Shown: piece by piece, positions 1 through 64,000 of the stretch
Position numbering within the stretch: position 1 is the stretch's first letter
How the letters are laid out: each line of letters opens with the position of its first letter
Assembly (NCBI GenBank): GCA_964574815.1
Contig: CAZNPL010000007.1
Coordinates: 51,246-115,245 of the forward strand
Length of the DNA: 64,000 nt
Direction: 5' to 3'
DNA from: an uncultured Phycisphaeraceae bacterium
Lineage (GTDB): Bacteria > Planctomycetota > Phycisphaerae > UBA1845
Translations under genes and position numbers: made by a program
The notes under the pieces: model-generated
What the model saw: the letters and a program-made list of their open reading frames with translations, nothing else
What the model was told of the DNA's origin: nothing
Databases searched by the model: none

Positions 1-720
1 GCAGCGCGTGGTGATCTCAGGAACGTCAGCGGTCTCGTCCATCTCCGGCAAAAACACGGTCTGATGGGCGTCCCCCGCGTCGATACTCACACCCAGCTCG
101 CGGAACAATCGCTCGTAGCCGCGGCGCTCGTCCGCCTCTTCCTCGCCCCAGCAGGTGCGCCCGGCCACCGAGATGTTGAAGCCATGCTCCGTGAGCCAGC
201 GTAGCCCGCGAATCGTCGGTTCCCAAGTGTCAGGGCCACGCTCCTTTTCGTGCAGCTCACGGCTGTAGTGATCGATCGAGACGCGGATCAGGAGCTTTGA
301 TGAAAAGCGCCGCTGGAGATCGATCAGCCGATCGCCCCAGCGTTGCATGGGCCGCATCGCATTGGTCAGCACCAGCACCTCGAAACCGCGTGAGAGAGAG
401 TCTTCGAGTATGGCGAGGATTTCCGGGTTCATGAACGGCTCGCCGCCGGTGAACCCGATCTGCCGCGTGCCGAGGTGGTCGCGCTCGATTTCGTCGAGGT
501 ACGACCGCACGTCGGCCGCCGGGAGATAGACCAGGCAATCGTTGCGCGGACTGGACTCGATGTAGCAGTTGGCGCACGTGATGTTGCACAGCGTTCCGGT
601 GTTGAACCACAACGTGTCCAGTTTGCGCAGCGGGACGAACGCCCGCGGCTCACCGGTGGCCGTTGTTTCAGGATTCTCAAACTTCGCGCGTACTGGGTGG
701 GTCGTGCTCGGTTCGGTCAT
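1..720 (-). CDS. radical SAM protein (N-terminal ~240 aa; the ORF runs off the left edge of the window)
   Basis: My own translation from the ATG at 720. It is absent from the ORF track because there is no stop inside the window. Sequence: MTEPSTTHPVRAKFENPE...LWFNTGTLCNITCANCYIESSPRN...GFTGGEPFMNPE. It has the CX3CX2C cluster motif and a GGEP SAM motif, with no in-frame stop down to position 1. Confidence 0.7.
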   Translation of the reverse strand, partial: MTEPSTTHPVRAKFENPETTATGEPRAFVPLRKLDTLWFNTGTLCNITCANCYIESSPRNDCLVYLPAADVRSYLDEIERDHLGTRQIGFTGGEPFMNPEILAILEDSLSRGFEVLVLTNAMRPMQRWGDRLIDLQRRFSSKLLIRVSIDHYSRELHEKERGPDTWEPTIRGLRWLTEHGFNISVAGRTCWGEEEADERRGYERLFRELGVSIDAGDAHQTVFLPEMDETADVPEITTRC

Positions 721-791
721 GCTGTTCATCTTCTCCGAGTAGCAATATCATCTTTCCACCTGTAACGGTTTAGCGTCTCCTTGCCAGACTA

Positions 792-1400
792 TCAAGAAAA
801 CGACGTTGCAGGAGAAGATATTCCAGGCGTTCTGTGAAGGCTGTCCAACCAGTTGCTGATGAGCTGCATCCCGGGCGCGGTGAGGATGGATTCCGGGTGA
901 AACTGGACGCCCTCGGCCGGGAAGGTGCGGTGGCGGATGCCCATCAGCACGCCGTCGGCCGACGTGGCGCTGGCTGCCAGACAGTCCGGCAGTGTGTCCG
1001 GATCGATGACCAGGGAATGATAGCGGGTGGCCTCAAAGGGATTGGGAAGGTCTGTAAACACGTTTTGGCCGTCGTGGTGAATTCGGGCGGTTTTGCCGTG
1101 GACGACGCTTCGGCCGCGGACGATTACAGCGCCGTAAGCGGCGCCCAAGGCCTGGTGGCCGAGACAAACGCCAAGGATCGGTACGGAGGGAGCGAGTTCT
1201 CGAATCAGCGGAACGGAGATGCCGGCCTGGTCGGGCGTGCCCGGTCCCGGTGAAATGACGATTCCCCGCGGGCGGAGCCGGGCGACGTCATCCACGGTGA
1301 CCGCGTCATTGCGAAAGACCTGCAGATCGGCCCCGAGCACACCGAGGTATTGCACGAGGTTGAAAACGAACGAGTCGTAGTTGTCGATCACGACGATCAT
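792..1400 (-). CDS. trpG: anthranilate synthase component II (glutamine amidotransferase)
   Basis: 202 aa. Starts [19 protein letters not shown] and contains the GVCLGHQALG catalytic-Cys motif. Its start overlaps the trpE stop by 4 nt. Confidence 0.9.
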   Translation of the reverse strand: MIVVIDNYDSFVFNLVQYLGVLGADLQVFRNDAVTVDDVARLRPRGIVISPGPGTPDQAGISVPLIRELAPSVPILGVCLGHQALGAAYGAVIVRGRSVVHGKTARIHHDGQNVFTDLPNPFEATRYHSLVIDPDTLPDCLAASATSADGVLMGIRHRTFPAEGVQFHPESILTAPGMQLISNWLDSLHRTPGISSPATSFS

Positions 1401-2815
1401 GCGGCGCCTCGCAGATCGGCGATGGCCTGGACGATCGCTTTCGCTTTGTGCAGCGTCTCCTCGTATTCGCGCTGCGGGTCGGAGTCGGCCACGATGCCCG
1501 CGCCGGACTGCACGTATCCGCGCCCCGCGTGGATCACAATGGTTCGGATCGTGATGCAGGTGTCCATGTTGCCGTTGAGGCCGAAGTAGCCGATAGCGCC
1601 GGCGTAGATCCCACGGCGGGTCCGCTCCAATGCATCGATGATCTCCATCGCGCGCACCTTCGGCGCGCCCGACACCGTGCCGGCCGGAAACGCCGCGCCG
1701 AAGAGATCGACGGCGTCGCGGCCCGGCGCGAGCCTGCCTTCGACCTGCGAAACCAGATGCATCACCCGGGCGAAACGCTCCACCTCCAGCAATTTCACGG
1801 TCTGCACCGAGCCGTATTCACACACGCGGCCAAGGTCGTTGCGGGCAAGGTCGACCAGCATCACGTGCTCCGCCCGTTCCTTCTCGTCCGCTCGCAAGTC
1901 CGCTTCATGCCGCTCGTCGAGGCGCTCGTCACCGGTACAAGGGCGCGTTCCGGCGAGCGGACGAACGGTGGCCAGTCTCCCATCGAGCCGCACCATGGTC
2001 TCGGGCGACGAGCCGATCACGCGCAGGTCGCCGAATTGGAGATAGTACATGTACGGCGACGGGTTGGTGCGGCAGAGGGCGTCGTAGAGGCTGAACGAAT
2101 CGGCGGGTGGGGTGAACTCGAAGCGTTGCGACAGCACCACCTGAAAGATGTCGCCACTGTAAATGTACTCCTTCGCACACCGTACCGCGCGAAGAAATTC
2201 GCTCTTCTCAATCGAAGGAACCGGTTCGCCGATCGAAAGGCCAACAGTTGAATCGCCGGGAACTTCGGTCGGCATGGCTACAGTTGCACGATTGGCCAGA
2301 ACATCCTCTATTTCTTTGATCCGGCGCGCCCCATCGTTGTAAACAAGAATGTCGGCGTCGCCGGAAAGGTGATCAAATACAACGAGTTCGCCGGGATAAA
2401 TCAAATAGAGATCCGGCAGGCCTAGACCGTCCTCAACAGTGTCCGACACCCGTTCGAATAAACGAACCGCGTCGTAGGCGCAATAGCCCACGGCACCGCC
2501 GGAGAAGGCGGGCACCGCTGGAAGTCCGGCCGGTGCCGCGATCGTGGCCCGCAGAACGTCGAAAGGGTTGCCCACCGTGCAGTGCCTTTGACCGGCGGTT
2601 TGGAGTGTGCAGTCACCGCCGCGTGCGGTCAGGATGGCGCAAGGCCTGCCCCCCAGGAACGAGAACCGTCCGAGCCGCCCGTGTCCCGATAGCGACTCGT
2701 AGAGGAAGGCGTATTCGTCGCCGCCGTAGAGCGCCTTGAACAGATCGCGCGGGGCGGTGTTGAATCGTCGCCGGCGGTGCAGCGATGGTCGGTCATATAC
2801 CGCGGAGGTCGTCAT
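1397..2815 (-). CDS. trpE: anthranilate synthase component I
   Basis: 472 aa. Chorismate-binding core [30 protein letters not shown]. 4-nt overlaps with both neighbours. Confidence 0.9.
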
Positions 2816-3837
2816 GCGCAGCTCGCCTCCGCGTGCGACAGCGCCGGGGCGAGCCGGTCGAGGTCTTTCATCAGTTGTGCGAACATTTCGACCGTGAGCG
2901 ACTGAGCGCCGTCGGACAGCGCGTGATCGGGGTCGGGATGAACCTCAACGAGCACACCGTGCGCTCCGGCCGCGATCGCCGCCCGCGCCAATGCCGGCAC
3001 GATGTCCCGCCGCCCGGCCGCATGGCTCGGATCGACGATGACCGGCAGATGCGTGGCGCTTCTCAACACCGGGACAATGCCCAGATCGAGCGTGAAGCGC
3101 GTGTGACCGGAGAACGTACGAATGCCCCGCTCGCAGAGAATCACGTTGCGATTGCCCTCCGAGATGATGTACTCGGCGGCCAGCAGAAGCTCGTCGATGG
3201 TCGCAGACATGCCTCGCTTGAGAAGGACCGGCCTGAACGACTCTCCGGCGCGCCGGAGCAGGTCGTAGTTCTGCATGTTCCTGGCCCCGATCTGCACAAT
3301 GTCCGCCACCTCCTCGACCGGGTCGAACGCGGCGACGGTGGTCGCCTCCGTAATCACCGGCAGGCCGACCTCGCGCCGCACGTGGGCGAGAATCTCGATG
3401 CCTGCCAGACCGAGCCCCTGGAACGAATAGGGCGACGTGCGTGGCTTGAACGCGCCGCCGCGCAGGACGTGCGCGCCGAGCGATTTCACGGCGAAACCCG
3501 ACTCGAGCATGAGCTCCAGCGACTCGACCGAGCACGGGCCGGCCATCACGATCGGCTCCGGTCCGCCGATGTCGGCTCCGTCGATCCGGACGACGGTGTC
3601 TTCCGGCTTCACTTCGCGGCTGGCGAGTTTGTAGGGCTTGGTGACGCGAATGACCTCACTGACACCGGGTAGGATCGAGAATTCGCCGGGGTCCTCCGCG
3701 CCGGTGTTGCCGGTGATTCCGACGGCGGTTCGCATCCGGCCCGGGATGGGATGGGCGCGAAGCCCCCTGGCGGCGATTTTCGTACAGACCGCGTCGACTT
3801 GCGCGTCTGTGGCATCAGCTTGCATGACGACCAGCAT
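2812..3837 (-). CDS. aroF: 3-deoxy-7-phosphoheptulonate (DAHP) synthase, type I-beta with N-terminal regulatory (ferredoxin-like) domain
   Basis: 341 aa. An N-terminal ~80 aa domain ([21 protein letters not shown]...) is followed by the [11 protein letters not shown] and [13 protein letters not shown] motifs typical of KDOPS-like DAHP synthases. The gene is embedded in the trp operon. Confidence 0.85.
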
Positions 3838-4609
3838 GGGCGGTACTCCGTGTGGCTTCCTTGAGTTCCCTCACGATTTGGACGGGATCCTCCGACTGCC
3901 GAATCGCATCGATCAAACGGCTCCCGACGACGACGCCGTCCACTTTACCATATAATCTACGCACGTGTTGGGGCCGCGAGATTCCGAATCCGACGACCAG
4001 CGGCTTGTTCGTGACCTCCCGGCCTCGCAACAGCAGCGGTTCGACGTCCGCCGACAAGTCACGCCGGGCCCCGGTCGTGCCCTTGAGCCCGACGCAGTAA
4101 AGAAACCCACTTGTCTTCCGGCAGAGCGTGGCCAGCCGTGCCGCGGGCGTGGTCGGCGCGGCCATGAGAATCAGATCGATGCCCTGTCCGGCGGCGGCCC
4201 GGCCGAAATCGTCAGCCTCCTCGACCGGTAAATCGGGGACGATCACCCCGGAGATGCCGGCCGCTTTCATCATCTCGAACAGCGTTTCACTACCGACCGC
4301 CAAAAGCGGATTGAGATAGGACATCAGCACCAGCGGGCACTGCACCGACAGTCCGCAGAGGCCGCCAAGTATGCGCCGAAGCGAAACGCCGTTTTCGAGT
4401 GCGCGCTGCGACGAAAACTGTATGGTCGGCCCGTCGGCGACCGGATCTGAAAACGGCACACCGACTTCGATCACATCGGCACCCGCATCGGCGAAGCGGC
4501 GGACGAGCTCGATCGATCTGTCGAAGGACGGGAAGCCGGCCGTTATGTAGGGAATCATGGCAAGCTCTTGGTCGCGGGCCAGGCGTTCGAACGTCTTTGC
4601 GATGGTCAT
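3815..4609 (-). CDS. trpA: tryptophan synthase alpha chain
   Basis: 264 aa with the [10 protein letters not shown] and [15 protein letters not shown] motifs. Confidence 0.9.
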
Positions 4610-5790
4610 TCGACGACCTCCTCCAGAATGCCGAGATCCTTGTCGCCACGACCGGAGATGTTGACCAATACGATCTCGTCGCGCGGGCGTGTCGCCGCAA
4701 CCTCAACCGCATACGCAAGGGCGTGGGCCGTCTCGAGAGCGGGGATGATTCCTTCGGTCATCGACACGAGCGTCACGGCGTCGACTGCCTCCCGGTCGGT
4801 AACCGAAACATAGCGAACGCGACCGGATGCGTGCAGGAACGCGTGCTCGGGTCCGACACCGGGGTAATCCAGGCCGGCCGAGATCGAATGGGTCTCTCGA
4901 ATCTGCCCATCCTCGTCCTGAAGCAGCAGGCTTCGGGCGCCGTGCAGCACGCCGACCGAACCGGCACAGAGTGACGCGGCATGCCGCAAGGATTCGATGC
5001 CCGCGCCACCGGCCTCGACGCCGACAAGCTCCACGTCGTCGTTCAGAAAGGCGTGAAAGATCCCCATCGCATTGGACCCGCCGCCGACGCATGCGAAGAC
5101 GGCGTCGGGAAGGCATCCACGGCTGCAAAGAATCTGTTGCCTGGCCTCCACGCCGATGACCGACTGGAAATCGCGGACCATAAGCGGATACGGATGCGGC
5201 CCGACGACCGAGCCGATAACGTAATGCGTCGAATCGACGTTGGCGACCCAGTCACGGATGGCCTCGTTCACAGCGTCCTTCAGCGTGCGGCTGCCCGACT
5301 CCACCGGGATGACGTCGGCACCCAGCAGCCGTATGCGCAGCACATTGGGACGCTGGCGATCTATGTCCTTGCTGCCCATGTACACGGCGCAGGGAACGCC
5401 GAGCACCGCGGCCGCCGTCGCCGTGGCCACCCCGTGCTGGCCCGCTCCGGTCTCGGCGATGATGCGCTTCTTGCCCATTCGCTGCGCGAGCAGCACCTGG
5501 CCGACTGCGTTATTGATCTTGTGCGCGCCCGTGTGGCAGAGATCCTCTCGTTTGAAGAAGATGCTCGCGCCGCCGACGCGATCCGTCAGATTCCGGGCGA
5601 ATTGCAGAGGCGTGGGCCGGCCGACGAAATCGCGCAGCATGTCGTGCAGACGCTGGGTGAACTCCTGGTCCGAACCGGCCTCCCTGTAAGCGACATCGAG
5701 TTCATCGAGCGCGTGAATCAGCGTCTCGGGGACGAAGCGGCCCCCGAAATCACCGAAAAAACCACGGCTATTCGGCAGCACTTGTTGCAT
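4606..5790 (-). CDS. trpB: tryptophan synthase beta chain
   Basis: 394 aa. [17 protein letters not shown] (PLP lysine), GGGSNAMG. Confidence 0.95.
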
Positions 5791-6406
5791 GAGCGTTCCT
5801 CACTGCTTTCACAAACGCGTGCATTCGGTCGACATCCTTGACTCCCGGAGAGGACTCGACGCCGCTGCACACATCGACGGCGCAGGGCTCCAACGCACCG
5901 ATGGCTTCACCAACGTTCTCCGGCTTCAATCCGCCGGCGACAACCAGCCGGTTGCGCAGGGCCGGAACACCGGAGAGGTCCGAGTACGCATGCCAATCGA
6001 ACGCGCGTCCGTCGCCGCGCCCTGGATCCAGAAGCAGCCCGGCCACGCGGAAGCGAGCCGCCTGCGCTTCGATCACCTGCGGTCCTGCATCGGGATGGAT
6101 GGCCAGTCGCTTGATCACGGGGCGCTGGACGCGGCGGCAGTAGTCGGCGTCCTCATTTCCATGCAGTTGGACGACGCCGGTTCCCGTGTCGGCGACGACC
6201 TGCGACACGAATTCGAGCGGCTGATCCATGAACACACCGACCGCGGTCACAAACGGCGGGAGGGCGTCGATGATTTCGCGTGCGGCGGACGGATCCACCC
6301 TGCGAGGCGATTCGGCGAACACAAATCCAAGCGCGTCGACGCCGGCCTCCACCGCCCATTGAGCGTCGCGATGAGACGTGATCCCGCACACCTTCACGCG
6401 CGTCAT
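5768..6406 (-). CDS. trpF: phosphoribosylanthranilate isomerase
   Basis: 212 aa starting [11 protein letters not shown], with a (beta/alpha)8 PRAI-like sequence, in trp operon context. Confidence 0.9.
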
Positions 6407-7212
6407 CTCCGAACCTCCCGTTGCGCGTTAGCACGGCGCGCCTCGCGGCCGAGCAGCGTCGCGACCTGCCCGGCGGGATCGTCCGCCCGCATCAGGCATT
6501 CACCGACAAGCACGGCGTCAAACCCGGCGGCATCGAGTCGTTGCACGTCGGCTCGAGCACGGACGCCACTCTCCGCCACGGCGATGCAGTCCGATGGGAT
6601 AAAGGGGCGCAGCCGCAATGCCGTGCCGGTGTCCAATTCAAATGTCCGCAGATCACGGTTGTTCACGCCGATGATGAGTGCGCCGGCCTCGATGGACTGA
6701 TTCAGCTCGTCCCCGTCGTGAACTTCGACAAGGGCGTCGAGTCCGAGCGTGTCGGCCAGTTCGAGCAGCTCGCGCAGCGTCGATGGAGACAGCGCAGCCA
6801 CAATCAGAAGCACGGCATCGGCGCCAAGTCGCCGCGCCTCGAACAACTGATAGGCGTCTACGACGATATCCTTTTGCAGCACGGGGAGCGAACTGGCGCG
6901 GCGAACCGCCGGCAGGTCATTCGGCTGGGCGCCGAAAAACGTCTCATCGGTCAATACCGACAGAGCGGAGGCGCCGCCCTGTTCGTAAGCGGCGGCCAGT
7001 TCCGCGGGATCGCCTCCCGATACGATGGCGCCGGCCGATGGCGAACGCCGTTTGATCTCCGCAATCAACGACATACCCGGGGCGCGAAGCGCTTGCCTGA
7101 AGGGGTGTCCCGTCACCCGACAGTCCTGTCGATCGCGATCGATTGGCGCCGAACGCTTCCGCTCGGCCACCTGCCGCCGCTTCGATTCGACCATCGCGTT
7201 CAAGCGGTTCAT
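6403..7212 (-). CDS. trpC: indole-3-glycerol phosphate synthase
   Basis: 269 aa with LIAEIKRRSPSAG, VLTDETFFGA and IIGVNNRDL. Confidence 0.9.
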   Translation of the reverse strand: MNRLNAMVESKRRQVAERKRSAPIDRDRQDCRVTGHPFRQALRAPGMSLIAEIKRRSPSAGAIVSGGDPAELAAAYEQGGASALSVLTDETFFGAQPNDLPAVRRASSLPVLQKDIVVDAYQLFEARRLGADAVLLIVAALSPSTLRELLELADTLGLDALVEVHDGDELNQSIEAGALIIGVNNRDLRTFELDTGTALRLRPFIPSDCIAVAESGVRARADVQRLDAAGFDAVLVGECLMRADDPAGQVATLLGREARRANAQREVRR

Positions 7213-8255
7213 GCCGACGCCCCGTTCAGAAAATGCTTCATCATCTCGAGCTTAAGGGCCGCCTGGCCCGAGTCGATCGAGTACCGGGCGCGATCCACAG
7301 CGTCGGAAAGCGTCGACTCGAGTCCCGAGACGTAGATGGCCGCAGCCGCATTAAGCAGGACAATATCGCGAGCGGCTCCTGCGGCACCGCCGAGCACGCT
7401 CAACAGAATGTCGCGGTTGGTCAGGGCATCTCCGCCGGCGAGCTCCCGGATGTCAGCGGTTCTCATGCCGAACTGGCCGGGCTCGACTGTATACGTCCTC
7501 AGGCATCGTTGCGTGACGTCGGTGACGCGCGTCGGGCCGGTGACGCTGAACTCGTCCAGGCCGTCATGCCCATACACGACCAGCGCCCGCCGGATACTCA
7601 ACCGGCGCAGCACCTCGGCGACCGGTTCGGTCAGGCTTTCGTCGAATACACCGACGACCTGCTGCCGCACGCGCGCCGGATTCACCAGCGGCCCGATCAA
7701 ATTGAACAGGGTGCGCACGCCGAGGTCCCGCCGAGGACCCGCGGCTACTCGAAGCGGTGAGTGATAACTGGGCGCAAACAGAAAGCCGATCCCGACCTGC
7801 TCGATGCACGCCGCAGCGCGTTCGGCTGACGCCTCGATCGGTATACCGAGGGCTTCCAGCACGTCCGCACTACCACACGCACTGGAGACGGCGCGATTCC
7901 CATGTTTCGCAACGCGGCAGCCCGCACCGGCGGCCACGAACGCGGCGGCGGTCGAGATATTGAACGTGCCGGCTCCGTCGCCCCCCGTACCGCACGTGTC
8001 GACGAGATCGACGCCCGACAGAGGCAAGGGCGTCATCGCCCCTCGAACGGCTCGCGCGAACCCATACAGTTCGTCAACGTGCTCGCCCTTCATGCGAAGA
8101 CCGACCAGCAGCCCGGCAATCTGGGCTGGCGTCGCATGCTCGGCCATCACGGCCGAGGCTACCTCGTACGCCGCTTCGGTGCCCAGCGTCCGCCCCGCGA
8201 CGACCTCGCGAATGGCCTGTCGCACGACTCCGAATCCGTTGTTGATCGCGTTCAT
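7209..8255 (-). CDS. trpD: anthranilate phosphoribosyltransferase
   Basis: 348 aa with LVDTCGTGGDGAGTFNISTAAAFVAA and KHGNRA. Confidence 0.9.
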   Translation of the reverse strand: MNAINNGFGVVRQAIREVVAGRTLGTEAAYEVASAVMAEHATPAQIAGLLVGLRMKGEHVDELYGFARAVRGAMTPLPLSGVDLVDTCGTGGDGAGTFNISTAAAFVAAGAGCRVAKHGNRAVSSACGSADVLEALGIPIEASAERAAACIEQVGIGFLFAPSYHSPLRVAAGPRRDLGVRTLFNLIGPLVNPARVRQQVVGVFDESLTEPVAEVLRRLSIRRALVVYGHDGLDEFSVTGPTRVTDVTQRCLRTYTVEPGQFGMRTADIRELAGGDALTNRDILLSVLGGAAGAARDIVLLNAAAAIYVSGLESTLSDAVDRARYSIDSGQAALKLEMMKHFLNGASA

Positions 8256-8260
8256 GGCAT

Positions 8261-8290
8261 AAAAAAAGCCCCCGGCGTCTAACCGAGGGC
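8261..8290 (-). terminator. intrinsic terminator (attenuator) between the trp leader ORF and trpD
   Basis: Minus-strand RNA GCCCUCGG-UUAGACG-CCGGGGGC followed by UUUUUUU. The stem is 8 bp with one G.U pair. The U-run ends 5 nt before the trpD ATG. Confidence 0.6.
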
Positions 8291-8323
8291 CTGTCCCGTT
8301 CCTGCTGGTTTCAAAGTGTCACG

Positions 8324-8395
8324 TCATAAGCGCGCACCGGCCCCCGGTTCAGCGTTGTGCCACCACCAGAGGCCGTTAACGAAGCACTTGCTCAT
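8324..8395 (-). CDS. trp operon leader peptide, 23 aa with three consecutive Trp codons
   Basis: ATG at 8395. Translation is MSKCFVNGLWWWHNAEPGAGARL*, which is the C-terminal tail of track ORF 8324..8563. The WWW codons lie at about 8360-8368. The stretch encoding EPGA (CCGGGGGCC, 8339-8347) is complementary to the left arm of the terminator. Confidence 0.65.
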   Translation of the reverse strand: MSKCFVNGLWWWHNAEPGAGARL

Positions 8396-8404
8396 GACGT
8401 TATT

Positions 8405-8434
8405 ACAATAGCAATGAGGAACCGTTCGTGTCAA
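8405..8434 (-). promoter_or_regulatory. sigma70-like promoter for the trp leader/operon
   Basis: Minus strand reads TTGACA-N18-TATTGT. The -10 element ends only 9 nt before the leader ATG, which implies a near-leaderless transcript. Confidence 0.45.
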
Positions 8435-8710
8435 GCCGGCAGTCGAAAAAAGACAAGGTCGTCGCCGTCGGGCAGTGCGTGAGCGTTCAAAGCGGGTGTC
8501 ACTGGCAGCTTGTACGTGTCTAGCGTGCTGACGAGGGTGCCATGGGCAGGCCGCCCGTGGCACCCGGAATCGAATGCCGCCTGAACCGTCACGGAGCCCC
8601 CCGTCCAGGTGCAGGGCGTCACCTGATTGCCAGCGCCGGCCCGTACGTTAGAATTCCTCGTCTTACACCGCGAGGCTACTCTACCGACTTGCGAGTCAAG
8701 GTGAAGCGAG

Positions 8711-9679
8711 ATGCCAGAGGCCGTCCTCTGCCGAGATCTGCGTAAGCGATACGACACCAAGAAGAAGGCCGTGGATGCGCTGAACGGCCTGGATCTGGAA
8801 GTACAGGTCGGGGAATGCTTCGGGCTGCTGGGACCGAACGGGGCCGGCAAGACGACCACCGTCGAGATCCTCGAGGGGCTCCTCAAGGAGACTTCCGGCT
8901 ATGTGGAGGTTCTCGGGCGGCAGTGGAACGGTCGCGACGGCGACCAGATCCGCCAGCGCATCGGGATCAGCCTGCAGGATACACGCCTCAACGACAAGCT
9001 GACCGCTCGCGAAACGCTGCAGCTCTTCCGGAGCTTCTACAAACAGGGACGCGACCCCGACGAGGTGATCGGCATGGTCCACCTTGAAGAAAAGGCCGGC
9101 GCGTGGGTCGGCAAGATGTCCGGCGGCCAAAAGCAGCGATTGGCCGTGGCCTGCGCTCTGGTCGGCGATCCCGAGCTGCTGTTTCTTGATGAGCCGACCA
9201 CGGGGCTGGACCCGCAGTCGCGCCGTGAATTATGGGACATCATTCGCGAGCAGCGCTCCCGCGCCCGCACTACGGTCATCACGACCCACTACATGGACGA
9301 GGCCCAACGCCTCTGCGATCGCGTCGCCGTGGTCGACCACGGTCGGGTCATCGCTCTGGGCTCGCCCGCGGAATTGATCAATCAGATCGGCGGCGAGCAC
9401 GTGATCGAATTCGGTTTGGTGCACCAGAATGGCGAGTCGGCCGAGGTGGCGACCGATCTTTTCGCCGATCTGCCCTCGGTGAACGCCGCACGAAAGGAAG
9501 GGGATGACTTTTCTCTGACGGTGTCAGAGCCTCACGTCGCGCTGCCGGCGCTCGTCAACCACCTCCAGGCGCGCGACCTGGAACTGGCCAGCCTTACCAC
9601 CCGGCACGTCAGCCTCGAAGACGTCTTCGTCACGCTCACCGGCAGGCACCTGGCAGATGAAGAGATATCATCCGACTAG
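8711..9679 (+). CDS. ABC transporter ATP-binding protein (ABC-2/DrrA-like)
   Basis: 322 aa. Walker A GLLGPNGAGKTTT, signature MSGGQKQRL, Walker B LLFLDEPTTGLD. Confidence 0.9.
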   Translation: MPEAVLCRDLRKRYDTKKKAVDALNGLDLEVQVGECFGLLGPNGAGKTTTVEILEGLLKETSGYVEVLGRQWNGRDGDQIRQRIGISLQDTRLNDKLTARETLQLFRSFYKQGRDPDEVIGMVHLEEKAGAWVGKMSGGQKQRLAVACALVGDPELLFLDEPTTGLDPQSRRELWDIIREQRSRARTTVITTHYMDEAQRLCDRVAVVDHGRVIALGSPAELINQIGGEHVIEFGLVHQNGESAEVATDLFADLPSVNAARKEGDDFSLTVSEPHVALPALVNHLQARDLELASLTTRHVSLEDVFVTLTGRHLADEEISSD

Positions 9680-10691
9680 AGAACTTTTTCTCACCCGGAT
9701 GAGAACGTTCTACCGGGAGCCGGAAGCCATCTTCTGGACCTACGGCTTCCCGCTCATTCTCACGATCCTGCTGGGAATCGCGTTTCGCAACCGACCGCCC
9801 GAGACCATCGACGTCGCAATCGAACAGGCCTCGACCGCGGAAGAAGTCCGCCTGAAACTGAAGGAATTCGAGGGCTTCGACGTCGACACGTGCGCGCCCG
9901 AGCAATGCGTCGAACAGCTTCGGCTCGGCAAAGTGGCCATCGTCGTTAAGCCCGGGGAGACGTTCAAGTATCAGTACGACCCGACCCGGCCGGAAAGCGC
10001 ATTGGCTCGGGCGAAGCTCGACGACGCCGTGCAACGCGCCTACGGGCGATCCGACGTGATACGGGTCGAGGATCAGCAAATTACCGAACCCGGCGCCCGC
10101 TACATCGACTTTCTTGTGCCCGGCCTGCTGGGATTGAACCTGATGGGCGGCGGCCTCTGGGGCGTCGGGTTCGTCATCACCGACATGCGCGTCCGCAAGC
10201 TGCTCCGCCGGCTGATCGCCACGCCGATGAGCAGGTCCGATTTCCTCTTCTCACTGATTGGCGGCCGATTGGTATTCACGTTGCCTGAAATGATCTTCAT
10301 CCTCGGAGCCGGACTCGTCATCTTCGACGTGCGGATTCAGGGCAACTGGCTGAGCATCGTGCTCATTTCTCTCATCGGGGCGATGAGCTTCGCGGGGCTG
10401 GGCCTGCTCGTCGCAAGCCGGGCGAAGAGAATCGAGACGATCTCCGGGTTGATGAACCTGGTGATGCTGCCGATGTGGCTCTTCTCCGGGGTCTTCTTCT
10501 CCAGCGACCGCTTCCCCGACTTATTACAGCCGTTTATTCAAGCATTACCACTGACGCAACTGATCGACGCGCTCCGCGCGGTGATTCTCGAAGGTGCCTC
10601 CCTGTTCGATCAGATCTGGCGGCTGGCCGTCGTGATTGCCTGGGGCGCCGTGTCATTTCTGGCCGCTTTGAAGATCTTCCGTTGGACGTAG
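9657..10691 (+). CDS. ABC-2 type transporter permease
   Basis: 344 aa, multi-pass and hydrophobic, overlapping the preceding ATPase gene. Position 9699 is an alternative start. Confidence 0.8.
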   Translation: MKRYHPTRELFLTRMRTFYREPEAIFWTYGFPLILTILLGIAFRNRPPETIDVAIEQASTAEEVRLKLKEFEGFDVDTCAPEQCVEQLRLGKVAIVVKPGETFKYQYDPTRPESALARAKLDDAVQRAYGRSDVIRVEDQQITEPGARYIDFLVPGLLGLNLMGGGLWGVGFVITDMRVRKLLRRLIATPMSRSDFLFSLIGGRLVFTLPEMIFILGAGLVIFDVRIQGNWLSIVLISLIGAMSFAGLGLLVASRAKRIETISGLMNLVMLPMWLFSGVFFSSDRFPDLLQPFIQALPLTQLIDALRAVILEGASLFDQIWRLAVVIAWGAVSFLAALKIFRWT

Positions 10692-10725
10692 GCGAGGGGA
10701 GATCCTCTCCCACCGTGCAACGCGC

Positions 10726-11229
10726 TTACGAGTTCCCGGACAAAAGTCTCTCGGCACGTTCGACGGCGTCTTCCGGCGACCGTGAAACTTCGAGTACCCC
10801 GGCCGATTCGTAGCGATCGAATCCCGACTCCGGACCCCGGCCCAGAAGAATCACGTGCCTGCCGTTTTTCAGAGCAAGGGCGATCTCCGACATCGTGCCG
10901 GCACCACCCGGGCAGGCAATGACCACGTCGCTCGACAGCACGTTGATGACGTTCCGCGCATCGCCCATCCCGGTGACAGCGGCGAAATCGAGATCGTCCG
11001 ACGCATCGTGCGCGTCCCGGCCGGGCAGAATGCCGATCACGGTTCCACCGGCCTCGCGAGCGCCGCGCGCCGAAGCGGCCATCACGCCGACGTTGCGACC
11101 ACCATTGAGCAGAACCCAGCCGCGCTCCGCGATGAGTCGACCCAACCGACCGGCCGCCGCCTCAACCTCGGCTGTCACATTCGCCCCGCCCATCACTCCT
11201 ACAACGGGCCGGCGCCTCGCCTCTCCCAT
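10726..11229 (-). CDS. TIGR00725/LOG-like (SLOG fold) protein
   Basis: 167 aa with VGVMGGANVT...LLNGGRNVGVMAASARGA...GILPG...ACPGGAGTMSEIALA. Confidence 0.7.
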   Translation of the reverse strand: MGEARRRPVVGVMGGANVTAEVEAAAGRLGRLIAERGWVLLNGGRNVGVMAASARGAREAGGTVIGILPGRDAHDASDDLDFAAVTGMGDARNVINVLSSDVVIACPGGAGTMSEIALALKNGRHVILLGRGPESGFDRYESAGVLEVSRSPEDAVERAERLLSGNS

Positions 11230-11375
11230 AGCGTCCGAATCCTCTCTGGCCGATCACGCAGCGTCCAAGGCCCTCCAAGCTGTCACGGCCCCTCGCTCAC
11301 CACGCACACCACCGCACGGTTGAGAGTGTACCGGCTCGGTCTTAGAATGCCCATGTCGGCTGAATCCGAACCAAC

Positions 11376-11660
11376 GTGAATGCGAAGAGGATGAACGTGG
11401 CCGCGCGGAAAGACCAGGCTGCCCGGAAGCGACAATCGATCAGGGAGCGTGTGGCCGCAGTGATCGACCTGATCCGCCCTGCCATCCAAATGGACCGCGG
11501 CGACGTGGAGCTGCTCGACGTGGACGAGGCGGGCGTGGTGCACCTGCGACTTCATGGAGCGTGCGTGGGCTGCCCGTCCAGCGAACTGACTCTCACGATG
11601 GGCATCGAGCGGAATCTCAAGAGGCACGTGCCCGAGGTCACGGCGGTCGTCTGCAACTGA
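11376..11660 (+). CDS. NifU C-terminal domain (Nfu-like) Fe-S assembly protein
   Basis: 94 aa. VIDLIRPAIQMDRGDVELLDVDEAGVVHLRLHGACVGCPSS, containing the CxxC motif. Confidence 0.8.
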   Translation: MNAKRMNVAARKDQAARKRQSIRERVAAVIDLIRPAIQMDRGDVELLDVDEAGVVHLRLHGACVGCPSSELTLTMGIERNLKRHVPEVTAVVCN

Positions 11661-11665
11661 CCCCA

Positions 11666-13580
11666 GTCGGAGTAGGAATCATGATTGCTCATGACCCCCT
11701 CCACAGATCCCAGCGAGCGGGACTACCGCACTGGGCTCCTGCCTCAGGTAATGACGCCCATGCGACGCAGGGGATAGGGATGACAGATGCGGGGCAGAGG
11801 CAACCATTGCGTGATGAGCCGACGCATTCGGTCCCAGGTGACGCGACCCTTGTGGCTTCGCCGCGCCAAGGCGCGATGCCAGAGTCTGCCGACCTCGAAC
11901 CGGAACACGCACAGCGCCCGGCTGTTCATGGGGACACCGTAATAGCGAGTGTGCCCGCTGACGACCGAACGCAACCACTGCCCTACTGCCGGGATCGAGT
12001 CGTGCCAGCGCCGCCGAAGCTCGGCCTTCACCGCCTTCAGCTTCGCCTGCAACCTGCTTCGCATCGTCTGCCGCAACACCGTGAAGCGCCCGTTCCTCTT
12101 CTTCCCGCAAATATGCGTGAAGCCCAGGAAGTTGAACGTCTCAGGCTTGCCCTGACCGTCCCGCCTTCGTCGTTCGGCCGCGAGCGGCCCGAACTCCAGC
12201 AGGCGGGTCTTGTCGGGGTGCAACTCCAGTCGGAACTTGCGGAATCGCTCCCGAAGGTCCGTCAAGAACCGCTCGGCCTCCGATTTGTCTTGGAATCCAA
12301 CGACGAAATCGTCCGCATAGCGCACAACGATCACGTCGCCTCGCGCCTGCGTCTTCCTCCACCATTGAACCCAGAGGTCGAACACGTAGTGGAGGTAGAT
12401 GTTCGCCAACAGCGGCGACACGCTGCCGCCTTGCGGCGTCCCCTCCTCCCTGCGCGTTCGCGTCCCGTCCTCCAGCACGCCCGCGTTGAGCCATTTCTGG
12501 ATCAGCCGCACGACGCGCCGGTCCCCGATGCGGTGCTCGAGGAACTTCACCAGCCAGCCGTGGTCGATGGCGTCGAAAAATCCACGGATGTCGGCGTCGA
12601 GCACCCAGTTCACCTTCTTCGTCAGCAATCCGGTGTACAGGGCGTCCAGCGCGTTGTGCTGGCTGCGCCCCGGCCGGAAGCCGTACGAGAAGCCCAGGAA
12701 GTCGGTTTCGTAGATGGCGTTCATCACCTCGACCGTGGCCCGCTGGACAATCTTGTCTTCCAGCACGGGCACACCGAGCGGCCGCTGCCGCCCGTCGGCT
12801 TTGGGGATGTACACCCTGCGAACCGGCTTGGCCCGGTACGCGCCGCGTTTAAGCCGTTCGCTGAGGTCGAGGAGGTTCTCCTCCAGCGCCTCGCCGTAGG
12901 CTTTCCACGTCTGCCCGTCCACGCCCGGTGCGGCATCCCGCCGGAGGCGGAAGTACGCCTCCCGGAGCATGTCGGGGTCGTAGATGTGGTGCAGCAGCGC
13001 GGTAAACCGCATCCTGCTATCCTTCTTTGCCGCTTGACGTGTCCGCTCCAACGCACTGGGCGCGCTGTCCCGGCACGGAGTCCGGAGCGCGTTTTGTTGG
13101 GGCGGATTCCCTTTGGCCAGGCCCCTTCCCTCCGCCCCCTCCGCGACCGATCGCTCGGCGTTGTTCGAGAGCTTCGCAGGTACTACGGGCCTGTCCGACT
13201 TCCCATGTTCGTTCATCATCGGCGTACGTCCTTGGACTTCCCGACGCGACCCGCGGCCCCATCCGCCACGGGTGAACATGGGACCTCCCGGTTCTCGCGC
13301 GAGGTGTTTCCGCACATGCACGGGGTCTCTGACCGCGCGGAGCCTCGTTGCATCTCGCGATATCGATGCCCCGAGTGTGGCCTTCCGCCTTCTCCTACGG
13401 CGTCGGCGCTCCGGAGTAAGGTTATTTCGCGGCTCAATACCCGGCCTGCGCGTACCCCTGTCAACGCTTCGCCCCTGCCCTCACGGACAGCAACGCATGA
13501 CTCGGGGCCGCTGTGGGCCGCTAACCCTTCAACGTATGACTCTTTCATTCACTACACCTCGCCGGTTTATCCCGGCGCAC
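11666..13580 (-). mobile_element. group II intron, full length (~1.9 kb), carrying an RT/maturase ORF in domain IV
   Basis: On the minus strand the 5' end reads GUGCGCC at 13580. Downstream of the ORF there is a domain V-like hairpin, GAGCCCAGUGCGGUAGUCCCGCUCGCUGGGAUC, containing the AGC triad. Domain VI is GGAGGGGGUCAUGA-GCAA-UCAUGAUUCCUACUCC with a bulged A at about 11673, 7 nt before a ...GAC 3' end at about 11666. Confidence 0.8.
11744..13321 (-). CDS. group II intron reverse transcriptase/maturase (no obvious endonuclease domain)
   Basis: 525 aa. Motifs include RFTALLHHIYDPDMLREAYFRLRRDAAPGVDGQTW, IPKADGRQRPLGVP and the YADD catalytic box (VVRYADDFVVGF), plus a C-terminal maturase tail ending ICHPYPLRRMGVIT. 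The likelier start is MMNEHGKSDRP at about 13219. Confidence 0.9.
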   Translation of the reverse strand: MHVRKHLAREPGGPMFTRGGWGRGSRREVQGRTPMMNEHGKSDRPVVPAKLSNNAERSVAEGAEGRGLAKGNPPQQNALRTPCRDSAPSALERTRQAAKKDSRMRFTALLHHIYDPDMLREAYFRLRRDAAPGVDGQTWKAYGEALEENLLDLSERLKRGAYRAKPVRRVYIPKADGRQRPLGVPVLEDKIVQRATVEVMNAIYETDFLGFSYGFRPGRSQHNALDALYTGLLTKKVNWVLDADIRGFFDAIDHGWLVKFLEHRIGDRRVVRLIQKWLNAGVLEDGTRTRREEGTPQGGSVSPLLANIYLHYVFDLWVQWWRKTQARGDVIVVRYADDFVVGFQDKSEAERFLTDLRERFRKFRLELHPDKTRLLEFGPLAAERRRRDGQGKPETFNFLGFTHICGKKRNGRFTVLRQTMRSRLQAKLKAVKAELRRRWHDSIPAVGQWLRSVVSGHTRYYGVPMNSRALCVFRFEVGRLWHRALARRSHKGRVTWDRMRRLITQWLPLPRICHPYPLRRMGVIT

Positions 13581-13593
13581 AGGAGACGTACCG

Positions 13594-14424
13594 ATGCCCA
13601 TGTCGTGGTTCATCACAGGCTGCTCCACCGGTTTCGGAAAACTCCTGGCGCAGAAGCTGCTCGACCAGGGATACAACGTCGTCGCCACCGCCCGCAACGT
13701 CGACCAACTGGCCGATCTAAAGGCTCCCGACGAGCAGAAGATGATCCGAGCGCCGCTGGACGTGACGCGTGGCGCCCAAATCACCGAGGCCGCCCAAACC
13801 GCCTTCGAACGCTTCGGCCACATCGACGTACTCGTCAACAACGCCGGGTACGGCTACTTCTCCACGTTCGAAGATGGCGACGTCGACGAGATTCGCCGCA
13901 TGTTCGAGACGAATGTTACCGGTCTCATCCGGGCCACACAGGCCTTTCTCCCGTCCATGCGCGAGCGCCGGTCCGGTACGATCGTGAACCTGAGCAGCAT
14001 CGCCGGACGTGTGGCTTTCTGTCGCGCAGCTTTCTACAACGCCAGCAAGTTCGCAGTGGAGGCCCTGAGCGAGGCGCTGCACCACGAGACACGGACATTC
14101 GGCATCCGGGTGATCGTGATCGAGCCGGGGGCTTATGATACGGACTTTGCACCCCGATCGGCCGTCCGATCACCGATGCTGGCCGACCCGGAGGCGCCAT
14201 ACGCTCATCTGGCCGACAAGTGGTCCGACGCGTCCGCCCGGATGATGCCGGAAAAACAGGACCCCATGGAGGTCGTCGACGGCATCATCGAGGCGGTGCT
14301 CGCAGACAAGCCCTTCATGCGAATCCCCTTCGGCCGCGATGCGGAGGCCCTCGTTACCGAGCGGGAATCAATGTCCGATGCAGACTTTATTCGGGCGATG
14401 AGTCAACGCTACGAGGCGTCGTAG
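13594..14424 (+). CDS. SDR family oxidoreductase
   Basis: 276 aa with WFITGCSTGFGK (TGxxxGxG), NNAG and YNASK (YxxxK). The SD sequence AGGAGA lies at 13581-13586, directly abutting the intron end. Confidence 0.85.
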   Translation: MPMSWFITGCSTGFGKLLAQKLLDQGYNVVATARNVDQLADLKAPDEQKMIRAPLDVTRGAQITEAAQTAFERFGHIDVLVNNAGYGYFSTFEDGDVDEIRRMFETNVTGLIRATQAFLPSMRERRSGTIVNLSSIAGRVAFCRAAFYNASKFAVEALSEALHHETRTFGIRVIVIEPGAYDTDFAPRSAVRSPMLADPEAPYAHLADKWSDASARMMPEKQDPMEVVDGIIEAVLADKPFMRIPFGRDAEALVTERESMSDADFIRAMSQRYEAS

Positions 14425-14591
14425 CGAAAACAGCACTACGCCTTTTCCGCCGATTTTTCCCACGTTCGCATGACGGCGCGCCGAATCAGAAATCAGGGGC
14501 ACGCCACCCGCGCCGCGACCGTTTGAATCGTAAGCTTAAGCGACGTGGGTCGTCCGTACGCTCTCATAACCACATTCCGGTGAGGTGACAC

Positions 14592-14975
14592 GTGGACACA
14601 GACGTGAACGTCAAGGAATTCGTCCCGCTCAACCGCAAGACCATCGCTCGACTCATCGCCAACCGCCGCAGGGCCGACAACGGCTATCAGGGGCGAAGAC
14701 GCCGCCGTCTGGAACGTTGGCCCTTTCCCGGCCAGCTTCAGTTGTGGATCAAGAACACCGCCGGTGAGGAAATCCAGGTTTTCGGAACCTGCCACAATAT
14801 GAACGAGCACGGCATTGGGGTAAACTGCGACTGCTACGTCGAGCCGGGAATGCGCGTTCCCATCGCCGTCCACCAGCCTGAGGCCACCTATCACGGGGAG
14901 GGTGTCGTACGCCACTGCACACCTTCGGGCCGCAGCTATTTCGTAGGCATCGAATTCATCGGCTACATCGAATAG
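14592..14975 (+). CDS. PilZ domain protein (putative c-di-GMP receptor)
   Basis: 127 aa. An RRRRLER (RxxxR) motif is followed by NMNEHGIG, which resembles the (D/N)xSxxG motif. Confidence 0.55.
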   Translation: MDTDVNVKEFVPLNRKTIARLIANRRRADNGYQGRRRRRLERWPFPGQLQLWIKNTAGEEIQVFGTCHNMNEHGIGVNCDCYVEPGMRVPIAVHQPEATYHGEGVVRHCTPSGRSYFVGIEFIGYIE

Positions 14976-15020
14976 AGTAACTGACCTGTGATCTGCGACG
15001 GGTCACCCACACGGGGTGGC

Positions 15021-15173
15021 CCACGTCTTCAGGGCTTGTCGATTTATTCTCGATCGCATACACGGATTGCGACTTTCGTGTCCCCGAACCCTGGGTTTTG
15101 GGTGCGCGCCAGGCGATCGAAGGGGTGTCGATTTAATCGAGGCCGATTAAATCGACAGGCCCTTCAGACGTGG
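15021..15173. repeat. ~150-bp imperfect palindromic element between convergent genes
   Basis: The 26-nt arms CCACGTCTTCAGGGCTTGTCGATTTA (15021-15046) and TAAATCGACAGGCCCTTCAGACGTGG (15148-15173) are inverted with about 3 mismatches. There is also an internal perfect 13-bp AT-rich hairpin, GTCGATTTAATCG-AGGC-CGATTAAATCGAC (15127-15156). Confidence 0.6.
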
Positions 15174-15274
15174 GGTCACGATTTCGCGCACTACCACCTC
15201 TCGGCGAAATAGTACGAGCGGATAAAGAGCAGGAATCGCCACCCCACCTCGAAAACGAGGCGGGCCACACGGCT

Positions 15275-16729
15275 TCAGGTGCGGGCTCGTCCCTGCTTCA
15301 GCCTCCGACGCTGCCGAGGATAGACGAGAACACACAGAACGATCGCAAGCAGTGCATGCAATACGACGCCGGGAATTACGTTGGCCCCCTCCGGCTCAAA
15401 CACCTCCATCATGACGCCGACAGGCGACAAGCCGCGAACGACGGTCGGTCCAGGCGCGGGCCGCTCCCACGCAACGCCTGCAACGCCCTCCCGGTAACCC
15501 GCGTCCAGAACAACCGGCGCGGCCCACAGCAGGCACACGTATAGCACAAGCACCATAAGGGGCTGCTTGCCCACCGCGTAGGCGCGCGTCGCAAGCGCCT
15601 CGGCCGTTGTCAGACAAGCGACAATGACGACGGCAAGGCCAACGACGGCCGACGGCTGCCGGCCCGCGTTGTAGATGAACGCAAAGGTGACAATCAGGAT
15701 CGCGCAGATCAAAGGCACAAAAACCGGGGGAAGCCGTACGTGCCCGCGCCGCCTCGTCGCCGGAGGGTGGGCGGCAGTCCGGGCGTGGGCGACCGCAATA
15801 ATCGGAATCAGTGCGACGAGCATGGACAGAGCCGACGTTCCGCTACAAACCAGTGGCAAGTCGGCGATTTGCTCCCCAAAAGCAGTCAGATTGCGATCCC
15901 GGGCCAAGACCTGAGCGACGATGACGGCGGCGCTCGCCAGCCACCAGACGAACATCAGGCCAAGCGCTCGCAAGGTGTCGAAGGCCGGCAGGTCCGGCCG
16001 CAGATACTTGCGAATCGCCGCGCGCCCCCAGATGGCCGTCACAACGGTATTGATGACCAGCAGGCCAAGCGCATCGCCCGCACCGACCCGCGAATCTCCA
16101 ACCATCAGCATTCCCGCCGCGCCGTGTGCCAAGAACCCGGTGAACACACCCAACCCCGGAGAAAGACCCATCAGCGGGCTCGTGATGAACAAAACCAGCA
16201 ACACCCCAACCGGGTTGATCGGCTTCTGCCTGCCGATTCCAATCAGCACCGTGGCACTCCACGGAAGCAGTACGACCGCGAGCAGAAAGACGTTGCCGAT
16301 GAGCCATGTGTCGACGCCTTTCGTACCCCACATGATGACAAAAGACCCGAACCAAACATTGAGAAGAAAGAGAACGAGCAAGTGCAGGTTCGGACCGAAC
16401 AGGTATCCGGTCAGAACAGTGAAGCCGCGCAACGGGGAAACGCGGTGCGATTCGAGCATGCGGGTCGTCGTGTCGCGCACGAGCGCCCGGTGGATGGCGC
16501 TGCACCCCCCGGCCACCAGAATAATGAACTGAAGCCCGGTGAGCACAACCAGCTCGGCATCATAGAAAGAGGCGGCCGGCTGGTCCCTGAAAAGCTGTCG
16601 AAAACCGGCGGTGCCGCCGACGAGCAGCACCGTCCAGACCGCCGCATAGCCCCAGAGCTTGCTCGGGCCGAACAGCCGGTAGTGAAGCCATATCAGCGGA
16701 TGCGGAATGGACGCGGCCCCGGTTGCCAT
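15275..16729 (-). CDS. multi-pass membrane protein, probable permease partner of the upstream ABC ATPase
   Basis: 484 aa and very hydrophobic, with about 12 predicted TM stretches by eye. Its start overlaps the stop of the ATPase gene by 1 nt. Confidence 0.65.
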   Translation of the reverse strand: MATGAASIPHPLIWLHYRLFGPSKLWGYAAVWTVLLVGGTAGFRQLFRDQPAASFYDAELVVLTGLQFIILVAGGCSAIHRALVRDTTTRMLESHRVSPLRGFTVLTGYLFGPNLHLLVLFLLNVWFGSFVIMWGTKGVDTWLIGNVFLLAVVLLPWSATVLIGIGRQKPINPVGVLLVLFITSPLMGLSPGLGVFTGFLAHGAAGMLMVGDSRVGAGDALGLLVINTVVTAIWGRAAIRKYLRPDLPAFDTLRALGLMFVWWLASAAVIVAQVLARDRNLTAFGEQIADLPLVCSGTSALSMLVALIPIIAVAHARTAAHPPATRRRGHVRLPPVFVPLICAILIVTFAFIYNAGRQPSAVVGLAVVIVACLTTAEALATRAYAVGKQPLMVLVLYVCLLWAAPVVLDAGYREGVAGVAWERPAPGPTVVRGLSPVGVMMEVFEPEGANVIPGVVLHALLAIVLCVLVYPRQRRRLKQGRART

Positions 16730-17745
16730 CAGTCCACCTGTTTCACTCCAGACCTCAAGTACACCTGTTCGAGTGTCTCATCCAGAGGCGCGAAAGAGGC
16801 CACGGGAACGCCGCTCCGGACCAGCTTCTTCAAGAGTTCGGCAGCCCGCTCGGGCGCGTCATCAAACTCCAGCATCCAGCCGCCGTCGGCCGGCCGGAGG
16901 TCGCTGACGCCCTCGACGGCGGCGATCGTGGCCTCGACGGTCTCGACGGCTTGAGCCACAACCAGCCGGTACCGGCAGCGCCCGACCGCCCGGTCGTGCA
17001 GCTCCTTCACACGCCCGAACCTCAAGAAACGGCCATGCTCGATGATCGCTATGTGCGTGCAATACTCTTCGAGGTCAGCCAGGATATGAGATGAAACGAT
17101 GAGTGCCTTGTGCTGGTCGCGAAGATCGGCGAGCACCTGCCTGAACTGAATCCGGCCGGCTGGGTCGAGACCGGCGGATGGTTCATCGAGCAGAATCACG
17201 TTCGGGTTGGGTATGAGCGTGCGCGCCACCGTAACGCGCTGCCGCATTCCGCGGGACAGTTTCCCGATCTTCTCCTGCCGCCGATCCGATAGCCAAAGTT
17301 GCTCCAGCCAGAAATCCGTGTGCTCCTCCGCGGCCTCCGGCTCCAGCCCGTAGGAGCGCGCAATAAATATCAAGAAATCGTGCACCGTGAGTTCGTCGTA
17401 GAGCGGCGGGAAGTCAGGAGCGAAACCGATGTGGCGCCGAACGTCGCCCTCCCGGCCGAACACGTGGCAACCCATCACGTGAACATCCCCGGCCGTCGGC
17501 GGCTGGAGACCGCACATGGCGCGAAGCAGCGTCGTCTTGCCCGCACCGTTGGGACCGATCAGGCCGACAAGATCGCCGGCGTGCAATTCGAACGAGACGT
17601 CATCCACCGCGACCACCGGTCCGAACTCGACACGTAAGCCGCTGACGACCGCCAGAGTGGCAGGTGAATCGGTTTGCAGGTTTGTCATCACACTCAGCCG
17701 TAGGTTGCTCGTACCGGGCCATCTCCGTGCCGGCCGCGTGACCAT
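16729..17745 (-). CDS. ABC transporter ATP-binding protein
   Basis: 338 aa with GLIGPNGAGKTTLL, LSRGMRQRV and VILLDEPSAGLD. The likely true start is MTNLQTD at about 17688. Confidence 0.9.
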   Translation of the reverse strand: MVTRPARRWPGTSNLRLSVMTNLQTDSPATLAVVSGLRVEFGPVVAVDDVSFELHAGDLVGLIGPNGAGKTTLLRAMCGLQPPTAGDVHVMGCHVFGREGDVRRHIGFAPDFPPLYDELTVHDFLIFIARSYGLEPEAAEEHTDFWLEQLWLSDRRQEKIGKLSRGMRQRVTVARTLIPNPNVILLDEPSAGLDPAGRIQFRQVLADLRDQHKALIVSSHILADLEEYCTHIAIIEHGRFLRFGRVKELHDRAVGRCRYRLVVAQAVETVEATIAAVEGVSDLRPADGGWMLEFDDAPERAAELLKKLVRSGVPVASFAPLDETLEQVYLRSGVKQVD

Positions 17746-17967
17746 GCTTTTACCCGCATTGGGTCAGCCGTTTCAACTCGTATGACGCCAATTGCGCCTT
17801 TTCGGCGGGGACGCTGCCAGCGGCACCTGCCGGAACGGTCACGCATCCGGGCTTGCGGTTGCTGTGCGACTCATTGGATATCCGGCGCGATTTCGCGTAT
17901 CTCTAGCGTCGCGCGGCCACCGACCGATAGTGAGGTTATGGCCAGACGTACGTGACTTTCCGCTTAA

Positions 17968-19269
<1,302 letters not shown>

Positions 19270-19368
19270 CCGAACCGCGGCTTGGGGGGCTGCTTTACTT
19301 GACCGGCCCGAGCGCAAGCAACGCAATCGAGCGATCGAAGGCCGACAAGAACGATCAGGGATGATCAA

Positions 19369-19899
19369 ATGAGCACGAGGCAGGATGCCGACACCCGACC
19401 CCAACCGTCCCCCGTCATGTTCTGGCTGCTGGTCATTCCCGCTTCGATCGTCTTTGCCGCCTGCGTGCTTGCGCCCGTGTGGGAGGACTATCGTGCGATG
19501 GCGCTGGCCGAACACCTTGAAACGGCAGCGGTCGATCGGATGCGCGCCGACATCGAACGCCTGGAGCGCGAACTGGAAGGCCTCCGCAACGATCCGGCCG
19601 TGATCGCCCGGGTGGCGCAGCGCGACCTCGGATATCACAGGTCAAATCGAGACATCGTCTATGTCGCACCGTCCCCACCCGCGCATGAGTTCGAATTGGC
19701 GTTTTCCGATCGGGAGACAGAGCCTCCGTCATCCGTCGATGCCTATCTCAATCGTCTCCCCCTCGCGAAGCACCGCGACGCTTTCCTCGACGCCCGCACA
19801 CGCATCCGGCTGATGTGCCTCTGTGGAGCCGTCGCCGCCGCTGCGTTCATTCTCTACCCCGTCCGCCGGCCACATGACAACGCCGATCGCTTCCATTGA
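19369..19899 (+). CDS. septum formation initiator (FtsB/DivIC-like) family protein
   Basis: 176 aa with an N-terminal TM segment, then a coiled coil DIERLERELEGLRNDPAVIARVAQRDLGY. The position after eno is a conserved gene neighbourhood. Confidence 0.65.
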   Translation: MSTRQDADTRPQPSPVMFWLLVIPASIVFAACVLAPVWEDYRAMALAEHLETAAVDRMRADIERLERELEGLRNDPAVIARVAQRDLGYHRSNRDIVYVAPSPPAHEFELAFSDRETEPPSSVDAYLNRLPLAKHRDAFLDARTRIRLMCLCGAVAAAAFILYPVRRPHDNADRFH

Positions 19900-20115
19900 G
19901 CCGCGTTGCTCCCGAGTGACCGCAAACAGACCGGCGATGTATCACAGGGAATCAGTGACCCAGTACACAGACCGGCCTTCAGGGGCGCCCGAATTCACCC
20001 TTTTTATTTCTCAGAAGACTATTTGAAAACATCCCGATAGCCCGTATAGAATCGGACGTAGAGCGGCCGGTGGTTCAGCCGCTCAATTGCTCCGCCGTAT
20101 TTCCGGGCCGTCGAG

Positions 20116-20751
20116 GTGGGTGACATGTCATCTTCAGGTGAGCCGACATCGCGCGCTGGCCATGATTGGCTGCCCCTCATGTACGCCGAGCTCCGCCGAA
20201 TCGCCCGCCACTACATACGTCGCCAGCCGCCCGGCTTCACGCTCAGACCCACCGAACTGGTGCACGAGGCCTGTCTTCGCCTGATCCGTGAGGGCGTCAA
20301 GGGTTGCCAGGACGAAGCCCGGTTCCGAGCCATCGCCGCCAAGCAGATATCCCAGGCCGTCGTGGACCACGTCCGTCGAAGAAACTCGAAGAAACGCGGA
20401 GGCGGAGGCATTCGTAACGGCAAGCATCCGCCGATCGAAGAAACCACCGAGCCGGCGGGACCGGAAGCACCGCAACCTCGCCGCTGGAGCCGCGTTCCCC
20501 TCGAGTCGATCGATGTCGAAGTCGAGGAACGACACGTCGTGCTTCTGGATCTGGCCGATGCGCTCGGCGCCCTCCAGAACGAAAGCAGCCGGCTGCACGA
20601 CGTGATCGTACTGCGATGGTTCGGAGGGTTAAAGAACTCCGACATCGCACAATACCTTGACATCAGTACCAGCGCGGTCGAAAAAGACCACCGGCACGCC
20701 ATTGCGTGGCTCAGTCGAAGGCTCGACGAGGCGGACAAACATGGCGACTGA
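20116..20751 (+). CDS. ECF-type RNA polymerase sigma factor (kinase-associated type)
   Basis: 211 aa. Region 2-like LPLMYAELRRIARHYI...ELVHEACLRL and a region 4 HTH, VLRWFGGLKNSDIAQYLDISTSAVEKDHRHAIAWL. Confidence 0.8.
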   Translation: MGDMSSSGEPTSRAGHDWLPLMYAELRRIARHYIRRQPPGFTLRPTELVHEACLRLIREGVKGCQDEARFRAIAAKQISQAVVDHVRRRNSKKRGGGGIRNGKHPPIEETTEPAGPEAPQPRRWSRVPLESIDVEVEERHVVLLDLADALGALQNESSRLHDVIVLRWFGGLKNSDIAQYLDISTSAVEKDHRHAIAWLSRRLDEADKHGD

Positions 20752-22006
20752 ATTCCACCTGCGCGTGGGCGACATTCTCGACCGGGCCATGCGCCAGCCG
20801 CCCGGGCGCAGGTGCCGGTTCATTGAACGGCTCTGCCGCGGCAACGCCGCCATGTTGGATGAGGCCCGCTCCCTGCTGCCGCACTATGAGCGCGCGGGGG
20901 CATTTGATACCGAGCACCACCCCACCACGCAGTGGACGGCTGGAACGCCGGGGCAGGTCACCGCGGCCGGCCTCGGCGTCACGCTCGGCGACGACGTCAT
21001 GCTCGAAGCAGAGCGGAAGATCCCGTTCTGCGTGGATCAGCTTCGCGTGTCCGAGGTGCTGGGACGCGGCGGCATGGGAATCGTCTATCGCGCAGAGCAC
21101 CCCACGCTGCTGTGCTCCTTCGCCGTCAAGATGCCCCGGCGCGAGTTGGCCGACCCTTTGGATCGCCGCCGCTTTTCGCTCGAAGTCGAGATCCTGCGAA
21201 GTCTCCATCACGATGGCATCGCCAGAATGGTCTACTCCGGAGAATGCGCCCAGCGCGACCGCAGCGAGCCGTTCATCGTCATGGAATACGTCAATGGGCG
21301 ACCGCTCACCCGGCACGCTCGCGAACACGGGCTCGACATCAACAGGAAACTCGCTCTGCTGGCCGAGATATGCGACGCCGTCGAATACGCCCACGCCCGC
21401 GGCATCGTCCACGGCGACCTCAAGCCCGCCAACATTCTGGTCGACGACGAAGACCGGCCCAAACTCGTCGATTTCGGAATCGCCAAGATCGAGAACTTCT
21501 GGTCGAGCCTGGTCCACGACGCCGAGGGACGATTCATCGGCACGCCTGATTACGCCAGCCCCGAGCAGCTATCAGGCCGGTTCGACCGCATCGGCCCCGG
21601 CGCCGACGTTTACGCCCTCGGGCTGATCGCGCACCAGGTGCTGACCGGCAAACTCCCGAACTATACGAAAGGCAAGTGGCAGCTCGACCTGACGGACGTC
21701 CGCCCTCCGCAGAGCCCCTCGAAACGCGCGAATCGAGACGCAGAGTTTGTCTTCTATCTCAACAGGATTCTGCTGACCGCCCTCGCCCGCAACCCGGCCT
21801 CGCGAACCTGCACCGCCGGCGAGATGGGCCGCACCTTCGAAGACCTGATCCGCCGCTTCGCCGTACCGCCTCGCCGATCGGCCCTCGACCGCCTCCTTCG
21901 ACGTACGCCACAGGACTCCCCCGGCAAACCCGATCCGCTCAAACGCCCCAGGAAAGCGGTGCTTCGAACCAGAATCCGCTCCTCCGTCGACCACCGCAGA
22001 TACTAA
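20741..22006 (+). CDS. serine/threonine protein kinase
   Basis: Motifs GRGGMGIVYRA..AVK, HGDLKPANILV, DFGIAK and GTPDYASPEQ. I prefer the ATG at 20741 (MATEFHLRVGDILD), which overlaps the sigma gene by 11 nt. The track ORF starts at 20657. Confidence 0.9.
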   Translation: MATEFHLRVGDILDRAMRQPPGRRCRFIERLCRGNAAMLDEARSLLPHYERAGAFDTEHHPTTQWTAGTPGQVTAAGLGVTLGDDVMLEAERKIPFCVDQLRVSEVLGRGGMGIVYRAEHPTLLCSFAVKMPRRELADPLDRRRFSLEVEILRSLHHDGIARMVYSGECAQRDRSEPFIVMEYVNGRPLTRHAREHGLDINRKLALLAEICDAVEYAHARGIVHGDLKPANILVDDEDRPKLVDFGIAKIENFWSSLVHDAEGRFIGTPDYASPEQLSGRFDRIGPGADVYALGLIAHQVLTGKLPNYTKGKWQLDLTDVRPPQSPSKRANRDAEFVFYLNRILLTALARNPASRTCTAGEMGRTFEDLIRRFAVPPRRSALDRLLRRTPQDSPGKPDPLKRPRKAVLRTRIRSSVDHRRY

Positions 22007-22149
22007 GAAACAGCACTGGCAATACGAGCCGGAAAACACCGAGCATGAGAGCTCCTGGGCTCTTCGTGTCCCGGGCAGCCTGCCCGCAACGGCTTGGGGC
22101 GGTCATTGACGGAACCAGGCGAGCGGGCAGGTTCCGCGATTTGACGGAC

Positions 22150-23229
22150 ATGATTGTAGCAGCTATAGATACGATCATGTCGATCCCCGACCTGCGCAAC
22201 TCGCTGCGGCGGCACCGGATTTTACGGCATTGGTCCCAGGCGGAACTCGCAAGACGGACCGGGCTCTCGAGGCCCGCAATTTCGGCCATCGAAACCGGAC
22301 GCCTTGTGCCGTCGACCGCGGCCGCGCTTGCGCTTGCCGGAGCCCTAGACCTGCGCGTCGAGGAGATCTTCTGCCTCGCCGAGCGCAAATCAGCACTCGG
22401 GGAGGAGTGGGCCTGGAAACCCGCGGAGGATAGCGAAGCGAGATTCTGGCACGCGACCGTGCGGGGGCGACACTTCCGTTATCCCGTGGAGCAGACCCTC
22501 GTTGGCACCCTTCCGACCGACGGAATCGCCCGCCAGGAGGGCATCGAACGTTTTGCCACGGCTGACCCGAGCCGTACCATCGTGCTCGCCGGTTGCGACC
22601 CTGCAGTGGGCGTGCTGGCTGAGCACCTCAGGGCAATGGGTTTCCGCCTACTTCCGCTGAATCGATCGAGCGGCGCGGCCTTGGAACTCCTGGGCGCCGG
22701 CGCGGTCCACCTTGCCGGTGTACACCTTGGCGACAACGCGCGAGAGGTGAAGAGCAGACTGGGCAGTGGATATGAGCTGTTGCGTCTGGCGACTTGGGAT
22801 GAGGGTCTCTCACTGGCGCCCGGGCTTGGCCTGACTTCCGTCCGGGCGGTGGTCCGTGCCAACGTGCGTTGGGTAGTGCGCGAAGAGGGATCCGGCGCTC
22901 GTAAGTGCCTGGATCGGATCCTCAGGGGCCGGCCCCGCCCGCGAGGATATCGTCGCCAGGCGGCCAGCCACATGGCGGTGGCCGAGACCATTCGGACAGG
23001 CTGGGCGCAAGCCGGCATATGCATTCGCCTCGCCGCCGCGCAGGCAGGGCTCGATTTCTTCAACATCCAGGAAGAGACCTACGATCTGGCGATGCCGGCC
23101 GGCGCTTCGGAAGATCCTCGTCTCCGGGCCGTGATGGAGGCGGTTCGTTCTCGCGCATTCCGCCGCCAGCTTGGTGGATTCGTGGGGTACGACACCAGTG
23201 AGGCGGGCGAGATCCAGGAGATCACCTAG
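22150..23229 (+). CDS. XRE-type HTH regulator fused to a periplasmic-binding-protein-like (molybdate/tungstate-type) domain
   Basis: HTH sequence LRRHRILRHWSQAELARRTGLSRPAISAIETGR, followed by about 280 aa of PBP-like domain. I discount the track ORF's long N-terminal extension from 21676; starts at 22150 or 22177 are plausible. Confidence 0.65.
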   Translation: MIVAAIDTIMSIPDLRNSLRRHRILRHWSQAELARRTGLSRPAISAIETGRLVPSTAAALALAGALDLRVEEIFCLAERKSALGEEWAWKPAEDSEARFWHATVRGRHFRYPVEQTLVGTLPTDGIARQEGIERFATADPSRTIVLAGCDPAVGVLAEHLRAMGFRLLPLNRSSGAALELLGAGAVHLAGVHLGDNAREVKSRLGSGYELLRLATWDEGLSLAPGLGLTSVRAVVRANVRWVVREEGSGARKCLDRILRGRPRPRGYRRQAASHMAVAETIRTGWAQAGICIRLAAAQAGLDFFNIQEETYDLAMPAGASEDPRLRAVMEAVRSRAFRRQLGGFVGYDTSEAGEIQEIT

Positions 23230-23247
23230 CACACATGGGTCCGTGAG

Positions 23248-24087
23248 ATGAGACAGACTGCCCCATGCCCCGGGAAGGCGCTGCGCAGGAGTCGGGTGTC
23301 TGCGAGTAAACCGCAACGAGTGCTGGCAGGAGGCCGTAGCGGCACCCGTTCGAGTACGTGGCTGTCCGTCAGGTTTGGCAGAGAGCGGGCGCCTCTCAGA
23401 AGGCATCCGGGATTTACGTTGATCGAACTGCTGATCGTAATCAGCATGAGCGCCCTGCTGATCGGCATCCTGATCCCGGCCCTGAGCAGCGCGCGTGGCG
23501 TCTCGCGCGGCGTCAAGTGCGCTTCAAACCTGCGCCAATGGGCTATCGCGGTTCGCTTGTACGCCGACGCCAACAACGGTTACCTCCCGCGCCGCGGGCA
23601 GGGTGTGCAGCCAACGATGCAGATCGAACGGCCCGAGGACTGGTTCAACGCCCTGCCCCCAATCCTTACGATGAAAACCTACGCCCAGCGTGTCGAACAA
23701 GGACGGATACCCGAGCCGGAGGAAGGCAGCCTGTGGTCCTGTCCCTCTGCGCGCGACGTAGACCACAAGTACTTCTTCGCCTACGCGATGAACATGATGC
23801 TTTCGACCTGGTGGGCGGAGGAGCCGGACCGCATCGACAACGTAGGTCCATCCCAGACGATGGTGTTCATGGCCGACGGGCCTGGCACCCATTGCTCAAC
23901 CCTCCCCTCTTACGAAAGTTTCAGTCCTGTAGCCCGCCACCAGGGACGCGTGAATCTTGTTTTTCTCGACACGCATACGTCCTCTTACCTGAGTGAACGC
24001 GTGGGGTGCGGTGTCGGAGATCCGCACCGCAGCGACGTACGATGGGAAGTCCCGGGCTCGAAGTGGCCGGAGCCCGGTCAGCCGTAA
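23248..24087 (+). CDS. prepilin-type N-terminal cleavage/methylation domain protein of the DUF1559 (H-X9-DG) family
   Basis: GFTLIELLIVISMSALLIGILIPALSSAR...CASNLRQWAIAVRLYADANNGYLP. The exact start is uncertain because the pre-G leader is unusually long. Confidence 0.8.
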   Translation: MRQTAPCPGKALRRSRVSASKPQRVLAGGRSGTRSSTWLSVRFGRERAPLRRHPGFTLIELLIVISMSALLIGILIPALSSARGVSRGVKCASNLRQWAIAVRLYADANNGYLPRRGQGVQPTMQIERPEDWFNALPPILTMKTYAQRVEQGRIPEPEEGSLWSCPSARDVDHKYFFAYAMNMMLSTWWAEEPDRIDNVGPSQTMVFMADGPGTHCSTLPSYESFSPVARHQGRVNLVFLDTHTSSYLSERVGCGVGDPHRSDVRWEVPGSKWPEPGQP

Positions 24088-24150
24088 GATCGGACGAGAG
24101 AGGAATTGCCGCGATTCTGAATTCGCAATCCAGAAAGAAGAGGCAGGAAC

Positions 24151-24948
24151 ATGCTGACCCGTATCCCAAGCAGCCGGGTGATCCGGCCTGCTGTTTTCGT
24201 CATCTGCATTTGCGGCTTGTGCAATCTGGCCCTGGGGGGCATTGTGTCTGTCGCAACACCAACGGACGATGCCTTCGTGAGCGAGGCCGCACCCACTCTG
24301 AATTACGGAGTTGCGGGAGGCCTCTCTGTGGCTGGCCCGGGCGCCGTCAACGGGCAAGGTGATCCGCAGGGACGGTTCGATTCGATCCTGAAGTTCGACG
24401 TAGCCGAAGCCGTCGCAACCTTCGACTCCGCCTACGGCGCCGGTAACTGGGAGATCGACTCCGTCGACCTAGAGGTGGGTGAGCAGGGGGCTCCCAACAA
24501 CCCGATATTCAACCGCGGTGTCGGTGAATTCGAGCTCTTCTGGCTCGACGACGATAGCTGGATTGAAGGCCCCGGCAGGCCCAACAACCCTCCCGAAGGC
24601 TCAGGCAACGAGATCACTTGGAACCTCCTGCAGACCATGCTCGGTGCCGCGAACACGGCATCGCTCGGTATCTTCGCGAACGAAGGCACCGACGGAGGGC
24701 GCGACTACGAACTGGGGGTTGCAGAGTCATTCGTCAATGACCTGATCAGCGGGGGATTGGTCTCCCTCTATGCAGCGCCCGTCAGTGACACTATGGGCTT
24801 CACATTCAACTCCGTCAACAACACGTGGGGCGAGCCTCCGCAGCTCGTAATCACGGCCGTCCCTGAACCCGGAACGATTTTCCTTGTGCTGTCCGGTCTC
24901 GTGCTGATCACACGACGCACCGGCAAAGGAGGGAGGGCTGCCGCATGA
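24151..24948 (+). CDS. secreted protein with C-terminal PEP-CTERM sorting signal (DNRLRE-like N-terminal domain, tentative)
   Basis: 265 aa with a signal peptide. The C-terminus is VPEPGTIFLVLSGLVLITRRTGK (VPEP, TM segment, basic cluster). Confidence 0.75.
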   Translation: MLTRIPSSRVIRPAVFVICICGLCNLALGGIVSVATPTDDAFVSEAAPTLNYGVAGGLSVAGPGAVNGQGDPQGRFDSILKFDVAEAVATFDSAYGAGNWEIDSVDLEVGEQGAPNNPIFNRGVGEFELFWLDDDSWIEGPGRPNNPPEGSGNEITWNLLQTMLGAANTASLGIFANEGTDGGRDYELGVAESFVNDLISGGLVSLYAAPVSDTMGFTFNSVNNTWGEPPQLVITAVPEPGTIFLVLSGLVLITRRTGKGGRAAA

Positions 24949-25913
24949 TCAATCACCTAAGCCCACGCTTCGTCATAATCCTCGCACTGCTGGCGCCCGC
25001 CTCGTGCCGCACGACGGGACCCACGGCCCAAACAACCGAACAACAGACAGTCCGCTGCGCCGTGATCGGTGGCATGGTGAGTACGGGCATGTGGCAGGCT
25101 CTATCCAAGCGGTTCGAGGAGGCTACAGGCTACCGCGTCGAGATCATCGCCGCCGGCCCCAAGCAGGCGATCGCCCCGGCCATGCGCGAGGGTCGAGCGG
25201 ACCTCATCACCATGCACGCGAGCGACACCATCATCAACCTGGTGGCTGACGGCTACGCGGTCGATCCGCAGCCATGGGCGAAGAACGATCTTGTCATCGT
25301 CGGTCCGGCAGACGACCCCGCTGGTATCCGTGGCCTGAACGATGCCACCGAGGCCATGCGCAAGATCGTCCGCGCCGGCTCCCCCTTCGCAGTCCACCAG
25401 AGCCTCGGTGCCCAAGAAGTGCTACGCAACGTTCTTCACGAAGCAGGGGTCTCCCTTGATCCTGAGGCCAACTTCATACCACCCGAGGAGCTCGGCGCCA
25501 GAATCCTCGCCTACGCCGCCAAACACGAGGCGTACACGTTGGTGGGACGAATTCCATTTCTCAGCGGTAAGATGCCCCGCGCGGGCCTGGAGCTCATGGT
25601 TCAGGGCGACCCCCGTTTGCGAAGACCCTATGTCGTCGCGGTGGCCAATCCAAAGCGCTGGCCCGAAGCCCACTACGAGGCGGCCCGGCGAATGGCCGGC
25701 TTCCTCCGAGAGCGCGAGACACAAGCGTGGCTGGCTGACTTCGGACGCGGCAAACTCGACGATAACCCGCTTTTCTTCCCAGTCGTGGTCGAGCGTGGCC
25801 ACCACTGCGACCACCGTTCGAGCGTCGCTCGCACGTGCTCCCTTTGCGCATCTGCTCCGATTCTTGATCGGCAAGATCGCTCTCCAGCTCGGATGAAGAA
25901 TGAGGAAACGTGA
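24945..25913 (+). CDS. tungstate/molybdate-type ABC substrate-binding protein (TupA-like)
   Basis: 322 aa with a signal peptide, then VRCAVIGGMVSTGMWQALSKRFEEATGYRVEIIAAGPK...DLITMHASD. ATGA overlap with the preceding gene. No cognate permease or ATPase is present nearby. Confidence 0.6.
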   Translation: MINHLSPRFVIILALLAPASCRTTGPTAQTTEQQTVRCAVIGGMVSTGMWQALSKRFEEATGYRVEIIAAGPKQAIAPAMREGRADLITMHASDTIINLVADGYAVDPQPWAKNDLVIVGPADDPAGIRGLNDATEAMRKIVRAGSPFAVHQSLGAQEVLRNVLHEAGVSLDPEANFIPPEELGARILAYAAKHEAYTLVGRIPFLSGKMPRAGLELMVQGDPRLRRPYVVAVANPKRWPEAHYEAARRMAGFLRERETQAWLADFGRGKLDDNPLFFPVVVERGHHCDHRSSVARTCSLCASAPILDRQDRSPARMKNEET

Positions 25914-26510
25914 TTCCGCGGCACAACGCACCGCTCCTGACCGTCGGGAATACGGACCATTTTACGAAGGTAAGTCTGTGTCAGGTCGGGATTCTTACAC
26001 GCAATTTCAAAAAAACCCGGAGAACCGCGGCCGTGGTGTGGTTGCGCAAGAGACACCCCACCTGCCTTCAGAAAACCCAAGCTCCACGTTCTTATAGATT
26101 TAGCACAGGAACCGAAAGCAACGGGCGGCTCCGGGCTGCACTCAGCCGTTCCCCCCTACGTCTCTCAATTGTTCAAGATTCAACGAGCGCTCCGAAATGC
26201 CTCGGGCCGGCGACTGGAAACGACGTCAACGCTTGCCGAACCCGCTTCCCCCGCCGGCACGACGACAGACCGACTGCGCCAGGGCGTAGAGCCTGTACAA
26301 AGCCGAGCTTGCCGTTATGCGCTGTCAAGAACGCGCCATTTGCCACGCGGAGAACGGCGATAACCTCAAAAGGCCGGGTGTTTCGGTGAGCACTGCTTCG
26401 ACCGCGCCTTGGCCATCAGCACGCCGATCCGCTAAGATCCTCGGGGGCCAGCCCCTGGAAAAGTATGAATTATGGCTTTAGCTGTGGGGCGAAGCAAATG
26501 ATGCCTGGAC

Positions 26511-28184
26511 GTGGCCAGCCCCCTGGTGCTGCTCTTGGCTCATCCAGGACGTAGGGCGTGCAACATGCGCAAAGACGCCGAGGCTAAAGACCGGCTGATC
26601 GAGGAGTTGCAGGAGGCGCGTGCTCGCATCGAGGAACTCGAGCGCGCCGAGCTGGCCCATCGCCGGACCGAGCAGGCCCTGCGCGAAAGTGAGGCACGCT
26701 ACCACGACCTGTTCGACAACGTACCCCTCGCGCTCTACCGCACCACGCCCGAAGGGCGGATTCTGGCCGCCAACCCTACCCTGGTGAACCTGCTCGGATT
26801 TCCCAGCCTCGACGAACTTCTCAGGGCCGACGTTCGATCCCTGTACGCTGAGTCCAGCTCCCGCCAAGAGCTGCTCGAGGAGATCGACCGAGGGAGCGTG
26901 GCATTCGCGCTCGAGTTTCAGCTTCGCCGTTACGATGGCATGCGGATCTGGGTCAGAGAAAACGTCCGGGCCGTCCGCGATGCTTCCGGCAACGTGATCT
27001 GCTACGAGGGAAGCCTCGAAGACATTACCGAACGCAAGCGGGCACAGGAGGCGTTGCGAAAGGAGCGCGATTTCAGCACCAGCTTGATCGAGGCCTCCCC
27101 CACGTTCTTTGTCGCCATCAGCGCGCAGGGACGAACTTTGATGATGAACCAGGCGATGCTGACCGCATTGGGCTACTCGCGGGAGGAGGCGATCGGCAAG
27201 GACTATCTCGATACCTTCATCCCTGAAGATGATCACAAGAAACTCGCGGACGTTTTCGAGAGGCTGGTCCACGACCGGAAGCCCACGCTGAACGAGAACC
27301 GGGTGCGGGCGAAGGACGGCCGCGAGATTCTGGTCGAATGGCATGGCCGCCCGATCTTTACCGAAAGCGGGGAATTCAATTACTTCTTCGGCGTCGGTAT
27401 TGACATTACGGAACGCCGACGCGCCGAAGAAGAGAGGGCCAGGGTGGAGGCTCAGCTTCGCCAGGCGCACAAGATGCAGGCAATCGGGCAGCTCGCCGCC
27501 GGCGTCGCACATGACTTCAACAGCATACTGGCCGTGATACTCGGCAATGCCGAACACGCACGGGGAAGCCTGAAGAAGCGACCCGCCGAAGGCGCTGCCC
27601 TTGAGGCGCTCGATCAGATCGCCGAGTCGGTCGAGCGCGGCAAGGCACTGGTCAAGCGACTGATGACCTTCGGGCGCGCCCGCGCCGGAAAACCTCAGCG
27701 GTTCGATCTCAACCGAATCGTCGTCGACATGCAGAACATGTTGAAGCCGCTGATCGGCAAGAGAATCGAGCTCAAGGTGGTCACGGCGCGGGATGTCACG
27801 CCGGTCCGGGCGAATCCCGGGCATATCGAAGAGGCAATCATGAACCTCGTGCTGAACGCCCAGGACGCCATGCCCGAGGGCGGCGTGATCACGGTCGAAG
27901 CCGCCAATGTCGTAGTGGACCGTGCGCAGGCCGCCGCCCACGTCAGCGCCAAGCCGGGCCCCTACGCCGTGCTCGCGGTAAGCGACACGGGGGTCGGGAT
28001 AACCGAAGAAACGAAAGAACGCCTGTTCGAGCCGTTCTTCACGACCAAGCCCGCCGAAAAGGGAACCGGCCTGGGGCTGTCGATCGTGGACAGCATCGTC
28101 GCACAGGCCGGTGGCTTCATCGAGCTGGAAACCCAGCCCGGCAAAGGGGCCACCTTCAAGCTGTACTTCCCCACCGCACAATAG
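26511..28184 (+). CDS. PAS-domain sensor histidine kinase
   Basis: 557 aa. Contains two PAS-like segments (ARYHDLFDNVPLALYRTTPEGRILAAN... and a second), the H-box AAGVAHDFNSIL, the N-box LVLNAQDAM and the G-box GTGLGLS. Confidence 0.9.
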   Translation: MASPLVLLLAHPGRRACNMRKDAEAKDRLIEELQEARARIEELERAELAHRRTEQALRESEARYHDLFDNVPLALYRTTPEGRILAANPTLVNLLGFPSLDELLRADVRSLYAESSSRQELLEEIDRGSVAFALEFQLRRYDGMRIWVRENVRAVRDASGNVICYEGSLEDITERKRAQEALRKERDFSTSLIEASPTFFVAISAQGRTLMMNQAMLTALGYSREEAIGKDYLDTFIPEDDHKKLADVFERLVHDRKPTLNENRVRAKDGREILVEWHGRPIFTESGEFNYFFGVGIDITERRRAEEERARVEAQLRQAHKMQAIGQLAAGVAHDFNSILAVILGNAEHARGSLKKRPAEGAALEALDQIAESVERGKALVKRLMTFGRARAGKPQRFDLNRIVVDMQNMLKPLIGKRIELKVVTARDVTPVRANPGHIEEAIMNLVLNAQDAMPEGGVITVEAANVVVDRAQAAAHVSAKPGPYAVLAVSDTGVGITEETKERLFEPFFTTKPAEKGTGLGLSIVDSIVAQAGGFIELETQPGKGATFKLYFPTAQ

Positions 28185-28413
28185 ATACCACTCGTGCGCC
28201 GGTATAATGGCAACGCGCGGAGTCGGGCGTCCGCAACCAGCGGGATTTCGATCTCAGCACACGGTCGCCGGCCGGATGCGCGACGCTGTAATCTCTCCGC
28301 CCTGTTCGAGAGCACATGCGGCCCGAGCGGTCTGACTCTCAATTGATCTCACGGTCATTGAAACCCGCCCGCTGCGCGGCAACAATCAGCATTGCACAGT
28401 TCTTGAACGGTTA

Positions 28414-29298
28414 GTGTGTTTTTCAGAGCAACTCATAAACCAGGCAAGCGTAAGCCGTGCTATGCCCAGAACCATTCTCCTTGTTATTGCGACGGCGCTT
28501 ACGCCCCTCGGCGGCGCGATGGGTGAGGTAGCTTTGGCTGAGGATTCTGAGACGACGGAGGTAATCAACGCCGGCTCGGGGTCACCCTGCCCCTGGCCGG
28601 GCGACCTCGACCGTACCACGGGACCACCGAACCTCAAGGACTTCGCTGTGCTGCAGCGGTGTCTTGGCCTGAGCGAACCCACGTCCGCATGCGATGCGGA
28701 CGAGTTCAGCTCAGCAGACCTGCGCACGGACAGCGTCATCGACTTGCTTGACTACGCAGCATTCGCCGCACTGGGCTGGCCCCGATCGATGACCATCGAC
28801 TGTGGCTTCGCAGATTCCGCGTGGTACGACCGCTGCGGACCGGGATGCCTACCCGAGGGCGACGCCGTAGAAACCGGCGCGCCCGTGTTTGTCGGGTACG
28901 GCTGGCCTCCAGGCGCTCAAGACTACGGGGTTCGCAGGATCCAGGTTGCCAGAAATTCCGAGACGCTGGCAGCGCTGATGGACCCCTCGCTGCTGGGCGA
29001 TGTGGACTTCGAGACCTCTGAGGTCCTCCTGTTCACGACGCTGGAAGCCGTGGAGCAAGGTTGTTGGGGTAACGTTCATTGCTACAACGGCACGGTCGAC
29101 CTGACAGACGGACGGCGCGCCGTGATCGTCGGATTCGTGGAGCACGGGTACCTGATCTGCCTCCGCATACCCTGGGCCGTAACCCGCGCCGTCGTCGCCC
29201 CGCGTTCCGATCGCCCCGTCGTCATGCTGTTCATCGAACAGCGCGGAGACGTGACGCAGACTTTGACCCCGTTATGTGCGTCCGAGAGTGCGCCGTGA
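28414..29298 (+). CDS. hypothetical secreted protein
   Basis: 294 aa with an N-terminal signal-like segment. It has a dockerin/EF-hand-like stretch, GDLDRTTGPPNLKDFAVLQRCLG...DSVIDLLDYAAFAALG. No family was recognised. Confidence 0.5.
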   Translation: MCFSEQLINQASVSRAMPRTILLVIATALTPLGGAMGEVALAEDSETTEVINAGSGSPCPWPGDLDRTTGPPNLKDFAVLQRCLGLSEPTSACDADEFSSADLRTDSVIDLLDYAAFAALGWPRSMTIDCGFADSAWYDRCGPGCLPEGDAVETGAPVFVGYGWPPGAQDYGVRRIQVARNSETLAALMDPSLLGDVDFETSEVLLFTTLEAVEQGCWGNVHCYNGTVDLTDGRRAVIVGFVEHGYLICLRIPWAVTRAVVAPRSDRPVVMLFIEQRGDVTQTLTPLCASESAP

Positions 29299-29610
29299 AG
29301 ACGAAACGCCCAGCCGCCATTCCCGACCGAGTGAGCCGTGCGTAGCAGCGCCCCGGAATTGCCGGCCGAGCGAAGGCGCTCCACGGAAATCCAACACAGA
29401 ACACGGCCCGCCGGAGTACCTTGGACACGCGACGAGTGCGTTTGCACGATCGCTGCGATTCCCGACACCCGCGTCAGCACGGAGACGCTGCGGAACAGCT
29501 CGGGTGTAAGGGACACAAAGGGAACGCCCCTCTTTCGCAATCTCCGACGTTCTTTTCGCAGGACGGTGACTCGTCTCTCGCCAGGCTCGAAAAGCGGCGC
29601 GCCCGCAGAC

Positions 29611-30432
29611 TCAGTCCCAATGGCCGATCAAAAACACAGTCTCCCCGAGCGTACTCCGGCGGGTCGAACGTGCACGGTACTCCTGAGCGGGAAACCGCAG
29701 GCCGTAATTGGCGGGCCCGGCGCCAAGCCAGCCGATGACAAGCGGATCGATGGGGCGGCAGTGTTCACGCCGGACCTCTCCGAGACTCCGAAGCACGGTT
29801 CGCGACCGGCGCTTTCCGCGGGTACTGAAGAGCGGCTCGAGAAAGGCCACCGAGTGGAAAGCGCTGCCCATGTACGCTTGCACCAGCTCCAGCACAGGCA
29901 CCGGAATAGGCTGGGTCACGTGTCGCAGGTTGCGCTCGACCCGAAAGGCAACGGTGCCCTTCAGGCCGCGACTCGGAGCGAACAACTCCAGGCACATCAC
30001 CCGCAGGCCCTTCTTGACCTCTGTACCCGGCGTCGCAATTCGACCGAAAGGCGACCAGCCGTTCAACTCTCCCCAGCGCCGCGTCAGTCGTTCCACGACG
30101 TGGTCCAACACGATCGCGCACTGGTAAGGAAGCCCGCCGGCAATGGACAACTTCTCGCGCTCGGAATCGGTCAAAAGGGGTTCGAGCCGTTCGCGAAATC
30201 CTCTGTATGAAGTCTCGTGCAGCGCCCGCACGATCTCGTCCGCTCTCGGTGCGGAAACCGCGCCAATCTGTTCGGCACACTTCGACAAATCACGCAGCGA
30301 CGCGGTCGTGCGATGGGAGTTCAACACGTTGCCGGAGTCGGCACCGCGGGGCGAAGGCGCCCTCCGGGGCGAAGTTCTCTCGGATCTATCACGTTCCACG
30401 TCAACGTTCTCGAACAATGTCAACTGTGCCAT
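29611..30432 (-). CDS. hypothetical protein (no family recognised)
   Basis: I prefer the ATG at 30432 (MAQLTLFENVDVERD...) over the track start at 30660. Third-position GC is coding-like, but TTG-Leu usage is conspicuous compared with neighbouring genes. Confidence 0.5.
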   Translation of the reverse strand: MAQLTLFENVDVERDRSERTSPRRAPSPRGADSGNVLNSHRTTASLRDLSKCAEQIGAVSAPRADEIVRALHETSYRGFRERLEPLLTDSEREKLSIAGGLPYQCAIVLDHVVERLTRRWGELNGWSPFGRIATPGTEVKKGLRVMCLELFAPSRGLKGTVAFRVERNLRHVTQPIPVPVLELVQAYMGSAFHSVAFLEPLFSTRGKRRSRTVLRSLGEVRREHCRPIDPLVIGWLGAGPANYGLRFPAQEYRARSTRRSTLGETVFLIGHWD

Positions 30433-31019
30433 GCCATACCCTCCCGTGGGTCTTGAACCGCACCTGGTACACGCAGAAACCGGCACACCGACGATAGGAG
30501 CGGAAGGAGCGCCGGCAAGCCGAAAACCGCAGACTATTTCGTCAACATGTTGACAGACTGCGCAACGAAACGCGGGACCGGAGCTTGCGGGCGGGCCCGG
30601 CCACCAGGAAATTCTCCCGACGGGCGAATGAAACACCCGTCGCGCCGCGCGCCAGAACACTTTTGGAGCAACTCGTGTCGTTTGGCGTCGTCAGTTTGCC
30701 GCGACAACGCCTCTTCTTCCCGCGGGCAACACCGCCGTAGAAACCATACGCCGCAACATCAGCGTTCCATGGGTGACCTGGGCAGCCGTCCACCCCTCAT
30801 GGGTGTGGAAAACGCCCCCACCTGATCCGGCGTGTTCCTTACACGTCAACTCGAGGCGTTGAGGGCATGAAATCATCGAGGGACGTGGTCCGACCCAATC
30901 AGGTATCCGGCACAATAGAGGCCCGCACAGGAGTGATTTGGACCACTACCGTTGAGGACTGCTTCTCATCCCCCGCCTGGCCGGCGGGTGCCGACGGCGC
31001 CGTAGTCGTGCCTAGTACT

Positions 31020-31790
31020 TCAGGAAAGGGAATACGCTGCGATCGAACCGGCGGCCACCAGCAAGGCCACTGCGATCCATCCGATTACGCGCCGGGCGCC
31101 GTAGCCGATCCAGGCAAATCGGTTGTCGAAGAAATCGCTAACGGCCAGCAGCCCCTCACACAACGCGTCGAATGCCAAGGAGAGCAGCCGCCGCAGGTCG
31201 AACGCTCGCCGTACACCCCGTGACCGCACGCCCTGCTCGGGAGCCGGTGCTTCCACGTGAACTGCGGCCGGATCCGGCTCCTTCGCCGCCGCTGGTTCGG
31301 TCGCCTCTTCGCCGGAGCTCGCGGCGTCATCGTCTGGCCGGGGCGACTCGTCGGGAGGCGGTGGTTCCAGGCGCGATTCTTCCTCCACGCGCTCAGCCAC
31401 CGGCTCCTCTTGTGTCGCAGACGGCTCCGGGTCCGATTCTGGCTCCGGCACTGCGGCAGGCTCGTCCTTCGGCGGCGGTGGCTCTTCCCGGTCACTCGCC
31501 TTTGGCGTTGGCTGATCGTCGGCTCGCGGCTCCGGCTCGGTGCCCATCCCCCGCAGCAGTTGCTCCACCTTGTTGAGCTGGTCGTCGACGTCCGCAGCTT
31601 CGGATTGGCCCGTGCCCGGACCGACGCCGGAGCTGGCCACCATACCGGCTCGTTCGACTCCCACTTCATCCTCCAACTGGCTGGACAAACCGACCGCATC
31701 CGCGAGAACGCGGTCCACCTCCTTCTCATCGACGGGGTCCGAACCGGCATCGTGCCGGGCGTTGGACGAGTTGGGGTCATCTGTCGGCAT
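31020..31790 (-). CDS. hypothetical acidic, Pro/Glu-rich protein with C-terminal TM anchor
   Basis: I prefer the start at 31790 (MPTDDPNSSN...). A long low-complexity EP-rich region is followed by a C-terminal hydrophobic segment, VIGWIAVALLVAAGSIAAYSL. Confidence 0.45.
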   Translation of the reverse strand: MPTDDPNSSNARHDAGSDPVDEKEVDRVLADAVGLSSQLEDEVGVERAGMVASSGVGPGTGQSEAADVDDQLNKVEQLLRGMGTEPEPRADDQPTPKASDREEPPPPKDEPAAVPEPESDPEPSATQEEPVAERVEEESRLEPPPPDESPRPDDDAASSGEEATEPAAAKEPDPAAVHVEAPAPEQGVRSRGVRRAFDLRRLLSLAFDALCEGLLAVSDFFDNRFAWIGYGARRVIGWIAVALLVAAGSIAAYSLS

Positions 31791-31901
31791 CGCGATCCAC
31801 CCGTTGACGGAGGTTCCTATACATCGGAGGACACGAACGGAAACTTCACACGCCGCCCCCAGCCGATTTGTCACACCCGAGTCGGCCGGGATAATGCGGC
31901 G

Positions 31902-32681
31902 ATGGCCGTACCCCGGGTATTCCATCCCGAGATGGTCTCCGGCAGGCTGACCCTCTCACCTGAGGAGTCCCACCACCTGCGGGACGTCCTGCGCTGCCGC
32001 CTCGGCGATGGCGTCACGCTATTCGATGGCACAGGTCATGAGGCCGCGGGGCGAATCGTCTCTATGGACCGCCGCGGCCTCGGCGTCGAGGCCGGCGAGA
32101 TTCGCTTCCGACCGTTCGAGCTGTCCATCCGACTCACGCTGGCCGTCGCCATGCCACGCGCTCCGCGGCAGGCGTTTCTGTTCGAAAAATGTACCGAACT
32201 CGGCGTGTGGGCACTCTGGCCGATCGTATGCGAACGCTCCGTCGTCCGGCCGAAACCGTCACAAGCGCTTAAGTGGCGCCGGACCGCGCTCGAAGCATGC
32301 AGACAATCCGGCCGGGCCTGGATACCGCAGATTCAGGACGCCGTCGCCTTCGAGAACACACTGTCGCATACCGAGGATTTTGAACTGTCGATCATCACAG
32401 ACGCCGAAGTCCGCTGGCCCACCTTGGTTGAGGTGCTGCGTCGCAAAATGGAGGCGGCCGAAAGGTCACAGCAAGGCCGCGATTGTCCGGCAACGGTCCT
32501 GGTGTGGGTGGGGCCGGAGGGCGGACTGACCCGCGAAGAAATCGATGCGGCCCTGGCCGCCGGCGCCCTCGGCGCCCGCCTCGGTCCCAACATTCTTCGC
32601 GTCGAGACGGCGGCGGTCGCGGTCGCGGGCATGCTGCACATGTTGGAGCGCGAGGGACACGCAGAGTCGGAGCCCGCCTGA
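31902..32681 (+). CDS. rsmE: 16S rRNA (uracil1498-N3)-methyltransferase
   Basis: Starts MAVPRVFHPEM; contains FEKCTELGVWALWPIVCERSVV and VGPEGGLTREEID...LGPNILRVETAAV. The track ORF 31257..32681 carries a spurious 215-aa N-terminal extension. Confidence 0.85.
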   Translation: MAVPRVFHPEMVSGRLTLSPEESHHLRDVLRCRLGDGVTLFDGTGHEAAGRIVSMDRRGLGVEAGEIRFRPFELSIRLTLAVAMPRAPRQAFLFEKCTELGVWALWPIVCERSVVRPKPSQALKWRRTALEACRQSGRAWIPQIQDAVAFENTLSHTEDFELSIITDAEVRWPTLVEVLRRKMEAAERSQQGRDCPATVLVWVGPEGGLTREEIDAALAAGALGARLGPNILRVETAAVAVAGMLHMLEREGHAESEPA

Positions 32682-32734
32682 CGGATACGGCGACGCACGC
32701 GAATCCGGCGTTTGGAAGATCGCCGTCTGCGCTC

Positions 32735-33976
32735 TTAAAGTGACCGCAGCACTTCGATCAGCCGATCCATTTCCTCCGATGTATTGTAGTGCAGCAGCCC
32801 GATGCGCACCATGCCCTCCGGCTCGACCCCGAGCGCCTCGGTGAGCGGCTGAGCGTAGTAATTGCCGCACCAGACAAAGATCCCCCGTTCGCCCAGCGCC
32901 GCCGCAACCTCCCGCGGCGAGAATCGTTCGTGAGTAAACGACACGGTCGGAACACGCTCGGACGCCCGGCTCGCGTCCGTGATGCCCCGGATCCGCACCG
33001 ATCCCAACTCCTGAAGCGCCTTGATGAGATCGTTCGCCCGGTCCCGCTCGTATTCCTCGATCGCCGCATACGCGGCGTCCAGCGCCTTATGCCGGTCCTT
33101 CGCTCCCGGGGCCACCCCCCTTCCCAAATCGGCCAGGTACTCGACCGCCGCGAGCGTACCGGCGATCCCCTCGTGACACTGCGTCCCGGTCATCCACCGC
33201 CCCGGGATCGTGTCCGGCGCGGGGCGGACCTTGTACGCCGGCAGCGATTCCAGATGCTCGCGCTTGCCCCACAGCACGCCGACGTGCGGCCCGAAGAACT
33301 TGTACGCCGAGCAGGCCGCAAAATCGCAGCCCCATTTGTCCACCTCCATCCTCAGGTGCGGGGCATAATGCACCGCATCCAGAAAGGTCCGAGCACCGGC
33401 CTCGTGAGCCATGCGGATGATGTCACCGAAGGGCGGGACCGTGCCGACCGCGTTGGATGCACAAGTGACGGCCACGAGTTTGGTCCGATCCGAAAGCTTG
33501 CTTCGCAGGTCATCCAGATCCAGCGTGCAGTCGGCCGGATCCACCGCAACCTGCCGGACCGTCACCCCGGCATCGCGAGCGGCCAGTACCCACGGCGTGT
33601 AGTTCGCGTCGTGATCGAGCTGCGACACCAACACCTCGTCCCCGGCCTGCCACGTCCTCGCCAGCGCCCGGCTGAGCGCAAACGTGAGACTGGTCATATT
33701 CGGACCGAAGACCACGCAGTCCGCATCTTTCGTCCCGACCAGATCGGCGACCGCCCGATGAGCCTCGCTCAAAACCGCGTCGCTTTCGCGGCTCGTCGCG
33801 AACGAGCCACCGCAGTTGGCATTGGTCTCGGTGAGGTAGCGGCCGACGGCCTGGATGACGGGCAGGGGCACCTGGCTGCCCGCCGGCCCGTCAAAATGGA
33901 CCACCTGCCGCCCGCCGAGCGTCCGCCGAAGGGCGGGGAACTGCTGACGACACGAATCAGGATCGAGGGATGTCAT
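32735..33976 (-). CDS. class V aminotransferase, cysteine desulfurase-like family protein
   Basis: 413 aa with FPALRRTLGGRQVVHFDGPAGSQVP and SAYKFFGPHVG (PLP lysine region). Confidence 0.8.
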   Translation of the reverse strand: MTSLDPDSCRQQFPALRRTLGGRQVVHFDGPAGSQVPLPVIQAVGRYLTETNANCGGSFATSRESDAVLSEAHRAVADLVGTKDADCVVFGPNMTSLTFALSRALARTWQAGDEVLVSQLDHDANYTPWVLAARDAGVTVRQVAVDPADCTLDLDDLRSKLSDRTKLVAVTCASNAVGTVPPFGDIIRMAHEAGARTFLDAVHYAPHLRMEVDKWGCDFAACSAYKFFGPHVGVLWGKREHLESLPAYKVRPAPDTIPGRWMTGTQCHEGIAGTLAAVEYLADLGRGVAPGAKDRHKALDAAYAAIEEYERDRANDLIKALQELGSVRIRGITDASRASERVPTVSFTHERFSPREVAAALGERGIFVWCGNYYAQPLTEALGVEPEGMVRIGLLHYNTSEEMDRLIEVLRSL

Positions 33977-34212
33977 GATAGAAGCTTCCTACGAATTCAT
34001 AGGGTCCGGGGCTGCACGACGATCGATCGTGACACGTCCACCGCCGATGGTCAATTCAGGACACGTGAGCCGCCCTTTATCGGGAGCTGTGACACTCTGG
34101 GCGACGTTCGAGTTGTGGGGCGACAGGTCCGCCTGAAGAGGACCAATGGCACCCGGCGACGCGTGTTTTGGATGCCAAGAACAACGCGGGTGCGGTTTTT
34201 GGGTCCGCGGAC

Positions 34213-34241
34213 TTGACACGGCGGGCATCCATGGCATAATG
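34213..34241 (+). promoter_or_regulatory. sigma70-like promoter of the arsR-led operon
   Basis: TTGACA-N17-ATAATG, ending 11 nt before the arsR-like ATG (near-leaderless). It overlaps the inverted repeat CATGG...CCATG. Confidence 0.45.
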
Positions 34242-34252
34242 GCAATAGTACC

Positions 34253-34585
34253 ATGAAACGCGGAGCGAAACATCCTATTCAGCGATACGAAGCTCGTGCG
34301 AGAATCGCCAAGGCTTTGGCGCACCCGAGCAGGTTGCTCATGCTCGACGCCCTGGCCGATGGCGAGATGTGCGTGTGCGAGCTCACCGAACTGGTCGGGG
34401 CCGATCAATCGACGGTCTCGAAACATTTATCGATCCTGAAGCAGGCCGGCATCGTGGGCGACCGTAAGGAGGGCACGATGATCTACTACAGCGTCAAAGT
34501 CGGATGCCTGCAGGGTTTCTGGCAGTGCATCGAGTCGGTTTTGAAGGAGAACCTGAAATCCCAGCAGGCCGCCATCGGCGCGTGA
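34253..34585 (+). CDS. ArsR/SmtB family metalloregulator
   Basis: 110 aa. AKALAHPSRLLMLDALADGEMCVCELTELVGADQSTVSKHLSILKQAGIV, with the CVC metal site in the HTH. Confidence 0.9.
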   Translation: MKRGAKHPIQRYEARARIAKALAHPSRLLMLDALADGEMCVCELTELVGADQSTVSKHLSILKQAGIVGDRKEGTMIYYSVKVGCLQGFWQCIESVLKENLKSQQAAIGA

Positions 34586-34656
34586 TGAAACACGCGTTTT
34601 TGTTCGCTCTTTCCATGGCTTAAGGGCCATATAGCAATGGAGTTCGAAACACTCCC

Positions 34657-35961
34657 ATGAAGCAGTGGAAGATCTTCATCGCCTTCCTCGCCGTCTTCCT
34701 GATCGCCTACTTCCTGCCGCTCTCGAATCCCAAGGTCACCGGCGCAATCCTGGAGGCCTTCAAGATGCTCCAGTGGTACGCCCGCAACCACACGCTCGCC
34801 TGCGTCGTCCCCGCCTTGTTCATCGCCGGCGCCATTATCACGTTCCTTTCCCAAGCCGCCGTGCTTCGCCATCTCGGGCCCACAGCCAACAAAGTGGAGG
34901 CCTATTCGGTCGCGTCTGTGTCGGGGACGGTGCTGGCCGTCTGCTCCTGCAGCGTCCTGCCGATGTTTGCGGGGATCTATCGCGTCGGCGCCGGACTCGG
35001 TCCCGCCTCGGCATTTCTCTACTCCGGCCCCGCCCTCAACATCCTGGCTGTATTCCTGACGGCGCGCGTGCTCGGCTTCCAGATCGGCGTCGCACGCGCC
35101 GTGGGCGCCATCGTGTTCGGCATCCTCATCGGCGTGATCATGGCCCTTGTCTTCCGGAGGTCCGAGCACGAGCGCAGCAACGCCGCCGCCGCACTCCCGG
35201 CGCCTCCACCCGCCCGCCGGCGAACGTGGCAGACCCTGCTTTACTTCGCTTGCATGATGGCCTTCCTGGTGTTCAGCGACTGGTATAACCCGGGCAACGT
35301 CATCGTGCACAGAAAAGACGGGGGCGAGATCCCGGCCGTTCTCTTGCAGGAGACACGGGACGAATTGCTGATCCAGGTCGAGCGACCGGTCGAGGGCCTG
35401 AGCGTCGGAGAGCAGATCACGCTGCCGAAAACGGAGATCGCCCGCGTCGAGGAAGCGAGCAACTGGGTAACCCGGATCTATCACGTGAAGTGGTACCTGG
35501 CCGGCGCGATGGGCCTGGCCGTCCTGCTGATGGTGTGGCGATGGTTCGAACTGAGCGAAGTCAGGGAATGGATGCACAACACGTGGGACTTCGCCAAGCT
35601 GCTCGTGCCGCTGCTGTTCGGCGGCGTGTTCATCGTGGGCTTCCTGGGCGCCCTGCTTCCCGACCAGCAGGTGGCCGCACTGGTCGGCGACAACAGCATC
35701 CAATCCAACGTGGTGGCCTCGGTCGTGGGCTGCCTGTTCTATTTCGCCACGCTGACCGAAATACCGATTCTGCAGGCGTTGATGGAACACGGCATGCACG
35801 AAGGCCCGGCGCTGGCCCTGCTGCTCGCCGGCCCCGCGCTGTCGCTCCCGAGCCTGCTGGTGATTTACTCCGTGATCGGGTTCAGGAAGACCGCCGTGTT
35901 CACCGTGCTGGTCGTCGTGATGGCCACGATCGTCGGCGTTACATACGGAGCGATCGTGTGA
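34657..35961 (+). CDS. COG0701-type permease (ArsP-like organoarsenical efflux permease family)
   Basis: 434 aa, multi-pass. It has the vicinal-Cys motif LAVCSCSVLPMF and lies in an ars context. Confidence 0.7.
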   Translation: MKQWKIFIAFLAVFLIAYFLPLSNPKVTGAILEAFKMLQWYARNHTLACVVPALFIAGAIITFLSQAAVLRHLGPTANKVEAYSVASVSGTVLAVCSCSVLPMFAGIYRVGAGLGPASAFLYSGPALNILAVFLTARVLGFQIGVARAVGAIVFGILIGVIMALVFRRSEHERSNAAAALPAPPPARRRTWQTLLYFACMMAFLVFSDWYNPGNVIVHRKDGGEIPAVLLQETRDELLIQVERPVEGLSVGEQITLPKTEIARVEEASNWVTRIYHVKWYLAGAMGLAVLLMVWRWFELSEVREWMHNTWDFAKLLVPLLFGGVFIVGFLGALLPDQQVAALVGDNSIQSNVVASVVGCLFYFATLTEIPILQALMEHGMHEGPALALLLAGPALSLPSLLVIYSVIGFRKTAVFTVLVVVMATIVGVTYGAIV

Positions 35962-35977
35962 TGCAAGGAGACTGGAC

Positions 35978-36226
35978 ATGAAGATCGAAGTTCTGGGAAC
36001 CGGATGTGCAAAGTGCAACGCGCTCGAAGCAGCGGTCAAGCTCGTGGCCGACAGGCTCGGATACGACTATCAGCTCGAGCACGTCAAGGAGATTGCGAAG
36101 TTCGCATCCTACGGCGTGATGATGACGCCCGCGCTCGTCGTGGATGGACAGGTCAAGGCCTCCGGCAAAGTCCCGACTGACGCCGAGTTGACCTCGATCC
36201 TGACGACGGCGGCACAGAGTAGCTGA
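35978..36226 (+). CDS. small thioredoxin-fold protein (MTH895/redox-active disulfide protein 2 type)
   Basis: 82 aa. MKIEVLGTGCAKCNALE...GVMMTPALVVDGQV. Confidence 0.8.
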   Translation: MKIEVLGTGCAKCNALEAAVKLVADRLGYDYQLEHVKEIAKFASYGVMMTPALVVDGQVKASGKVPTDAELTSILTTAAQSS

Positions 36227-36286
36227 GAATCCGGACCCCCGGCCCCAGCCAGCCCGGACCGGAGCCAAAAGGAAAGGAAGTGCGAC

Positions 36287-36667
36287 ATGTCAGACGAATG
36301 TTGTGGCAGCAATAGCGCAGAAACTCTGGTCTTCACCTGCGCAGGCGCCGCCTATTCCGGCCAGGTATCAAACCGCGCCGGTGTAAACCTCATGCAGGAC
36401 GGCACGGGCAACCTCTTTTGCGTCGCGGCCGTCGGCGCAAGTATCCCGGAGAAGATGGAACGGGCCCGCAACGCCGGCCGGCGTGTGGTGATCGACGGCT
36501 GCGAGGACCATTGCGCCCGCAAAATCATCGAACGGGCCGGGCTGCCAGTCGACCTCCACGTGGACGTCACGACGCTGGGGATCGAGAAGAAGCCCGCAAA
36601 GCCGGAAATGATCAACGACGCCAGGCGAATCGCCACTCACGTAAGCAGCACGCTTGCGACGACTTGA
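36287..36667 (+). CDS. DGC-domain putative zinc-binding protein
   Basis: 126 aa. LVFTCAGAAYSGQVSNRAG...VVIDGCEDHCARKIIERAG...LGIEK. Confidence 0.7.
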   Translation: MSDECCGSNSAETLVFTCAGAAYSGQVSNRAGVNLMQDGTGNLFCVAAVGASIPEKMERARNAGRRVVIDGCEDHCARKIIERAGLPVDLHVDVTTLGIEKKPAKPEMINDARRIATHVSSTLATT

Positions 36668-36702
36668 ACTGCAGCGCCACAGGTAAAGGCTGAGTAAAGG
36701 AG

Positions 36703-37308
36703 ATGAGCATCATGTCGCATCTGAGGAATTCGATACCAATGCTACGGCTCATTCCGGTTCTTCTGCCGGTGATTCTCGCGGGATGCAGACAGCCGGCTAC
36801 GTCCGAAAGCGCGGCCACCGGCCAACACGATCCGCCGCCACCCGCCGCCGCAAGCCACGCCGACGCTACAGAGGCCGCAGCGACGGCCGATGCCGAACGC
36901 GAACCGGGCACCGATCTTCCCGGTGCCGAAGCGGCCAGTGACGGCGCGCCGAACGCGCCAAACGCCGCTCAACCCCCCAAAACCGTTGTGGCGTACTACT
37001 TTCATCGTACCATGCGATGCCCCACGTGCCTGTCGATCGAGGACCAGGCGCGCAAGGCCGTTCAGACCGGGTTCGTACGCGAGCTGGAGCGCGGCACCGT
37101 CGAGTGGCGCGCCGTGAACATCGATCAAAACGGGAACGAGCACTTCGAAAAGGACTTCGAATTGACCGCATCGTCACTCGTTATCGTGGAAATGAAAGAC
37201 GAGAAGATCGCGCGATGGAAGAACCTCGGACGCGTGTGGGAACTGGTGGGTGATGGTCCGGCCTTCCGGCGATACGTCGAGACTGAAGTCGCCGGCTTCC
37301 TCGACTGA
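36703..37308 (+). CDS. lipoprotein with thioredoxin-like C-terminal domain (ArsF-like, tentative)
   Basis: 201 aa with lipobox LAGC. The C-terminal domain reads VVAYYFHRTMRCPTCLSIE...SLVIVEMKDEKI. The family assignment is from memory only. Confidence 0.5.
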   Translation: MSIMSHLRNSIPMLRLIPVLLPVILAGCRQPATSESAATGQHDPPPPAAASHADATEAAATADAEREPGTDLPGAEAASDGAPNAPNAAQPPKTVVAYYFHRTMRCPTCLSIEDQARKAVQTGFVRELERGTVEWRAVNIDQNGNEHFEKDFELTASSLVIVEMKDEKIARWKNLGRVWELVGDGPAFRRYVETEVAGFLD

Positions 37309-37340
37309 ACGACGAATGGCGGAAAGGGCAGGCGAGAAGG

Positions 37341-37991
37341 ATGTCCAATGTGGCCGTGAAGAATAGTGTTGCACTCCTGGCAGTTGTTGCCGTCGTCGCC
37401 GGCGCTGCGTGGTTCAAGTCTCACCGACCCGAACCCCTGTCCGACGCGGCATACACGGAGCCGAGGCCTGTCGAATCTGACCAGGCGCACCCCAAGCGCG
37501 GTTCCGGTGACCTTGCGGCTGAGCCCAATGAATCCGCCGACACAACGCACGTCGAGCCGAACGTCGTACCGCCCGTCCCGAACGAAAACACAGTTGCCAA
37601 AACCGAAACGGAAAATGATGTGGTGATCGAAGGCCCCATCGAGGCGCCGCCGCGGATTGTTCCCGAGCCGAACGCGATGGCTGAAGCGTCAACCACCGTT
37701 GCGACCGGCGCCAAGCTGCCTCGTCTGGTCGATTTGGGCTCCGACAAGTGCAAAGACTGCAAAGCCTTGGCCCCGATCCTGGAGGCGTTGCGCGAAGAGT
37801 ACGAAGGACGCTTGTCCGTCGAGTTCATCGACGTCTGGAAGCAACCGAACGCGGCCAAGTCATACAAGATCCGCCTGATCCCCACCCAGGTCCTTTACGA
37901 CGAAGGCGGTCACGAAGTCTGGCGACACGAGGGCTTCATCTCGAAGAAGGAGCTGAAGAAGCTCTTCGCCGACAAGGTTGGAGTGAAGTAG
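37341..37991 (+). CDS. membrane-anchored thioredoxin family protein
   Basis: 216 aa with an N-terminal TM segment. The C-terminal Trx fold has a CKDC active site (LGSDKCKDCKALAPILE...IPTQVLYD). Confidence 0.8.
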   Translation: MSNVAVKNSVALLAVVAVVAGAAWFKSHRPEPLSDAAYTEPRPVESDQAHPKRGSGDLAAEPNESADTTHVEPNVVPPVPNENTVAKTETENDVVIEGPIEAPPRIVPEPNAMAEASTTVATGAKLPRLVDLGSDKCKDCKALAPILEALREEYEGRLSVEFIDVWKQPNAAKSYKIRLIPTQVLYDEGGHEVWRHEGFISKKELKKLFADKVGVK

Positions 37992-38681
37992 ATGCCGGAC
38001 AACTTCTCCGAAAACCTCGCCGAGATCGTGCAGAGTAACCCCTGGCTGGCGCCGCTGGCCGCCTTCCTCGGCGGCCTGCTGACCGCCGCCGCCCCTTGCG
38101 TGATCGCCATGGTGCCGCTGATGGTCGGATACGTCGCGGGACAGGAAACGGGCGAGAAGCGCCGTGTCCAGCAGTCGTTTCTGCTTTCGCTCACGTTCAC
38201 GATCGGCTTGACGCTGATGTTCGGCGTTCTCCTCTTGGCGACCTGGGCGGTAAGCTCGGTTCTCCGGGCGTCCTGGTGGAGCTACGTCGCAGGCGCCGTG
38301 TGCCTGCTCATGGGGCTGCACCTGCTCGGCGCCCTGCACCTGTCGATCCCCGCTCCCACGGGACTGCAACCGAAGCAGAAGGGTTTCATCGGTGCGCTAC
38401 TGCTCGGCCTGCTCTTTGGTCTCGTATCGCTGCCGTGCGCCGGGCCGGTGTTGCTGGCCCTGCTGGCCGTCGTTCCGCTCAAAGGCGTGGCTTTCGGCTC
38501 CGTACTGCTCGTGGCCTACAGCCTTGGGCATTGCGGCCTGATCCTGCTGGGCGGCACATCGATGGGCCTCGTGCAACGCATGGTGGATTCAAAGAGATGG
38601 ACCCGCGGAACGGAGATCCTGCGCCGGGTGGCCGGCGTGCTGATCATTGGTGTCGGAGCGTGGGTGCTTTTCCTGACGTAA
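37992..38681 (+). CDS. ccdA: cytochrome c biogenesis/thiol-disulfide transfer protein CcdA (DsbD core)
   Basis: 229 aa, 6-TM type. AAAPCVIAMVPL in TM1 and LPCAGPVL in TM4. Confidence 0.85.
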   Translation: MPDNFSENLAEIVQSNPWLAPLAAFLGGLLTAAAPCVIAMVPLMVGYVAGQETGEKRRVQQSFLLSLTFTIGLTLMFGVLLLATWAVSSVLRASWWSYVAGAVCLLMGLHLLGALHLSIPAPTGLQPKQKGFIGALLLGLLFGLVSLPCAGPVLLALLAVVPLKGVAFGSVLLVAYSLGHCGLILLGGTSMGLVQRMVDSKRWTRGTEILRRVAGVLIIGVGAWVLFLT

Positions 38682-38741
38682 TCAAGAACACGCCGCCGAG
38701 TAGAGCATGAACGTGCGACACATTTCGCACGGAGGCGACGC

Positions 38742-39857
38742 ATGACGAGTCAAGGCACGACAGCCCGACCCGGGCAACACAGGCGGCTGGGTCCTCTTGA
38801 TCGCTACCTGACGCTCTGGATCTTCCTGGCCATGGCGGTCGGCGTCTTGATGGGGCATTTCGTGCCGGCGGTAGAGCGGGTGATCGACTCCTTCTCAATC
38901 GGCACGACGAACATTCCGATTGCGATCGGTTTGATCCTGATGATGTACCCGCCCCTGGCGAAAGTGAAGTACGAGGAGCTGGGCGACGCCTTTCGCGATT
39001 GGCGCGTGCTGGGGCTCTCGCTCGTACAGAACTGGGTCATCGGGCCGGTGCTCATGTTCGCGCTGGCGGTGCTTTTTCTTCGCGGACACCCGGAATACAT
39101 GGTCGGTCTGATTCTGATCGGACTCGCAAGATGCATCGCCATGGTCATCGTCTGGAACGACCTGGCAGGCGGCGACCGCGAGTACGCCGCCGGACTGGTG
39201 GCGTTCAACTCGATCTTCCAGATCCTCTTCTTCTCCGTGTATGCGTGGCTGTTCATCACCGTCCTTCCGCCGCTCCTGGGCCTGAGCAGCACGATCGTTG
39301 ACGTCACCATCTGGGAAATCGCACAAAGCGTCCTGATCTACCTCGGAATCCCCTTCTTTGGCGGCATGCTGACGCGCCTCGTCCTGCTGAGGGCCAAGGG
39401 CCGACACTGGTATGAGACGAAATTCGTTCCGAAAATATCGCCGGTCACGTTGATTGCCCTCCTGTTCACCATTGTCGTCATGTTCAGCTTCAAGGGGGAG
39501 ACGATCGTACGCCTTCCGCTGGACGTCTTGCGAATCGCCGTGCCTTTGTGCATCTACTTTGTCGTGATGTTTCTGGTCTCGTTCTGGATGGGAAGGATGC
39601 TCGGAGCCGGCTACTCGAAGACGACCACGATCGCCTTCACCGCGGCAAGCAACAACTTCGAACTGGCCATCGCTGTGGCGATCGCCGTGTTCGGCATCGC
39701 CTCCGGGCAGGCTTTTGCAGCCGTCATCGGGCCGCTGGTCGAAGTGCCCGTCCTGATCGGCCTCGTCAACGTGGCCCTGTACTTCCGGCGGAAGCATTTC
39801 TCGCTCGCGGCGGAGGGCCATGAAGTGCTACCGCCGGCGCAAGCACTCGAACCATAG
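38742..39857 (+). CDS. acr3: ACR3 family arsenite efflux transporter
   Basis: 371 aa. [23 protein letters not shown]...[25 protein letters not shown]. Confidence 0.9.
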
Positions 39858-39896
39858 GCTTACGAGGCCCGTTGCTCGATCGAAGGCCGGATCGGC

Positions 39897-41504
39897 TCAA
39901 TGCGTGGACGCGGCGAGCCGGAGGGCATCCATCGTGCTCTTGATGCGTTCCTCCACGTCACTTCGTGCGGATCGCACAAGATCATCGAGCGCCTCGACGA
40001 CGCGCGGGTCGAATTGTGCGCCGGCCAGCGACTTGATCTCAGCATAGGCCTCGTCAATCGAGCAGCAGGCCCGATAGACCCGATCGGTCGTCATCGCATC
40101 AAACGCGTTGGCCACCAGCAGCACCCGCGAGCCGATCGGGATCTGTTCCCCGCGCAGCCCGTCGGGGTAGCCGGACCCGTTGTAGTGCTCGCCCTGGTGC
40201 CGGATGATGTGCATCTCGCTGTCGAGAATCCGCAGGTAATCGATGATCCGGACGCTGATCGCCGGCACCTGCCGCATGACCATCTCCTCGATGGACGTGA
40301 GCTTGGACGGCTTCATCAGAATGCGGTCCGGAATCCCTACCTTGCCGATGTCGTGCAGCAGGCCCGCGTTCCGTATGCTCACCGACAACGGTTCGCTCAA
40401 CCGAAGACCGCGCGCGATCCGCTCGCTGTAATAAGCCACATTCAGCGAATGCCGCGCAGTGAAGGGGTCCTTCTCCTCCAGCGCCTGCAGCAGCGAGGAA
40501 ACCGTCTGAATGTAGACCTCCTTCGCCTGCACGCTGAGAACGGCGACCTGCTTTCGAAGCCCGTCGACCTCAACCGATTCGATCCCGAACGAGGTCTCAT
40601 CCGTCACGTCCACGGCCGTCGCCACCTGGTTCCGCCCGGTGCTCTTGGCAATGTACAAGGCCCGGTCTGACAGGTCCACCAGATCGGCGGCCGAGCGGAC
40701 CCGCGGATCGTCCGTCGTGGCGATCCCGAACGAAGCGGTCACCTGATAAGCGCCCAGCGCCGGAACCTGCACCTCGTCGGTGATTGCACGGCGAACGCGC
40801 TCGCACAGGACCAGTGCGTCGTCCATCGCCGTCTCCGGAGCCACGATGACGAACTCCTCCCCACCAAACCGCCCGACCGTATCCACCTCCCGCACGCTCT
40901 CACCCAGGATGCGCGCGATCTCGACCAGCGTGTCGTTGCCGACCAGGTGCCCGAACGTGTCGTTGACCGCTTTGAAAAAATCCAGATCAATCATGATGAG
41001 CGAAAGACGGCCGCCGTAACGCCGCGTCCGCTTCACCTCACGATCGATGATGAAGTTCAGATGATCGTGATTGAACAGCCCCGTAAGTCCGTCAGTAACC
41101 GCCGCCCGCCGCAGCCGCTCGTTCACCTCCCACATCCGAATGCCGACGCGAACCCGCGCCCGCAGCGTCGCCGGATCGATCGGCGTCGCCACGTAATCAT
41201 CGACACACTCCTCCAGCGCCCGCGCCCGTTCCTCGGAACCGTGCGCAGGTCCGACCATCAGGAAGAACGTCGCGGTAAGTTCGGCCGACTCGCGAGTGCG
41301 GCGGCAGAGCTGAATAGCGTCGCAACCGGCGACGCTATGGCCGCACACCACGACCTTGGGACGATGCTCGTTGATCGCACTCCAGCCGAGCTCGCCGTCT
41401 TCGGCCCCGCTGCACGCGTAGCCCGCGCCGCTCAAAACCTCGAGCATGTAGCGCCGCTCCGAGGAATTGCCATCTACGATGCAGACGTCGTACACGGTAC
41501 CCAT
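39897..41504 (-). CDS. pseudo-receiver - GGDEF - HD-GYP three-domain c-di-GMP turnover protein
   Basis: 535 aa. It has a REC-like N-terminus, a GGDEF domain with an RxxD I-site (REVD) and GGEEF, and an HD-GYP domain (LLHDIGKVGIPD...HYNGSGYPDGL). Confidence 0.85.
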   Translation of the reverse strand: MGTVYDVCIVDGNSSERRYMLEVLSGAGYACSGAEDGELGWSAINEHRPKVVVCGHSVAGCDAIQLCRRTRESAELTATFFLMVGPAHGSEERARALEECVDDYVATPIDPATLRARVRVGIRMWEVNERLRRAAVTDGLTGLFNHDHLNFIIDREVKRTRRYGGRLSLIMIDLDFFKAVNDTFGHLVGNDTLVEIARILGESVREVDTVGRFGGEEFVIVAPETAMDDALVLCERVRRAITDEVQVPALGAYQVTASFGIATTDDPRVRSAADLVDLSDRALYIAKSTGRNQVATAVDVTDETSFGIESVEVDGLRKQVAVLSVQAKEVYIQTVSSLLQALEEKDPFTARHSLNVAYYSERIARGLRLSEPLSVSIRNAGLLHDIGKVGIPDRILMKPSKLTSIEEMVMRQVPAISVRIIDYLRILDSEMHIIRHQGEHYNGSGYPDGLRGEQIPIGSRVLLVANAFDAMTTDRVYRACCSIDEAYAEIKSLAGAQFDPRVVEALDDLVRSARSDVEERIKSTMDALRLAASTH

Positions 41505-41685
41505 AGAAGTTGCCCGGTTGCCACGGACAAAACGTTGGCCTCACGGCACGGCTATGACCCCTGCCTGTCATCGGGTATTGGCCTGCATGCAATAAACAAT
41601 TTGGCGCGCGCTGCTGCGGGCGAGGATACTATCGGAATGCCTTCGCATCATCGCTCCTGGTATTGCGACGACCTGAGCGCCGTCG

Positions 41686-42291
41686 TCACGGCGCCACATG
41701 CCAGTGCGTGTGGTCGACGAAGTGACGCCAGATGCGATACCGGCGGTCCGCAATCCGGACGCTCAGCACCGGGCTGCCCTTCGGACGGGTGGGCTTGGCA
41801 ATGAGCTTCATCCCGGCCCGCTCCGGCGTCCGCCCGCCTTTTCGGACGTTGCAGCGAAGACAGCAGCACACGATGTTGTCCCAGGTGAGCGGCCCACCCT
41901 GCGAGCGAGGAATGACGTGATCGAGGCTGAGCTCGCTGGCCGAGAACTGCTTGCCGCAGTACTGACAGCGGTGGCGGTCGCGAGCGAGGATCGTGCGGCG
42001 GTTCAGGCGGACATTCTGGCGGTTGATCCGGCTGTAGGTCAGAACGCGGATGATCCGGGGAACGGCAAGCTCGAAACGAACGGTGCGGATCCAGTCGTGC
42101 TCGCCGTTGGTCGTGTCGCGCTGGAGCAGGCTCCACTCGACCCAGTCGTCAAAATCGTACGAGACGTACTTCCCGTCCTCGACATGCACGATCTCCGCTC
42201 TGACATGATCCGTCCCGTTCGTCTTATAAAGCAGAGAAAACGCCCGCCGCACACTGATCACCCGAAGGGCCACGTAGTGCGCGTTCAGCAT
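41686..42291 (-). CDS. HNH endonuclease family protein
   Basis: 201 aa. RHRCQYCGKQF...LDHVIPRSQGG...NIVCCCLRCNVRKGG. Confidence 0.85.
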   Translation of the reverse strand: MLNAHYVALRVISVRRAFSLLYKTNGTDHVRAEIVHVEDGKYVSYDFDDWVEWSLLQRDTTNGEHDWIRTVRFELAVPRIIRVLTYSRINRQNVRLNRRTILARDRHRCQYCGKQFSASELSLDHVIPRSQGGPLTWDNIVCCCLRCNVRKGGRTPERAGMKLIAKPTRPKGSPVLSVRIADRRYRIWRHFVDHTHWHVAP

Positions 42292-42380
42292 CAGGACCTT
42301 GCAGTCCAGCGCGGAGCGGCGCCCCGCCCCATTGTTGTCCCGCGTTCGAGTTGGGAAAGCGCCACCTCCTTCCCCGGATT

Positions 42381-42410
42381 ATTCTCCGGGGGACAATTCT
42401 CCGGGGGACA
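42381..42410. repeat. perfect 15-bp tandem direct repeat (x2)
   Basis: ATTCTCCGGGGGACA ATTCTCCGGGGGACA, preceded by the hairpin CCCCGGA-ttattc-TCCGGGG (42372-42391). It lies about 90 nt upstream of the HNH gene start. Confidence 0.7.
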
Positions 42411-42454
42411 AATCTTTTGCCAATTCTACGCCCTGAACCGGCCCGGCTCAACCA

Positions 42455-43546
42455 TTATCTGCCGCGCCGGCTCCGGGCCAGCAAAACCAGAAAAACCGGC
42501 GCTCCGATCAGCGAGGTCATCACCCCGATCGGCAACGCCGACGCCGACGCCTCGCGTCCCATCAGGCTTCCATACCAGATCGGCGCCAGCCGCGCCAGCC
42601 AGTCGCACACCACCAGAAACACCCCGCCCCAGATCGCCGCCACCGGAAGAAGAAGACGATGATCCCGCCCCAGCACAAGCCGGCACACGTGGGGTATGAT
42701 GAGGCCCACGAAACCCACCGGCCCGCAGATCGAAACCACGCACGCCGTCGCAATCGACGCGAAACCAATACACGTCAACTGCAACGTCAACAATCGGACC
42801 CCGCGCGACGCAGCAATCTCATCCCCCAAGTCGAACTGATTCAGCGCCCGCGCACTGCCCAACAGCACCAGCCACGACACCAATAGCGGCGGCAGGAGCG
42901 GCGTCAGTTGACCGTACCCATGCGTCTCCAGGCTCCCCATCATCCACCGAACCGCGAAGAACGTCTCGCGCACGTCCGCAATGTACGTCACGAACATGAT
43001 CAACGACCCGCAAAACAAACCGATCGTCACGCCGGCCAGCACCAACGCGTTGCCCGAAATGCGATACGCGGTTCCGGCCAGCAGGAACACCAGCGCAACG
43101 ACGGCAGCCGACCCGGCCAGCGCACACCACGACTGCGACGACAACCCCAGGATCGACGCGCTCAACCCGAGCTTCAAACTGATCACCGCCCCCAGCGCAC
43201 CGCCGCTGGCCACCCCCAGCGTGTACGGCGTCGCCAGCACATTGCGAAACAGGCTCTGAAACACTCCGCCGCACAACGCCAACGTCATGCCCGCGACCAT
43301 CGCCGTCACCGCCCGCGGAAGCCGCAACGAAAACGCGATCGTATGAACGCCGCTGCCCACATCAAGCCAGTGCCGCCACGCCTCGAACACGTCGATCGGC
43401 TGCGACCCGACACCCGGACTTACGAATAGCACGACGGCCGCGGCGACCAGGCTCCCCGCCACATACACCGCGAAACGCCGAACCGAGAAGCCGCTGTATT
43501 TCATGTCATATCCGTCACGCCCGGCGGCAGCGGCAGAACCCACCAA
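42455..43546 (-). CDS. FecCD/BtuC family ABC permease (iron-siderophore/cobalamin type)
   Basis: 363 aa, multi-pass, with a typical FecCD-like sequence (LRLPRAVTAMVAGMTLALCGGVFQSLFRN). Confidence 0.85.
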   Translation of the reverse strand: MVGSAAAAGRDGYDMKYSGFSVRRFAVYVAGSLVAAAVVLFVSPGVGSQPIDVFEAWRHWLDVGSGVHTIAFSLRLPRAVTAMVAGMTLALCGGVFQSLFRNVLATPYTLGVASGGALGAVISLKLGLSASILGLSSQSWCALAGSAAVVALVFLLAGTAYRISGNALVLAGVTIGLFCGSLIMFVTYIADVRETFFAVRWMMGSLETHGYGQLTPLLPPLLVSWLVLLGSARALNQFDLGDEIAASRGVRLLTLQLTCIGFASIATACVVSICGPVGFVGLIIPHVCRLVLGRDHRLLLPVAAIWGGVFLVVCDWLARLAPIWYGSLMGREASASALPIGVMTSLIGAPVFLVLLARSRRGR

Positions 43547-44310
43547 GGCAATCCCGGCCCGAACTCGCCCCGTGCGAATTCCACACCGTAAACCTCGCGA
43601 AGCGTCTCAGGCCGCACCACGTCCCCCACGTCACCCGCCGCCGCGATGCGCCCGCCGCTCAGCAACGCGATCCGGTCGCATGCCTGCGAGGCCAGGTTGA
43701 TGTCGTGCGTCACCACGATCAGCGACACGCCCTTCTCGCGAGTCAGCTTCCGCAGCAATGCAAAGATTTGGAGCTGATGGTAGGGGTCCAACGCCGACGT
43801 CGGCTCATCAAGAATCAGTAACCTCGGCTCCTGCGCCAAAGCTGCCGCTACGTGTACTCGCTGCCGCTCGCCGGCCGAAAGCGTCCCCAGTGGCCGGTCG
43901 GCGAACTCGGTTGTCTCGGTAGTACGCATCGCCTCCGCGGCGATTCGTGCGTCCTCCGCCGAATCGAAGAACCGGTACCGCCGACGGGGAAACCGCCCCA
44001 GCAGCACGACTTCCCCGGCCGTCACCTCGCCCGGCGTGAGTGGCGACTGCGGCAGAAACGCCACGTCGGCCGCGCGGCGGCGTAGAGGAATCTTCGCCAT
44101 CGGCCGACCGAAAAGCGTTACCACCCCGCAGGACGGCTTCAGTATCCCGGCAATCAGTTTCAGCAGCGTGCTCTTGCCCGCGCCGTTCGGGCCGATGATG
44201 CCCAGCATCCCACCCGATGCGAACTCGAGATCCAGCGGCCCGAGAAACTCCGCGCGTCCCGGATACCCGAAACGCAGATCCCGAACGCTCACAACGGGCA
44301 AATCATTCAC
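43501..44310 (-). CDS. ABC transporter ATP-binding protein (BtuD/FepC type)
   Basis: 269 aa with GIIGPNGAGKSTLL, LSAGERQRV and LLILDEPTSALD. Confidence 0.9.
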   Translation of the reverse strand: MNDLPVVSVRDLRFGYPGRAEFLGPLDLEFASGGMLGIIGPNGAGKSTLLKLIAGILKPSCGVVTLFGRPMAKIPLRRRAADVAFLPQSPLTPGEVTAGEVVLLGRFPRRRYRFFDSAEDARIAAEAMRTTETTEFADRPLGTLSAGERQRVHVAAALAQEPRLLILDEPTSALDPYHQLQIFALLRKLTREKGVSLIVVTHDINLASQACDRIALLSGGRIAAAGDVGDVVRPETLREVYGVEFARGEFGPGLPWWVLPLPPGVTDMT

Positions 44311-45205
44311 GCGATGCGGTCTCCGGATGCAACAACATCCGCAGCTTGTGGGCGGCCGGCACTACACGCTGCGACGGAACGGTCAGATACTCCTCGGTCA
44401 AAAAATGCACCCGCTCGTTCTCAACGGCGCTGATGTGACCCAATGCCCGCCATTGATCCAGAAGCTCTTCGCGACGCCGATCGTCGATCCGTGCCCCCGC
44501 CAGGCTCTCGATAATGACCTCCGGATCACGCGCCACGATCTCCTCGAGGCCGACCTGCGGATACCGCGTGGTCGAATCGCCGCAGACGTTGTCACCGCCC
44601 GCGATCGTGATCAGCTCGTCAATAAACGTCCCTTTCCCTGCAACAAACACGTTCGATAGCCGCGTCGGACTACGCAACGTAAAAAGCACGCGAACGCGCG
44701 GGCGATCCCCGACGGACGATCGGATCGCGGCCAGCCTCTGTCGAATCTCCGCCGCCATACCGCGGGCCGCCTTCTCACGATCGAGCAGGCTACCCAGCTC
44801 GCGGATGGTTGTGTAGAGATCGTCGAGCGTTTCGACCTCGTCATCATAGATGTGGATGCCCTGTGTCCGTGCGAAGTCCCGAAGCGCCTGACTCGCAGCG
44901 CCCCGCCCACGCAGAACGAGCAGATCCGGCTTCAACGCAACCAGCATCTCCATGTCCGGATCGCGAAGCCCGCCGATACGCTCGACTCCGGATATCTCCG
45001 GCGGGTATGTACAGAAATCGCTGACACCCACGAGCCGGTCGCAGGCGCCGAGCCCGCAGATGATCTCGGCTGCATTCGGCGCCAGCGCCACGACACGCCC
45101 CGCCACCGCCCCCCGCGACGCCTTCTTCTCGTTCACAGTATCGTCCGCCACTGCCGCGAACCACCCGAAGCAACACACCAGTGCCAGAGCATCGACCAAG
45201 CGCAA
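44303..45205 (-). CDS. ABC substrate-binding protein, BtuF/cluster A type
   Basis: 300 aa with a signal peptide. RVVALAPNAAEIICGLGACDRLVGVSDFCTYPPE, a BtuF-like motif. The start codon is TTG. Confidence 0.75.
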   Translation of the reverse strand: MRLVDALALVCCFGWFAAVADDTVNEKKASRGAVAGRVVALAPNAAEIICGLGACDRLVGVSDFCTYPPEISGVERIGGLRDPDMEMLVALKPDLLVLRGRGAASQALRDFARTQGIHIYDDEVETLDDLYTTIRELGSLLDREKAARGMAAEIRQRLAAIRSSVGDRPRVRVLFTLRSPTRLSNVFVAGKGTFIDELITIAGGDNVCGDSTTRYPQVGLEEIVARDPEVIIESLAGARIDDRRREELLDQWRALGHISAVENERVHFLTEEYLTVPSQRVVPAAHKLRMLLHPETASRE

Positions 45206-45543
45206 CCGCGCACCTCCGTTCCAACGCCCCCTCGCGAGCCCAACGCCCCTTTACCCCGATTTCCGAAACGAGACGGCCCGGCAACAACGATAAGAGCTTG
45301 CAGAACCGGGTCAAGTTGCAGCAGAAAACGAAAAGCTGCTACAAGCAAAGCAGCCCTTTCTTGCCAGGGAAAGGGAGGAGCCGCCCTATCCGAGCAAAGC
45401 CCGGAGACGTGGAGGGTGCCGCCTCACGCATTCTTGACCCGCCGGCTGTTCTGACCGAGGATAGCGATCGGCGACGATAATAAAGAATAGTATCAATCGG
45501 CGAATCACACGGTGTGCTTCCTCGTGCATCGAGAGGCGAACCC

Positions 45544-46155
45544 ATGAAGAAAGAAGAGACCACGCGCTGCGCGTCCTGCAAGACCCGAGAGTGCGCCGGG
45601 GGCAAGGACTGCCTCGGCCTCGCCGACCGGTATCGAGCGATGTACGAGGTCGAAGGGATCGCCCGGCTGCACCGCGCGGCGTCGGCCATCGAAGGCCGCC
45701 ATTATTGCAAGGAAAACCGTCTGCGCGAGATCATGCTGTTCGCCCACGAACTCGACTGCCACAAGCTCGGGCTGGCGTTCTGCATCGGGCTGGCGGAGGA
45801 AGGACAGATCGTCGCCGAGATCCTCGAACGCGAGTTTGACGTGGTCGCCGTCTGCTGCAAGTTCTGCGGCATCGACAAGAAACAGCTCGGCCTCGAACAG
45901 ATCGTCGCCGAGAACCGAGAGTCGATGTGCAACCCTGCAGGCCAGGCCGCTTTCCTGAACGAGTCGCATACCGAACTCAACATCACGGTGGGCCTCTGCG
46001 TGGGCCACGACGCCATCTTCAGCATTATTTCGCACGCGCCGGCCGTCACCCTGATCGTCAAGGACCGCGTGCTGGCCCACAACCCGATCGGAGCCGTCTA
46101 CAGCCCGTACATTCGACGAACCATGCTGCCCCCTCGTGCGACTTCCAAAAAATAA
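45544..46155 (+). CDS. DUF1847-like Cys-rich metal-binding protein
   Basis: Starts MKKEETTRCASCKTRECAGGKDC and contains VAVCCKFCG...MCNPAGQA...VGLCVGHD. The track ORF starts 30 nt earlier. Confidence 0.6.
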   Translation: MKKEETTRCASCKTRECAGGKDCLGLADRYRAMYEVEGIARLHRAASAIEGRHYCKENRLREIMLFAHELDCHKLGLAFCIGLAEEGQIVAEILEREFDVVAVCCKFCGIDKKQLGLEQIVAENRESMCNPAGQAAFLNESHTELNITVGLCVGHDAIFSIISHAPAVTLIVKDRVLAHNPIGAVYSPYIRRTMLPPRATSKK

Positions 46156-46339
46156 ACCGCCCATCGGGATATGATTCACGTGGCGACCGGCGGCGGGCCT
46201 TGGGCCACGGGCCGGTTTCGCGCCTGTTTCCCCGCAAATCTCTTCTCGCGAGGACCGACCCGATTGCCTTTTCGCGCCGACCCGTCTACCATCCCGCGAT
46301 TCATTACGTTCGAGGCCGTTCACCCCGGAGACAAAAAAC

Positions 46340-46885
46340 ATGCTTTTCAGTAAACCTCTGTTCGCCGGGACCTTCCGGCGCTCGGGCGCCGTGTGCTTTC
46401 TCTCGGCATTGGCTGCCTTCCTTTCCACCGGCTGCCCGATGCCCGACGGTGGGGGCAACGGCACGGATGGACCCAAGACCGTGCAGGTGCGCTTCGATAC
46501 GTTTGACGTGGGAAGCGACGATTGCGAAGACATCTTCAGCTTTGGCGATTTCAACGTGCGGATGAGCGTGACCATCCGGCCAGGCAACGAAGAGATCTTT
46601 GCCGCCAACCGCGCCGCCGAACTCGGCAGCGCCTCGTTCCAGGCCACCGTACAATCCGTTGATCTGAACGAAGCTGCCAATTTCGAGCTGCAATCCGGCG
46701 AATCGTTCGACGTCGAGATTCGCATTACGGAGGACGATACAATCAACTCGGACGAGCCGCAGCCGTGGGAGGAGTCCGAGTCCTTCGACTTCCTCACCGT
46801 GACAACGGAGAACCTATCCTTCACGAACGGCCCCGGTTGCTTCAGTGACGATCGCGTAGACATCAGAGTCACCGTCACAGAGTAG
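46340..46885 (+). CDS. hypothetical lipoprotein
   Basis: 181 aa with a signal peptide and lipobox FLSTGC. The mature part is acidic. No family was recognised. Confidence 0.5.
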   Translation: MLFSKPLFAGTFRRSGAVCFLSALAAFLSTGCPMPDGGGNGTDGPKTVQVRFDTFDVGSDDCEDIFSFGDFNVRMSVTIRPGNEEIFAANRAAELGSASFQATVQSVDLNEAANFELQSGESFDVEIRITEDDTINSDEPQPWEESESFDFLTVTTENLSFTNGPGCFSDDRVDIRVTVTE

Positions 46886-47047
46886 CCGCGGAAAACTCCG
46901 TAGCAGCCGTTTCGCCGTCGCCGGCAAGAACTCCGTTCCGGTGCGCGCCCAGGCTGCGCCGACGCGTCGACCTTGACCCGACCGCAACGCACGCGTATTC
47001 CCTAATAAGAGCACAGCGGGCAGCGTGTACTGCGACTCGGGTGACGC

Positions 47048-47593
47048 GTGATGGCGCTTGAATGTCCCAATTGCCGGGAACCGGTTTCATTCTTTCGCGC
47101 GATTCGAACCACGGCGTGGGGCCGATTTCGCTGCAAAGCGTGCGGTTCGATCCTGGGCATCTCGCTCAAACGGCGCCTGCTGGCGCTCATCCCGTGGATC
47201 GTTATGATCGTCTTTCTGATGGGCGTCGTGCACATCCAAAGGTACGGCACCCTCGCGTTCGTACTGGTCCTCGCCGGCGTCTTCGTCGCCATCTTCTACT
47301 TTCTTGAAGACGTGGTCCTGATCGAACGCCGCGCCTTCTGCTGCAAAAAATGCGGCTACGACCTTCAGGGGCAGGTCGAGCAACGCTGCCCCGAGTGCGG
47401 CGAGCCCTTCGACCCCGCCGAGAAGGCCCGCATCCTGGCACGGGCCGGAATGCCGCCCCCGAAGGCCAGGCATCGCTGGGTCATGATCCTTCTGTTTCTT
47501 CTGCTGCTGGCGACACTGGTAGCCAATTACATCACCTACCGGTCGGCCGGGCGTCGGCCCGCTCCCCAACAGCCCACTTCCGCACCGCCGTAA
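47048..47593 (+). CDS. hypothetical membrane protein with two zinc-ribbon-like CxxC pairs
   Basis: 181 aa with CPNCRE...CKACG and CCKKCGYDL...CPECGEPF, plus three hydrophobic segments. Confidence 0.5.
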   Translation: MMALECPNCREPVSFFRAIRTTAWGRFRCKACGSILGISLKRRLLALIPWIVMIVFLMGVVHIQRYGTLAFVLVLAGVFVAIFYFLEDVVLIERRAFCCKKCGYDLQGQVEQRCPECGEPFDPAEKARILARAGMPPPKARHRWVMILLFLLLLATLVANYITYRSAGRRPAPQQPTSAPP

Positions 47594-47678
47594 ACGCCCG
47601 CACCGCGACGAACTCGGTGCACATCGCAGCACGACACGCGGCGGCATCTTCCCACGAACACCGCTACAATGACCGGCC

Positions 47679-48578
47679 ATGGAAGCCGATCCGCAAGCCG
47701 ATGGCACCGTCTACCGTACGCGTGACAGGCGGCAGTGCCAGGAGCACGCCTTGGTGCTCGAGGCCGCCGGCATCCGCCATCGCGTCGCCCGGGAGGCCGG
47801 GGAGTTCACGATCGTCGTGGCGCCCGCGGACGAGGAGCATGCGCTCGAAGAGCTGCAGGCCTACGCCCAGGAGAATCGCGGCGCGCCGCGCCGCCAGACC
47901 GCCTTCCCGCATCGCCCCGGAGGCCTGGACGGGGTGATGTACTACGCTACGTTGCTGCTGCTCGTCGCCGTGCTCGCCGACCAGCGCCTCGGCGGTCTGG
48001 ACTGGCTGGCCGCAGGCAAAACCAGCGCCGGCCTGATCCGCCAGGGCGAGTGGTGGCGGACAGTAACCGCCCTGACGCTGCACGCCGACCTGCCGCATCT
48101 GCTGGCCAACGCCGTCGTCGGTGGATTATTCGGATTGTTCGCCTCGCAACTGCTCGGCTCCGGGCTGGCTTGGCTGAGCATCCTCGTCGGCGGGGCCGCC
48201 GGAAATGCAATCAACGCGTGCGTCCGTCCGGCGGAGCACACTTCGGTCGGCGCGTCCACCGCCGTCTTCGCGGCACTCGGCATTGTGGCCGCTTACGCCT
48301 GGACGCGCCGGCGTCAGCTACAAGCCTCGCCGCTGGTGCGATGGGCGCCGCTCATCGGCGCCGCCGTCCTGCTCGGCTACCTGGGTGCGGGTGGCGCCCG
48401 AACCGACGTCGCAGCCCACATTTTCGGATTCTTCTCGGGGCTGTTTCTTGGCGCGCTCTACGGCAGACTGGGCGACCGAATTCAATTCGCCCGCGCTACC
48501 CAACGTCGCCTTGGCGCGACCGCCCTCGCCGCGCTCGTCCTGGCGTGGATTCTGGCCCTTACGACCGGAAGTAATTAA
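47679..48578 (+). CDS. rhomboid family intramembrane serine protease
   Basis: 299 aa with WWRTVTALTLHADLPHLLAN, GASTAVFA (GxSxxxF) and AHIFGFFSG. Confidence 0.85.
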   Translation: MEADPQADGTVYRTRDRRQCQEHALVLEAAGIRHRVAREAGEFTIVVAPADEEHALEELQAYAQENRGAPRRQTAFPHRPGGLDGVMYYATLLLLVAVLADQRLGGLDWLAAGKTSAGLIRQGEWWRTVTALTLHADLPHLLANAVVGGLFGLFASQLLGSGLAWLSILVGGAAGNAINACVRPAEHTSVGASTAVFAALGIVAAYAWTRRRQLQASPLVRWAPLIGAAVLLGYLGAGGARTDVAAHIFGFFSGLFLGALYGRLGDRIQFARATQRRLGATALAALVLAWILALTTGSN

Positions 48579-48895
48579 ATGCGCGGTTGCTACATCGCGT
48601 GGCACTCCGGGTCTGCACGGCGCCAGACGTACGCGTACGCATGGCGCCCGCACGTGCGCAATCTCGCACAGCAGTCAGGGGAACCCGATTGGAAAGACGC
48701 CGGAACCCGCCGTTGTGACCAATGTTGAAGCTAGTATACTTGACTTCCGAATGCGTCGGGAGCGGGTGGGATGTGGGGCGTTGAAACAACGCCGAATCCT
48801 GCCCGCATCTCACGGCCCCGGCCTCACGATCTTGACCAAACGAGCTATGCTTCGTGGCAGGACGTTGAAAGCAATCGCCTGAGGGAGAAAGGCCC

Positions 48896-50077
48896 ATGTC
48901 GCATGACAATCGCTCCTTGCTGTTGATTTGCCCGGTGCTGCCTTCCGTGGTCGCAGGATGTGCTCAAGTTCCGCGGCAACCGCTCCCCGAGCTCCCTGCC
49001 GAGCAGAAGACTCTGTTGCTCGGCTACTTGGAGACACACTGGCAAAGCCCCGAAGACTACATTGTGAGCAAGTTCGACGATCACGACATTGTCTTCGTCG
49101 GTGAATACCATCGCATCAAGCACGACGTCGAGCTGATGCAGCGTCTTATCCCCAGGCTGTACGAAGCCGGCGTCTATCATCTCGGCATCGAGTTCGGCAA
49201 CGTTGAACGCCAGGAAGACGTGGACGCATTGTTGGCGGCCGATACGTACGACGAAGATCTGGCCCGGCAAATCATGTTCGAGTACTTCGTCCTCTGGGGC
49301 TACCAGGAGTACATGGATTTCTACCGCGCCGCCTGGGCGCTCAACCGGTCGCTCCCGGATGATGCGCCCCGTTTTCGCATCGTGCACTTGAACTACCGAA
49401 AGTACTGGCCGGCGCGCAAGAAAAAGATGACGCCCGAGGCATGGAAAAAGGTATGGCACAAGGGCGACGGTGACGCACACATGGCGCGTATCGTTCTGGA
49501 TGAACTGGTGCGTCCCGAGCACAAAGCCCTCGTTTATTCCGGCGCTCACCACGCCTTCACCCGTTACGGACAACCCGTGTGTGACTACGAGAAGCAGAAG
49601 TTCATCCGACACGTGAACAACCGTATGGGAAACCTCGTATATCGCGAGATCGGCGACCGGGCGTTCAACGTGTTTCTTCACTCGCCCTGGGAACGGAAGT
49701 GGAAACCGGACGAACACAGCTATCCTGCGGCGGGCGTGATCGACGCCGTCATGTGCACGTTCGAAGACAAACAGGTCGGTTTCGACGTGCGCGGTACGCC
49801 GTTCGGAAAGCTGACGGACGAAAACGCGTACTATGCGGCCGGATACGAGAACTTCACCCTGGCGAACTTCTGCGACGGCTACGTATTTCAAAGGCATTTC
49901 CGGGATTACGAAGGTTGCACGGTCGATCCGAAATTCATCACCTGGAAGAACTTGAGCGAGGCCCGTGCCTACTGCCCGAATCCGACGGGACGTTTCTTCT
50001 TGTGCTGCCCGGGTCTTTGGCATTCGTCGATGCGCCGGGACGCCGACATGGCCCGCCGCTTCGCCGACCTTCAGTAG
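48896..50077 (+). CDS. hypothetical lipoprotein, possibly ChaN/Tiki-like
   Basis: 393 aa with lipobox VVAGC. IVFVGEYHRIKHDVELMQRLIPRLYEAGVYHLGIEF resembles ChaN-type GExH motifs. This is a weak assignment. Confidence 0.45.
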   Translation: MSHDNRSLLLICPVLPSVVAGCAQVPRQPLPELPAEQKTLLLGYLETHWQSPEDYIVSKFDDHDIVFVGEYHRIKHDVELMQRLIPRLYEAGVYHLGIEFGNVERQEDVDALLAADTYDEDLARQIMFEYFVLWGYQEYMDFYRAAWALNRSLPDDAPRFRIVHLNYRKYWPARKKKMTPEAWKKVWHKGDGDAHMARIVLDELVRPEHKALVYSGAHHAFTRYGQPVCDYEKQKFIRHVNNRMGNLVYREIGDRAFNVFLHSPWERKWKPDEHSYPAAGVIDAVMCTFEDKQVGFDVRGTPFGKLTDENAYYAAGYENFTLANFCDGYVFQRHFRDYEGCTVDPKFITWKNLSEARAYCPNPTGRFFLCCPGLWHSSMRRDADMARRFADLQ

Positions 50078-50194
50078 GGGTGCTCCGACACCGCTGCCAC
50101 CCGATCCGAGTCAACCCGTCCGTGACATGACGGCGCCCCTCGGGTTTCGCGCCCGTGTACATAGCCACGCGTGCGGCCGAAAACGGACCGAGTA

Positions 50195-50803
50195 TCAACA
50201 CCCCAGGCGACGGCGAACCTCCGCGATCCAATCCAGGCGTGCTTGCACAACATACAGGGCGCCGCTCATCGCCAAGGCGCTGAATTCGTCTCCCGCCGCC
50301 CGGTACCGCTTGCATTCGCCCTCGATCCAGGGGATCTGCTGTTCCAGTTGTCGCTCAGCATCGGCGAGAAATGCACGCCGATGTTGCGGCGACAGAACAC
50401 CCAGGAAATACGCCCTGGTCCGAACCGGATCGTACGTGATCCTCGCGGCATCCTCCGGCAGGGGCGGATTCAGCCACTCCGTTAGCGCCGCCCGGCCCTT
50501 GCTCGTAATCCGGTGCAGACGTCGACGGCGCCGGCCCTGCCGCGACTGGGTGCTCTGAAGATAGCTGCGTCGCACAAGCCGGGCCACCGCTGGATAGACG
50601 GCTCCGGCACTCCCGCTGTAGTGGGATGACGGCGAGGTCGCAAACTCCTTGGCAACCACATAACCGGTGCACGGCGCCCGCTTCCACACCACCCCCAGAA
50701 TCACCAGTTCCAATTCGCTCAGCCGCACCCTGCGCACACACCATACACACGGGCGGAATTCATCTCGGGACGCCCGGCGCCCCGACATGCCCCCGCCGCA
50801 CAT
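50195..50803 (-). CDS. PadR family transcriptional regulator
   Basis: LSELELVILGVVWKRAPCTGYVVAKEF...GAVYPAVARLVRRSYL...RLHRITSKGRAAL. The true start is probably downstream of 50803. Confidence 0.8.
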   Translation of the reverse strand: MCGGGMSGRRASRDEFRPCVWCVRRVRLSELELVILGVVWKRAPCTGYVVAKEFATSPSSHYSGSAGAVYPAVARLVRRSYLQSTQSRQGRRRRRLHRITSKGRAALTEWLNPPLPEDAARITYDPVRTRAYFLGVLSPQHRRAFLADAERQLEQQIPWIEGECKRYRAAGDEFSALAMSGALYVVQARLDWIAEVRRRLGC

Positions 50804-50843
50804 CGCTCTTTTCTGACAGGCCGCTTCCGTTCCGCCCGTCTTT

Positions 50844-50860
50844 TATTACGATTCGTAATA
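50844..50860. promoter_or_regulatory. 17-bp perfect palindrome, candidate PadR operator in the divergent promoter region
   Basis: TATTACGA-T-TCGTAATA, an AT-rich site in a GC-rich context, lying between the PadR gene (minus) and the protease gene (plus). Confidence 0.45.
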
Positions 50861-50895
50861 TAGCCGAACGTGGAGACATTGCAAGGAGATTCCCG

Positions 50896-52275
50896 ATGCA
50901 CAAATCCATTCCTTTGTTGATCGCCGTCGCGATCGCCCACCCCGCACTATACGCTCAAGAGGCGCGTGTCTTCGCGCTGAAGGAGTCCGGCCAACGCGTG
51001 ACACTCGAAACGATCGTCGTCCCCGAGGGAGAAACCCGCATGATCGCCTGCGGGGGCGAGGCACCGTACATCGACGTGATTGCACCGCCCGCACCGGGCG
51101 GATCCGGCCGTCTGGCCCAGTCCGGATTGTCCCGCGTGATCGCCGCCCGAAACGTCGGCGGGGAGCTCCACCTCCTCGAAAACCCCGCCAAGTCGCAACG
51201 CCGCCTCCCGCTCCTCGAAAACCCGCACGAATACGACATCCGCGTTTCGGTGACCTCTGCGACGGGTGGACAATACGCCTATCTCATCTCAAATTGGCGC
51301 GACGTCGACGACGACAAAGTCGGCCCGGTGATCGATATGTTCGCAGGCCGTGTGCCGATGAAGCCCGGTGATTACGTCATCTGCACCGACACGACCCGCG
51401 TCCACCACGAAAAGAAGACCTATGGCATCGCGCCACTCAGGTACGACCGATACCTGCTCGTCCGTGGTGAGTTACCAGGAGGGCGGTCCGGTGATTTCAT
51501 TGTCGACCTCGGCGCCGGAACAACGCTCGTAGACCGATCGTTCCTGCCGGACGATACGGACATCCGCGAGTCGCACATGGTCCAGTACTCAGCCGCCGGC
51601 AAGAAGCTGCTCAAGTACGAGCCCGGAGGCGCCACGGGCAAAGTCGAGTCCATCCTCGGCCACGCCGACCTCGCAGGCCTGCGCTTCGGCGACATCACCT
51701 TTGAGGACGTTTCCGTCGCCGTCATCTCCGAGCTTCCCATCTTCGGCGGACACGAGGCCGCCGGAATCCTCGGAATCGATTTACTGCGCAGGGCCGAGTT
51801 CCTTTCGCTCGAATACCCTGATGCAAACACCGGCACCGGCAGACTGCGCATGTCCCGAACGCCAACGGTCGGCGCCGACGCCGTCGCGTTGCCCTTCTCG
51901 ACGGTCAATACGCACCCCATGATCAAGGTCGCCTTCAACGAAACGCCCGTGTCCGTCATCCTCGACACCGGCGCACCCGGTCCCATCCTGGACCGCCAGG
52001 CCGCTCGCGCTGCCGGCATCGCCGCGGACGCCCCGGGACGAGCCGCCCGGGGGCTCGACCAGGGCACCGCCGAAATCGATCCCGCCACCGCCGACAAGCT
52101 GACAATCGGCTCCCACGTGCTGCACGGCATGCCAATTCACATCGGCGCGCTGCCCGTCTTCGCCCCGATGCGCTCGCACAACCAGTCTGTCGGTCTTCTG
52201 GGCAACTCGGTCCTGGCGCGTTTCAAAGGAATCGAACTCGATTTCAACGCCCGAACACTGCGCCTCGAGCCCTGA
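50896..52275 (+). CDS. secreted protein with two retropepsin-like aspartic protease domains
   Basis: The ATG at 50896 is preceded by AAGGAG. Signal peptide MHKSIPLLIAVAIAHPALYAQE. Motifs FIVDLGAGTTLVD and VILDTGAPGPILD. I discount the track ORF's N-terminal extension. Confidence 0.65.
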   Translation: MHKSIPLLIAVAIAHPALYAQEARVFALKESGQRVTLETIVVPEGETRMIACGGEAPYIDVIAPPAPGGSGRLAQSGLSRVIAARNVGGELHLLENPAKSQRRLPLLENPHEYDIRVSVTSATGGQYAYLISNWRDVDDDKVGPVIDMFAGRVPMKPGDYVICTDTTRVHHEKKTYGIAPLRYDRYLLVRGELPGGRSGDFIVDLGAGTTLVDRSFLPDDTDIRESHMVQYSAAGKKLLKYEPGGATGKVESILGHADLAGLRFGDITFEDVSVAVISELPIFGGHEAAGILGIDLLRRAEFLSLEYPDANTGTGRLRMSRTPTVGADAVALPFSTVNTHPMIKVAFNETPVSVILDTGAPGPILDRQAARAAGIAADAPGRAARGLDQGTAEIDPATADKLTIGSHVLHGMPIHIGALPVFAPMRSHNQSVGLLGNSVLARFKGIELDFNARTLRLEP

Positions 52276-52398
52276 TCGCTATAATCCCGAGGCGCCTTGC
52301 GGTGTACGTTCGCCGCAAAGAAAGATCATGGACCGATTCGGCCGACACCGATGACAAAAATGCGGGGCCCGGATACCGCGGTTCAGCAACGAAGCACG

Positions 52399-53895
52399 AT
52401 GCGATACCATTCCGTGATCAGGCTCCTTCGCGCATCCATGACGGCACTTCTGCTGCCGATCATCGCTGGCGGATGCGGCAATGATCCCTCCATTTTCCTC
52501 GACGCCCGCAACAGCGAGCCGATCGACAGCGCGGACCTCACGCTCGTCGCCCGTTGCGTCCACATTACCGACACCCACGTCATGGACGAGGAATCGCCCG
52601 CTCGGTTCGCCGCCGCCCACATCGTCACCCGCAGCGCCTGGAGACCTTACGAGTGTTTCTCAACGCAACTCTTCGACGGGATCATCCGAACCGCCAACCG
52701 CATTCACGCCGCAGGCCGGACCGTCGACTTCCTCATCCATACCGGCGACGCCTGCGATAACGCCCAGACCAACGAACTCGACTGGATGCTCGGCATCTTC
52801 GACGGCGAACAGATCGACCCGCTCCCCGGACCGGACGACCGACCAACGAACCAGCGCCCCGATCTACTGTTGGACCCGCACGCCACCTTCAAGGCCCAGG
52901 GCCTCTACCGCACAGACCACCACGGCGACGAACCGTCGATCCGGTGGTACACGGTCTTCGGCAACCACGACGCGTTCGCCCAGGGTATCCTGCCCATCTT
53001 TGCCGCCTTCCCGGACCGGCGCATCGCACCGCTTCCCTTCGACGGACGCCCCGGCTTTCTCCTGCCCACGATCTTCGATCCCGTCGGCGCTCTCGCCTAC
53101 GGCCGGGTTACGCCCGCCGATCCCGGACCGCCCCCACTCTTCGCGGTCCCGCGCCCTGTCACCCCGAACCCGGCCCGACGCTTCTTCAACAAACGCGAGT
53201 ACATCGATGCGATGTTCACCACCGTCACCGGCCCGCCGGGGCACGGATTCGACGGCGACGCGCGAACACGCTCCTGGTACAGCGTCGCGCCGGTGCCCGG
53301 CCTCAGACTGATCGGCCTGGATACCTGCGACCCGGCCCACAAGATTCCCGGCCTGCTGTACGACAAGGGCGCGCTATCGCTTTCGCAACGTAACTTCCTG
53401 CAGCAAGCGCTCGAAGCCGCCGAGGAAGCCGGCGAACTCGTTGTCATCGCATCCCACCACCCCACGCGCTACCTCGAGCCTCTGTACGGCACCGCGCTCG
53501 ACGCGCCGCAGTTCCGCAGTTTCCTGAATGGATTCCCAAACGTCGTGGTCCACATCGCCGGCCACTCACACGTCAATCGCGTGTTTGACCGCGGCGGATA
53601 CCTCGAAATCGAAACCTGCTCCACGCTCGATCCGCCGCAGGAAGGCCGCATGATCGAGATCTGGCGCGACGAGACAAACGACACGGTGGTGGTCACCTAC
53701 GAGATGTTCTCCCACCTCGACGACCGACTTCCGCCTCTGGGAGATGATCCCCTCGCCGAGCTGCGCCGGCAGGCGCTCGGCATCGCCGCCGAAGATCCCG
53801 GAGCCAAAACGCGACGACAGATCCTCGATCCCCTCGCCGCCGATACGGCCACAAGCAAGTCAGACCGGCAAGGCCGGATCGTACTTCCGCGGTGA
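52399..53895 (+). CDS. metallophosphoesterase (calcineurin-like) lipoprotein
   Basis: Lipobox LPIIAGGC. Motifs ITDTHVMD, HTGDACDN, FGNHD, SHHP and GHSHVN. The track ORF starts at 52297. Confidence 0.8.
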   Translation: MRYHSVIRLLRASMTALLLPIIAGGCGNDPSIFLDARNSEPIDSADLTLVARCVHITDTHVMDEESPARFAAAHIVTRSAWRPYECFSTQLFDGIIRTANRIHAAGRTVDFLIHTGDACDNAQTNELDWMLGIFDGEQIDPLPGPDDRPTNQRPDLLLDPHATFKAQGLYRTDHHGDEPSIRWYTVFGNHDAFAQGILPIFAAFPDRRIAPLPFDGRPGFLLPTIFDPVGALAYGRVTPADPGPPPLFAVPRPVTPNPARRFFNKREYIDAMFTTVTGPPGHGFDGDARTRSWYSVAPVPGLRLIGLDTCDPAHKIPGLLYDKGALSLSQRNFLQQALEAAEEAGELVVIASHHPTRYLEPLYGTALDAPQFRSFLNGFPNVVVHIAGHSHVNRVFDRGGYLEIETCSTLDPPQEGRMIEIWRDETNDTVVVTYEMFSHLDDRLPPLGDDPLAELRRQALGIAAEDPGAKTRRQILDPLAADTATSKSDRQGRIVLPR

Positions 53896-53910
53896 GCGAT
53901 GCGGGACCGC

Positions 53911-54357
53911 CTACCGGTGCTCAATGACGATGATGTTATCGGGCAGGAACTCGAGGGTTTTGGCCACGTCTTCCCAGTTGAGCTGCCCCGGTCCGCAACC
54001 AGGTCGCGGCAGCAGCGTCTTGGCGTCTCCTACCAGTTGCATCAGCTCGCGGCCGCTACGCTCAATGATCTGAAGACTCGGTCCCGACCACACATACTGC
54101 TGGATCGGGAAGGAAACGATTCCGGGCCGGATGAGATGCACGTGGTTGCCCCGGGAGGTGAGCAGCATCCCCAGGTCCATCTCGATATTGTGGAACTTCT
54201 TCGCCGCCTCGGCCGCGACCCCGGAATCCATGATGGCCGCGCCTTCGTCGTTCGTCGCCCCCGACGTGGGAATGCAGCGGTAATCGGCCCGCTCGATCCA
54301 GAGATTGCAGACTTTCTCTTGCATGGTGCCGATCCGTGCCTCCGCCGCCGCGGGCAT
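53911..54357 (-). CDS. hypothetical protein, possibly macro-domain-like (ADP-ribose binding)
   Basis: 148 aa; the likely start is MQEKV at about 54324. CIPTSGATNDEGAAIMDSGVAAEAAKKF resembles the ICIPTNG...G.aVMGrGvA pattern of some macro-like proteins. This rests on memory only. Confidence 0.35.
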   Translation of the reverse strand: MPAAAEARIGTMQEKVCNLWIERADYRCIPTSGATNDEGAAIMDSGVAAEAAKKFHNIEMDLGMLLTSRGNHVHLIRPGIVSFPIQQYVWSGPSLQIIERSGRELMQLVGDAKTLLPRPGCGPGQLNWEDVAKTLEFLPDNIIVIEHR

Positions 54358-55073
54358 TACCGGACCAGTTAGTATCGGCGATCGGCGCGGCAGGCCTTTG
54401 AAATTGCGGCTTCACACGACCGGCGATCTGGTGCCGATAACCCCGACCCGCGCCCGGCGGCCCTAGACGCGACCGCCGTCGGAGTGCGGACGCCGACGCC
54501 CGAAGCGACGTAAGTCCCGTTGCCACAAGGGCTGACGAGCCAGAAGTATATCGGATCGACGCGCGGCGGCAATCAGGACGAAAGCACGAGTGACAAAAGA
54601 GCCCCAGACAATGCCGGGATCGTGAGCAAGAGCAACCCGGCCCCTCGGTGTCCCGCCGCTCCGGCAAACCCCTTTCGCCTTAACTCGGCGGTCTGCCCCC
54701 GGCGCCAACAGATGGCCCCGAATCTCGAGCATGAGACTGGGCAAAGCCAGGTGCGCCGCCGGTGCTGTCCGTAACTCGATCTGCCGATCGAGGTCATCTC
54801 CACCCTCACGGCGCCGTGATCAGTTTCCCCAGGTTACGCCACTTACCAATCTTACTACTTACGGACATTTGGGCGTAGCCTGAAGCGGCAAGCGCGACTA
54901 CAACGCGAAAGTGAGCCGGCGATCGGCGGAGGCGGCGTTGGATGGGGCGATATGACGACCCGAACGTCCATCACCGAGGTGCTGTGCCCGTATTCCAGGG
55001 CATCCGGCAAACGTCGGAGGGATTATGACCACACGGCGGTGAGAGGTTGAAAGGTTCAGACCAAGGTGCGGGT

Positions 55074-56075
55074 TTAGCCTTGCTCGTTCGACGCTACCGG
55101 CCTGACGCGGCCCTCCAGACCGATGGCCGGCGACCGATCCGAGCCGGCCGAGGCATCAATCACCGCCTCGAAGATCCGGTAGCTCGATGCGGCATCGATA
55201 CCGGGAGCTGCCCGCTCAACGTGGCCCCGCAGGGTGACCTTGCCGTCCCGGCTCCGAAACACAATCCGCGTACCGATCGCGACGTCTGCCGAATCGCGCT
55301 CGGGTCTGGCGAAGCGTATGAGCAATTCCTTGTCACTGATGATGCGCACGACCGGAACCTCCGGGCCGACCACAGCGCCGCTCTGCTGATAAACGCCGGC
55401 CACGGCCCCCTCGAACGACGCCCTCACCTTGCAGTCGTCAAGCAATCGGCCCAGGTTGTCGACCTTCGCCGAAGCCTGCTCCGCGCGAGCTTCGGCTACT
55501 TTGACATTCTGCGCAGCAACGTCGCGAGCATGCTCGGCCTGCGTTGCTTCCCGCTCCGTCTTACTGGCCTCACTGAGGTCCTCCAGCCGATCGCAGTGCT
55601 CCTGCGCATCGGCAAGATTCAATCTGGCGATCTCGACGTCGGACGTGGCCTCTCGCATTGCCGCCTCCGCCGCCTTGAGTTCCGCCTCGATGGAGCCTTT
55701 CTCAAGAATGGCCACAACCTCACCCGGCGAGACTCGATCTCCCAGTCCAACTCGAAGTCCTTCGAGCCGCCCCTCGATCCTGGGTGCGAGGTCCACCGTT
55801 CGCCTGGGCACGACAACACCGACGAACCCCTCATCAAGCCAGTCAAGATGGTCGGCTTCCACCTCAATCCCTGCCGGTTGCCGCTTGGTCCCCTCACCGC
55901 GACCCCCTCCGGACGGAGTCGAACCCTCACCTGCGAAAAGACACGGGCACCACGCCATCAGACCCAACGCCACCACGGTCCGCAACGTGCGCGGGTCGGA
56001 TCCGGATTGCCGTGCCGCGGGACCCTCCCCCCGGTTGTCGCATCTTGCTGTTTTGGTACGAAGTAAAGTGAACAT
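55074..56075 (-). CDS. HlyD/RND-type periplasmic adaptor (membrane fusion) protein
   Basis: It has a lipoyl-like hairpin (APRIEGRLEGLRVGLGDRVSPGEVVAILE), a coiled coil, and a beta-barrel (VRASFEGAVAGVYQQSGAVVG). I prefer the ATG at 56075 (MFTLLRTK...) because the track start at 56150 lies inside the upstream terminator hairpin. Confidence 0.75.
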   Translation of the reverse strand: MFTLLRTKTARCDNRGEGPAARQSGSDPRTLRTVVALGLMAWCPCLFAGEGSTPSGGGRGEGTKRQPAGIEVEADHLDWLDEGFVGVVVPRRTVDLAPRIEGRLEGLRVGLGDRVSPGEVVAILEKGSIEAELKAAEAAMREATSDVEIARLNLADAQEHCDRLEDLSEASKTEREATQAEHARDVAAQNVKVAEARAEQASAKVDNLGRLLDDCKVRASFEGAVAGVYQQSGAVVGPEVPVVRIISDKELLIRFARPERDSADVAIGTRIVFRSRDGKVTLRGHVERAAPGIDAASSYRIFEAVIDASAGSDRSPAIGLEGRVRPVASNEQG

Positions 56076-56112
56076 GGTTCGACGATCCTGACAGGCGTTG
56101 CTCACCACCGCA

Positions 56113-56148
56113 AAAAACGACCGGAGCGGCACGGTCGCCGCTCCGGTC
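56113..56148 (-). terminator. intrinsic terminator after peptide gene 1
   Basis: Minus-strand GACCGGAGCGGC-GACCGU-GCCGCUCCGGUC, a perfect 12-bp stem followed by GUUUUUU. It starts 15 nt after the peptide stop. Confidence 0.8.
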
Positions 56149-56162
56149 ACTCATGCTCGTGA

Positions 56163-56336
56163 TCACACGGGCAGCACGCGGTAGAGCGTCGGATCCTCTT
56201 CGTCGGTCGGCGGCTCTGCCGGCTGCTCATTGATCGGGTCATACTCCTGGGGCTTGTCGTGCCCGCCGCACACCTGCTCCAGTTCCCGGTGCCCCAACTC
56301 GCGCCACAGTTCCTTCTCATTCTTGTGCGAAAACAT
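56163..56336 (-). CDS. double-glycine-leader peptide 1 (57 aa; not in ORF track, below its size cut-off)
   Basis: My own translation: MFSHKNEKELWRELGHRELEQVCGG/HDKPQEYDPINEQPAEPPTDEEDPTLYRVLPV*. The leader fits the GG-leader consensus, with hydrophobic residues at -4, -7, -12 and -15 (V, L, L, W) and Glu at -8. SD sequence AAGGAUGG lies upstream. Confidence 0.75.
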   Translation of the reverse strand: MFSHKNEKELWRELGHRELEQVCGGHDKPQEYDPINEQPAEPPTDEEDPTLYRVLPV

Positions 56337-56486
56337 TGTTCCATCCTTTCGGGTCCTGTTTGAGACCGCCTTGTCCCGGCCTCGCTTTCACTTGAACCGG
56401 CGGACCACCCGCCGGCGTTGTTCGTTTTCCGGTTTTGCGGCTCGAAGTTGCCCTTCTTCTCGCCCCCGAGGCCCGTTCGCCCCGGT
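56337..56486 (-). promoter_or_regulatory. conserved structured 5' leader, copy 1
   Basis: About 150 nt between the predicted -10 element and the peptide 1 ATG. By eye it aligns at roughly four-fifths identity with copy 2. It contains the hairpins CCGGGGC-GAACGG-GCCUCGG, CCGGCGG-GUGGU-CCGCCGG and GAGGCCG-N8-CGGUCUC. Confidence 0.55.
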
Positions 56487-56492
56487 TCACCA

Positions 56493-56523
56493 CGTATACG
56501 CAATCCGCCGCAAAACCTGTCGG
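56493..56523 (-). promoter_or_regulatory. promoter of peptide gene 1 (shared box)
   Basis: Minus strand CCGACA-N19-TATACG. The architecture and the TTGCGTATAC core match those at 57082-57112 and 60553-60583. Confidence 0.5.
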
Positions 56524-56672
56524 CGCAAGGTGGTTTTTTGCCGGAGCCCGGGCCGCGGCCGATGGCACGGAATCAGTCGCAAGGTATCGATTTACTTTAT
56601 CGAAATGCGTTCAAAAACCACGGGATCGAATGGGCGAGTGACGGGGCCGCCGCGGACGCGGCAATGGATGGC

Positions 56673-56711
56673 AAGAAAGAAGACGGGAGCGGGGGGTGCT
56701 CCGCTCCCGTC
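56673..56711 (-). terminator. intrinsic terminator after peptide gene 2
   Basis: Minus-strand GACGGGAGCGG-AGCACCCC-CCGCUCCCGUC, a perfect 11-bp stem followed by UUCUUUCUU. Confidence 0.75.
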
Positions 56712-56737
56712 AGCCGCATGGATCCTTGCAGGAGGCT

Positions 56738-56926
56738 CTACAAGGCCCATACGCGGACAACGTCCGTCTCTTCCTGCTCGAAGCCGTCCGTGGCGGAGCC
56801 CTCCGAAGGATTGCCCTCGTCGATCGGGTCGTACTTCTTCGCAACGGTGAGACCGCCGCAGACTTGCTCGAGTTCATCCTGACAAAGCGCGTGCCACACA
56901 TTCTTCTGAGTTCTTCCGGTGGACAT
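56738..56926 (-). CDS. double-glycine-leader peptide 2 (62 aa)
   Basis: This uses the internal ATG of track ORF 56738..57079. Translation: MSTGRTQKNVWHALCQDELEQVCGG/LTVAKKYDPIDEGNPSEGSATDGFEQEETDVVRVWAL*. It has the same ELEQVCGG leader end and the same SD context (GAAAGGAUGGAACAAUG) as peptide 1. Confidence 0.75.
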   Translation of the reverse strand: MSTGRTQKNVWHALCQDELEQVCGGLTVAKKYDPIDEGNPSEGSATDGFEQEETDVVRVWAL

Positions 56927-57075
56927 TGTTCCATCCTTTCGATCCCTTTGGGGCCGACGTGCCCCGGTCCCGCTTTCACTTGAACCGGCGGACCATCCGC
57001 CGGCATCGCTCGCTTTGCAGTTCTTCGGCTCGAAGTTGCGTCTCTTCTCGCCTCCCGAGGCCCATTCGCCCCGGT
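56927..57075 (-). promoter_or_regulatory. conserved structured 5' leader, copy 2
   Basis: Paralogous to 56337-56486. It differs from copy 1 by 1-nt and 2-nt indels, so no reading frame is shared between the two copies. Confidence 0.55.
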
Positions 57076-57081
57076 TCACCA

Positions 57082-57112
57082 GGTATACGCAACCGACCGC
57101 CCGATCTGTCCC
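57082..57112 (-). promoter_or_regulatory. promoter of peptide gene 2 (shared box)
   Basis: Minus strand GGGACA-N19-TATACC. The spacer GATCGGGCGGTCGGTTGCG is nearly identical to the one upstream of hlyD. Confidence 0.5.
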
Positions 57113-57332
57113 CGCAACATCGTTTTTTGCGGATCCTGCGCTTCTTGCATAAACGCAATGGCATCGCAGTACAGTCTACTTGACACCGTACCAAGAATGG
57201 ACGGCTGAACCGCGCAGGACCGGATCCGCGGTTCGCGGGAGTACGGCGACGCTGAAGGCTTGCAGACACTCTAAATGAGGAAGGAAGTGCGGCGGAATGC
57301 CTTTGCCCGGCGGACGACGCCGCTCAGGCCGC

Positions 57333-59546
57333 TTACTGGACCTGTGCGGCCACGAGCCGTGCGTACGAGCCGTGCCGCTCCAGAAGCTCTTCGTGCGTGC
57401 CGCGCTCGACGAGGCGGCCGTTCTCCATCACCAGGATAAGATCGGCGTGCATCACCGTGCTCAAGCGGTGTGCGATGATGATCCGGGTGCACTCGAGTCG
57501 TTCCAGATGGCGCTGGATACGCTCTTCGTTGACGCCGTCCAAAGCGCTCGTTGCCTCATCCAACAGCAACACGGCCGGGCGCCGGACCAAGGCGCGGGCC
57601 AGGGCGATGCGCTGCCGCTGCCCCTCGGAAAGAGACGCGCCGCGATCGGCCAGCACGGTGTCATATCCCATGGGCATCGCCGCGATCTCCTCGTGAATCC
57701 CGGCCAGCCGGGCCGCGGACATCACCACACCCAAAGGCAGCGTCGGGTCGGCCAGCGCAATGTTCTCGCGGATCGTTCCGGCGAACAGATGCGGCTGCTG
57801 CGGCACGACACCCAGCTGCTGCCGCAGCGACCGGGCATCCAGCCTGCTCGCATCGACGTCATCGTACAGCACCCGTCCAGATGTCGGCCGGTAAAGCTGC
57901 AGCATCAGGCGGGCCAGCGTGGACTTGCCCGCCCCGGACGGGCCGACGATGGCCACCGTCTTGCCAGGCCGGATGTCCACGCTCACGTCCTTCACCACCG
58001 GCTCGGCAGTCGACGTGTGAGAAAACGACACGTTCTCGATGGTAATGCGGCCTCGAAGCCGCTCGGCCCGCTTCACCTTATCAGGCTCCTGCTCGAGCGG
58101 CGCCTGCAGGACGTCGTCGATGCGATCGGTGTATCCCTTCAGCAGTTGCAGCTTGAACGCGGTCGCCACCAGCGTGCCCAGCGGACGCAGGAATCCGGCC
58201 GCCAGCGCCGTCAGCCCGAGCATCGTCCCCAGCGTCAGCTCACCCTCGAGCACCTGCGCCGCTCCGAAGCCGAGAATCAGCAGCGGCGAACCGATCTGAA
58301 GCGTCGAGGAGATCGACTCGACCCACGTCGAGAGCCGCCCGCGCCGCAAGTGCACGTTCATCTCGTCCACATACAGATTGGAGAGCCGCTCCAGGGCACG
58401 GTCCTCCGCCCCGAGAACCTTCAGTGTCTCCATGCCCGACAGCATCTCGGAAAGGTAGCTCTGCGATCGGGCCTGCACCTGAAGGTGCTCGCTCATGAGC
58501 CGCTGGTAAGTCCGCCTCCAAGCAACAAAGACCCCGACCTGCAGCAGCCCGACCGCAACCACCAGCAGCGCCATCGGCGGCGACAGCACGAACATCAAGA
58601 GCAAGTAGGCGCACACCAGCCCGCCGTCCAGCAGCCCCGAAACCGTGCCCGACGTGAGGATCTCGCGGATCGTCGCATTGCTGTTGAACCGCATCATCAG
58701 ATCGCCGGTCGGCCGGCGCTGGAAGAACGCATAGGGCAGTTGCACCAGATGGCTGATGAAATTCAGCGTCATCTGCACGTTCAGGTGCGTCCGCAGATGC
58801 AACAGCAGCCGCCCGCGCACCAGCGCCGACAGAAAGCTGAAGAACACCACGCACCCGAACCCGGCCGCCAGCGTCGTCATCAGCCCGTAGTCCGAGCGGG
58901 GAATCACCCGATCCACCAGCACCTGCGTCATCACCGGAAGCGCCAATGCGAACACCTGGATCAGCAACGACGTGATCACGACCCGCGACAGCAGCCCGCG
59001 ATGGGCGAGCACCTGTCGAAAGTGCCACCGGGACGGGGCGGCGCCGGGTGCGGACGTTTCAAACCGGTCTCCCGGCTCAAACGTAAGCGCCACGCCGGTG
59101 AACGAACGACGCAGCTCGTCAGAACTGACGCGGCGTCGCCCAACGGCAGGATCGTAAACATCCTCCCCGTCCCGATGGGCCTTCTCGTGAACGACAAAGT
59201 GGTTCAGGTTCCAGTGCAGGATCGAGCCGGCCGGCAAGTACTTGAGGTCCTCGACCTCGATCCGGACGCCGCGGCCGCGAAGGCCATAATCGCGGCCGGC
59301 CTTCAACAGAGACTGGGCGCTGACGCCGTCGCGGGCCGTCCCCGTCCGCTGGCGAACGTCGTCCAGCACCACGGACTTTCCGTGGTAGCCGAGAGTCATC
59401 GTCAGGCATGCGGCACCGCAGTCGGTTGGGGTCAACGCCTCCACAAACGGGATGCGACCGCAGCGGCCGTTGTGCTCCAACCGCCCGATGGCCGGGAATC
59501 TCCGCCGAAGAGACGGTGCTTTATTTTTCGCTAGCGTCGTCGTCAT
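57333..59546 (-). CDS. peptidase-containing ABC transporter (PCAT): C39 peptidase domain + ABC exporter
   Basis: 737 aa. The C39 domain has catalytic Cys (LTPTDCGAACLTM), His (HWNLNHFVVHE) and Asp (VYDPAVG). This is followed by 6 TM segments, Walker A GPSGAGKST, signature LSEGQRQR, Walker B LLLDEATSALD and the H-loop AHRLS. Confidence 0.9.
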   Translation of the reverse strand: MTTTLAKNKAPSLRRRFPAIGRLEHNGRCGRIPFVEALTPTDCGAACLTMTLGYHGKSVVLDDVRQRTGTARDGVSAQSLLKAGRDYGLRGRGVRIEVEDLKYLPAGSILHWNLNHFVVHEKAHRDGEDVYDPAVGRRRVSSDELRRSFTGVALTFEPGDRFETSAPGAAPSRWHFRQVLAHRGLLSRVVITSLLIQVFALALPVMTQVLVDRVIPRSDYGLMTTLAAGFGCVVFFSFLSALVRGRLLLHLRTHLNVQMTLNFISHLVQLPYAFFQRRPTGDLMMRFNSNATIREILTSGTVSGLLDGGLVCAYLLLMFVLSPPMALLVVAVGLLQVGVFVAWRRTYQRLMSEHLQVQARSQSYLSEMLSGMETLKVLGAEDRALERLSNLYVDEMNVHLRRGRLSTWVESISSTLQIGSPLLILGFGAAQVLEGELTLGTMLGLTALAAGFLRPLGTLVATAFKLQLLKGYTDRIDDVLQAPLEQEPDKVKRAERLRGRITIENVSFSHTSTAEPVVKDVSVDIRPGKTVAIVGPSGAGKSTLARLMLQLYRPTSGRVLYDDVDASRLDARSLRQQLGVVPQQPHLFAGTIRENIALADPTLPLGVVMSAARLAGIHEEIAAMPMGYDTVLADRGASLSEGQRQRIALARALVRRPAVLLLDEATSALDGVNEERIQRHLERLECTRIIIAHRLSTVMHADLILVMENGRLVERGTHEELLERHGSYARLVAAQVQ

Positions 59547-60480
59547 GGCTCAATCCCTTTACCGCGGGCAATAGCGTGCTGATCATGCGCTCCGTCCGGA
59601 CGCGGGCCTCGGCCCGAGCCACCATGCCGTCGTGGTACCGGTAAGTCCGGCCATCGGCCTCGAACGTGTCGCCGGGCAGCGTCGCCCGCACGATCACGAC
59701 CGATGCCGGAAGCTCGACCGCATCGGCGATTCCGGGATCCAGGAGCCGCCGGGCCTCCTTCGGGCCGATCACCTCGTCGGCGACGAGGTCGATCGTGACG
59801 TCCTGGTACGCGTACTTGTAACCGTCCAGCTCGATCCGCAGCTCCTGCCCCTCGCGAAGCATCGGACGGTCCTCACCCGGGAGCAGGGCCTCGATCGAGT
59901 AGGCCGCGTCTTCGTGGATCACCGAAAGGATGATGTCGCCGGGCTGAACGTGCTGCCCGGGCCGAACGCGGACGTCGCTGATCCGGCCGGCCCGCGGGGC
60001 CCGCACCGTGCGCTCGCGAAGCCGCGACTCGGCAAAGGTCCGCTCCGTCTCGAGGGTGCCGACCGCTCGGGCAGCCGACTCGTTGTTGGGGTCTCGCAGG
60101 TAGGCGACGAGCTGCGTCTCGATGTTGTCGCGGATGCGGGTCAGCTCCGCACGCTCGGCGGCGTCGTCGAACCGCACCAGAAGCTGTCCTTTGGTCACGC
60201 GCTCGCCCGGGCGAACCTCCACGGCGCCCACGGTGCCGGGCGACTTGGCCGGCAGGATGGTGCGGCCGGAGCACCGGACGAAAGCGGGCCCGGCGGCCCA
60301 CTGGGGGTTGGGCGCCAGGACGACGAAGCCGACCATGACGACGACGGCCGCCACAACCACCCAGTACGTCCTGGCGATCCAGGCGGGAGAGAGCCGCAAC
60401 ACGTCGCCGTCGGCCTTCTGTCCCATGGTATGGTGCCTGACGGCCTCAGTGCGGAACAGGTTGGCGATCGGTGCGGACAT
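59521..60480 (-). CDS. HlyD family secretion adaptor (CvaA/LcnD type)
   Basis: I prefer the ATG at 60480 (MSAPIANLFRTEAVRHH...) preceded by GAAGG. It has a single N-terminal TM segment, a coiled coil and a barrel. The track start at 60549 would lie at or upstream of the predicted transcription start. The gene overlaps the PCAT gene by 26 nt. Confidence 0.8.
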   Translation of the reverse strand: MSAPIANLFRTEAVRHHTMGQKADGDVLRLSPAWIARTYWVVVAAVVVMVGFVVLAPNPQWAAGPAFVRCSGRTILPAKSPGTVGAVEVRPGERVTKGQLLVRFDDAAERAELTRIRDNIETQLVAYLRDPNNESAARAVGTLETERTFAESRLRERTVRAPRAGRISDVRVRPGQHVQPGDIILSVIHEDAAYSIEALLPGEDRPMLREGQELRIELDGYKYAYQDVTIDLVADEVIGPKEARRLLDPGIADAVELPASVVIVRATLPGDTFEADGRTYRYHDGMVARAEARVRTERMISTLLPAVKGLSHDDDASEK

Positions 60481-60552
60481 CGGAATCGACCTTCTGGCAT
60501 AATCGTCGGTCTCGCAGAGTCCAGGCCGGAAGTCCAACGCTCCAGCCACCGA

Positions 60553-60583
60553 GATATACGCAAAACCGACCCGAATCTGTCAC
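60553..60583 (-). promoter_or_regulatory. promoter of the hlyD-PCAT operon (shared box)
   Basis: Minus strand GTGACA-N19-TATATC with a TTTGCGTATAT core. This is the third copy of the box found upstream of both peptide genes. Confidence 0.5.
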
Positions 60584-60738
60584 CCCGACCGGCCGGAGCG
60601 AGGCCGGCTGAGCGTCATCTTGGGAAAGCGGCCCTCGCGGCCCGGAAACAGCCATCAGCACATCGGGTGGACTGCCCACGCTTGCGTGGGCATGCTTTAA
60701 CAGGAGCCAGAGCTTCCTCGATCGGCCCGTATGGGGGT

Positions 60739-62154
60739 TTAAAGACCCGGAAGGAAGGCGATTCGGACTTCATCCTCGGTGACGAGGACCTGGCCGATGA
60801 GGCGGCCGTCGGCCCGGGCAACGACGGCGGCCCCATGCCACTGCTCGTCCAGCGGGACCAGCGGGTCTACCGTCCAGTACTCCTTTGCCGGAGTCAGGCG
60901 GGCGGCGGACAGCGGAATCGGAGCCGCGACCGGGTCGCCCACGATAATACAGTCCTCAGGGACCTCGGGCGTGCGGATCAGGCGACGAGGCCACACAGGT
61001 CCCTCCAGTTCGACGCCGATCAGAGCCAATCCGCCGCCGGACCAGACCGTCTCGGCCGGAATGGACACGTGCCGGCCGGCGACCTCGAGTGCCATCGAGC
61101 CGGCCTCCGCCTCTTGCTCGACGTCGTCCGGCCGCAGCAGGTCGGCCGGTCCGAGCAGGCCTCGGTCGGTCAGCAGGACCCAGCCGCGCCGCGAGTGCTC
61201 TCCCTTGAACCAGCGCCCCTCGCGCCACGCGGTCACGGCGCGCATGGGCGATGGCACGGTCGCGCCGGCGGGCAGCAGCGAGCTTCCGACGGCGATGAGC
61301 GGCTGCCATTCGAGCCACTTTTCCTCCGGCTCATTTACTAACGTAAACCGATGCCCGGTCAGGACGACATCGCCGGCGTCGGGCGGAGTCGCCAGCGCGA
61401 CGCCTCCGGCCAGCAGCGCCTTGAGCGATTTGACGTCAAGGGAAAGTCCCTTGAGGCCGACCTGGGCCTCGAAGCCCCCAATCTGCCAGAACCGCGTCTG
61501 CGGCCGGATGAGCTGCGTGTAGGCCTTCTGGATGTGCACGCGGGCCTCGACCGCGCCGCCGTCGCTGGTCAGACCGGTCGACAGCACCTTGCCGATCGGA
61601 ACCTCACGGTAAAGCACCGGGGCGCCGGGCGTCAGGCCCCTGCGCTCCGGAGCCTGCAAAATGATCTCCAGATCGCCAGGGTCGAACGACTCGACGATCG
61701 GCGGCCGGGGCAGCCCCAGAAACGCTCGCCGCGGCTCGCCGTCCCCAGGCGACAACGCGATGTACCGCGGCCCCACCAGCGTCTCGAGACCGGCCACCCC
61801 GGTCAAATCGAGTTGCGGCCGCACGATCCAGAAGCGCGTACCGGCCACAGCAAGCGGGCCGGCATCCGGCTGCAGCGCCGCAATCACCCGGATGCCCTCG
61901 CGGTCGCGGGCCAGCTCGACTGAGCGGACCGCACCAACCGTGATGCCCCGATAACGAACATCCGCGCCCGGCTCGACACCGTGCCCTTCTTCAAAGTGAA
62001 TCGCGATGAGGTGGCCACGCTCCAGCCAGCTCTGGTAGCCGATCCACCCGGCCAGCAACAGCGCCAGCGCCGGGATCAGCCAGAACCACGAAAGCCGCCG
62101 CTCAGGACGAAGGCTCGCCTGGGGGATGTCCTGTTGCGGATCGGTCGCGGTCAT
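60739..62154 (-). CDS. pqiB: PqiB/MlaD (MCE-domain) family protein
   Basis: The start ATG at 62154 overlaps the pqiA stop (ATGA). N-terminal TM segment LSWFWLIPALALLLAGWIGY. Repeated MCE-like segments (VRYRGITVGAVRSVEL; VLYREVPIGKVLST; ...). I discount the track ORF's extension to 62820. Confidence 0.8.
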   Translation of the reverse strand: MTATDPQQDIPQASLRPERRLSWFWLIPALALLLAGWIGYQSWLERGHLIAIHFEEGHGVEPGADVRYRGITVGAVRSVELARDREGIRVIAALQPDAGPLAVAGTRFWIVRPQLDLTGVAGLETLVGPRYIALSPGDGEPRRAFLGLPRPPIVESFDPGDLEIILQAPERRGLTPGAPVLYREVPIGKVLSTGLTSDGGAVEARVHIQKAYTQLIRPQTRFWQIGGFEAQVGLKGLSLDVKSLKALLAGGVALATPPDAGDVVLTGHRFTLVNEPEEKWLEWQPLIAVGSSLLPAGATVPSPMRAVTAWREGRWFKGEHSRRGWVLLTDRGLLGPADLLRPDDVEQEAEAGSMALEVAGRHVSIPAETVWSGGGLALIGVELEGPVWPRRLIRTPEVPEDCIIVGDPVAAPIPLSAARLTPAKEYWTVDPLVPLDEQWHGAAVVARADGRLIGQVLVTEDEVRIAFLPGL

Positions 62155-62882
62155 GGTCGAGCCTCGTTCGACGGCGCGGCAGACGCCGTTTGGTCCGTGT
62201 CCGACGCCGGCCTCACCGGGTCCTGGCCGGGATCGCCCGCCTGCGGCTCGGATTGCCAGAGCACGTGCGGATCGAAGACGGCCGCGGCCAGCAGGCTCAG
62301 CAGCACACACAGAGTAAAGGCCAGCGCCGCCGGGCCGGCTTTCACCTCCATGAAATCGCCGATTTTCAGCACCGCCACCAGGATTGCCACCAGCAACACG
62401 TCGAGCATGCCCCATCGACCGGTCCACTCGACGACATGGTAGGTCAGTGCCCGGTGGCGATGCCGCAGAAACGGTCCGCCGGCCGACAGGATGAGCAGCG
62501 AGATCAGCTTCCCGAGCGGCAGGACCACCGAGCAGAGGCCGACGATCGCCGCGACGAAAACATGGCCCGAGGCGAACAGGGCCGAGACGCCTTCGAGGAC
62601 GCTCGAGTCGGTGTGGTGGCCGAACCGCTCGACGCCGATCATCGGCAGCGTGACCGCCAGCGGGTAGAGGATCAAAGCGGCCAACGCCACCGCGGCCGTC
62701 CGACTGTTCGACCGCCGGGCGGTCCCGGGCTGGGGCAACCGGCTCCCGCAACGTGAGCAGCACGCCCGCATCCCCCGAGGCACAACCGGCATGGACTGAA
62801 TAAGCCCGCAGGTAGTGCAAACGCGGATGGCGTTGTTTGCGGCTGCCGGTGCGGCCGGAATGGATCGGCTGTCAGCGTTCAT
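62151..62882 (-). CDS. pqiA: PqiA (paraquat-inducible protein A) family membrane protein, single-module form
   Basis: Zinc-ribbon CTTCG...CSRCG, then TM segments with YPLAVTLPMIGVERFG and GRWGMLDVLLVAILVAVLK. I prefer the start MNADSRS at 62882. Confidence 0.75.
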   Translation of the reverse strand: MNADSRSIPAAPAAANNAIRVCTTCGLIQSMPVVPRGMRACCSRCGSRLPQPGTARRSNSRTAAVALAALILYPLAVTLPMIGVERFGHHTDSSVLEGVSALFASGHVFVAAIVGLCSVVLPLGKLISLLILSAGGPFLRHRHRALTYHVVEWTGRWGMLDVLLVAILVAVLKIGDFMEVKAGPAALAFTLCVLLSLLAAAVFDPHVLWQSEPQAGDPGQDPVRPASDTDQTASAAPSNEARP

Positions 62883-63879
62883 GGTCTTGCCCGGACGGCC
62901 AGACTCCGGGCCCCGATCAACGCGCGAGATGATACCCGAGGAACCGGTCGATGGCAGGTGGGAAGAGAGTAGAGGCACGGAGCCGCGCGGGCACGAAGAA
63001 ACTGCTCGTCGTTGGTCTGCGATCTCTCGTCCAAAGAAGGCTTACCGGCGCCCTTTCCTCAAAACTGATAACTGAGGTCTGACGACCCTCTGGTCCTATA
63101 ACAACCCCCTGCCGAACATGCAGCAGCCCGTTCAACTTTTTCGAGAAAATCTTGAACACCCCTCGTGTTCTTTAGGTGCAAACAAGAAGCGCACCCTCCG
63201 TGCGCACCTGCGCAGAGAACGACGGATGAAAGCACAATGCCAGGCCAGCCCAAACGCAGAGCGAGTCGTCGGTTGTCAATTGTCAGTTACCAGCCCGCCG
63301 CTGTCAGAGCCAGGAACGCCAGCGACCGGTACCCACGTGCCGGCCGCGTCCCGGCGGCCGGCGCCAAACAAACCCACCGAAACCCCAAAATCTGCGTCAA
63401 TCCGCGGAGTTTGCGGATCGCATTTCCAAACGAACCCAAACTCGTGGAGTCCCGTACGCCGGCACTTCCCCGCCTTCCAGCCCTCGCGTCAGAGCCGGGA
63501 ACACCAAAGACCGGTCCCGAAGCGTCAGAAGCGTCTCGACCGCCCGCGCCAAACGAACCCAACGCCGCGCGAGTCATCAGTTATCAGATGTCCACCCTGG
63601 ACGCCACCCGACCCCTCGAACCGCGGCCTGCCAGCCACCCCCCGGACAACCAAAAACCAAACGAAGCCACCACGGCCGTCAGCTACCCAGGGCCGTTCCG
63701 CTGGCAAGCCTCCGTGCCTCCGTGCCTCTTATTTCCAAACGAACCCACCAAGCCTCCAGAATCCGCGAATTGCCCCTGTCTCGTTTCTGCTGGTCTCCTC
63801 TCTGCCCCCTCCATGCACTGGCCCGACCACGCCCGAACCCCTAAAATCCCCGGACGTTCGGGTCCGAGGACGCCTGCTT

Positions 63880-64000
63880 ATGACACCAAACACGACCCAA
63901 TCGCGAATAATCCACACGCTCGCTATCGCCCAGGTCGCCTCCACCGCCTTCCTCATCTTCGTCGGCGGCACGGTCACCAGCAACGACGCGGGCCTCGCCG
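63880..64000 (+). CDS. COX15/CtaA-like (heme A synthase) protein, N-terminal fragment running off the window
   Basis: My own translation: MTPNTTQSRIIHTLAIAQVASTAFLIFVGGTVTSNDAGLA. The ...VGG.VTS..AGLA pattern is typical of COX15/CtaA TM1. Only about 40 aa are visible. Confidence 0.5.
   Translation, partial: MTPNTTQSRIIHTLAIAQVASTAFLIFVGGTVTSNDAGLA

What the first reader, a model, noticed from the sequence alone, without database searches (positions are those of the whole stretch)
55074..60583. PCAT/HlyD export locus with two tandem double-glycine-leader peptides whose mature parts are anionic, Pro-rich and Cys-free
Seen in sequence:
- A CvaA-like adaptor (59521-60480) and a C39-peptidase ABC exporter (57333-59546) with intact Cys/His/Asp catalytic residues sit directly upstream of two small genes.
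- The ORF track largely misses these two genes (56738-56926 and 56163-56336).
- Both peptides end their N-terminal halves in ELEQVCGG. Hydrophobic residues at -4, -7, -12 and -15 and Glu at -8 match the classical double-glycine leader cleaved by C39 domains.
- The predicted released parts are HDKPQEYDPINEQPAEPPTDEEDPTLYRVLPV and LTVAKKYDPIDEGNPSEGSATDGFEQEETDVVRVWAL. Each has about 9 acidic versus 2-3 basic residues and no Cys.
- They share a YDPI(N/D)E motif 6-7 residues after the cleavage site and a hydrophobic (Y/V)RV(L/W)xx C-terminus.

Established knowledge: class II bacteriocins and most GG-leader cargo are cationic/amphipathic or Cys-containing RiPP precursors.

Inference:
- No modification enzyme, immunity gene or two-component sensor is adjacent.
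- These may therefore be unmodified secreted signalling or effector peptides of a type I-like export system in a planctomycete-like host.
- I am not aware of any described equivalent.
Basis: partly seen in the sequence, partly recalled or inferred. Interest (0 to 1): 0.82.

Follow-up and report, generated by a model that had tools for sequence, protein, structure and literature searches.

The report
Exported acidic peptide pair with transporter
A soil planctomycete carries an ordinary type of peptide-export pump followed by two small genes for unusually acidic, cysteine-free peptides; each peptide gene has its own strongly conserved upstream leader, and their function is unknown.

Summary
On the minus strand lie a CvaA-like adaptor, a C39-peptidase ABC exporter (PCAT), two small genes with canonical double-glycine leaders (…LEQVCGG), and a second adaptor-like gene.

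Both small genes look translated:
- strong ribosome-binding site;
- codon bias matching the genome;
- dN/dS about 0.4 between the paralogues;
- intact syntenic orthologues on two soil-metagenome contigs.

The host is a Phycisphaerae planctomycete.

- Each peptide gene is a self-contained cassette: a roughly 205-nt non-coding leader, the ORF, and its own intrinsic terminator. The leaders differ by only 15-18%, while synonymous sites are near saturation (pS 0.6).
- A bipartite motif, GACAGNT-N11-TTGCGTATA, occurs exactly three times in 64 kb: before the transporter operon and before each peptide. This suggests co-regulation.
- The peptidase keeps Cys/His/Asp but has Ala in place of the conserved oxyanion-hole Gln.
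- A second adaptor gene follows the peptides.

No immunity, modification or sensor gene is nearby. The cores are predicted to be disordered.

Acidic GG-leader cargo is not unprecedented: RaxX is one case, and unannotated Undibacterium peptides are another.

Verdict: a new cargo family in a known kind of export system, with a candidate new regulatory leader. Function is unresolved. Moderate interest.

The parts
60555..60581 (-). Promoter-like bipartite motif GACAGAT-N11-TTGCGTATA, 75-100 nt upstream of the adaptor start codon. It reads as a -35-like GTGACA, a 19-nt spacer and a -10-like TATATC.
   Evidence: The motif has exactly three matches in 64 kb on both strands, against 0.01 expected by chance. 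All three are on the minus strand in front of this locus's transcription units.
59521..60480 (-). Adaptor 1: a CvaA/HlyD-like membrane-fusion protein of 319 aa. Its stop overlaps the PCAT start by 26 nt.
   Evidence: Pfam HlyD_3 1.4e-14 and NCBIfam type_I_hlyD 1.5e-17. Orthologues at 43-53% identity lie directly upstream of the PCAT in L083-L087.
57333..59546 (-). Peptidase-containing ABC transporter (PCAT), 737 aa.
   Evidence: Pfam Peptidase_C39, ABC_membrane and ABC_tran. The best NCBIfam hit is TIGR03796 at 630 bits, below its 853-bit cutoff. A soil-metagenome orthologue, P0008, is 94% identical; the next relatives are about 60%.
59070..59447 (-). C39 peptidase domain (residues 34-159). 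Cys43, His116 and Asp132 are present. Ala37 replaces the conserved oxyanion-hole Gln.
   Evidence: Aligned to LahT150 (6MPZ) and PCAT1. Nearly all of about 120 relatives have Gln at -6 from the Cys; this protein and its 94% orthologue have Ala. PCAT1 Q15 is the proposed oxyanion hole (PMC6959990).
56927..57130 (-). Leader A: conserved non-coding region before pepA. It holds the promoter-like motif (57084-57110) and a 5' UTR of about 155 nt with predicted hairpins and a GAAAGGATGG Shine-Dalgarno sequence.
   Evidence: 82-85% identical to leader B. Base composition is flat across codon positions. No Rfam match. Consensus fold.
56738..56926 (-). pepA: a 62-aa precursor with a 25-aa GG leader and a 37-aa acidic core.
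   Evidence: The orthologue P0004 is 63% identical and sits in the same synteny.
56682..56711 (-). Intrinsic terminator after pepA: an 11-bp G+C-rich stem followed by a U-rich tail.
   Evidence: z-score -3.4.
56337..56541 (-). Leader B: conserved non-coding region before pepB. The promoter-like motif lies at 56495-56521.
56163..56336 (-). pepB: a 57-aa precursor with a 25-aa GG leader and a 32-aa acidic, Pro-rich core.
   Evidence: The orthologue P0003 has 47 of 57 residues identical and sits in the same synteny.
56111..56148 (-). Intrinsic terminator after pepB: a 12-bp stem (16 pairs in the minimum-energy fold), a 6-nt loop and a U6 run. It lies upstream of the adaptor-2 start codon.
   Evidence: (-38.3 kcal/mol, z-score -5.3) and the sequence.
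55074..56075 (-). Adaptor 2: an HlyD/RND_mfp-like protein of 333 aa. The likely start is the ATG at 56075. The GTG at 56150 lies inside the terminator stem.
   Evidence: Pfam HlyD_3 1.2e-10 and NCBIfam RND_mfp at 94.7 bits against a 94.9 cutoff. A 38%-identical orthologue lies directly after the PCAT in L083.

Best explanation
This is a type-I-like peptide export locus of a soil Phycisphaerae planctomycete.

**Layout**
- An operon encodes a CvaA-like adaptor and a PCAT.
- Two autonomous cargo cassettes follow, and then a second adaptor-like gene.
- Each cassette has a promoter-like motif shared with the transporter operon, a structured 5' UTR of about 155 nt, a strong ribosome-binding site, a GG-leader ORF and its own intrinsic terminator.

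**Shown here**
- The gene architecture.
- The canonical leader.
- The catalytic Cys/His/Asp.
- Purifying selection on both peptides.
- Conservation of the cassettes in relatives.
- Much stronger conservation of the leaders than of synonymous sites.

**Inferred**
- The 62- and 57-aa precursors dock through their amphipathic leader helix (hydrophobic residues at -4, -7, -12 and -15) in the C39 domain.
- They are cut after Gly25.
- They are pumped out by the PCAT with its adaptor(s) and an unlinked outer-membrane channel.
- This would release unmodified, disordered, strongly acidic peptides of 37 and 32 residues.
- The released peptides carry two conserved ends: Y-D-x-[IV]-x-E near the N-terminus and a short hydrophobic tail.
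- Transporter and cargo are switched on together through the shared promoter or operator.
- The long leader adds a cargo-specific post-transcriptional layer, such as mRNA stability or translational control.

**Least certain**
- The released peptides probably act outside the cell as signals or non-lytic effectors (about 0.35-0.4) rather than as membrane-active bacteriocins.
For: **Transporter**
- Domains and catalytic residues.

**Leader match**
- The leader fits the -4/-7/-12 rule stated for LahT and PCATs (PMC10885120).
- Invariant columns across five family members are W-15, L-12, L-7, E-6, Q-5, V-4, C-3, G-2, G-1, Y+7, D+8, E+12 and P+15.

**Coding evidence**
- GC3 is 0.75 and 0.83 in the peptide frames against a flat 0.62 in the leaders.
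- dN/dS is 0.41, with pS 0.60.
- Gene callers called both ORFs on independent contigs.

**Synteny in relatives**
- A JGI soil contig carries HlyD, a 94%-identical PCAT, a 62-aa gene, a 57-aa gene and HlyD. Its spacers are 391, 406 and 87 nt, against 406, 401 and 87 nt here.
- A third contig has spacers of about 395 nt.

**Cassette structure**
- The leaders are 82-85% identical over about 200 nt, while synonymous sites are about 60% different.
- Terminators follow each ORF.
- The shared bipartite motif occurs three times, against 0.01 expected.

**Leader fold**
- Four hairpins are shared.
- No difference between the copies breaks a predicted pair, and two pairs show compensatory changes.
- Differences fall in 8 of 91 paired columns and 22 of 85 unpaired columns. 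This comparison is circular, because the fold was predicted from the same two copies.

**Peptide cores**
- AlphaFold finds only the leader helix, with mean pLDDT 55.8.
- No transmembrane immunity ORF is present.
- No modification enzyme or sensor gene lies nearby.
Against: - There is no expression, cleavage or secretion data.
- The conserved oxyanion-hole Gln is Ala37, so the peptidase may be slow or need compensation.
- No outer-membrane factor gene is in the window.
- The role of adaptor 2 is unknown. It sits behind a strong terminator without the shared motif.
- The family is known from only three closely related lineages, comprising five peptides. Leader DNA exists only as two paralogous copies, so the RNA structure has almost no covariation support.
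- Gene conversion limited to the leaders could mimic selection.
- No receptor or sensor gene is linked, which weakens the signalling idea.
- The promoter reading needs an unusual 19-nt spacer, and the sigma-70 scan found no promoter on this strand.
Confidence: 0.6

Rival explanations
1. The peptides are unmodified class II microcin-like antibacterial toxins. Self-protection would come from an unrecognised or unlinked immunity gene.
For: - The adaptor + PCAT + tandem GG-leader peptide layout matches Gram-negative class II microcin loci (PMC12219008).
- pepA diverges fast. Its orthologue is 63% identical while the PCAT is 94% identical.
- P0005 looks like a recombinant of pepB-like and pepA-like halves. 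This is typical of competition loci.
Against: - No small transmembrane ORF lies next to the peptides. The only hydrophobic candidate, 54573-54809, is an Arg-rich, doubtful ORF beyond adaptor 2.
- The cores have net charge -6 and -7, are Pro/Glu/Asp-rich and are predicted disordered. They lack the Gly/Ala-rich hydrophobic stretches seen in the microcin-like hits.
Confidence: 0.2
2. The peptides are RiPP precursors modified by enzymes encoded elsewhere. The most attractive case is sulfation of the invariant Tyr, making them RaxX-type sulfatyrotides.
For: - Tyr+7 and Asp+8 are invariant within an acidic, Pro-rich context in all five family members.
- RaxX is likewise a GG-leader peptide, sulfated on a Tyr just after the cleavage site and exported by a PCAT plus adaptor (PMC6637879).
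- PCATs serve sulfatyrotides (PMC10885120).
- The 60%-identical PCAT relative in L084 exports Cys-rich peptides encoded next to a LanC-like gene.
Against: - No sulfotransferase or any other RiPP enzyme was found among the roughly 40 window proteins scanned, or in the 20-kb annotated neighbourhood.
- In Xanthomonas, raxST is part of the cluster.
- The peptides give no Pfam or NCBIfam hit.
- The Tyr is at +7, not +2.
Confidence: 0.12
3. The conserved leaders have no function of their own. They look conserved only because gene conversion keeps the two upstream regions alike, or because only the promoter matters.
For: - Only two paralogous copies could be compared, 589 nt apart in direct orientation. 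That favours conversion.
- The structure support is circular.
- No Rfam family matches.
Against: - Conversion would have to stop exactly at the start codons, where identity drops sharply.
- The differences that do exist avoid or preserve predicted pairs.
- Intergenic spacer lengths of about 400 nt are kept in two further lineages.
- Part of the leader is shared with the unlinked site upstream of the transporter operon.
Confidence: 0.15
4. The small ORFs are chance reading frames and are not translated.
For: They have no database annotation or family hit, and only five sequences are known.
Against: - The ribosome-binding site, codon bias, dN/dS of 0.41 and in-frame indels all point to coding.
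- The leader motif is invariant in all five members.
- Orthologues lie in conserved synteny.
Confidence: 0.02

Closest known systems
Class II microcin export loci (CvaA/CvaB with microcin V and relatives)
   Same: - Found in a diderm host.
- A membrane-fusion adaptor gene is translationally coupled to a PCAT.
- Small precursors carry a 15-25-aa GG leader.
- The outer-membrane channel is unlinked.
   Different: - There is no adjacent membrane immunity gene.
- The cores are acidic, Pro-rich and disordered rather than Gly/Ala-rich and hydrophobic.
- Each peptide has its own long conserved leader and its own terminator.
- A second adaptor gene is present.
RaxX-RaxSTAB of Xanthomonas (sulfatyrotide)
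   Same: - A hydrophilic, Pro-rich, non-bacteriocin GG-leader peptide.
- It is processed and exported by a PCAT (RaxB) with an adaptor (RaxA).
- A conserved Tyr lies next to Asp near the new N-terminus.
   Different: - No sulfotransferase gene is nearby.
- No similarity to RaxX/PSY was detected through the family libraries; no direct sequence comparison was run.
- The Tyr is at +7, not +2.
- The host is a soil planctomycete, not a plant pathogen.
ComC/ComAB and BlpC-type peptide pheromone systems
   Same: - Short unmodified GG-leader peptides cleaved and exported by a PCAT.
- The mature part diverges fast between close relatives.
   Different: - No histidine kinase or response regulator is adjacent.
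- The peptides are anionic rather than cationic.
- The host envelope is diderm and the locus has adaptors.
- The ComC Pfam model gives only E 0.1, and only for one orthologue.
LahT-type and lanthipeptide-associated PCAT clusters, including relative L084 (60% identical PCAT)
   Same: - The C39 domain is most similar to LahT150 (E 1.5e-28).
- The order is the same: adaptor, PCAT, then several tandem GG-leader peptide genes separated by long spacers.
   Different: - The L084 peptides are Cys-rich, match Pfam Lant_leader_dom and sit next to a LanC-like gene.
- The window peptides have no Cys in their cores and no such enzyme nearby.
NHLP/Nif11 export cassette (TIGR03794/03796/03797)
   Same: The PCAT's best NCBIfam model is TIGR03796.
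   Different: - The score is below the cutoff (630 against 853 bits).
- There is no second ABC subunit.
- The leaders are short classical GG leaders, not NHLP or Nif11.

Membership tests
PCAT / GG-leader peptide export system | N-terminal C39 peptidase domain with the catalytic Cys and His (plus Asp) | tested here: met
   Pfam PF03412 at 6.7e-29. Cys43, His116 and Asp132 align with LahT150 and PCAT1.
PCAT / GG-leader peptide export system | Conserved oxyanion-hole Gln six residues before the catalytic Cys | tested here: not met
   The residue is Ala37 here and in the 94% orthologue. It is Gln in the great majority of about 120 relatives. Its role is taken from PCAT1 Q15 (PMC6959990). The residue is highly conserved rather than strictly defining.
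PCAT / GG-leader peptide export system | ABC transmembrane domain plus nucleotide-binding domain in the same polypeptide | tested here: met
   PF00664 at 5e-38 and PF00005 at 1.5e-35.
PCAT / GG-leader peptide export system | Nearby substrate with a GG/GA/GS cleavage motif and hydrophobic residues at -4, -7 and -12 | tested here: met
   Both peptides have Val -4, Leu -7, Leu -12 and Trp -15. These columns are invariant in all five family members. The rule is stated in PMC10885120.
PCAT / GG-leader peptide export system | Membrane-fusion adaptor encoded alongside (diderm hosts) | tested here: met
   An HlyD-family gene overlaps the PCAT start. A second one lies downstream.
PCAT / GG-leader peptide export system | Demonstrated leader cleavage and ATP-dependent export | not testable with these tools
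   This needs biochemistry or genetics.
Class II microcin | Adjacent small inner-membrane immunity protein | tested here: not met
   No credible transmembrane ORF lies in 53800-57400. The criterion is taken from PMC12219008.
Class II microcin | Antibacterial activity of the mature peptide | not testable with these tools
   The composition (net charge -6 and -7, disordered) argues against membrane activity but proves nothing.
Sulfatyrotide (RaxX type) | Tyrosylprotein sulfotransferase gene in the cluster | tested here: not met
   No sulfotransferase domain was found among the neighbours or among the roughly 40 window proteins scanned.
Sulfatyrotide (RaxX type) | Tyr in an acidic context shortly after the GG site | tested here: inconclusive
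   Tyr+7 and Asp+8 are invariant, but the position differs from RaxX Tyr-41 at +2. No sulfation predictor was available.
NHLP/Nif11 bacteriocin export cassette | PCAT above the TIGR03796 cutoff, a partner ABC (TIGR03797) and an NHLP/Nif11 leader | tested here: not met
   The score is 630 bits against a cutoff of 853. No second ABC gene is present. The peptides hit no NCBIfam model.
Lanthipeptide precursor | Cys plus Ser/Thr core, a lanthipeptide leader domain and a LanM/LanC enzyme | tested here: not met
   The cores have no Cys. There is no PF28317 hit even at E 10 and no LanC/LanM gene nearby.
GG-leader peptide pheromone (ComC/BlpC type) | Cognate histidine kinase and response regulator encoded next to the peptide | tested here: not met
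   The nearest response regulator, a GGDEF/HD-GYP protein at 39897-41504, is 15 kb away. The nearest kinase, at 26511-28184, is 28 kb away.

The most novel reading that the evidence does not exclude
The two acidic peptides would be the first peptide-based extracellular signals, or a new non-lytic effector class, in Planctomycetota. The roughly 155-nt structured leader before each peptide gene would be a new cis-regulatory RNA. With the promoter motif shared by the transporter operon, it would form a self-contained regulatory circuit for peptide release.
Probability: 0.15. Interest if true: 0.7.

Novelty: new member of a known kind. Interest (0 to 1): 0.4.

Why it matters
Planctomycetes are poorly understood in cell-cell interaction, and I found no report of a peptide signal or microcin from them in the two literature searches I ran. 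This locus gives two short, synthesisable candidate exported peptides with defined predicted ends. It also gives a transporter to knock out and a compact promoter-plus-leader element that reporter fusions could test.

More broadly, GG-leader cargo next to PCATs includes strongly acidic, cysteine-free, disordered peptides in several phyla. This cargo type is not covered by the bacteriocin, RiPP or pheromone categories.

The natural Gln-to-Ala change in the oxyanion hole is a ready-made test of how much that residue matters in C39 peptidases.

Tried and rejected
**Searches that found nothing**
- Rfam on the locus at E up to 1 and on the whole window at gathering scores found nothing in the leaders.
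- Pfam, NCBIfam and PADLOC gave no family for the peptides. The PADLOC hits for the PCAT are generic ABC ATPase matches.
- An nhmmer profile of the leader found no copy in about 85 PCAT-relative loci. The bipartite motif is also absent from them.
- The sigma-70 consensus scan found no promoter on the minus strand. I checked sigma-54 and ECF patterns by eye and rejected them.

**Data that could not be obtained**
- The DNA of the two JGI contigs carrying the orthologues could not be fetched. No orthologue-level dN/dS or RNA covariation could be computed.
- The genome-collection scan with the PCAT did not contain the source genome. Its best hits are only 41-56% identical and come from other phyla.

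**An error corrected**
- My first regex scan for GG peptides placed the hydrophobic position wrongly and would have missed even the window's own peptides. It was redone.

**Readings rejected**
- *N-terminally extended peptide.* An upstream in-frame extension of pepA (GTG at 57079) was rejected. The same upstream frame is out of phase with pepB because of a 2-nt indel, and the differences there are mostly non-synonymous.
- *Upstream small ORF.* A 29-codon uORF in leader A is not conserved; its ATG is ACG in leader B.
- *Recent horizontal transfer.* The base composition shows no anomaly.
Full report
**1. What is in the sequence**

All genes of the finding lie on the minus strand.

- The adaptor gene (59521-60480) matches HlyD_3 and type_I_hlyD.
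- It overlaps by 26 nt the start of a 737-aa PCAT (57333-59546). The PCAT carries Peptidase_C39 (6.7e-29), ABC_membrane and ABC_tran.
- The C39 domain is most similar to the solved LahT150 protease domain (6MPZ, E 1.5e-28) and to PCAT1. Cys43, His116 and Asp132 align with their catalytic residues.
- Read directly from the sequence, both leaders have Val -4, Leu -7, Glu -8, Leu -12 and Trp -15 before Gly-Gly.
- The cores have 9 acidic residues against 3 (pepA) or 2 (pepB) basic ones. Neither has Cys. Tyr-Asp-Pro-Ile starts at +7 in both.
- A second HlyD/RND_mfp-like gene (55074-56075) follows.

**2. Are the small ORFs genes?**

Yes, on five grounds.

- Each has a GAAAGGATGG Shine-Dalgarno sequence five bases before the ATG.
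- Their frames show the genome's codon signature: GC3 of 0.75 and 0.83, and GC2 of 0.41 and 0.34. The flanking leaders are flat at about 0.62.
- Between the two paralogues, synonymous sites are near saturation (pS 0.60, dS about 1.2). Non-synonymous change is lower, with dN/dS of 0.41 overall, 0.30 in the leader and 0.52 in the core. The duplication is therefore old, and both copies have been kept under purifying selection.
- In the whole window these are the only believable GG-leader ORFs.
- Relatives exist. A word-indexed search of 5.8 billion proteins and a full HMMER scan of 1.84 billion representatives found three further family members.

The three relatives are:

- P0004, a 62-aa pepA orthologue at 63% identity.
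- P0003, a 57-aa pepB orthologue with 47 of 57 residues identical.
- P0005, 62 aa, whose leader and N-terminal core resemble pepB while the rest resembles pepA.

P0004 and P0003 lie on one 4280-nt contig of a very large soil metagenome. Its gene order is HlyD, PCAT, 62-aa gene, 57-aa gene, HlyD. The intergenic spacers are 391, 406 and 87 nt, against 406, 401 and 87 nt here. That PCAT is 94% identical to the window's. P0005 lies on a second contig with spacers of about 395 nt on both sides.

Thirteen columns are invariant in all five peptides besides the start Met and a Val near the C-terminus: W-15, L-12, L-7, E-6, Q-5, V-4, C-3, G-2, G-1, Y+7, D+8, E+12 and P+15. Indels are in frame. The two other hits of the HMMER scan are long repeat proteins and are spurious.

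**3. Host and context**

- The enolase in the window is 80-84% identical to enolases named Phycisphaerae or Phycisphaerales. The 'planctomycete-like' guess is right.
- The window is ordinary chromosome. It carries a trp operon, enolase, kinases, an iron or B12 ABC importer and PqiA/MlaD.
- The locus shows no compositional anomaly.
- Apart from the 94% orthologue, the PCAT's nearest relatives are only about 60% identical. Where named, they belong to Myxococcota and Acidobacteriota.
- In the species-representative genome collection the best hit is 56% identical, from a Dormibacteria genome.
- Within 10 kb there is no sulfotransferase, LanM/LanC, radical-SAM, cyclodehydratase, histidine kinase or response regulator.
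- There is no credible small membrane protein that could serve as an immunity factor.

**4.

*(a) Conserved leaders.* Each peptide gene is preceded by about 205 nt that are 82-85% identical between the two copies (56927-57130 and 56337-56541).

- This is far better conserved than the coding regions that follow. It is three to four times less diverged than synonymous sites.
- The region is not coding. The only frame open in both copies is out of phase with pepB because of a 2-nt indel. The differences in it are mostly non-synonymous. The ATG of a 29-codon uORF in copy A is ACG in copy B.
- Rfam has no match.
- A consensus fold gives four shared hairpins inside a long-range helix. None of the 30 differences breaks a predicted pair, and two pairs change on both sides.
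- Differences fall in 8 of 91 paired columns and 22 of 85 unpaired columns. The fold was derived from the same two sequences, so this is only suggestive.

*(b) Separate terminators.* Each ORF is followed by its own strong intrinsic terminator: 56682-56711 (z -3.4) and 56111-56148 (z -5.3). The peptides are therefore separate transcription units. Adaptor 2 most likely starts at the ATG at 56075, not at the GTG inside the terminator stem.

*(c) Shared promoter-like motif.* The 5' part of each leader contains GACAGNT-N11-TTGCGTATA.

- The motif occurs exactly three times in the 64-kb window, against 0.01 expected.
- The third copy lies at 60555-60581, about 75-100 nt upstream of the adaptor-1 start codon.
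- It can be read as a -35-like nnGACA, a 19-nt spacer and a -10-like TATAYN.
- Whatever binds there, the transporter operon and both cargo genes share it. This points to co-regulation.
- The remaining roughly 155 nt would be a cargo-specific 5' UTR.

*(d) Oxyanion-hole change.* The residue six positions before the catalytic Cys is Gln in nearly all of about 120 relatives. In PCAT1 it is the 'highly conserved Q15', proposed to form the oxyanion hole (PMC6959990). Here and in the 94% orthologue it is Ala37, preceded by Glu36. I therefore expect a slower but working peptidase. This is untested.

*(e) Origin of the arrangement.* Relatives show how the layout may have arisen.

- L083 (PCAT 60% identical) has adaptor 1, PCAT and adaptor 2 with only 32 nt between the last two.
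- L084 (60%) has adaptor 1 and PCAT followed by four Cys-rich GG-leader peptides, each after a long spacer, and then a LanC-like gene.
- Peptide cassettes therefore appear to be swapped in and out behind a conserved adaptor-PCAT core.

**5. How it most likely works**

*Shown:* the architecture, the leader match, the catalytic triad, selection on the peptides, and conservation of the cassettes and of the shared motif.

*Inferred:*

- The leader helix is the only element AlphaFold predicts: residues 16-22, with mean pLDDT 55.8 for the whole peptide. It would dock in the C39 groove.
- The peptide would be cut after Gly25 and passed through the PCAT-adaptor complex and an unlinked outer-membrane channel.
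- This would release disordered peptides of 37 and 32 residues with net charge -6 and -7.
- The conserved Y-D-x-[IV]-x-E segment and the hydrophobic tail (VRVWAL or YRVLPV) are the likely contact points with a partner. The acidic middle tolerates substitution, mostly Asp/Glu exchanges in the pepB orthologue.

Such peptides are poor candidates for membrane-active bacteriocins, and no immunity gene is present. I therefore favour an extracellular signal or non-lytic effector at about 0.35-0.4. The alternatives are a microcin-like toxin (0.2) and a precursor modified by an unlinked enzyme, such as Tyr sulfation (0.12). The rest is unknown.

**6. Comparison with known systems**

The locus meets the defining features of a PCAT/GG-peptide export system, apart from the oxyanion Gln. 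It fails the tested defining features of each functional subclass:

- Class II microcins: no immunity gene.
- RaxX-type sulfatyrotides: no sulfotransferase.
- NHLP/Nif11 cassettes: the score is below the cutoff, there is no second ABC subunit, and the leader is of the wrong type.
- Lanthipeptides: no Cys and no Lan enzyme.
- ComC-type pheromones: no adjacent two-component system.

The claim that acidic GG cargo has no equivalent is too strong. RaxX is a hydrophilic, Pro-rich, non-bacteriocin example (PMC6637879). A corrected scan of about 85 PCAT-relative loci also found acidic cores:

- Undibacterium L061 and L072: net charge -8, no Cys.
- Thermomonas L081: net charge -12.
- Several others.

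The same scan found His/Arg-rich, Gly-rich and Cys-rich cargo too, so GG cargo is very diverse.

**7. Verdict**

This is a real, well-defined locus of a known kind with a new, very narrowly distributed cargo family. The cargo is known from three closely related soil lineages. The locus also carries an unexpectedly constrained regulatory leader. The most original element is the leader together with the shared promoter motif, not the peptide chemistry. Interest is moderate (0.4). Function remains open and is directly testable with synthetic peptides and reporter fusions.

Noticed in passing
window 11744-13543 (-): A group II intron. Rfam group-II-D1D4-6 scores 197 bits at 13323-13543, directly upstream of a 525-aa reverse-transcriptase ORF at 11744-13321.
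   Followed up: partly
window 59436-59438 (codon of Ala37 of the PCAT): The oxyanion-hole Gln, conserved in nearly all of about 120 relatives, is Ala here and in the 94% orthologue. A few other relatives have Thr, Leu or Gly at this position but usually keep a Gln one residue earlier.
   Followed up: partly
P0005 (JGI 3300042731, 1609-nt contig): This third family member looks chimeric. It has a pepB-like leader and N-terminal core, a pepA-like acidic C-terminal half, and a different tail (IISVSTR). That suggests recombination between cassettes.
   Followed up: no
L061 4071-4241 and L072 2782-2952 (Undibacterium); L081 4246-4560 (Thermomonas): Strongly acidic GG-leader peptides lie next to PCAT relatives. 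The Undibacterium cores have net charge -8 and no Cys; the Thermomonas core has net charge -12. They are unrelated in sequence to the window peptides.
   Followed up: no
L005 3358-3525 and L006 5058-5225: GG-leader peptides with extremely His/Arg-rich cores (for example WDNGDHGHHKKRHRRRHRRHGHDD) lie upstream of PCATs that are 50-51% identical to the window's.
   Followed up: no
L084 3667-6572: A 60%-identical PCAT is followed by four tandem Cys-rich GG-leader peptides (three of the four match Pfam Lant_leader_dom) and a LanC-like gene. This looks like an uncharacterised lanthipeptide-like cluster.
   Followed up: partly
window 60739-62978 (-): PqiA and MlaD/PqiB-like genes lie immediately upstream of the export locus on the same strand, 258 nt from adaptor 1. 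A functional link is unknown.
   Followed up: no
window 53911-54357 (-): A 148-aa protein has no Pfam family and only faint similarity to macro-domain proteins (OARD1, YmdB; E 0.1-0.5). It is probably unrelated to the locus.
   Followed up: partly
window 56581-56681 and 57131-57332 (-): The spacer parts outside the conserved leaders are not similar to each other. They contain short palindromes, for example TCGATAAAGTAAATCGA at about 56587-56603. I saw this by eye only.
   Followed up: no

Follow-up and report, generated by a model that had tools for sequence, protein, structure and literature searches.

Two genes for double-glycine (GG) leader peptides, pepA and pepB, are each preceded by a 5' leader that is more conserved than the coding sequence behind it, does not encode protein, folds into hairpins common to both copies, is strongly asymmetric between the strands in its composition, and occupies the same place in a duplicated cassette. 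The block probably acts as a folded mRNA leader, and we regard it as an orphan candidate cis-regulatory RNA. We infer its mode of action from the same features: a cassette whose structured leader influences mRNA stability or translation as an RNA, probably by way of a shared trans-acting factor, has in our judgment about an even chance of being the right description. The window referred to throughout is the whole stretch of 64,000 nucleotides that was analyzed, and the coordinates of its features are collected in Table 1.

Conservation and non-coding nature of the leader

The two leaders, both on the minus strand, align end to end with 142/168 identities (84.5%), close to the four-fifths that had been estimated by eye in the original prediction. 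The pepA and pepB coding sequences are 62.6% identical (68% in the GG-leader part and 59% in the core), which bears out the claim that the leader is the more conserved of the two. The 5' flanks of the copies are 55% identical (shuffled baseline, 52 ± 2%) and the 3' UTRs 54% (shuffled baseline, 49 ± 3%). On these alignments, strong conservation within the cassette is confined to the leader, with the remainder near saturation. With flanks this close to the shuffled baseline, a recent duplication does not explain the likeness of the leaders, a conclusion that had been reached before from the divergence of the coding sequences. The sense strand of the leader is strongly purine-rich (A 27%, G 37.5%, and T 11%, compared to strand averages of 17% for A and 19% for T). 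A genome-wide repeat was tested on the window and rejected: a 34-mer from the leader occurs exactly twice there (0 expected), each copy lying upstream of a peptide gene.

Table 1. Positions of leader elements, promoter-like blocks, and export cluster genes in the window
Feature	Position	Strand	Basis or remark
HlyD-family membrane-fusion protein, first gene of export cluster	59521..60549	-	Pfam HlyD_3, Biotin_lipoyl_2
Peptidase-containing ABC transporter (C39 + ABC_membrane + ABC_tran)	57333..59546	-	homolog P0004
Copy A promoter-like block	57093..57135	-	69% identical to copy B; putative promoter
Copy A CAAAAAAC	57129-57122	-	
Copy A TTGCG	57117-57113	-	
Copy A GACAG	57110-57106	-	
Copy A TATAC	57087-57083	-	within the leader as originally delimited
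Copy A leader	56927..57092	-	alignment and fold predictions
Copy A P1	57074-57055	-	
Copy A P2	57052-57027	-	
Copy A variable A-rich linker	57026-57005	-	
Copy A P3	57004-56984	-	
Copy A invariant GUUCAAGUGAAAGCG	56985-56971	-	
Copy A P4	56971-56950	-	
Copy A SD GGAUGG	56936-56931	-	
pepA, 62 aa, double-glycine leader (...ELEQVCGG/), acidic core without Cys	56738..56926	-	
pepA intrinsic terminator, 11-bp stem and U-rich tail	56672..56711	-	
Copy B promoter-like block	56504..56545	-	degenerate pattern match; putative promoter
Copy B CAAAAAAC	56540-56533	-	
Copy B TTGCG	56528-56524	-	
Copy B GACAG	56521-56517	-	
Copy B TATAC	56498-56494	-	
Copy B leader	56337..56503	-	alignment and fold predictions
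Copy B P1	56485-56466	-	
Copy B P2	56464-56439	-	
Copy B linker	56438-56417	-	
Copy B P3	56416-56396	-	
Copy B invariant segment	56397-56383	-	
Copy B P4	56383-56362	-	
Copy B SD	56346-56341	-	
pepB, 57 aa, double-glycine leader peptide	56163..56336	-	
pepB intrinsic terminator, hairpin and UUUUUU	56111..56146	-	read directly: CCGGAGCGGCGACCGTGCCGCTCCGG TCGTTTTTTG
Second HlyD/RND-adaptor-like protein, downstream of peptides	55074..56150	-	Pfam HlyD_3, HlyD_D23

That the leader is non-coding is supported by its inconsistent frames and by the lack of codon-phase bias in its substitutions. The alignment contains a 1-nt indel at column 40 and a 2-nt indel at columns 146-147, and between them the substitutions fall 9/7/3 by codon phase, with no excess at third positions. 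No open frame common to both copies runs through to a common start and stop. Both indels of the original prediction are therefore real, whereas its statement that the copies translate into unrelated sequences needs amending: one frame gives similar translations in both copies between the indels, which is a trivial outcome of nucleotide identity.

The genes around the leaders make up a double-glycine export locus, with a GG motif, a C39 ABC transporter, and a HlyD adaptor all present. The transporter homolog P0004, 94% identical, has PF03412, PF00664, and PF00005, and the best NCBIfam match of the window protein is NHLM_micro_ABC1, below cutoff; the product is presumably the exporter and processing enzyme of both peptides. 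HlyD_3 is found in both proteins flanking the transporter and peptide genes, of which the first falls below the NCBIfam cutoff for type_I_hlyD and the second scores 94.7 bits for RND_mfp (cutoff, 94.9); translation of the second probably starts downstream of its listed GTG. Each peptide gene has its own terminator. A pepA ortholog, P0124, occupies the same position on a JGI contig, and a pepB ortholog, P0002, is 82% identical. ELEQVCGG is invariant in 5/5 members of the peptide family.

Predicted fold and transcription start

Four hairpins, P1 to P4, are predicted in both copies, so that the sharing of hairpins proposed earlier is upheld and their number is raised from three. In column shuffles that do not preserve dinucleotides, the consensus fold of the sense strand (minimum free energy [MFE], −55 kcal/mol; SCI, 0.87) has a z-score of −4.5, compared to a weaker −2.4 for the antisense strand, and a fold begun at the predicted transcription start site (TSS) gives the same outcome (z = −4.7). 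The z-scores of the single-sequence folds are modest (−1.5 and −2.2). Variable columns are rarer in predicted pairs than among unpaired columns (6/85 versus 21/83; p = 0.0015), also when the test is restricted to local hairpins (p = 0.027), the structure having been fitted to the same two sequences that were tested. No variation at all is seen in 27/30 hairpin pairs, a count that comes from two paralogous sequences, gives covariation no statistical support, and is to be set beside a shuffle control of 387/500. Among the varying pairs of these two sequences, one shows the compensatory A-U to G-C change that had been noted originally, by which P4, located in the most variable stretch, retains its pairing; within the same register, however, a G.U to A.C change breaks the 7-bp pairing of P4 in copy A. 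G.U pairs are retained in P1 and P3 of both copies. An RNA-level role is consistent with the purine bias, the G.U pairs, the stronger sense fold, and the spared stems.

Upstream of the leader, a patchy block of 69% identity reaches ~45 nt further, up to 57135 and 56545, and its degenerate pattern has exactly two matches in the window (0 expected). No site passed a strict sigma-70 scan, and GACAG and TATAC are separated by a long spacing of 18 to 19 nt; an ECF-like reading of GACAG-N16-CGTATA, made by eye, is speculation. TANNNT is absent from the 215 nt ahead of either ATG, as is any sigma-54 GG-N10-GC motif common to both copies, and TA dinucleotides occur in this interval only within GTATAC at −160. 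Since GTATAC alone breaks this absence of −10-like and shared sigma-54 motifs, a start site close to the ATG is unlikely. With GTATAC as the sole plausible −10, the start would lie ~150 nt upstream of the ATG, from where the block would be transcribed, and P1 would begin ~6 to 10 nt from the TSS predicted from TATAC.

Relatives and competing explanations

In a scan of the window, no Rfam 15 family matched either leader at gathering level, where membership is defined by a covariance-model (CM) score reaching the gathering threshold of the family. At E <= 10, the 1.4-kb region and each leader alone gave nothing relevant, the sole permissive matches being HIV-1_DIS (13 bits) and group-II-D1D4-3 (12 bits), far below threshold. 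The scan of both leaders that had been suggested as a check thus yielded no family, and the earlier failure to recognize a known riboswitch class agrees with the negative covariance models, including those for ZTP, guanidine-I, glycine, c-di-GMP-I/II, and cobalamin. Searches with nhmmer and a CM of the leader found no further copies, either elsewhere in the window or among 90 related loci. Through a peptide search, the peptide family grew to five members, located in the window genome and on two contigs of JGI sample 3300042731, the source of both of the other lineages with peptide relatives; Logan contig L082 matches the window at 100% identity. The transporter search of genome contigs had a best match of 56% identity, and the leader was found in none of the 80 loci that it returned. 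The transporter relatives at ~60% identity (L083-L091) are lanthipeptide clusters, and the CM of the leader, run with filters off on L085 and L087-L091, found nothing. With a 20-mer taken from P3 and its tail, the metagenome contigs yielded a single chance match, inside an hscB gene, and no leader turned up in viral contigs (searched twice) or in a distant BLAST against plasmids. A search of the literature brought up nothing relevant on conserved leaders upstream of GG-peptide genes.

The block could instead be a promoter or operator that works as DNA, with the inverted repeats P1 and P3 binding dimeric transcription factors and the true start near the ATG. We consider this unlikely. The 7-bp arms of P3 form a perfect palindrome around a 5-bp spacer (CCGGCGG-N5-CCGCCGG), and the P2 stems are also perfectly palindromic; unpaired segments are as invariant as stems, as for sequence-specific DNA recognition; and related transporter loci adjoin enhancer-binding proteins (L086). 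However, the near-continuous conservation over ~165 bp far exceeds typical operator arrays, and the strong purine asymmetry is strand-specific. The G.U pair of P1 would be a G-T mismatch in DNA, no TANNNT and no shared sigma-54 −24/−12 motif lies downstream of GTATAC, and no regulator gene adjoins the cluster.

Another explanation, rather unlikely in our view, denies the leader any function of its own: gene conversion would keep the leaders alike while diversifying selection inflates the divergence of the coding sequences. The peptides do evolve fast (10/57 residues differ between pepB and P0002), and P0124 was missed by a single-sequence pepA search despite 94% transporter identity. A further family member, P0125, resembles a chimera of a pepB-type N terminus and a pepA-type C terminus, which hints at recombination within the family, and identical runs in the leader alignment are not significantly clustered (P = 0.2). 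Yet the leader carries its 24 substitutions and 2 indels all along its length and is therefore not a clean conversion tract. The conserved tract ends at the promoter-like block on one side and at the ATG on the other, the predicted stems are spared by substitutions, composition is strand-asymmetric, and the spacer ahead of the peptide genes keeps a length of 392 to 407 nt in 6/6 genes from the three known lineages.

It is doubtful to a marked degree that the leader is an orphan riboswitch, in which P1-P3 would form the aptamer, possibly closed by UUGCGUAUAC/GUGAAAGCG pairing, and P4 and the SD region the expression platform. In the alifold prediction, several stems meet in a junction that a long-range helix (columns 1-14 with 110-123) closes, and the invariant junction strands, set against a variable P2 loop, linker, and P4, form an aptamer-like pattern. 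The Downstream-peptide (glutamine-II) motif likewise precedes small-peptide ORFs. Against this, no Rfam class is found even at the permissive level, and neither a leader terminator nor an SD-sequestering helix is predicted. The SD is unpaired in every predicted MFE, centroid, and consensus fold, and a search by eye for a sequestering partner found only 4- to 5-bp complementarities, none compelling. Nor does the leader contain a sense-strand hairpin with a U-tract, which the terminator scan finds only after the coding sequences, and P3 followed by UUCAAGUG lacks the U-tract of a transcription attenuator. The closing helix requires TTGCGTATAC to be transcribed, but TTGCGTATAC contains the sole −10-like element. 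Riboswitch classes tend to be widespread, but this element is seen in very few genomes, and it has no linked metabolic gene. An undescribed, narrowly distributed aptamer RNA whose ligand is a small molecule, the exported peptide itself, or a by-product of that peptide would be a long shot; if it were true, the RNA would gate the output of these fast-evolving, secreted acidic GG-peptides, and every cassette would have its own post-transcriptional sensor.

That the block encodes an independent small RNA or is the target of one, for example an antisense transcript ending at plus-strand P3 or a short sense leader transcript ending at P3, is very improbable. The plus-strand P3 hairpin of copy B and its T-rich tail were flagged as terminator-like (56397-56415, plus strand), and the antisense consensus fold has some signal of its own (see above), but the T-rich tail lies in the variable linker and is not conserved in copy A, the sense strand gives the better fold, and no antisense promoter is evident.

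A coding leader, whether it extended the peptides at their N termini or formed a conserved ORF of its own upstream, has next to no chance: long ORFs do span the block (56738..57079, in frame with pepA; 56147..56503; and 56317..56568) and one frame translates similarly between the indels, but the 2-nt indel puts the pepA-phase frame of copy A out of phase with pepB, the 1-nt indel parts candidate starts from that frame, many changes are non-synonymous, other frames contain stops, a strong SD lies 4 nt ahead of each short-form ATG, and the genes are called at 62 and 57 aa in the JGI data, so that this reading is effectively refuted.

Proposed working and comparison with known systems

Under the reading that we favor, a cassette whose structured leader acts at the RNA level, each peptide gene would be a self-contained duplicated expression unit of ~590 bp. 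It would start with the patchy promoter/operator block (A-tract, TTGCG, GACAG, and TATAC) and continue with ~150 nt of transcribed 5' UTR, a Shine-Dalgarno sequence that is both strong and exposed (GGAUGG-N4-AUG), the GG-leader peptide ORF, and an intrinsic terminator of its own. The 5' UTR would act via the four GC-rich hairpins, which may display invariant purine-rich single-stranded segments (UGGUGAA, GGCGAGAAGA, GUUCAAGUGAAAGCG, and CGAAAGGAUGGAAC); these would determine, for the two peptide mRNAs alike, how stable they are and how fast they are translated. The most likely route would be the docking of a shared trans-acting factor, either an RNA-binding protein or an sRNA; a ligand-induced refold that sequesters the SD seems less likely. 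The cis-regulatory RNA that had been proposed originally is thus supported in part, as a non-coding, constrained, and foldable leader, whereas the riboswitch option lacks an expression platform.

Should the leader function as an RNA, double-glycine secreted peptides would have a dedicated cis-regulatory motif that belongs to no described class; the genes of such peptides are, to our knowledge, known to be regulated almost only transcriptionally, via quorum-sensing two-component systems. In a peptide family that diversifies fast, constraint within the cassette would then be greatest on a regulatory RNA, and the leader could help to find orphan peptide genes that escape homology searches. Its reach is small, because the element has been seen in one genome, which has two probable sister lineages.

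The E. coli ompA 5' UTR and the hairpin-protected processed lanA mRNAs of lantibiotic clusters are structured leaders, belonging to small or secreted products made at high levels, that act as stabilizers or on translation. The present leader is like them in that it is non-coding and >100 nt long, is predicted to form stable hairpins, one of them close to the promoter, leaves the SD exposed, and precedes a monocistronic gene that is bounded by a terminator and whose product is needed in abundance. It shares no sequence or structural homology with them, however, and differs from a pure stability element in that its unpaired segments match the stems in invariance. With CsrA/RsmA-controlled leaders it has in common three conserved GGA motifs at most 20 nt from the start codon (−20, −10, and −6 in both copies), one of them over the SD, and AAAGGAUGG resembles ARGGAUG, the core consensus of CsrA SELEX. 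Unlike in CsrA leaders, these motifs lie outside the predicted hairpin loops, and they leave the conservation of P1-P3 unexplained; AGGA-type SDs in general resemble CsrA sites. Downstream-peptide/glutamine-II (Rfam RF01704) and glnA RNAs are likewise structured conserved RNAs directly before very short ORFs, but neither gave a CM match at E <= 10, and architecture, host group, and linked genes (here PCAT/HlyD export) differ.

At the level of the locus, the order HlyD, PCAT, and then tandem GG-leader peptides is that of double-glycine loci of the class II bacteriocin, microcin, and pheromone types, although the peptide cores here are acidic, contain no Cys, and fall into no known family. In the related lanthipeptide-type locus L088, tandem precursors are most alike in their leader-peptide codons, whereas in the present cassettes it is the 5' UTR that is conserved beyond those codons.

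Two peptide cassettes and their conserved leader

The export cluster lies on the minus strand at 55.0-60.6 kb of the window. Both of its small peptide genes, pepA and pepB, encode a double-glycine (GG) leader (...ELEQVCGG) and an acidic core without Cys that carries a common YDPI-E motif. Because each has its own intrinsic terminator, the two seem to form separate monocistronic cassettes, repeating every ~590 bp. At a distance of 15 kb from these genes, another gene encodes a response-regulator receiver fused to a GGDEF domain and an HD domain of the HD-GYP type, a combination for c-di-GMP turnover.

Coordinates of features in the window
Feature	Position	Strand	Remark
HlyD-family adaptor	59521-60549	minus	first in cluster order
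C39-peptidase ABC transporter	57333-59546	minus	second in cluster order
Spacer before pepA	56927-57332	minus	
Leader copy A	56927-57092	minus	5' of pepA
pepA	56738-56926	minus	small ORF, 62 aa
Terminator of pepA	56711-56672	minus	intrinsic
Spacer before pepB	56337-56737	minus	
Leader copy B	56337-56503	minus	5' of pepB
pepB	56163-56336	minus	small ORF, 57 aa
Terminator of pepB	56146-56111	minus	intrinsic
Second HlyD/RND-adaptor-like gene	55074-56150	minus	last in cluster order
Terminator-like antisense hairpin	56397-56415	plus	
Receiver-GGDEF-HD-GYP gene	39897-41504	minus	
Group II intron match	13323-13543	minus	
525-aa ORF	11744-13321	minus	

The two leaders align end to end, and their identity, originally put at roughly four-fifths, measures 84.5% (142/168; shuffled baseline, 53%). 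The whole coding sequences reach 62.6%, in agreement with the claim that the leader is more conserved than the peptide codons; GG-leader codons stand at 68% (baseline, 50%) and core codons at 59% (50.5%). The 5' flank (55%; baseline, 52 ± 2%) and the 3' UTR (54%; 49 ± 3%) are near baseline, so the duplication is old enough for unconstrained DNA to be almost randomised, which speaks against recent duplication as the cause of the likeness, as the original prediction had argued. Outside the leader, the two spacers are mostly not alignable. The leader is the best-preserved portion of the cassette, and the observation as a whole is real and was correctly described.

Predicted fold and transcription start

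RNAalifold yields four hairpins (P1 to P4) rather than the three originally proposed. P1 (CCGGGGC/GCCUCGG) includes one G.U pair, P2 (GGC..GAAG/CUUC..GCC) has a variable loop, and an A-rich, variable 22-nt linker follows. P3 is GCCGGCGG/CCGCCGGU; an invariant 15-nt segment, GUUCAAGUGAAAGCG, lies between it and P4, a variable hairpin whose pairing is kept, and the Shine-Dalgarno (SD) region, CGAAAGGAUGGAACAAUG, is unpaired. In the last hairpin, with the 7-bp register first drawn for it, an A:U to G:C replacement is present but is accompanied by G.U to A.C in copy A.

The consensus fold of the two-sequence alignment (MFE, -55 kcal/mol; SCI, 0.87) is better than that of column-shuffled alignments by 4.5 standard deviations in the sense and 2.4 in the antisense direction; the two sequences folded singly reach z-scores of only -1.5 and -2.2. 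Variable columns are rarer at predicted paired positions (6/85 versus 21/83; Fisher p = 0.0015; p = 0.027 with local hairpins only), in a test biased towards the structure, itself fitted to these two sequences. Pair counting on just these two sequences finds 27/30 pairs invariant, with an uninformative shuffle control (387/500), and covariation on two sequences is not a test. On the opposite strand, the antisense copy-B P3 hairpin and its T-rich tail were flagged as terminator-like; copy A does not conserve the tail, which falls within the variable linker.

A patchier conserved block (69%; baseline, 47%) reaches ~45 nt further upstream. Its promoter-like pattern, CAAAAAAC-N4-TTGCG-N2-GACAG-N5-GCGG-N2-G-N-TTGCGTATAC, has exactly two occurrences in the window against an expectation of none. 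A strict sigma-70 scan found no site. From -215 to the start codon, TANNNT is absent from both copies, and no GG-N10-GC site of the sigma-54 type is common to them. TA dinucleotides in that interval are confined to GTATAC, at -162 and -160; GACAG lies 18-19 nt upstream of TATAC, with an A-tract further up. TATAC is the only sequence that could serve as a -10 element of the sigma-70 family, should there be one; transcription would then begin ~150 nt ahead of the ATG, with P1 near the 5' end.

Searches and peptide relatives

The leader could originally be matched to no riboswitch class, and this holds for Rfam 15, in which neither copy had a match at any threshold. Elsewhere in the window, group II intron domains D1-D4-6 gave a strong Rfam match (197 bits, E = 5e-58), and the ORF directly downstream on the same strand probably encodes an intron-encoded protein. 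No additional leader copy was found in the window or the fetched related loci by blastn, nhmmer --max, or the covariance model R1 (run with filters off on six of these loci). The sole match of a metagenome pattern scan was a chance one inside hscB, and viral and plasmid searches were empty. A Logan contig was identical to the window. For transporters, a genome-collection scan reached <=56% identity, and a protein search found none between 94% and 61%; the fetched loci with ~60%-identity transporters are mostly lanthipeptide clusters.

The peptide family is tiny, comprising pepA, pepB, P0124, P0002, and P0125. In metagenome JGI 3300042731, P0124 and P0002 share a 4280-bp contig, and a second contig, of 1609 bp, carries P0125. 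PepB differs from its orthologue P0002 at 10/57 residues (82% identity), and pepA and its orthologue P0124 are roughly 60% identical by eye, too diverged for single-sequence search. By contrast, the 4280-bp contig encodes a transporter that shares 94% identity with the window's, indicating that the peptides evolve much faster than the exporter. In P0125 an N-terminus of pepB type seems to be joined to a C-terminus of pepA type, as in a chimera, which suggests recombination or diversifying selection in an orphan acidic GG-peptide family. The spacer before the peptide gene is 392-407 nt in 6/6 genes from three lineages (406, 401, 392, 407, 395, and 396), so cassette geometry is conserved. The peptide profile also matches 8-9 tandem repeats in two large repeat proteins, P0126 (1630 aa) and P0127 (940 aa), whose motif (D/Q)(V/I)CG...(D/E)YDP coincides exactly with the stretch of the peptides that holds the GG cleavage site and YDPI; this resemblance is probably chance or low complexity.

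Interpretation and comparison with related loci

The best-supported reading, on which our confidence is evenly balanced, is RNA-level cis-regulation: the leader would be transcribed as a structured 5' UTR acting in cis on both peptide mRNAs. Its non-coding character, the old duplication, and the shared fold favor this part of the original prediction, a reasonable reading that the two sequences support only partly. Purine-rich stretches outside the pairs are just as invariant as the stems, which suggests that a common partner recognises specific sequence, rather than that hairpins alone give protection. This partner may be a protein, such as a CsrA-like factor at the three GGA motifs conserved near the SD, or an sRNA.

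A DNA-level operator or promoter region, with palindromes binding regulators, is a good deal less probable: the sense strand is markedly rich in purines and poor in T (A, 27%; G, 37.5%; T, 11%; strand averages, A, 17%, and T, 19%), an asymmetry that fits an RNA more naturally than a double-stranded site for protein binding. Slightly less probable again is gene conversion with diversifying selection on the peptides, leaving a leader without function. An orphan riboswitch is unlikely; the SD is exposed and pairs in no leader prediction, and no terminator lies within the leader, so an SD-sequestering or terminating switch is not indicated. We consider an independent or antisense sRNA quite improbable. 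A coding sequence can practically be dismissed, given the frame-breaking 1-nt and 2-nt indels (confirmed by alignment), substitutions (n = 24; 17 transitions, 7 transversions) falling 9/7/3 by codon phase, and no frame common to both leaders from shared start through shared stop; one frame between indels translates alike, a trivial outcome of nucleotide identity.

The leader is a candidate cis-regulatory element, orphan and lineage-restricted, and not a new kind of system. In the related locus L086 (TARA scaffold, 423-2985), an FHA plus sigma-54-activator (enhancer-binding) protein adjoins a lanthipeptide precursor; sigma-54 control may thus operate in some relatives, and no sigma-54 motif common to the window leaders was found. 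The lanthipeptide locus L088 (Logan SRR21707673, 3653-5175; transporter, 60% identity) holds four tandem precursor genes, with repeats spanning the leader-peptide codons and a GC-rich hairpin recurring after genes; one precursor pair also shares ~97 nt of upstream sequence. The L088 precursors resemble each other most in the leader-peptide codons, whereas in the window the UTR is more conserved than the coding sequence; the window pattern is thus not what tandem RiPP-like genes show by default.
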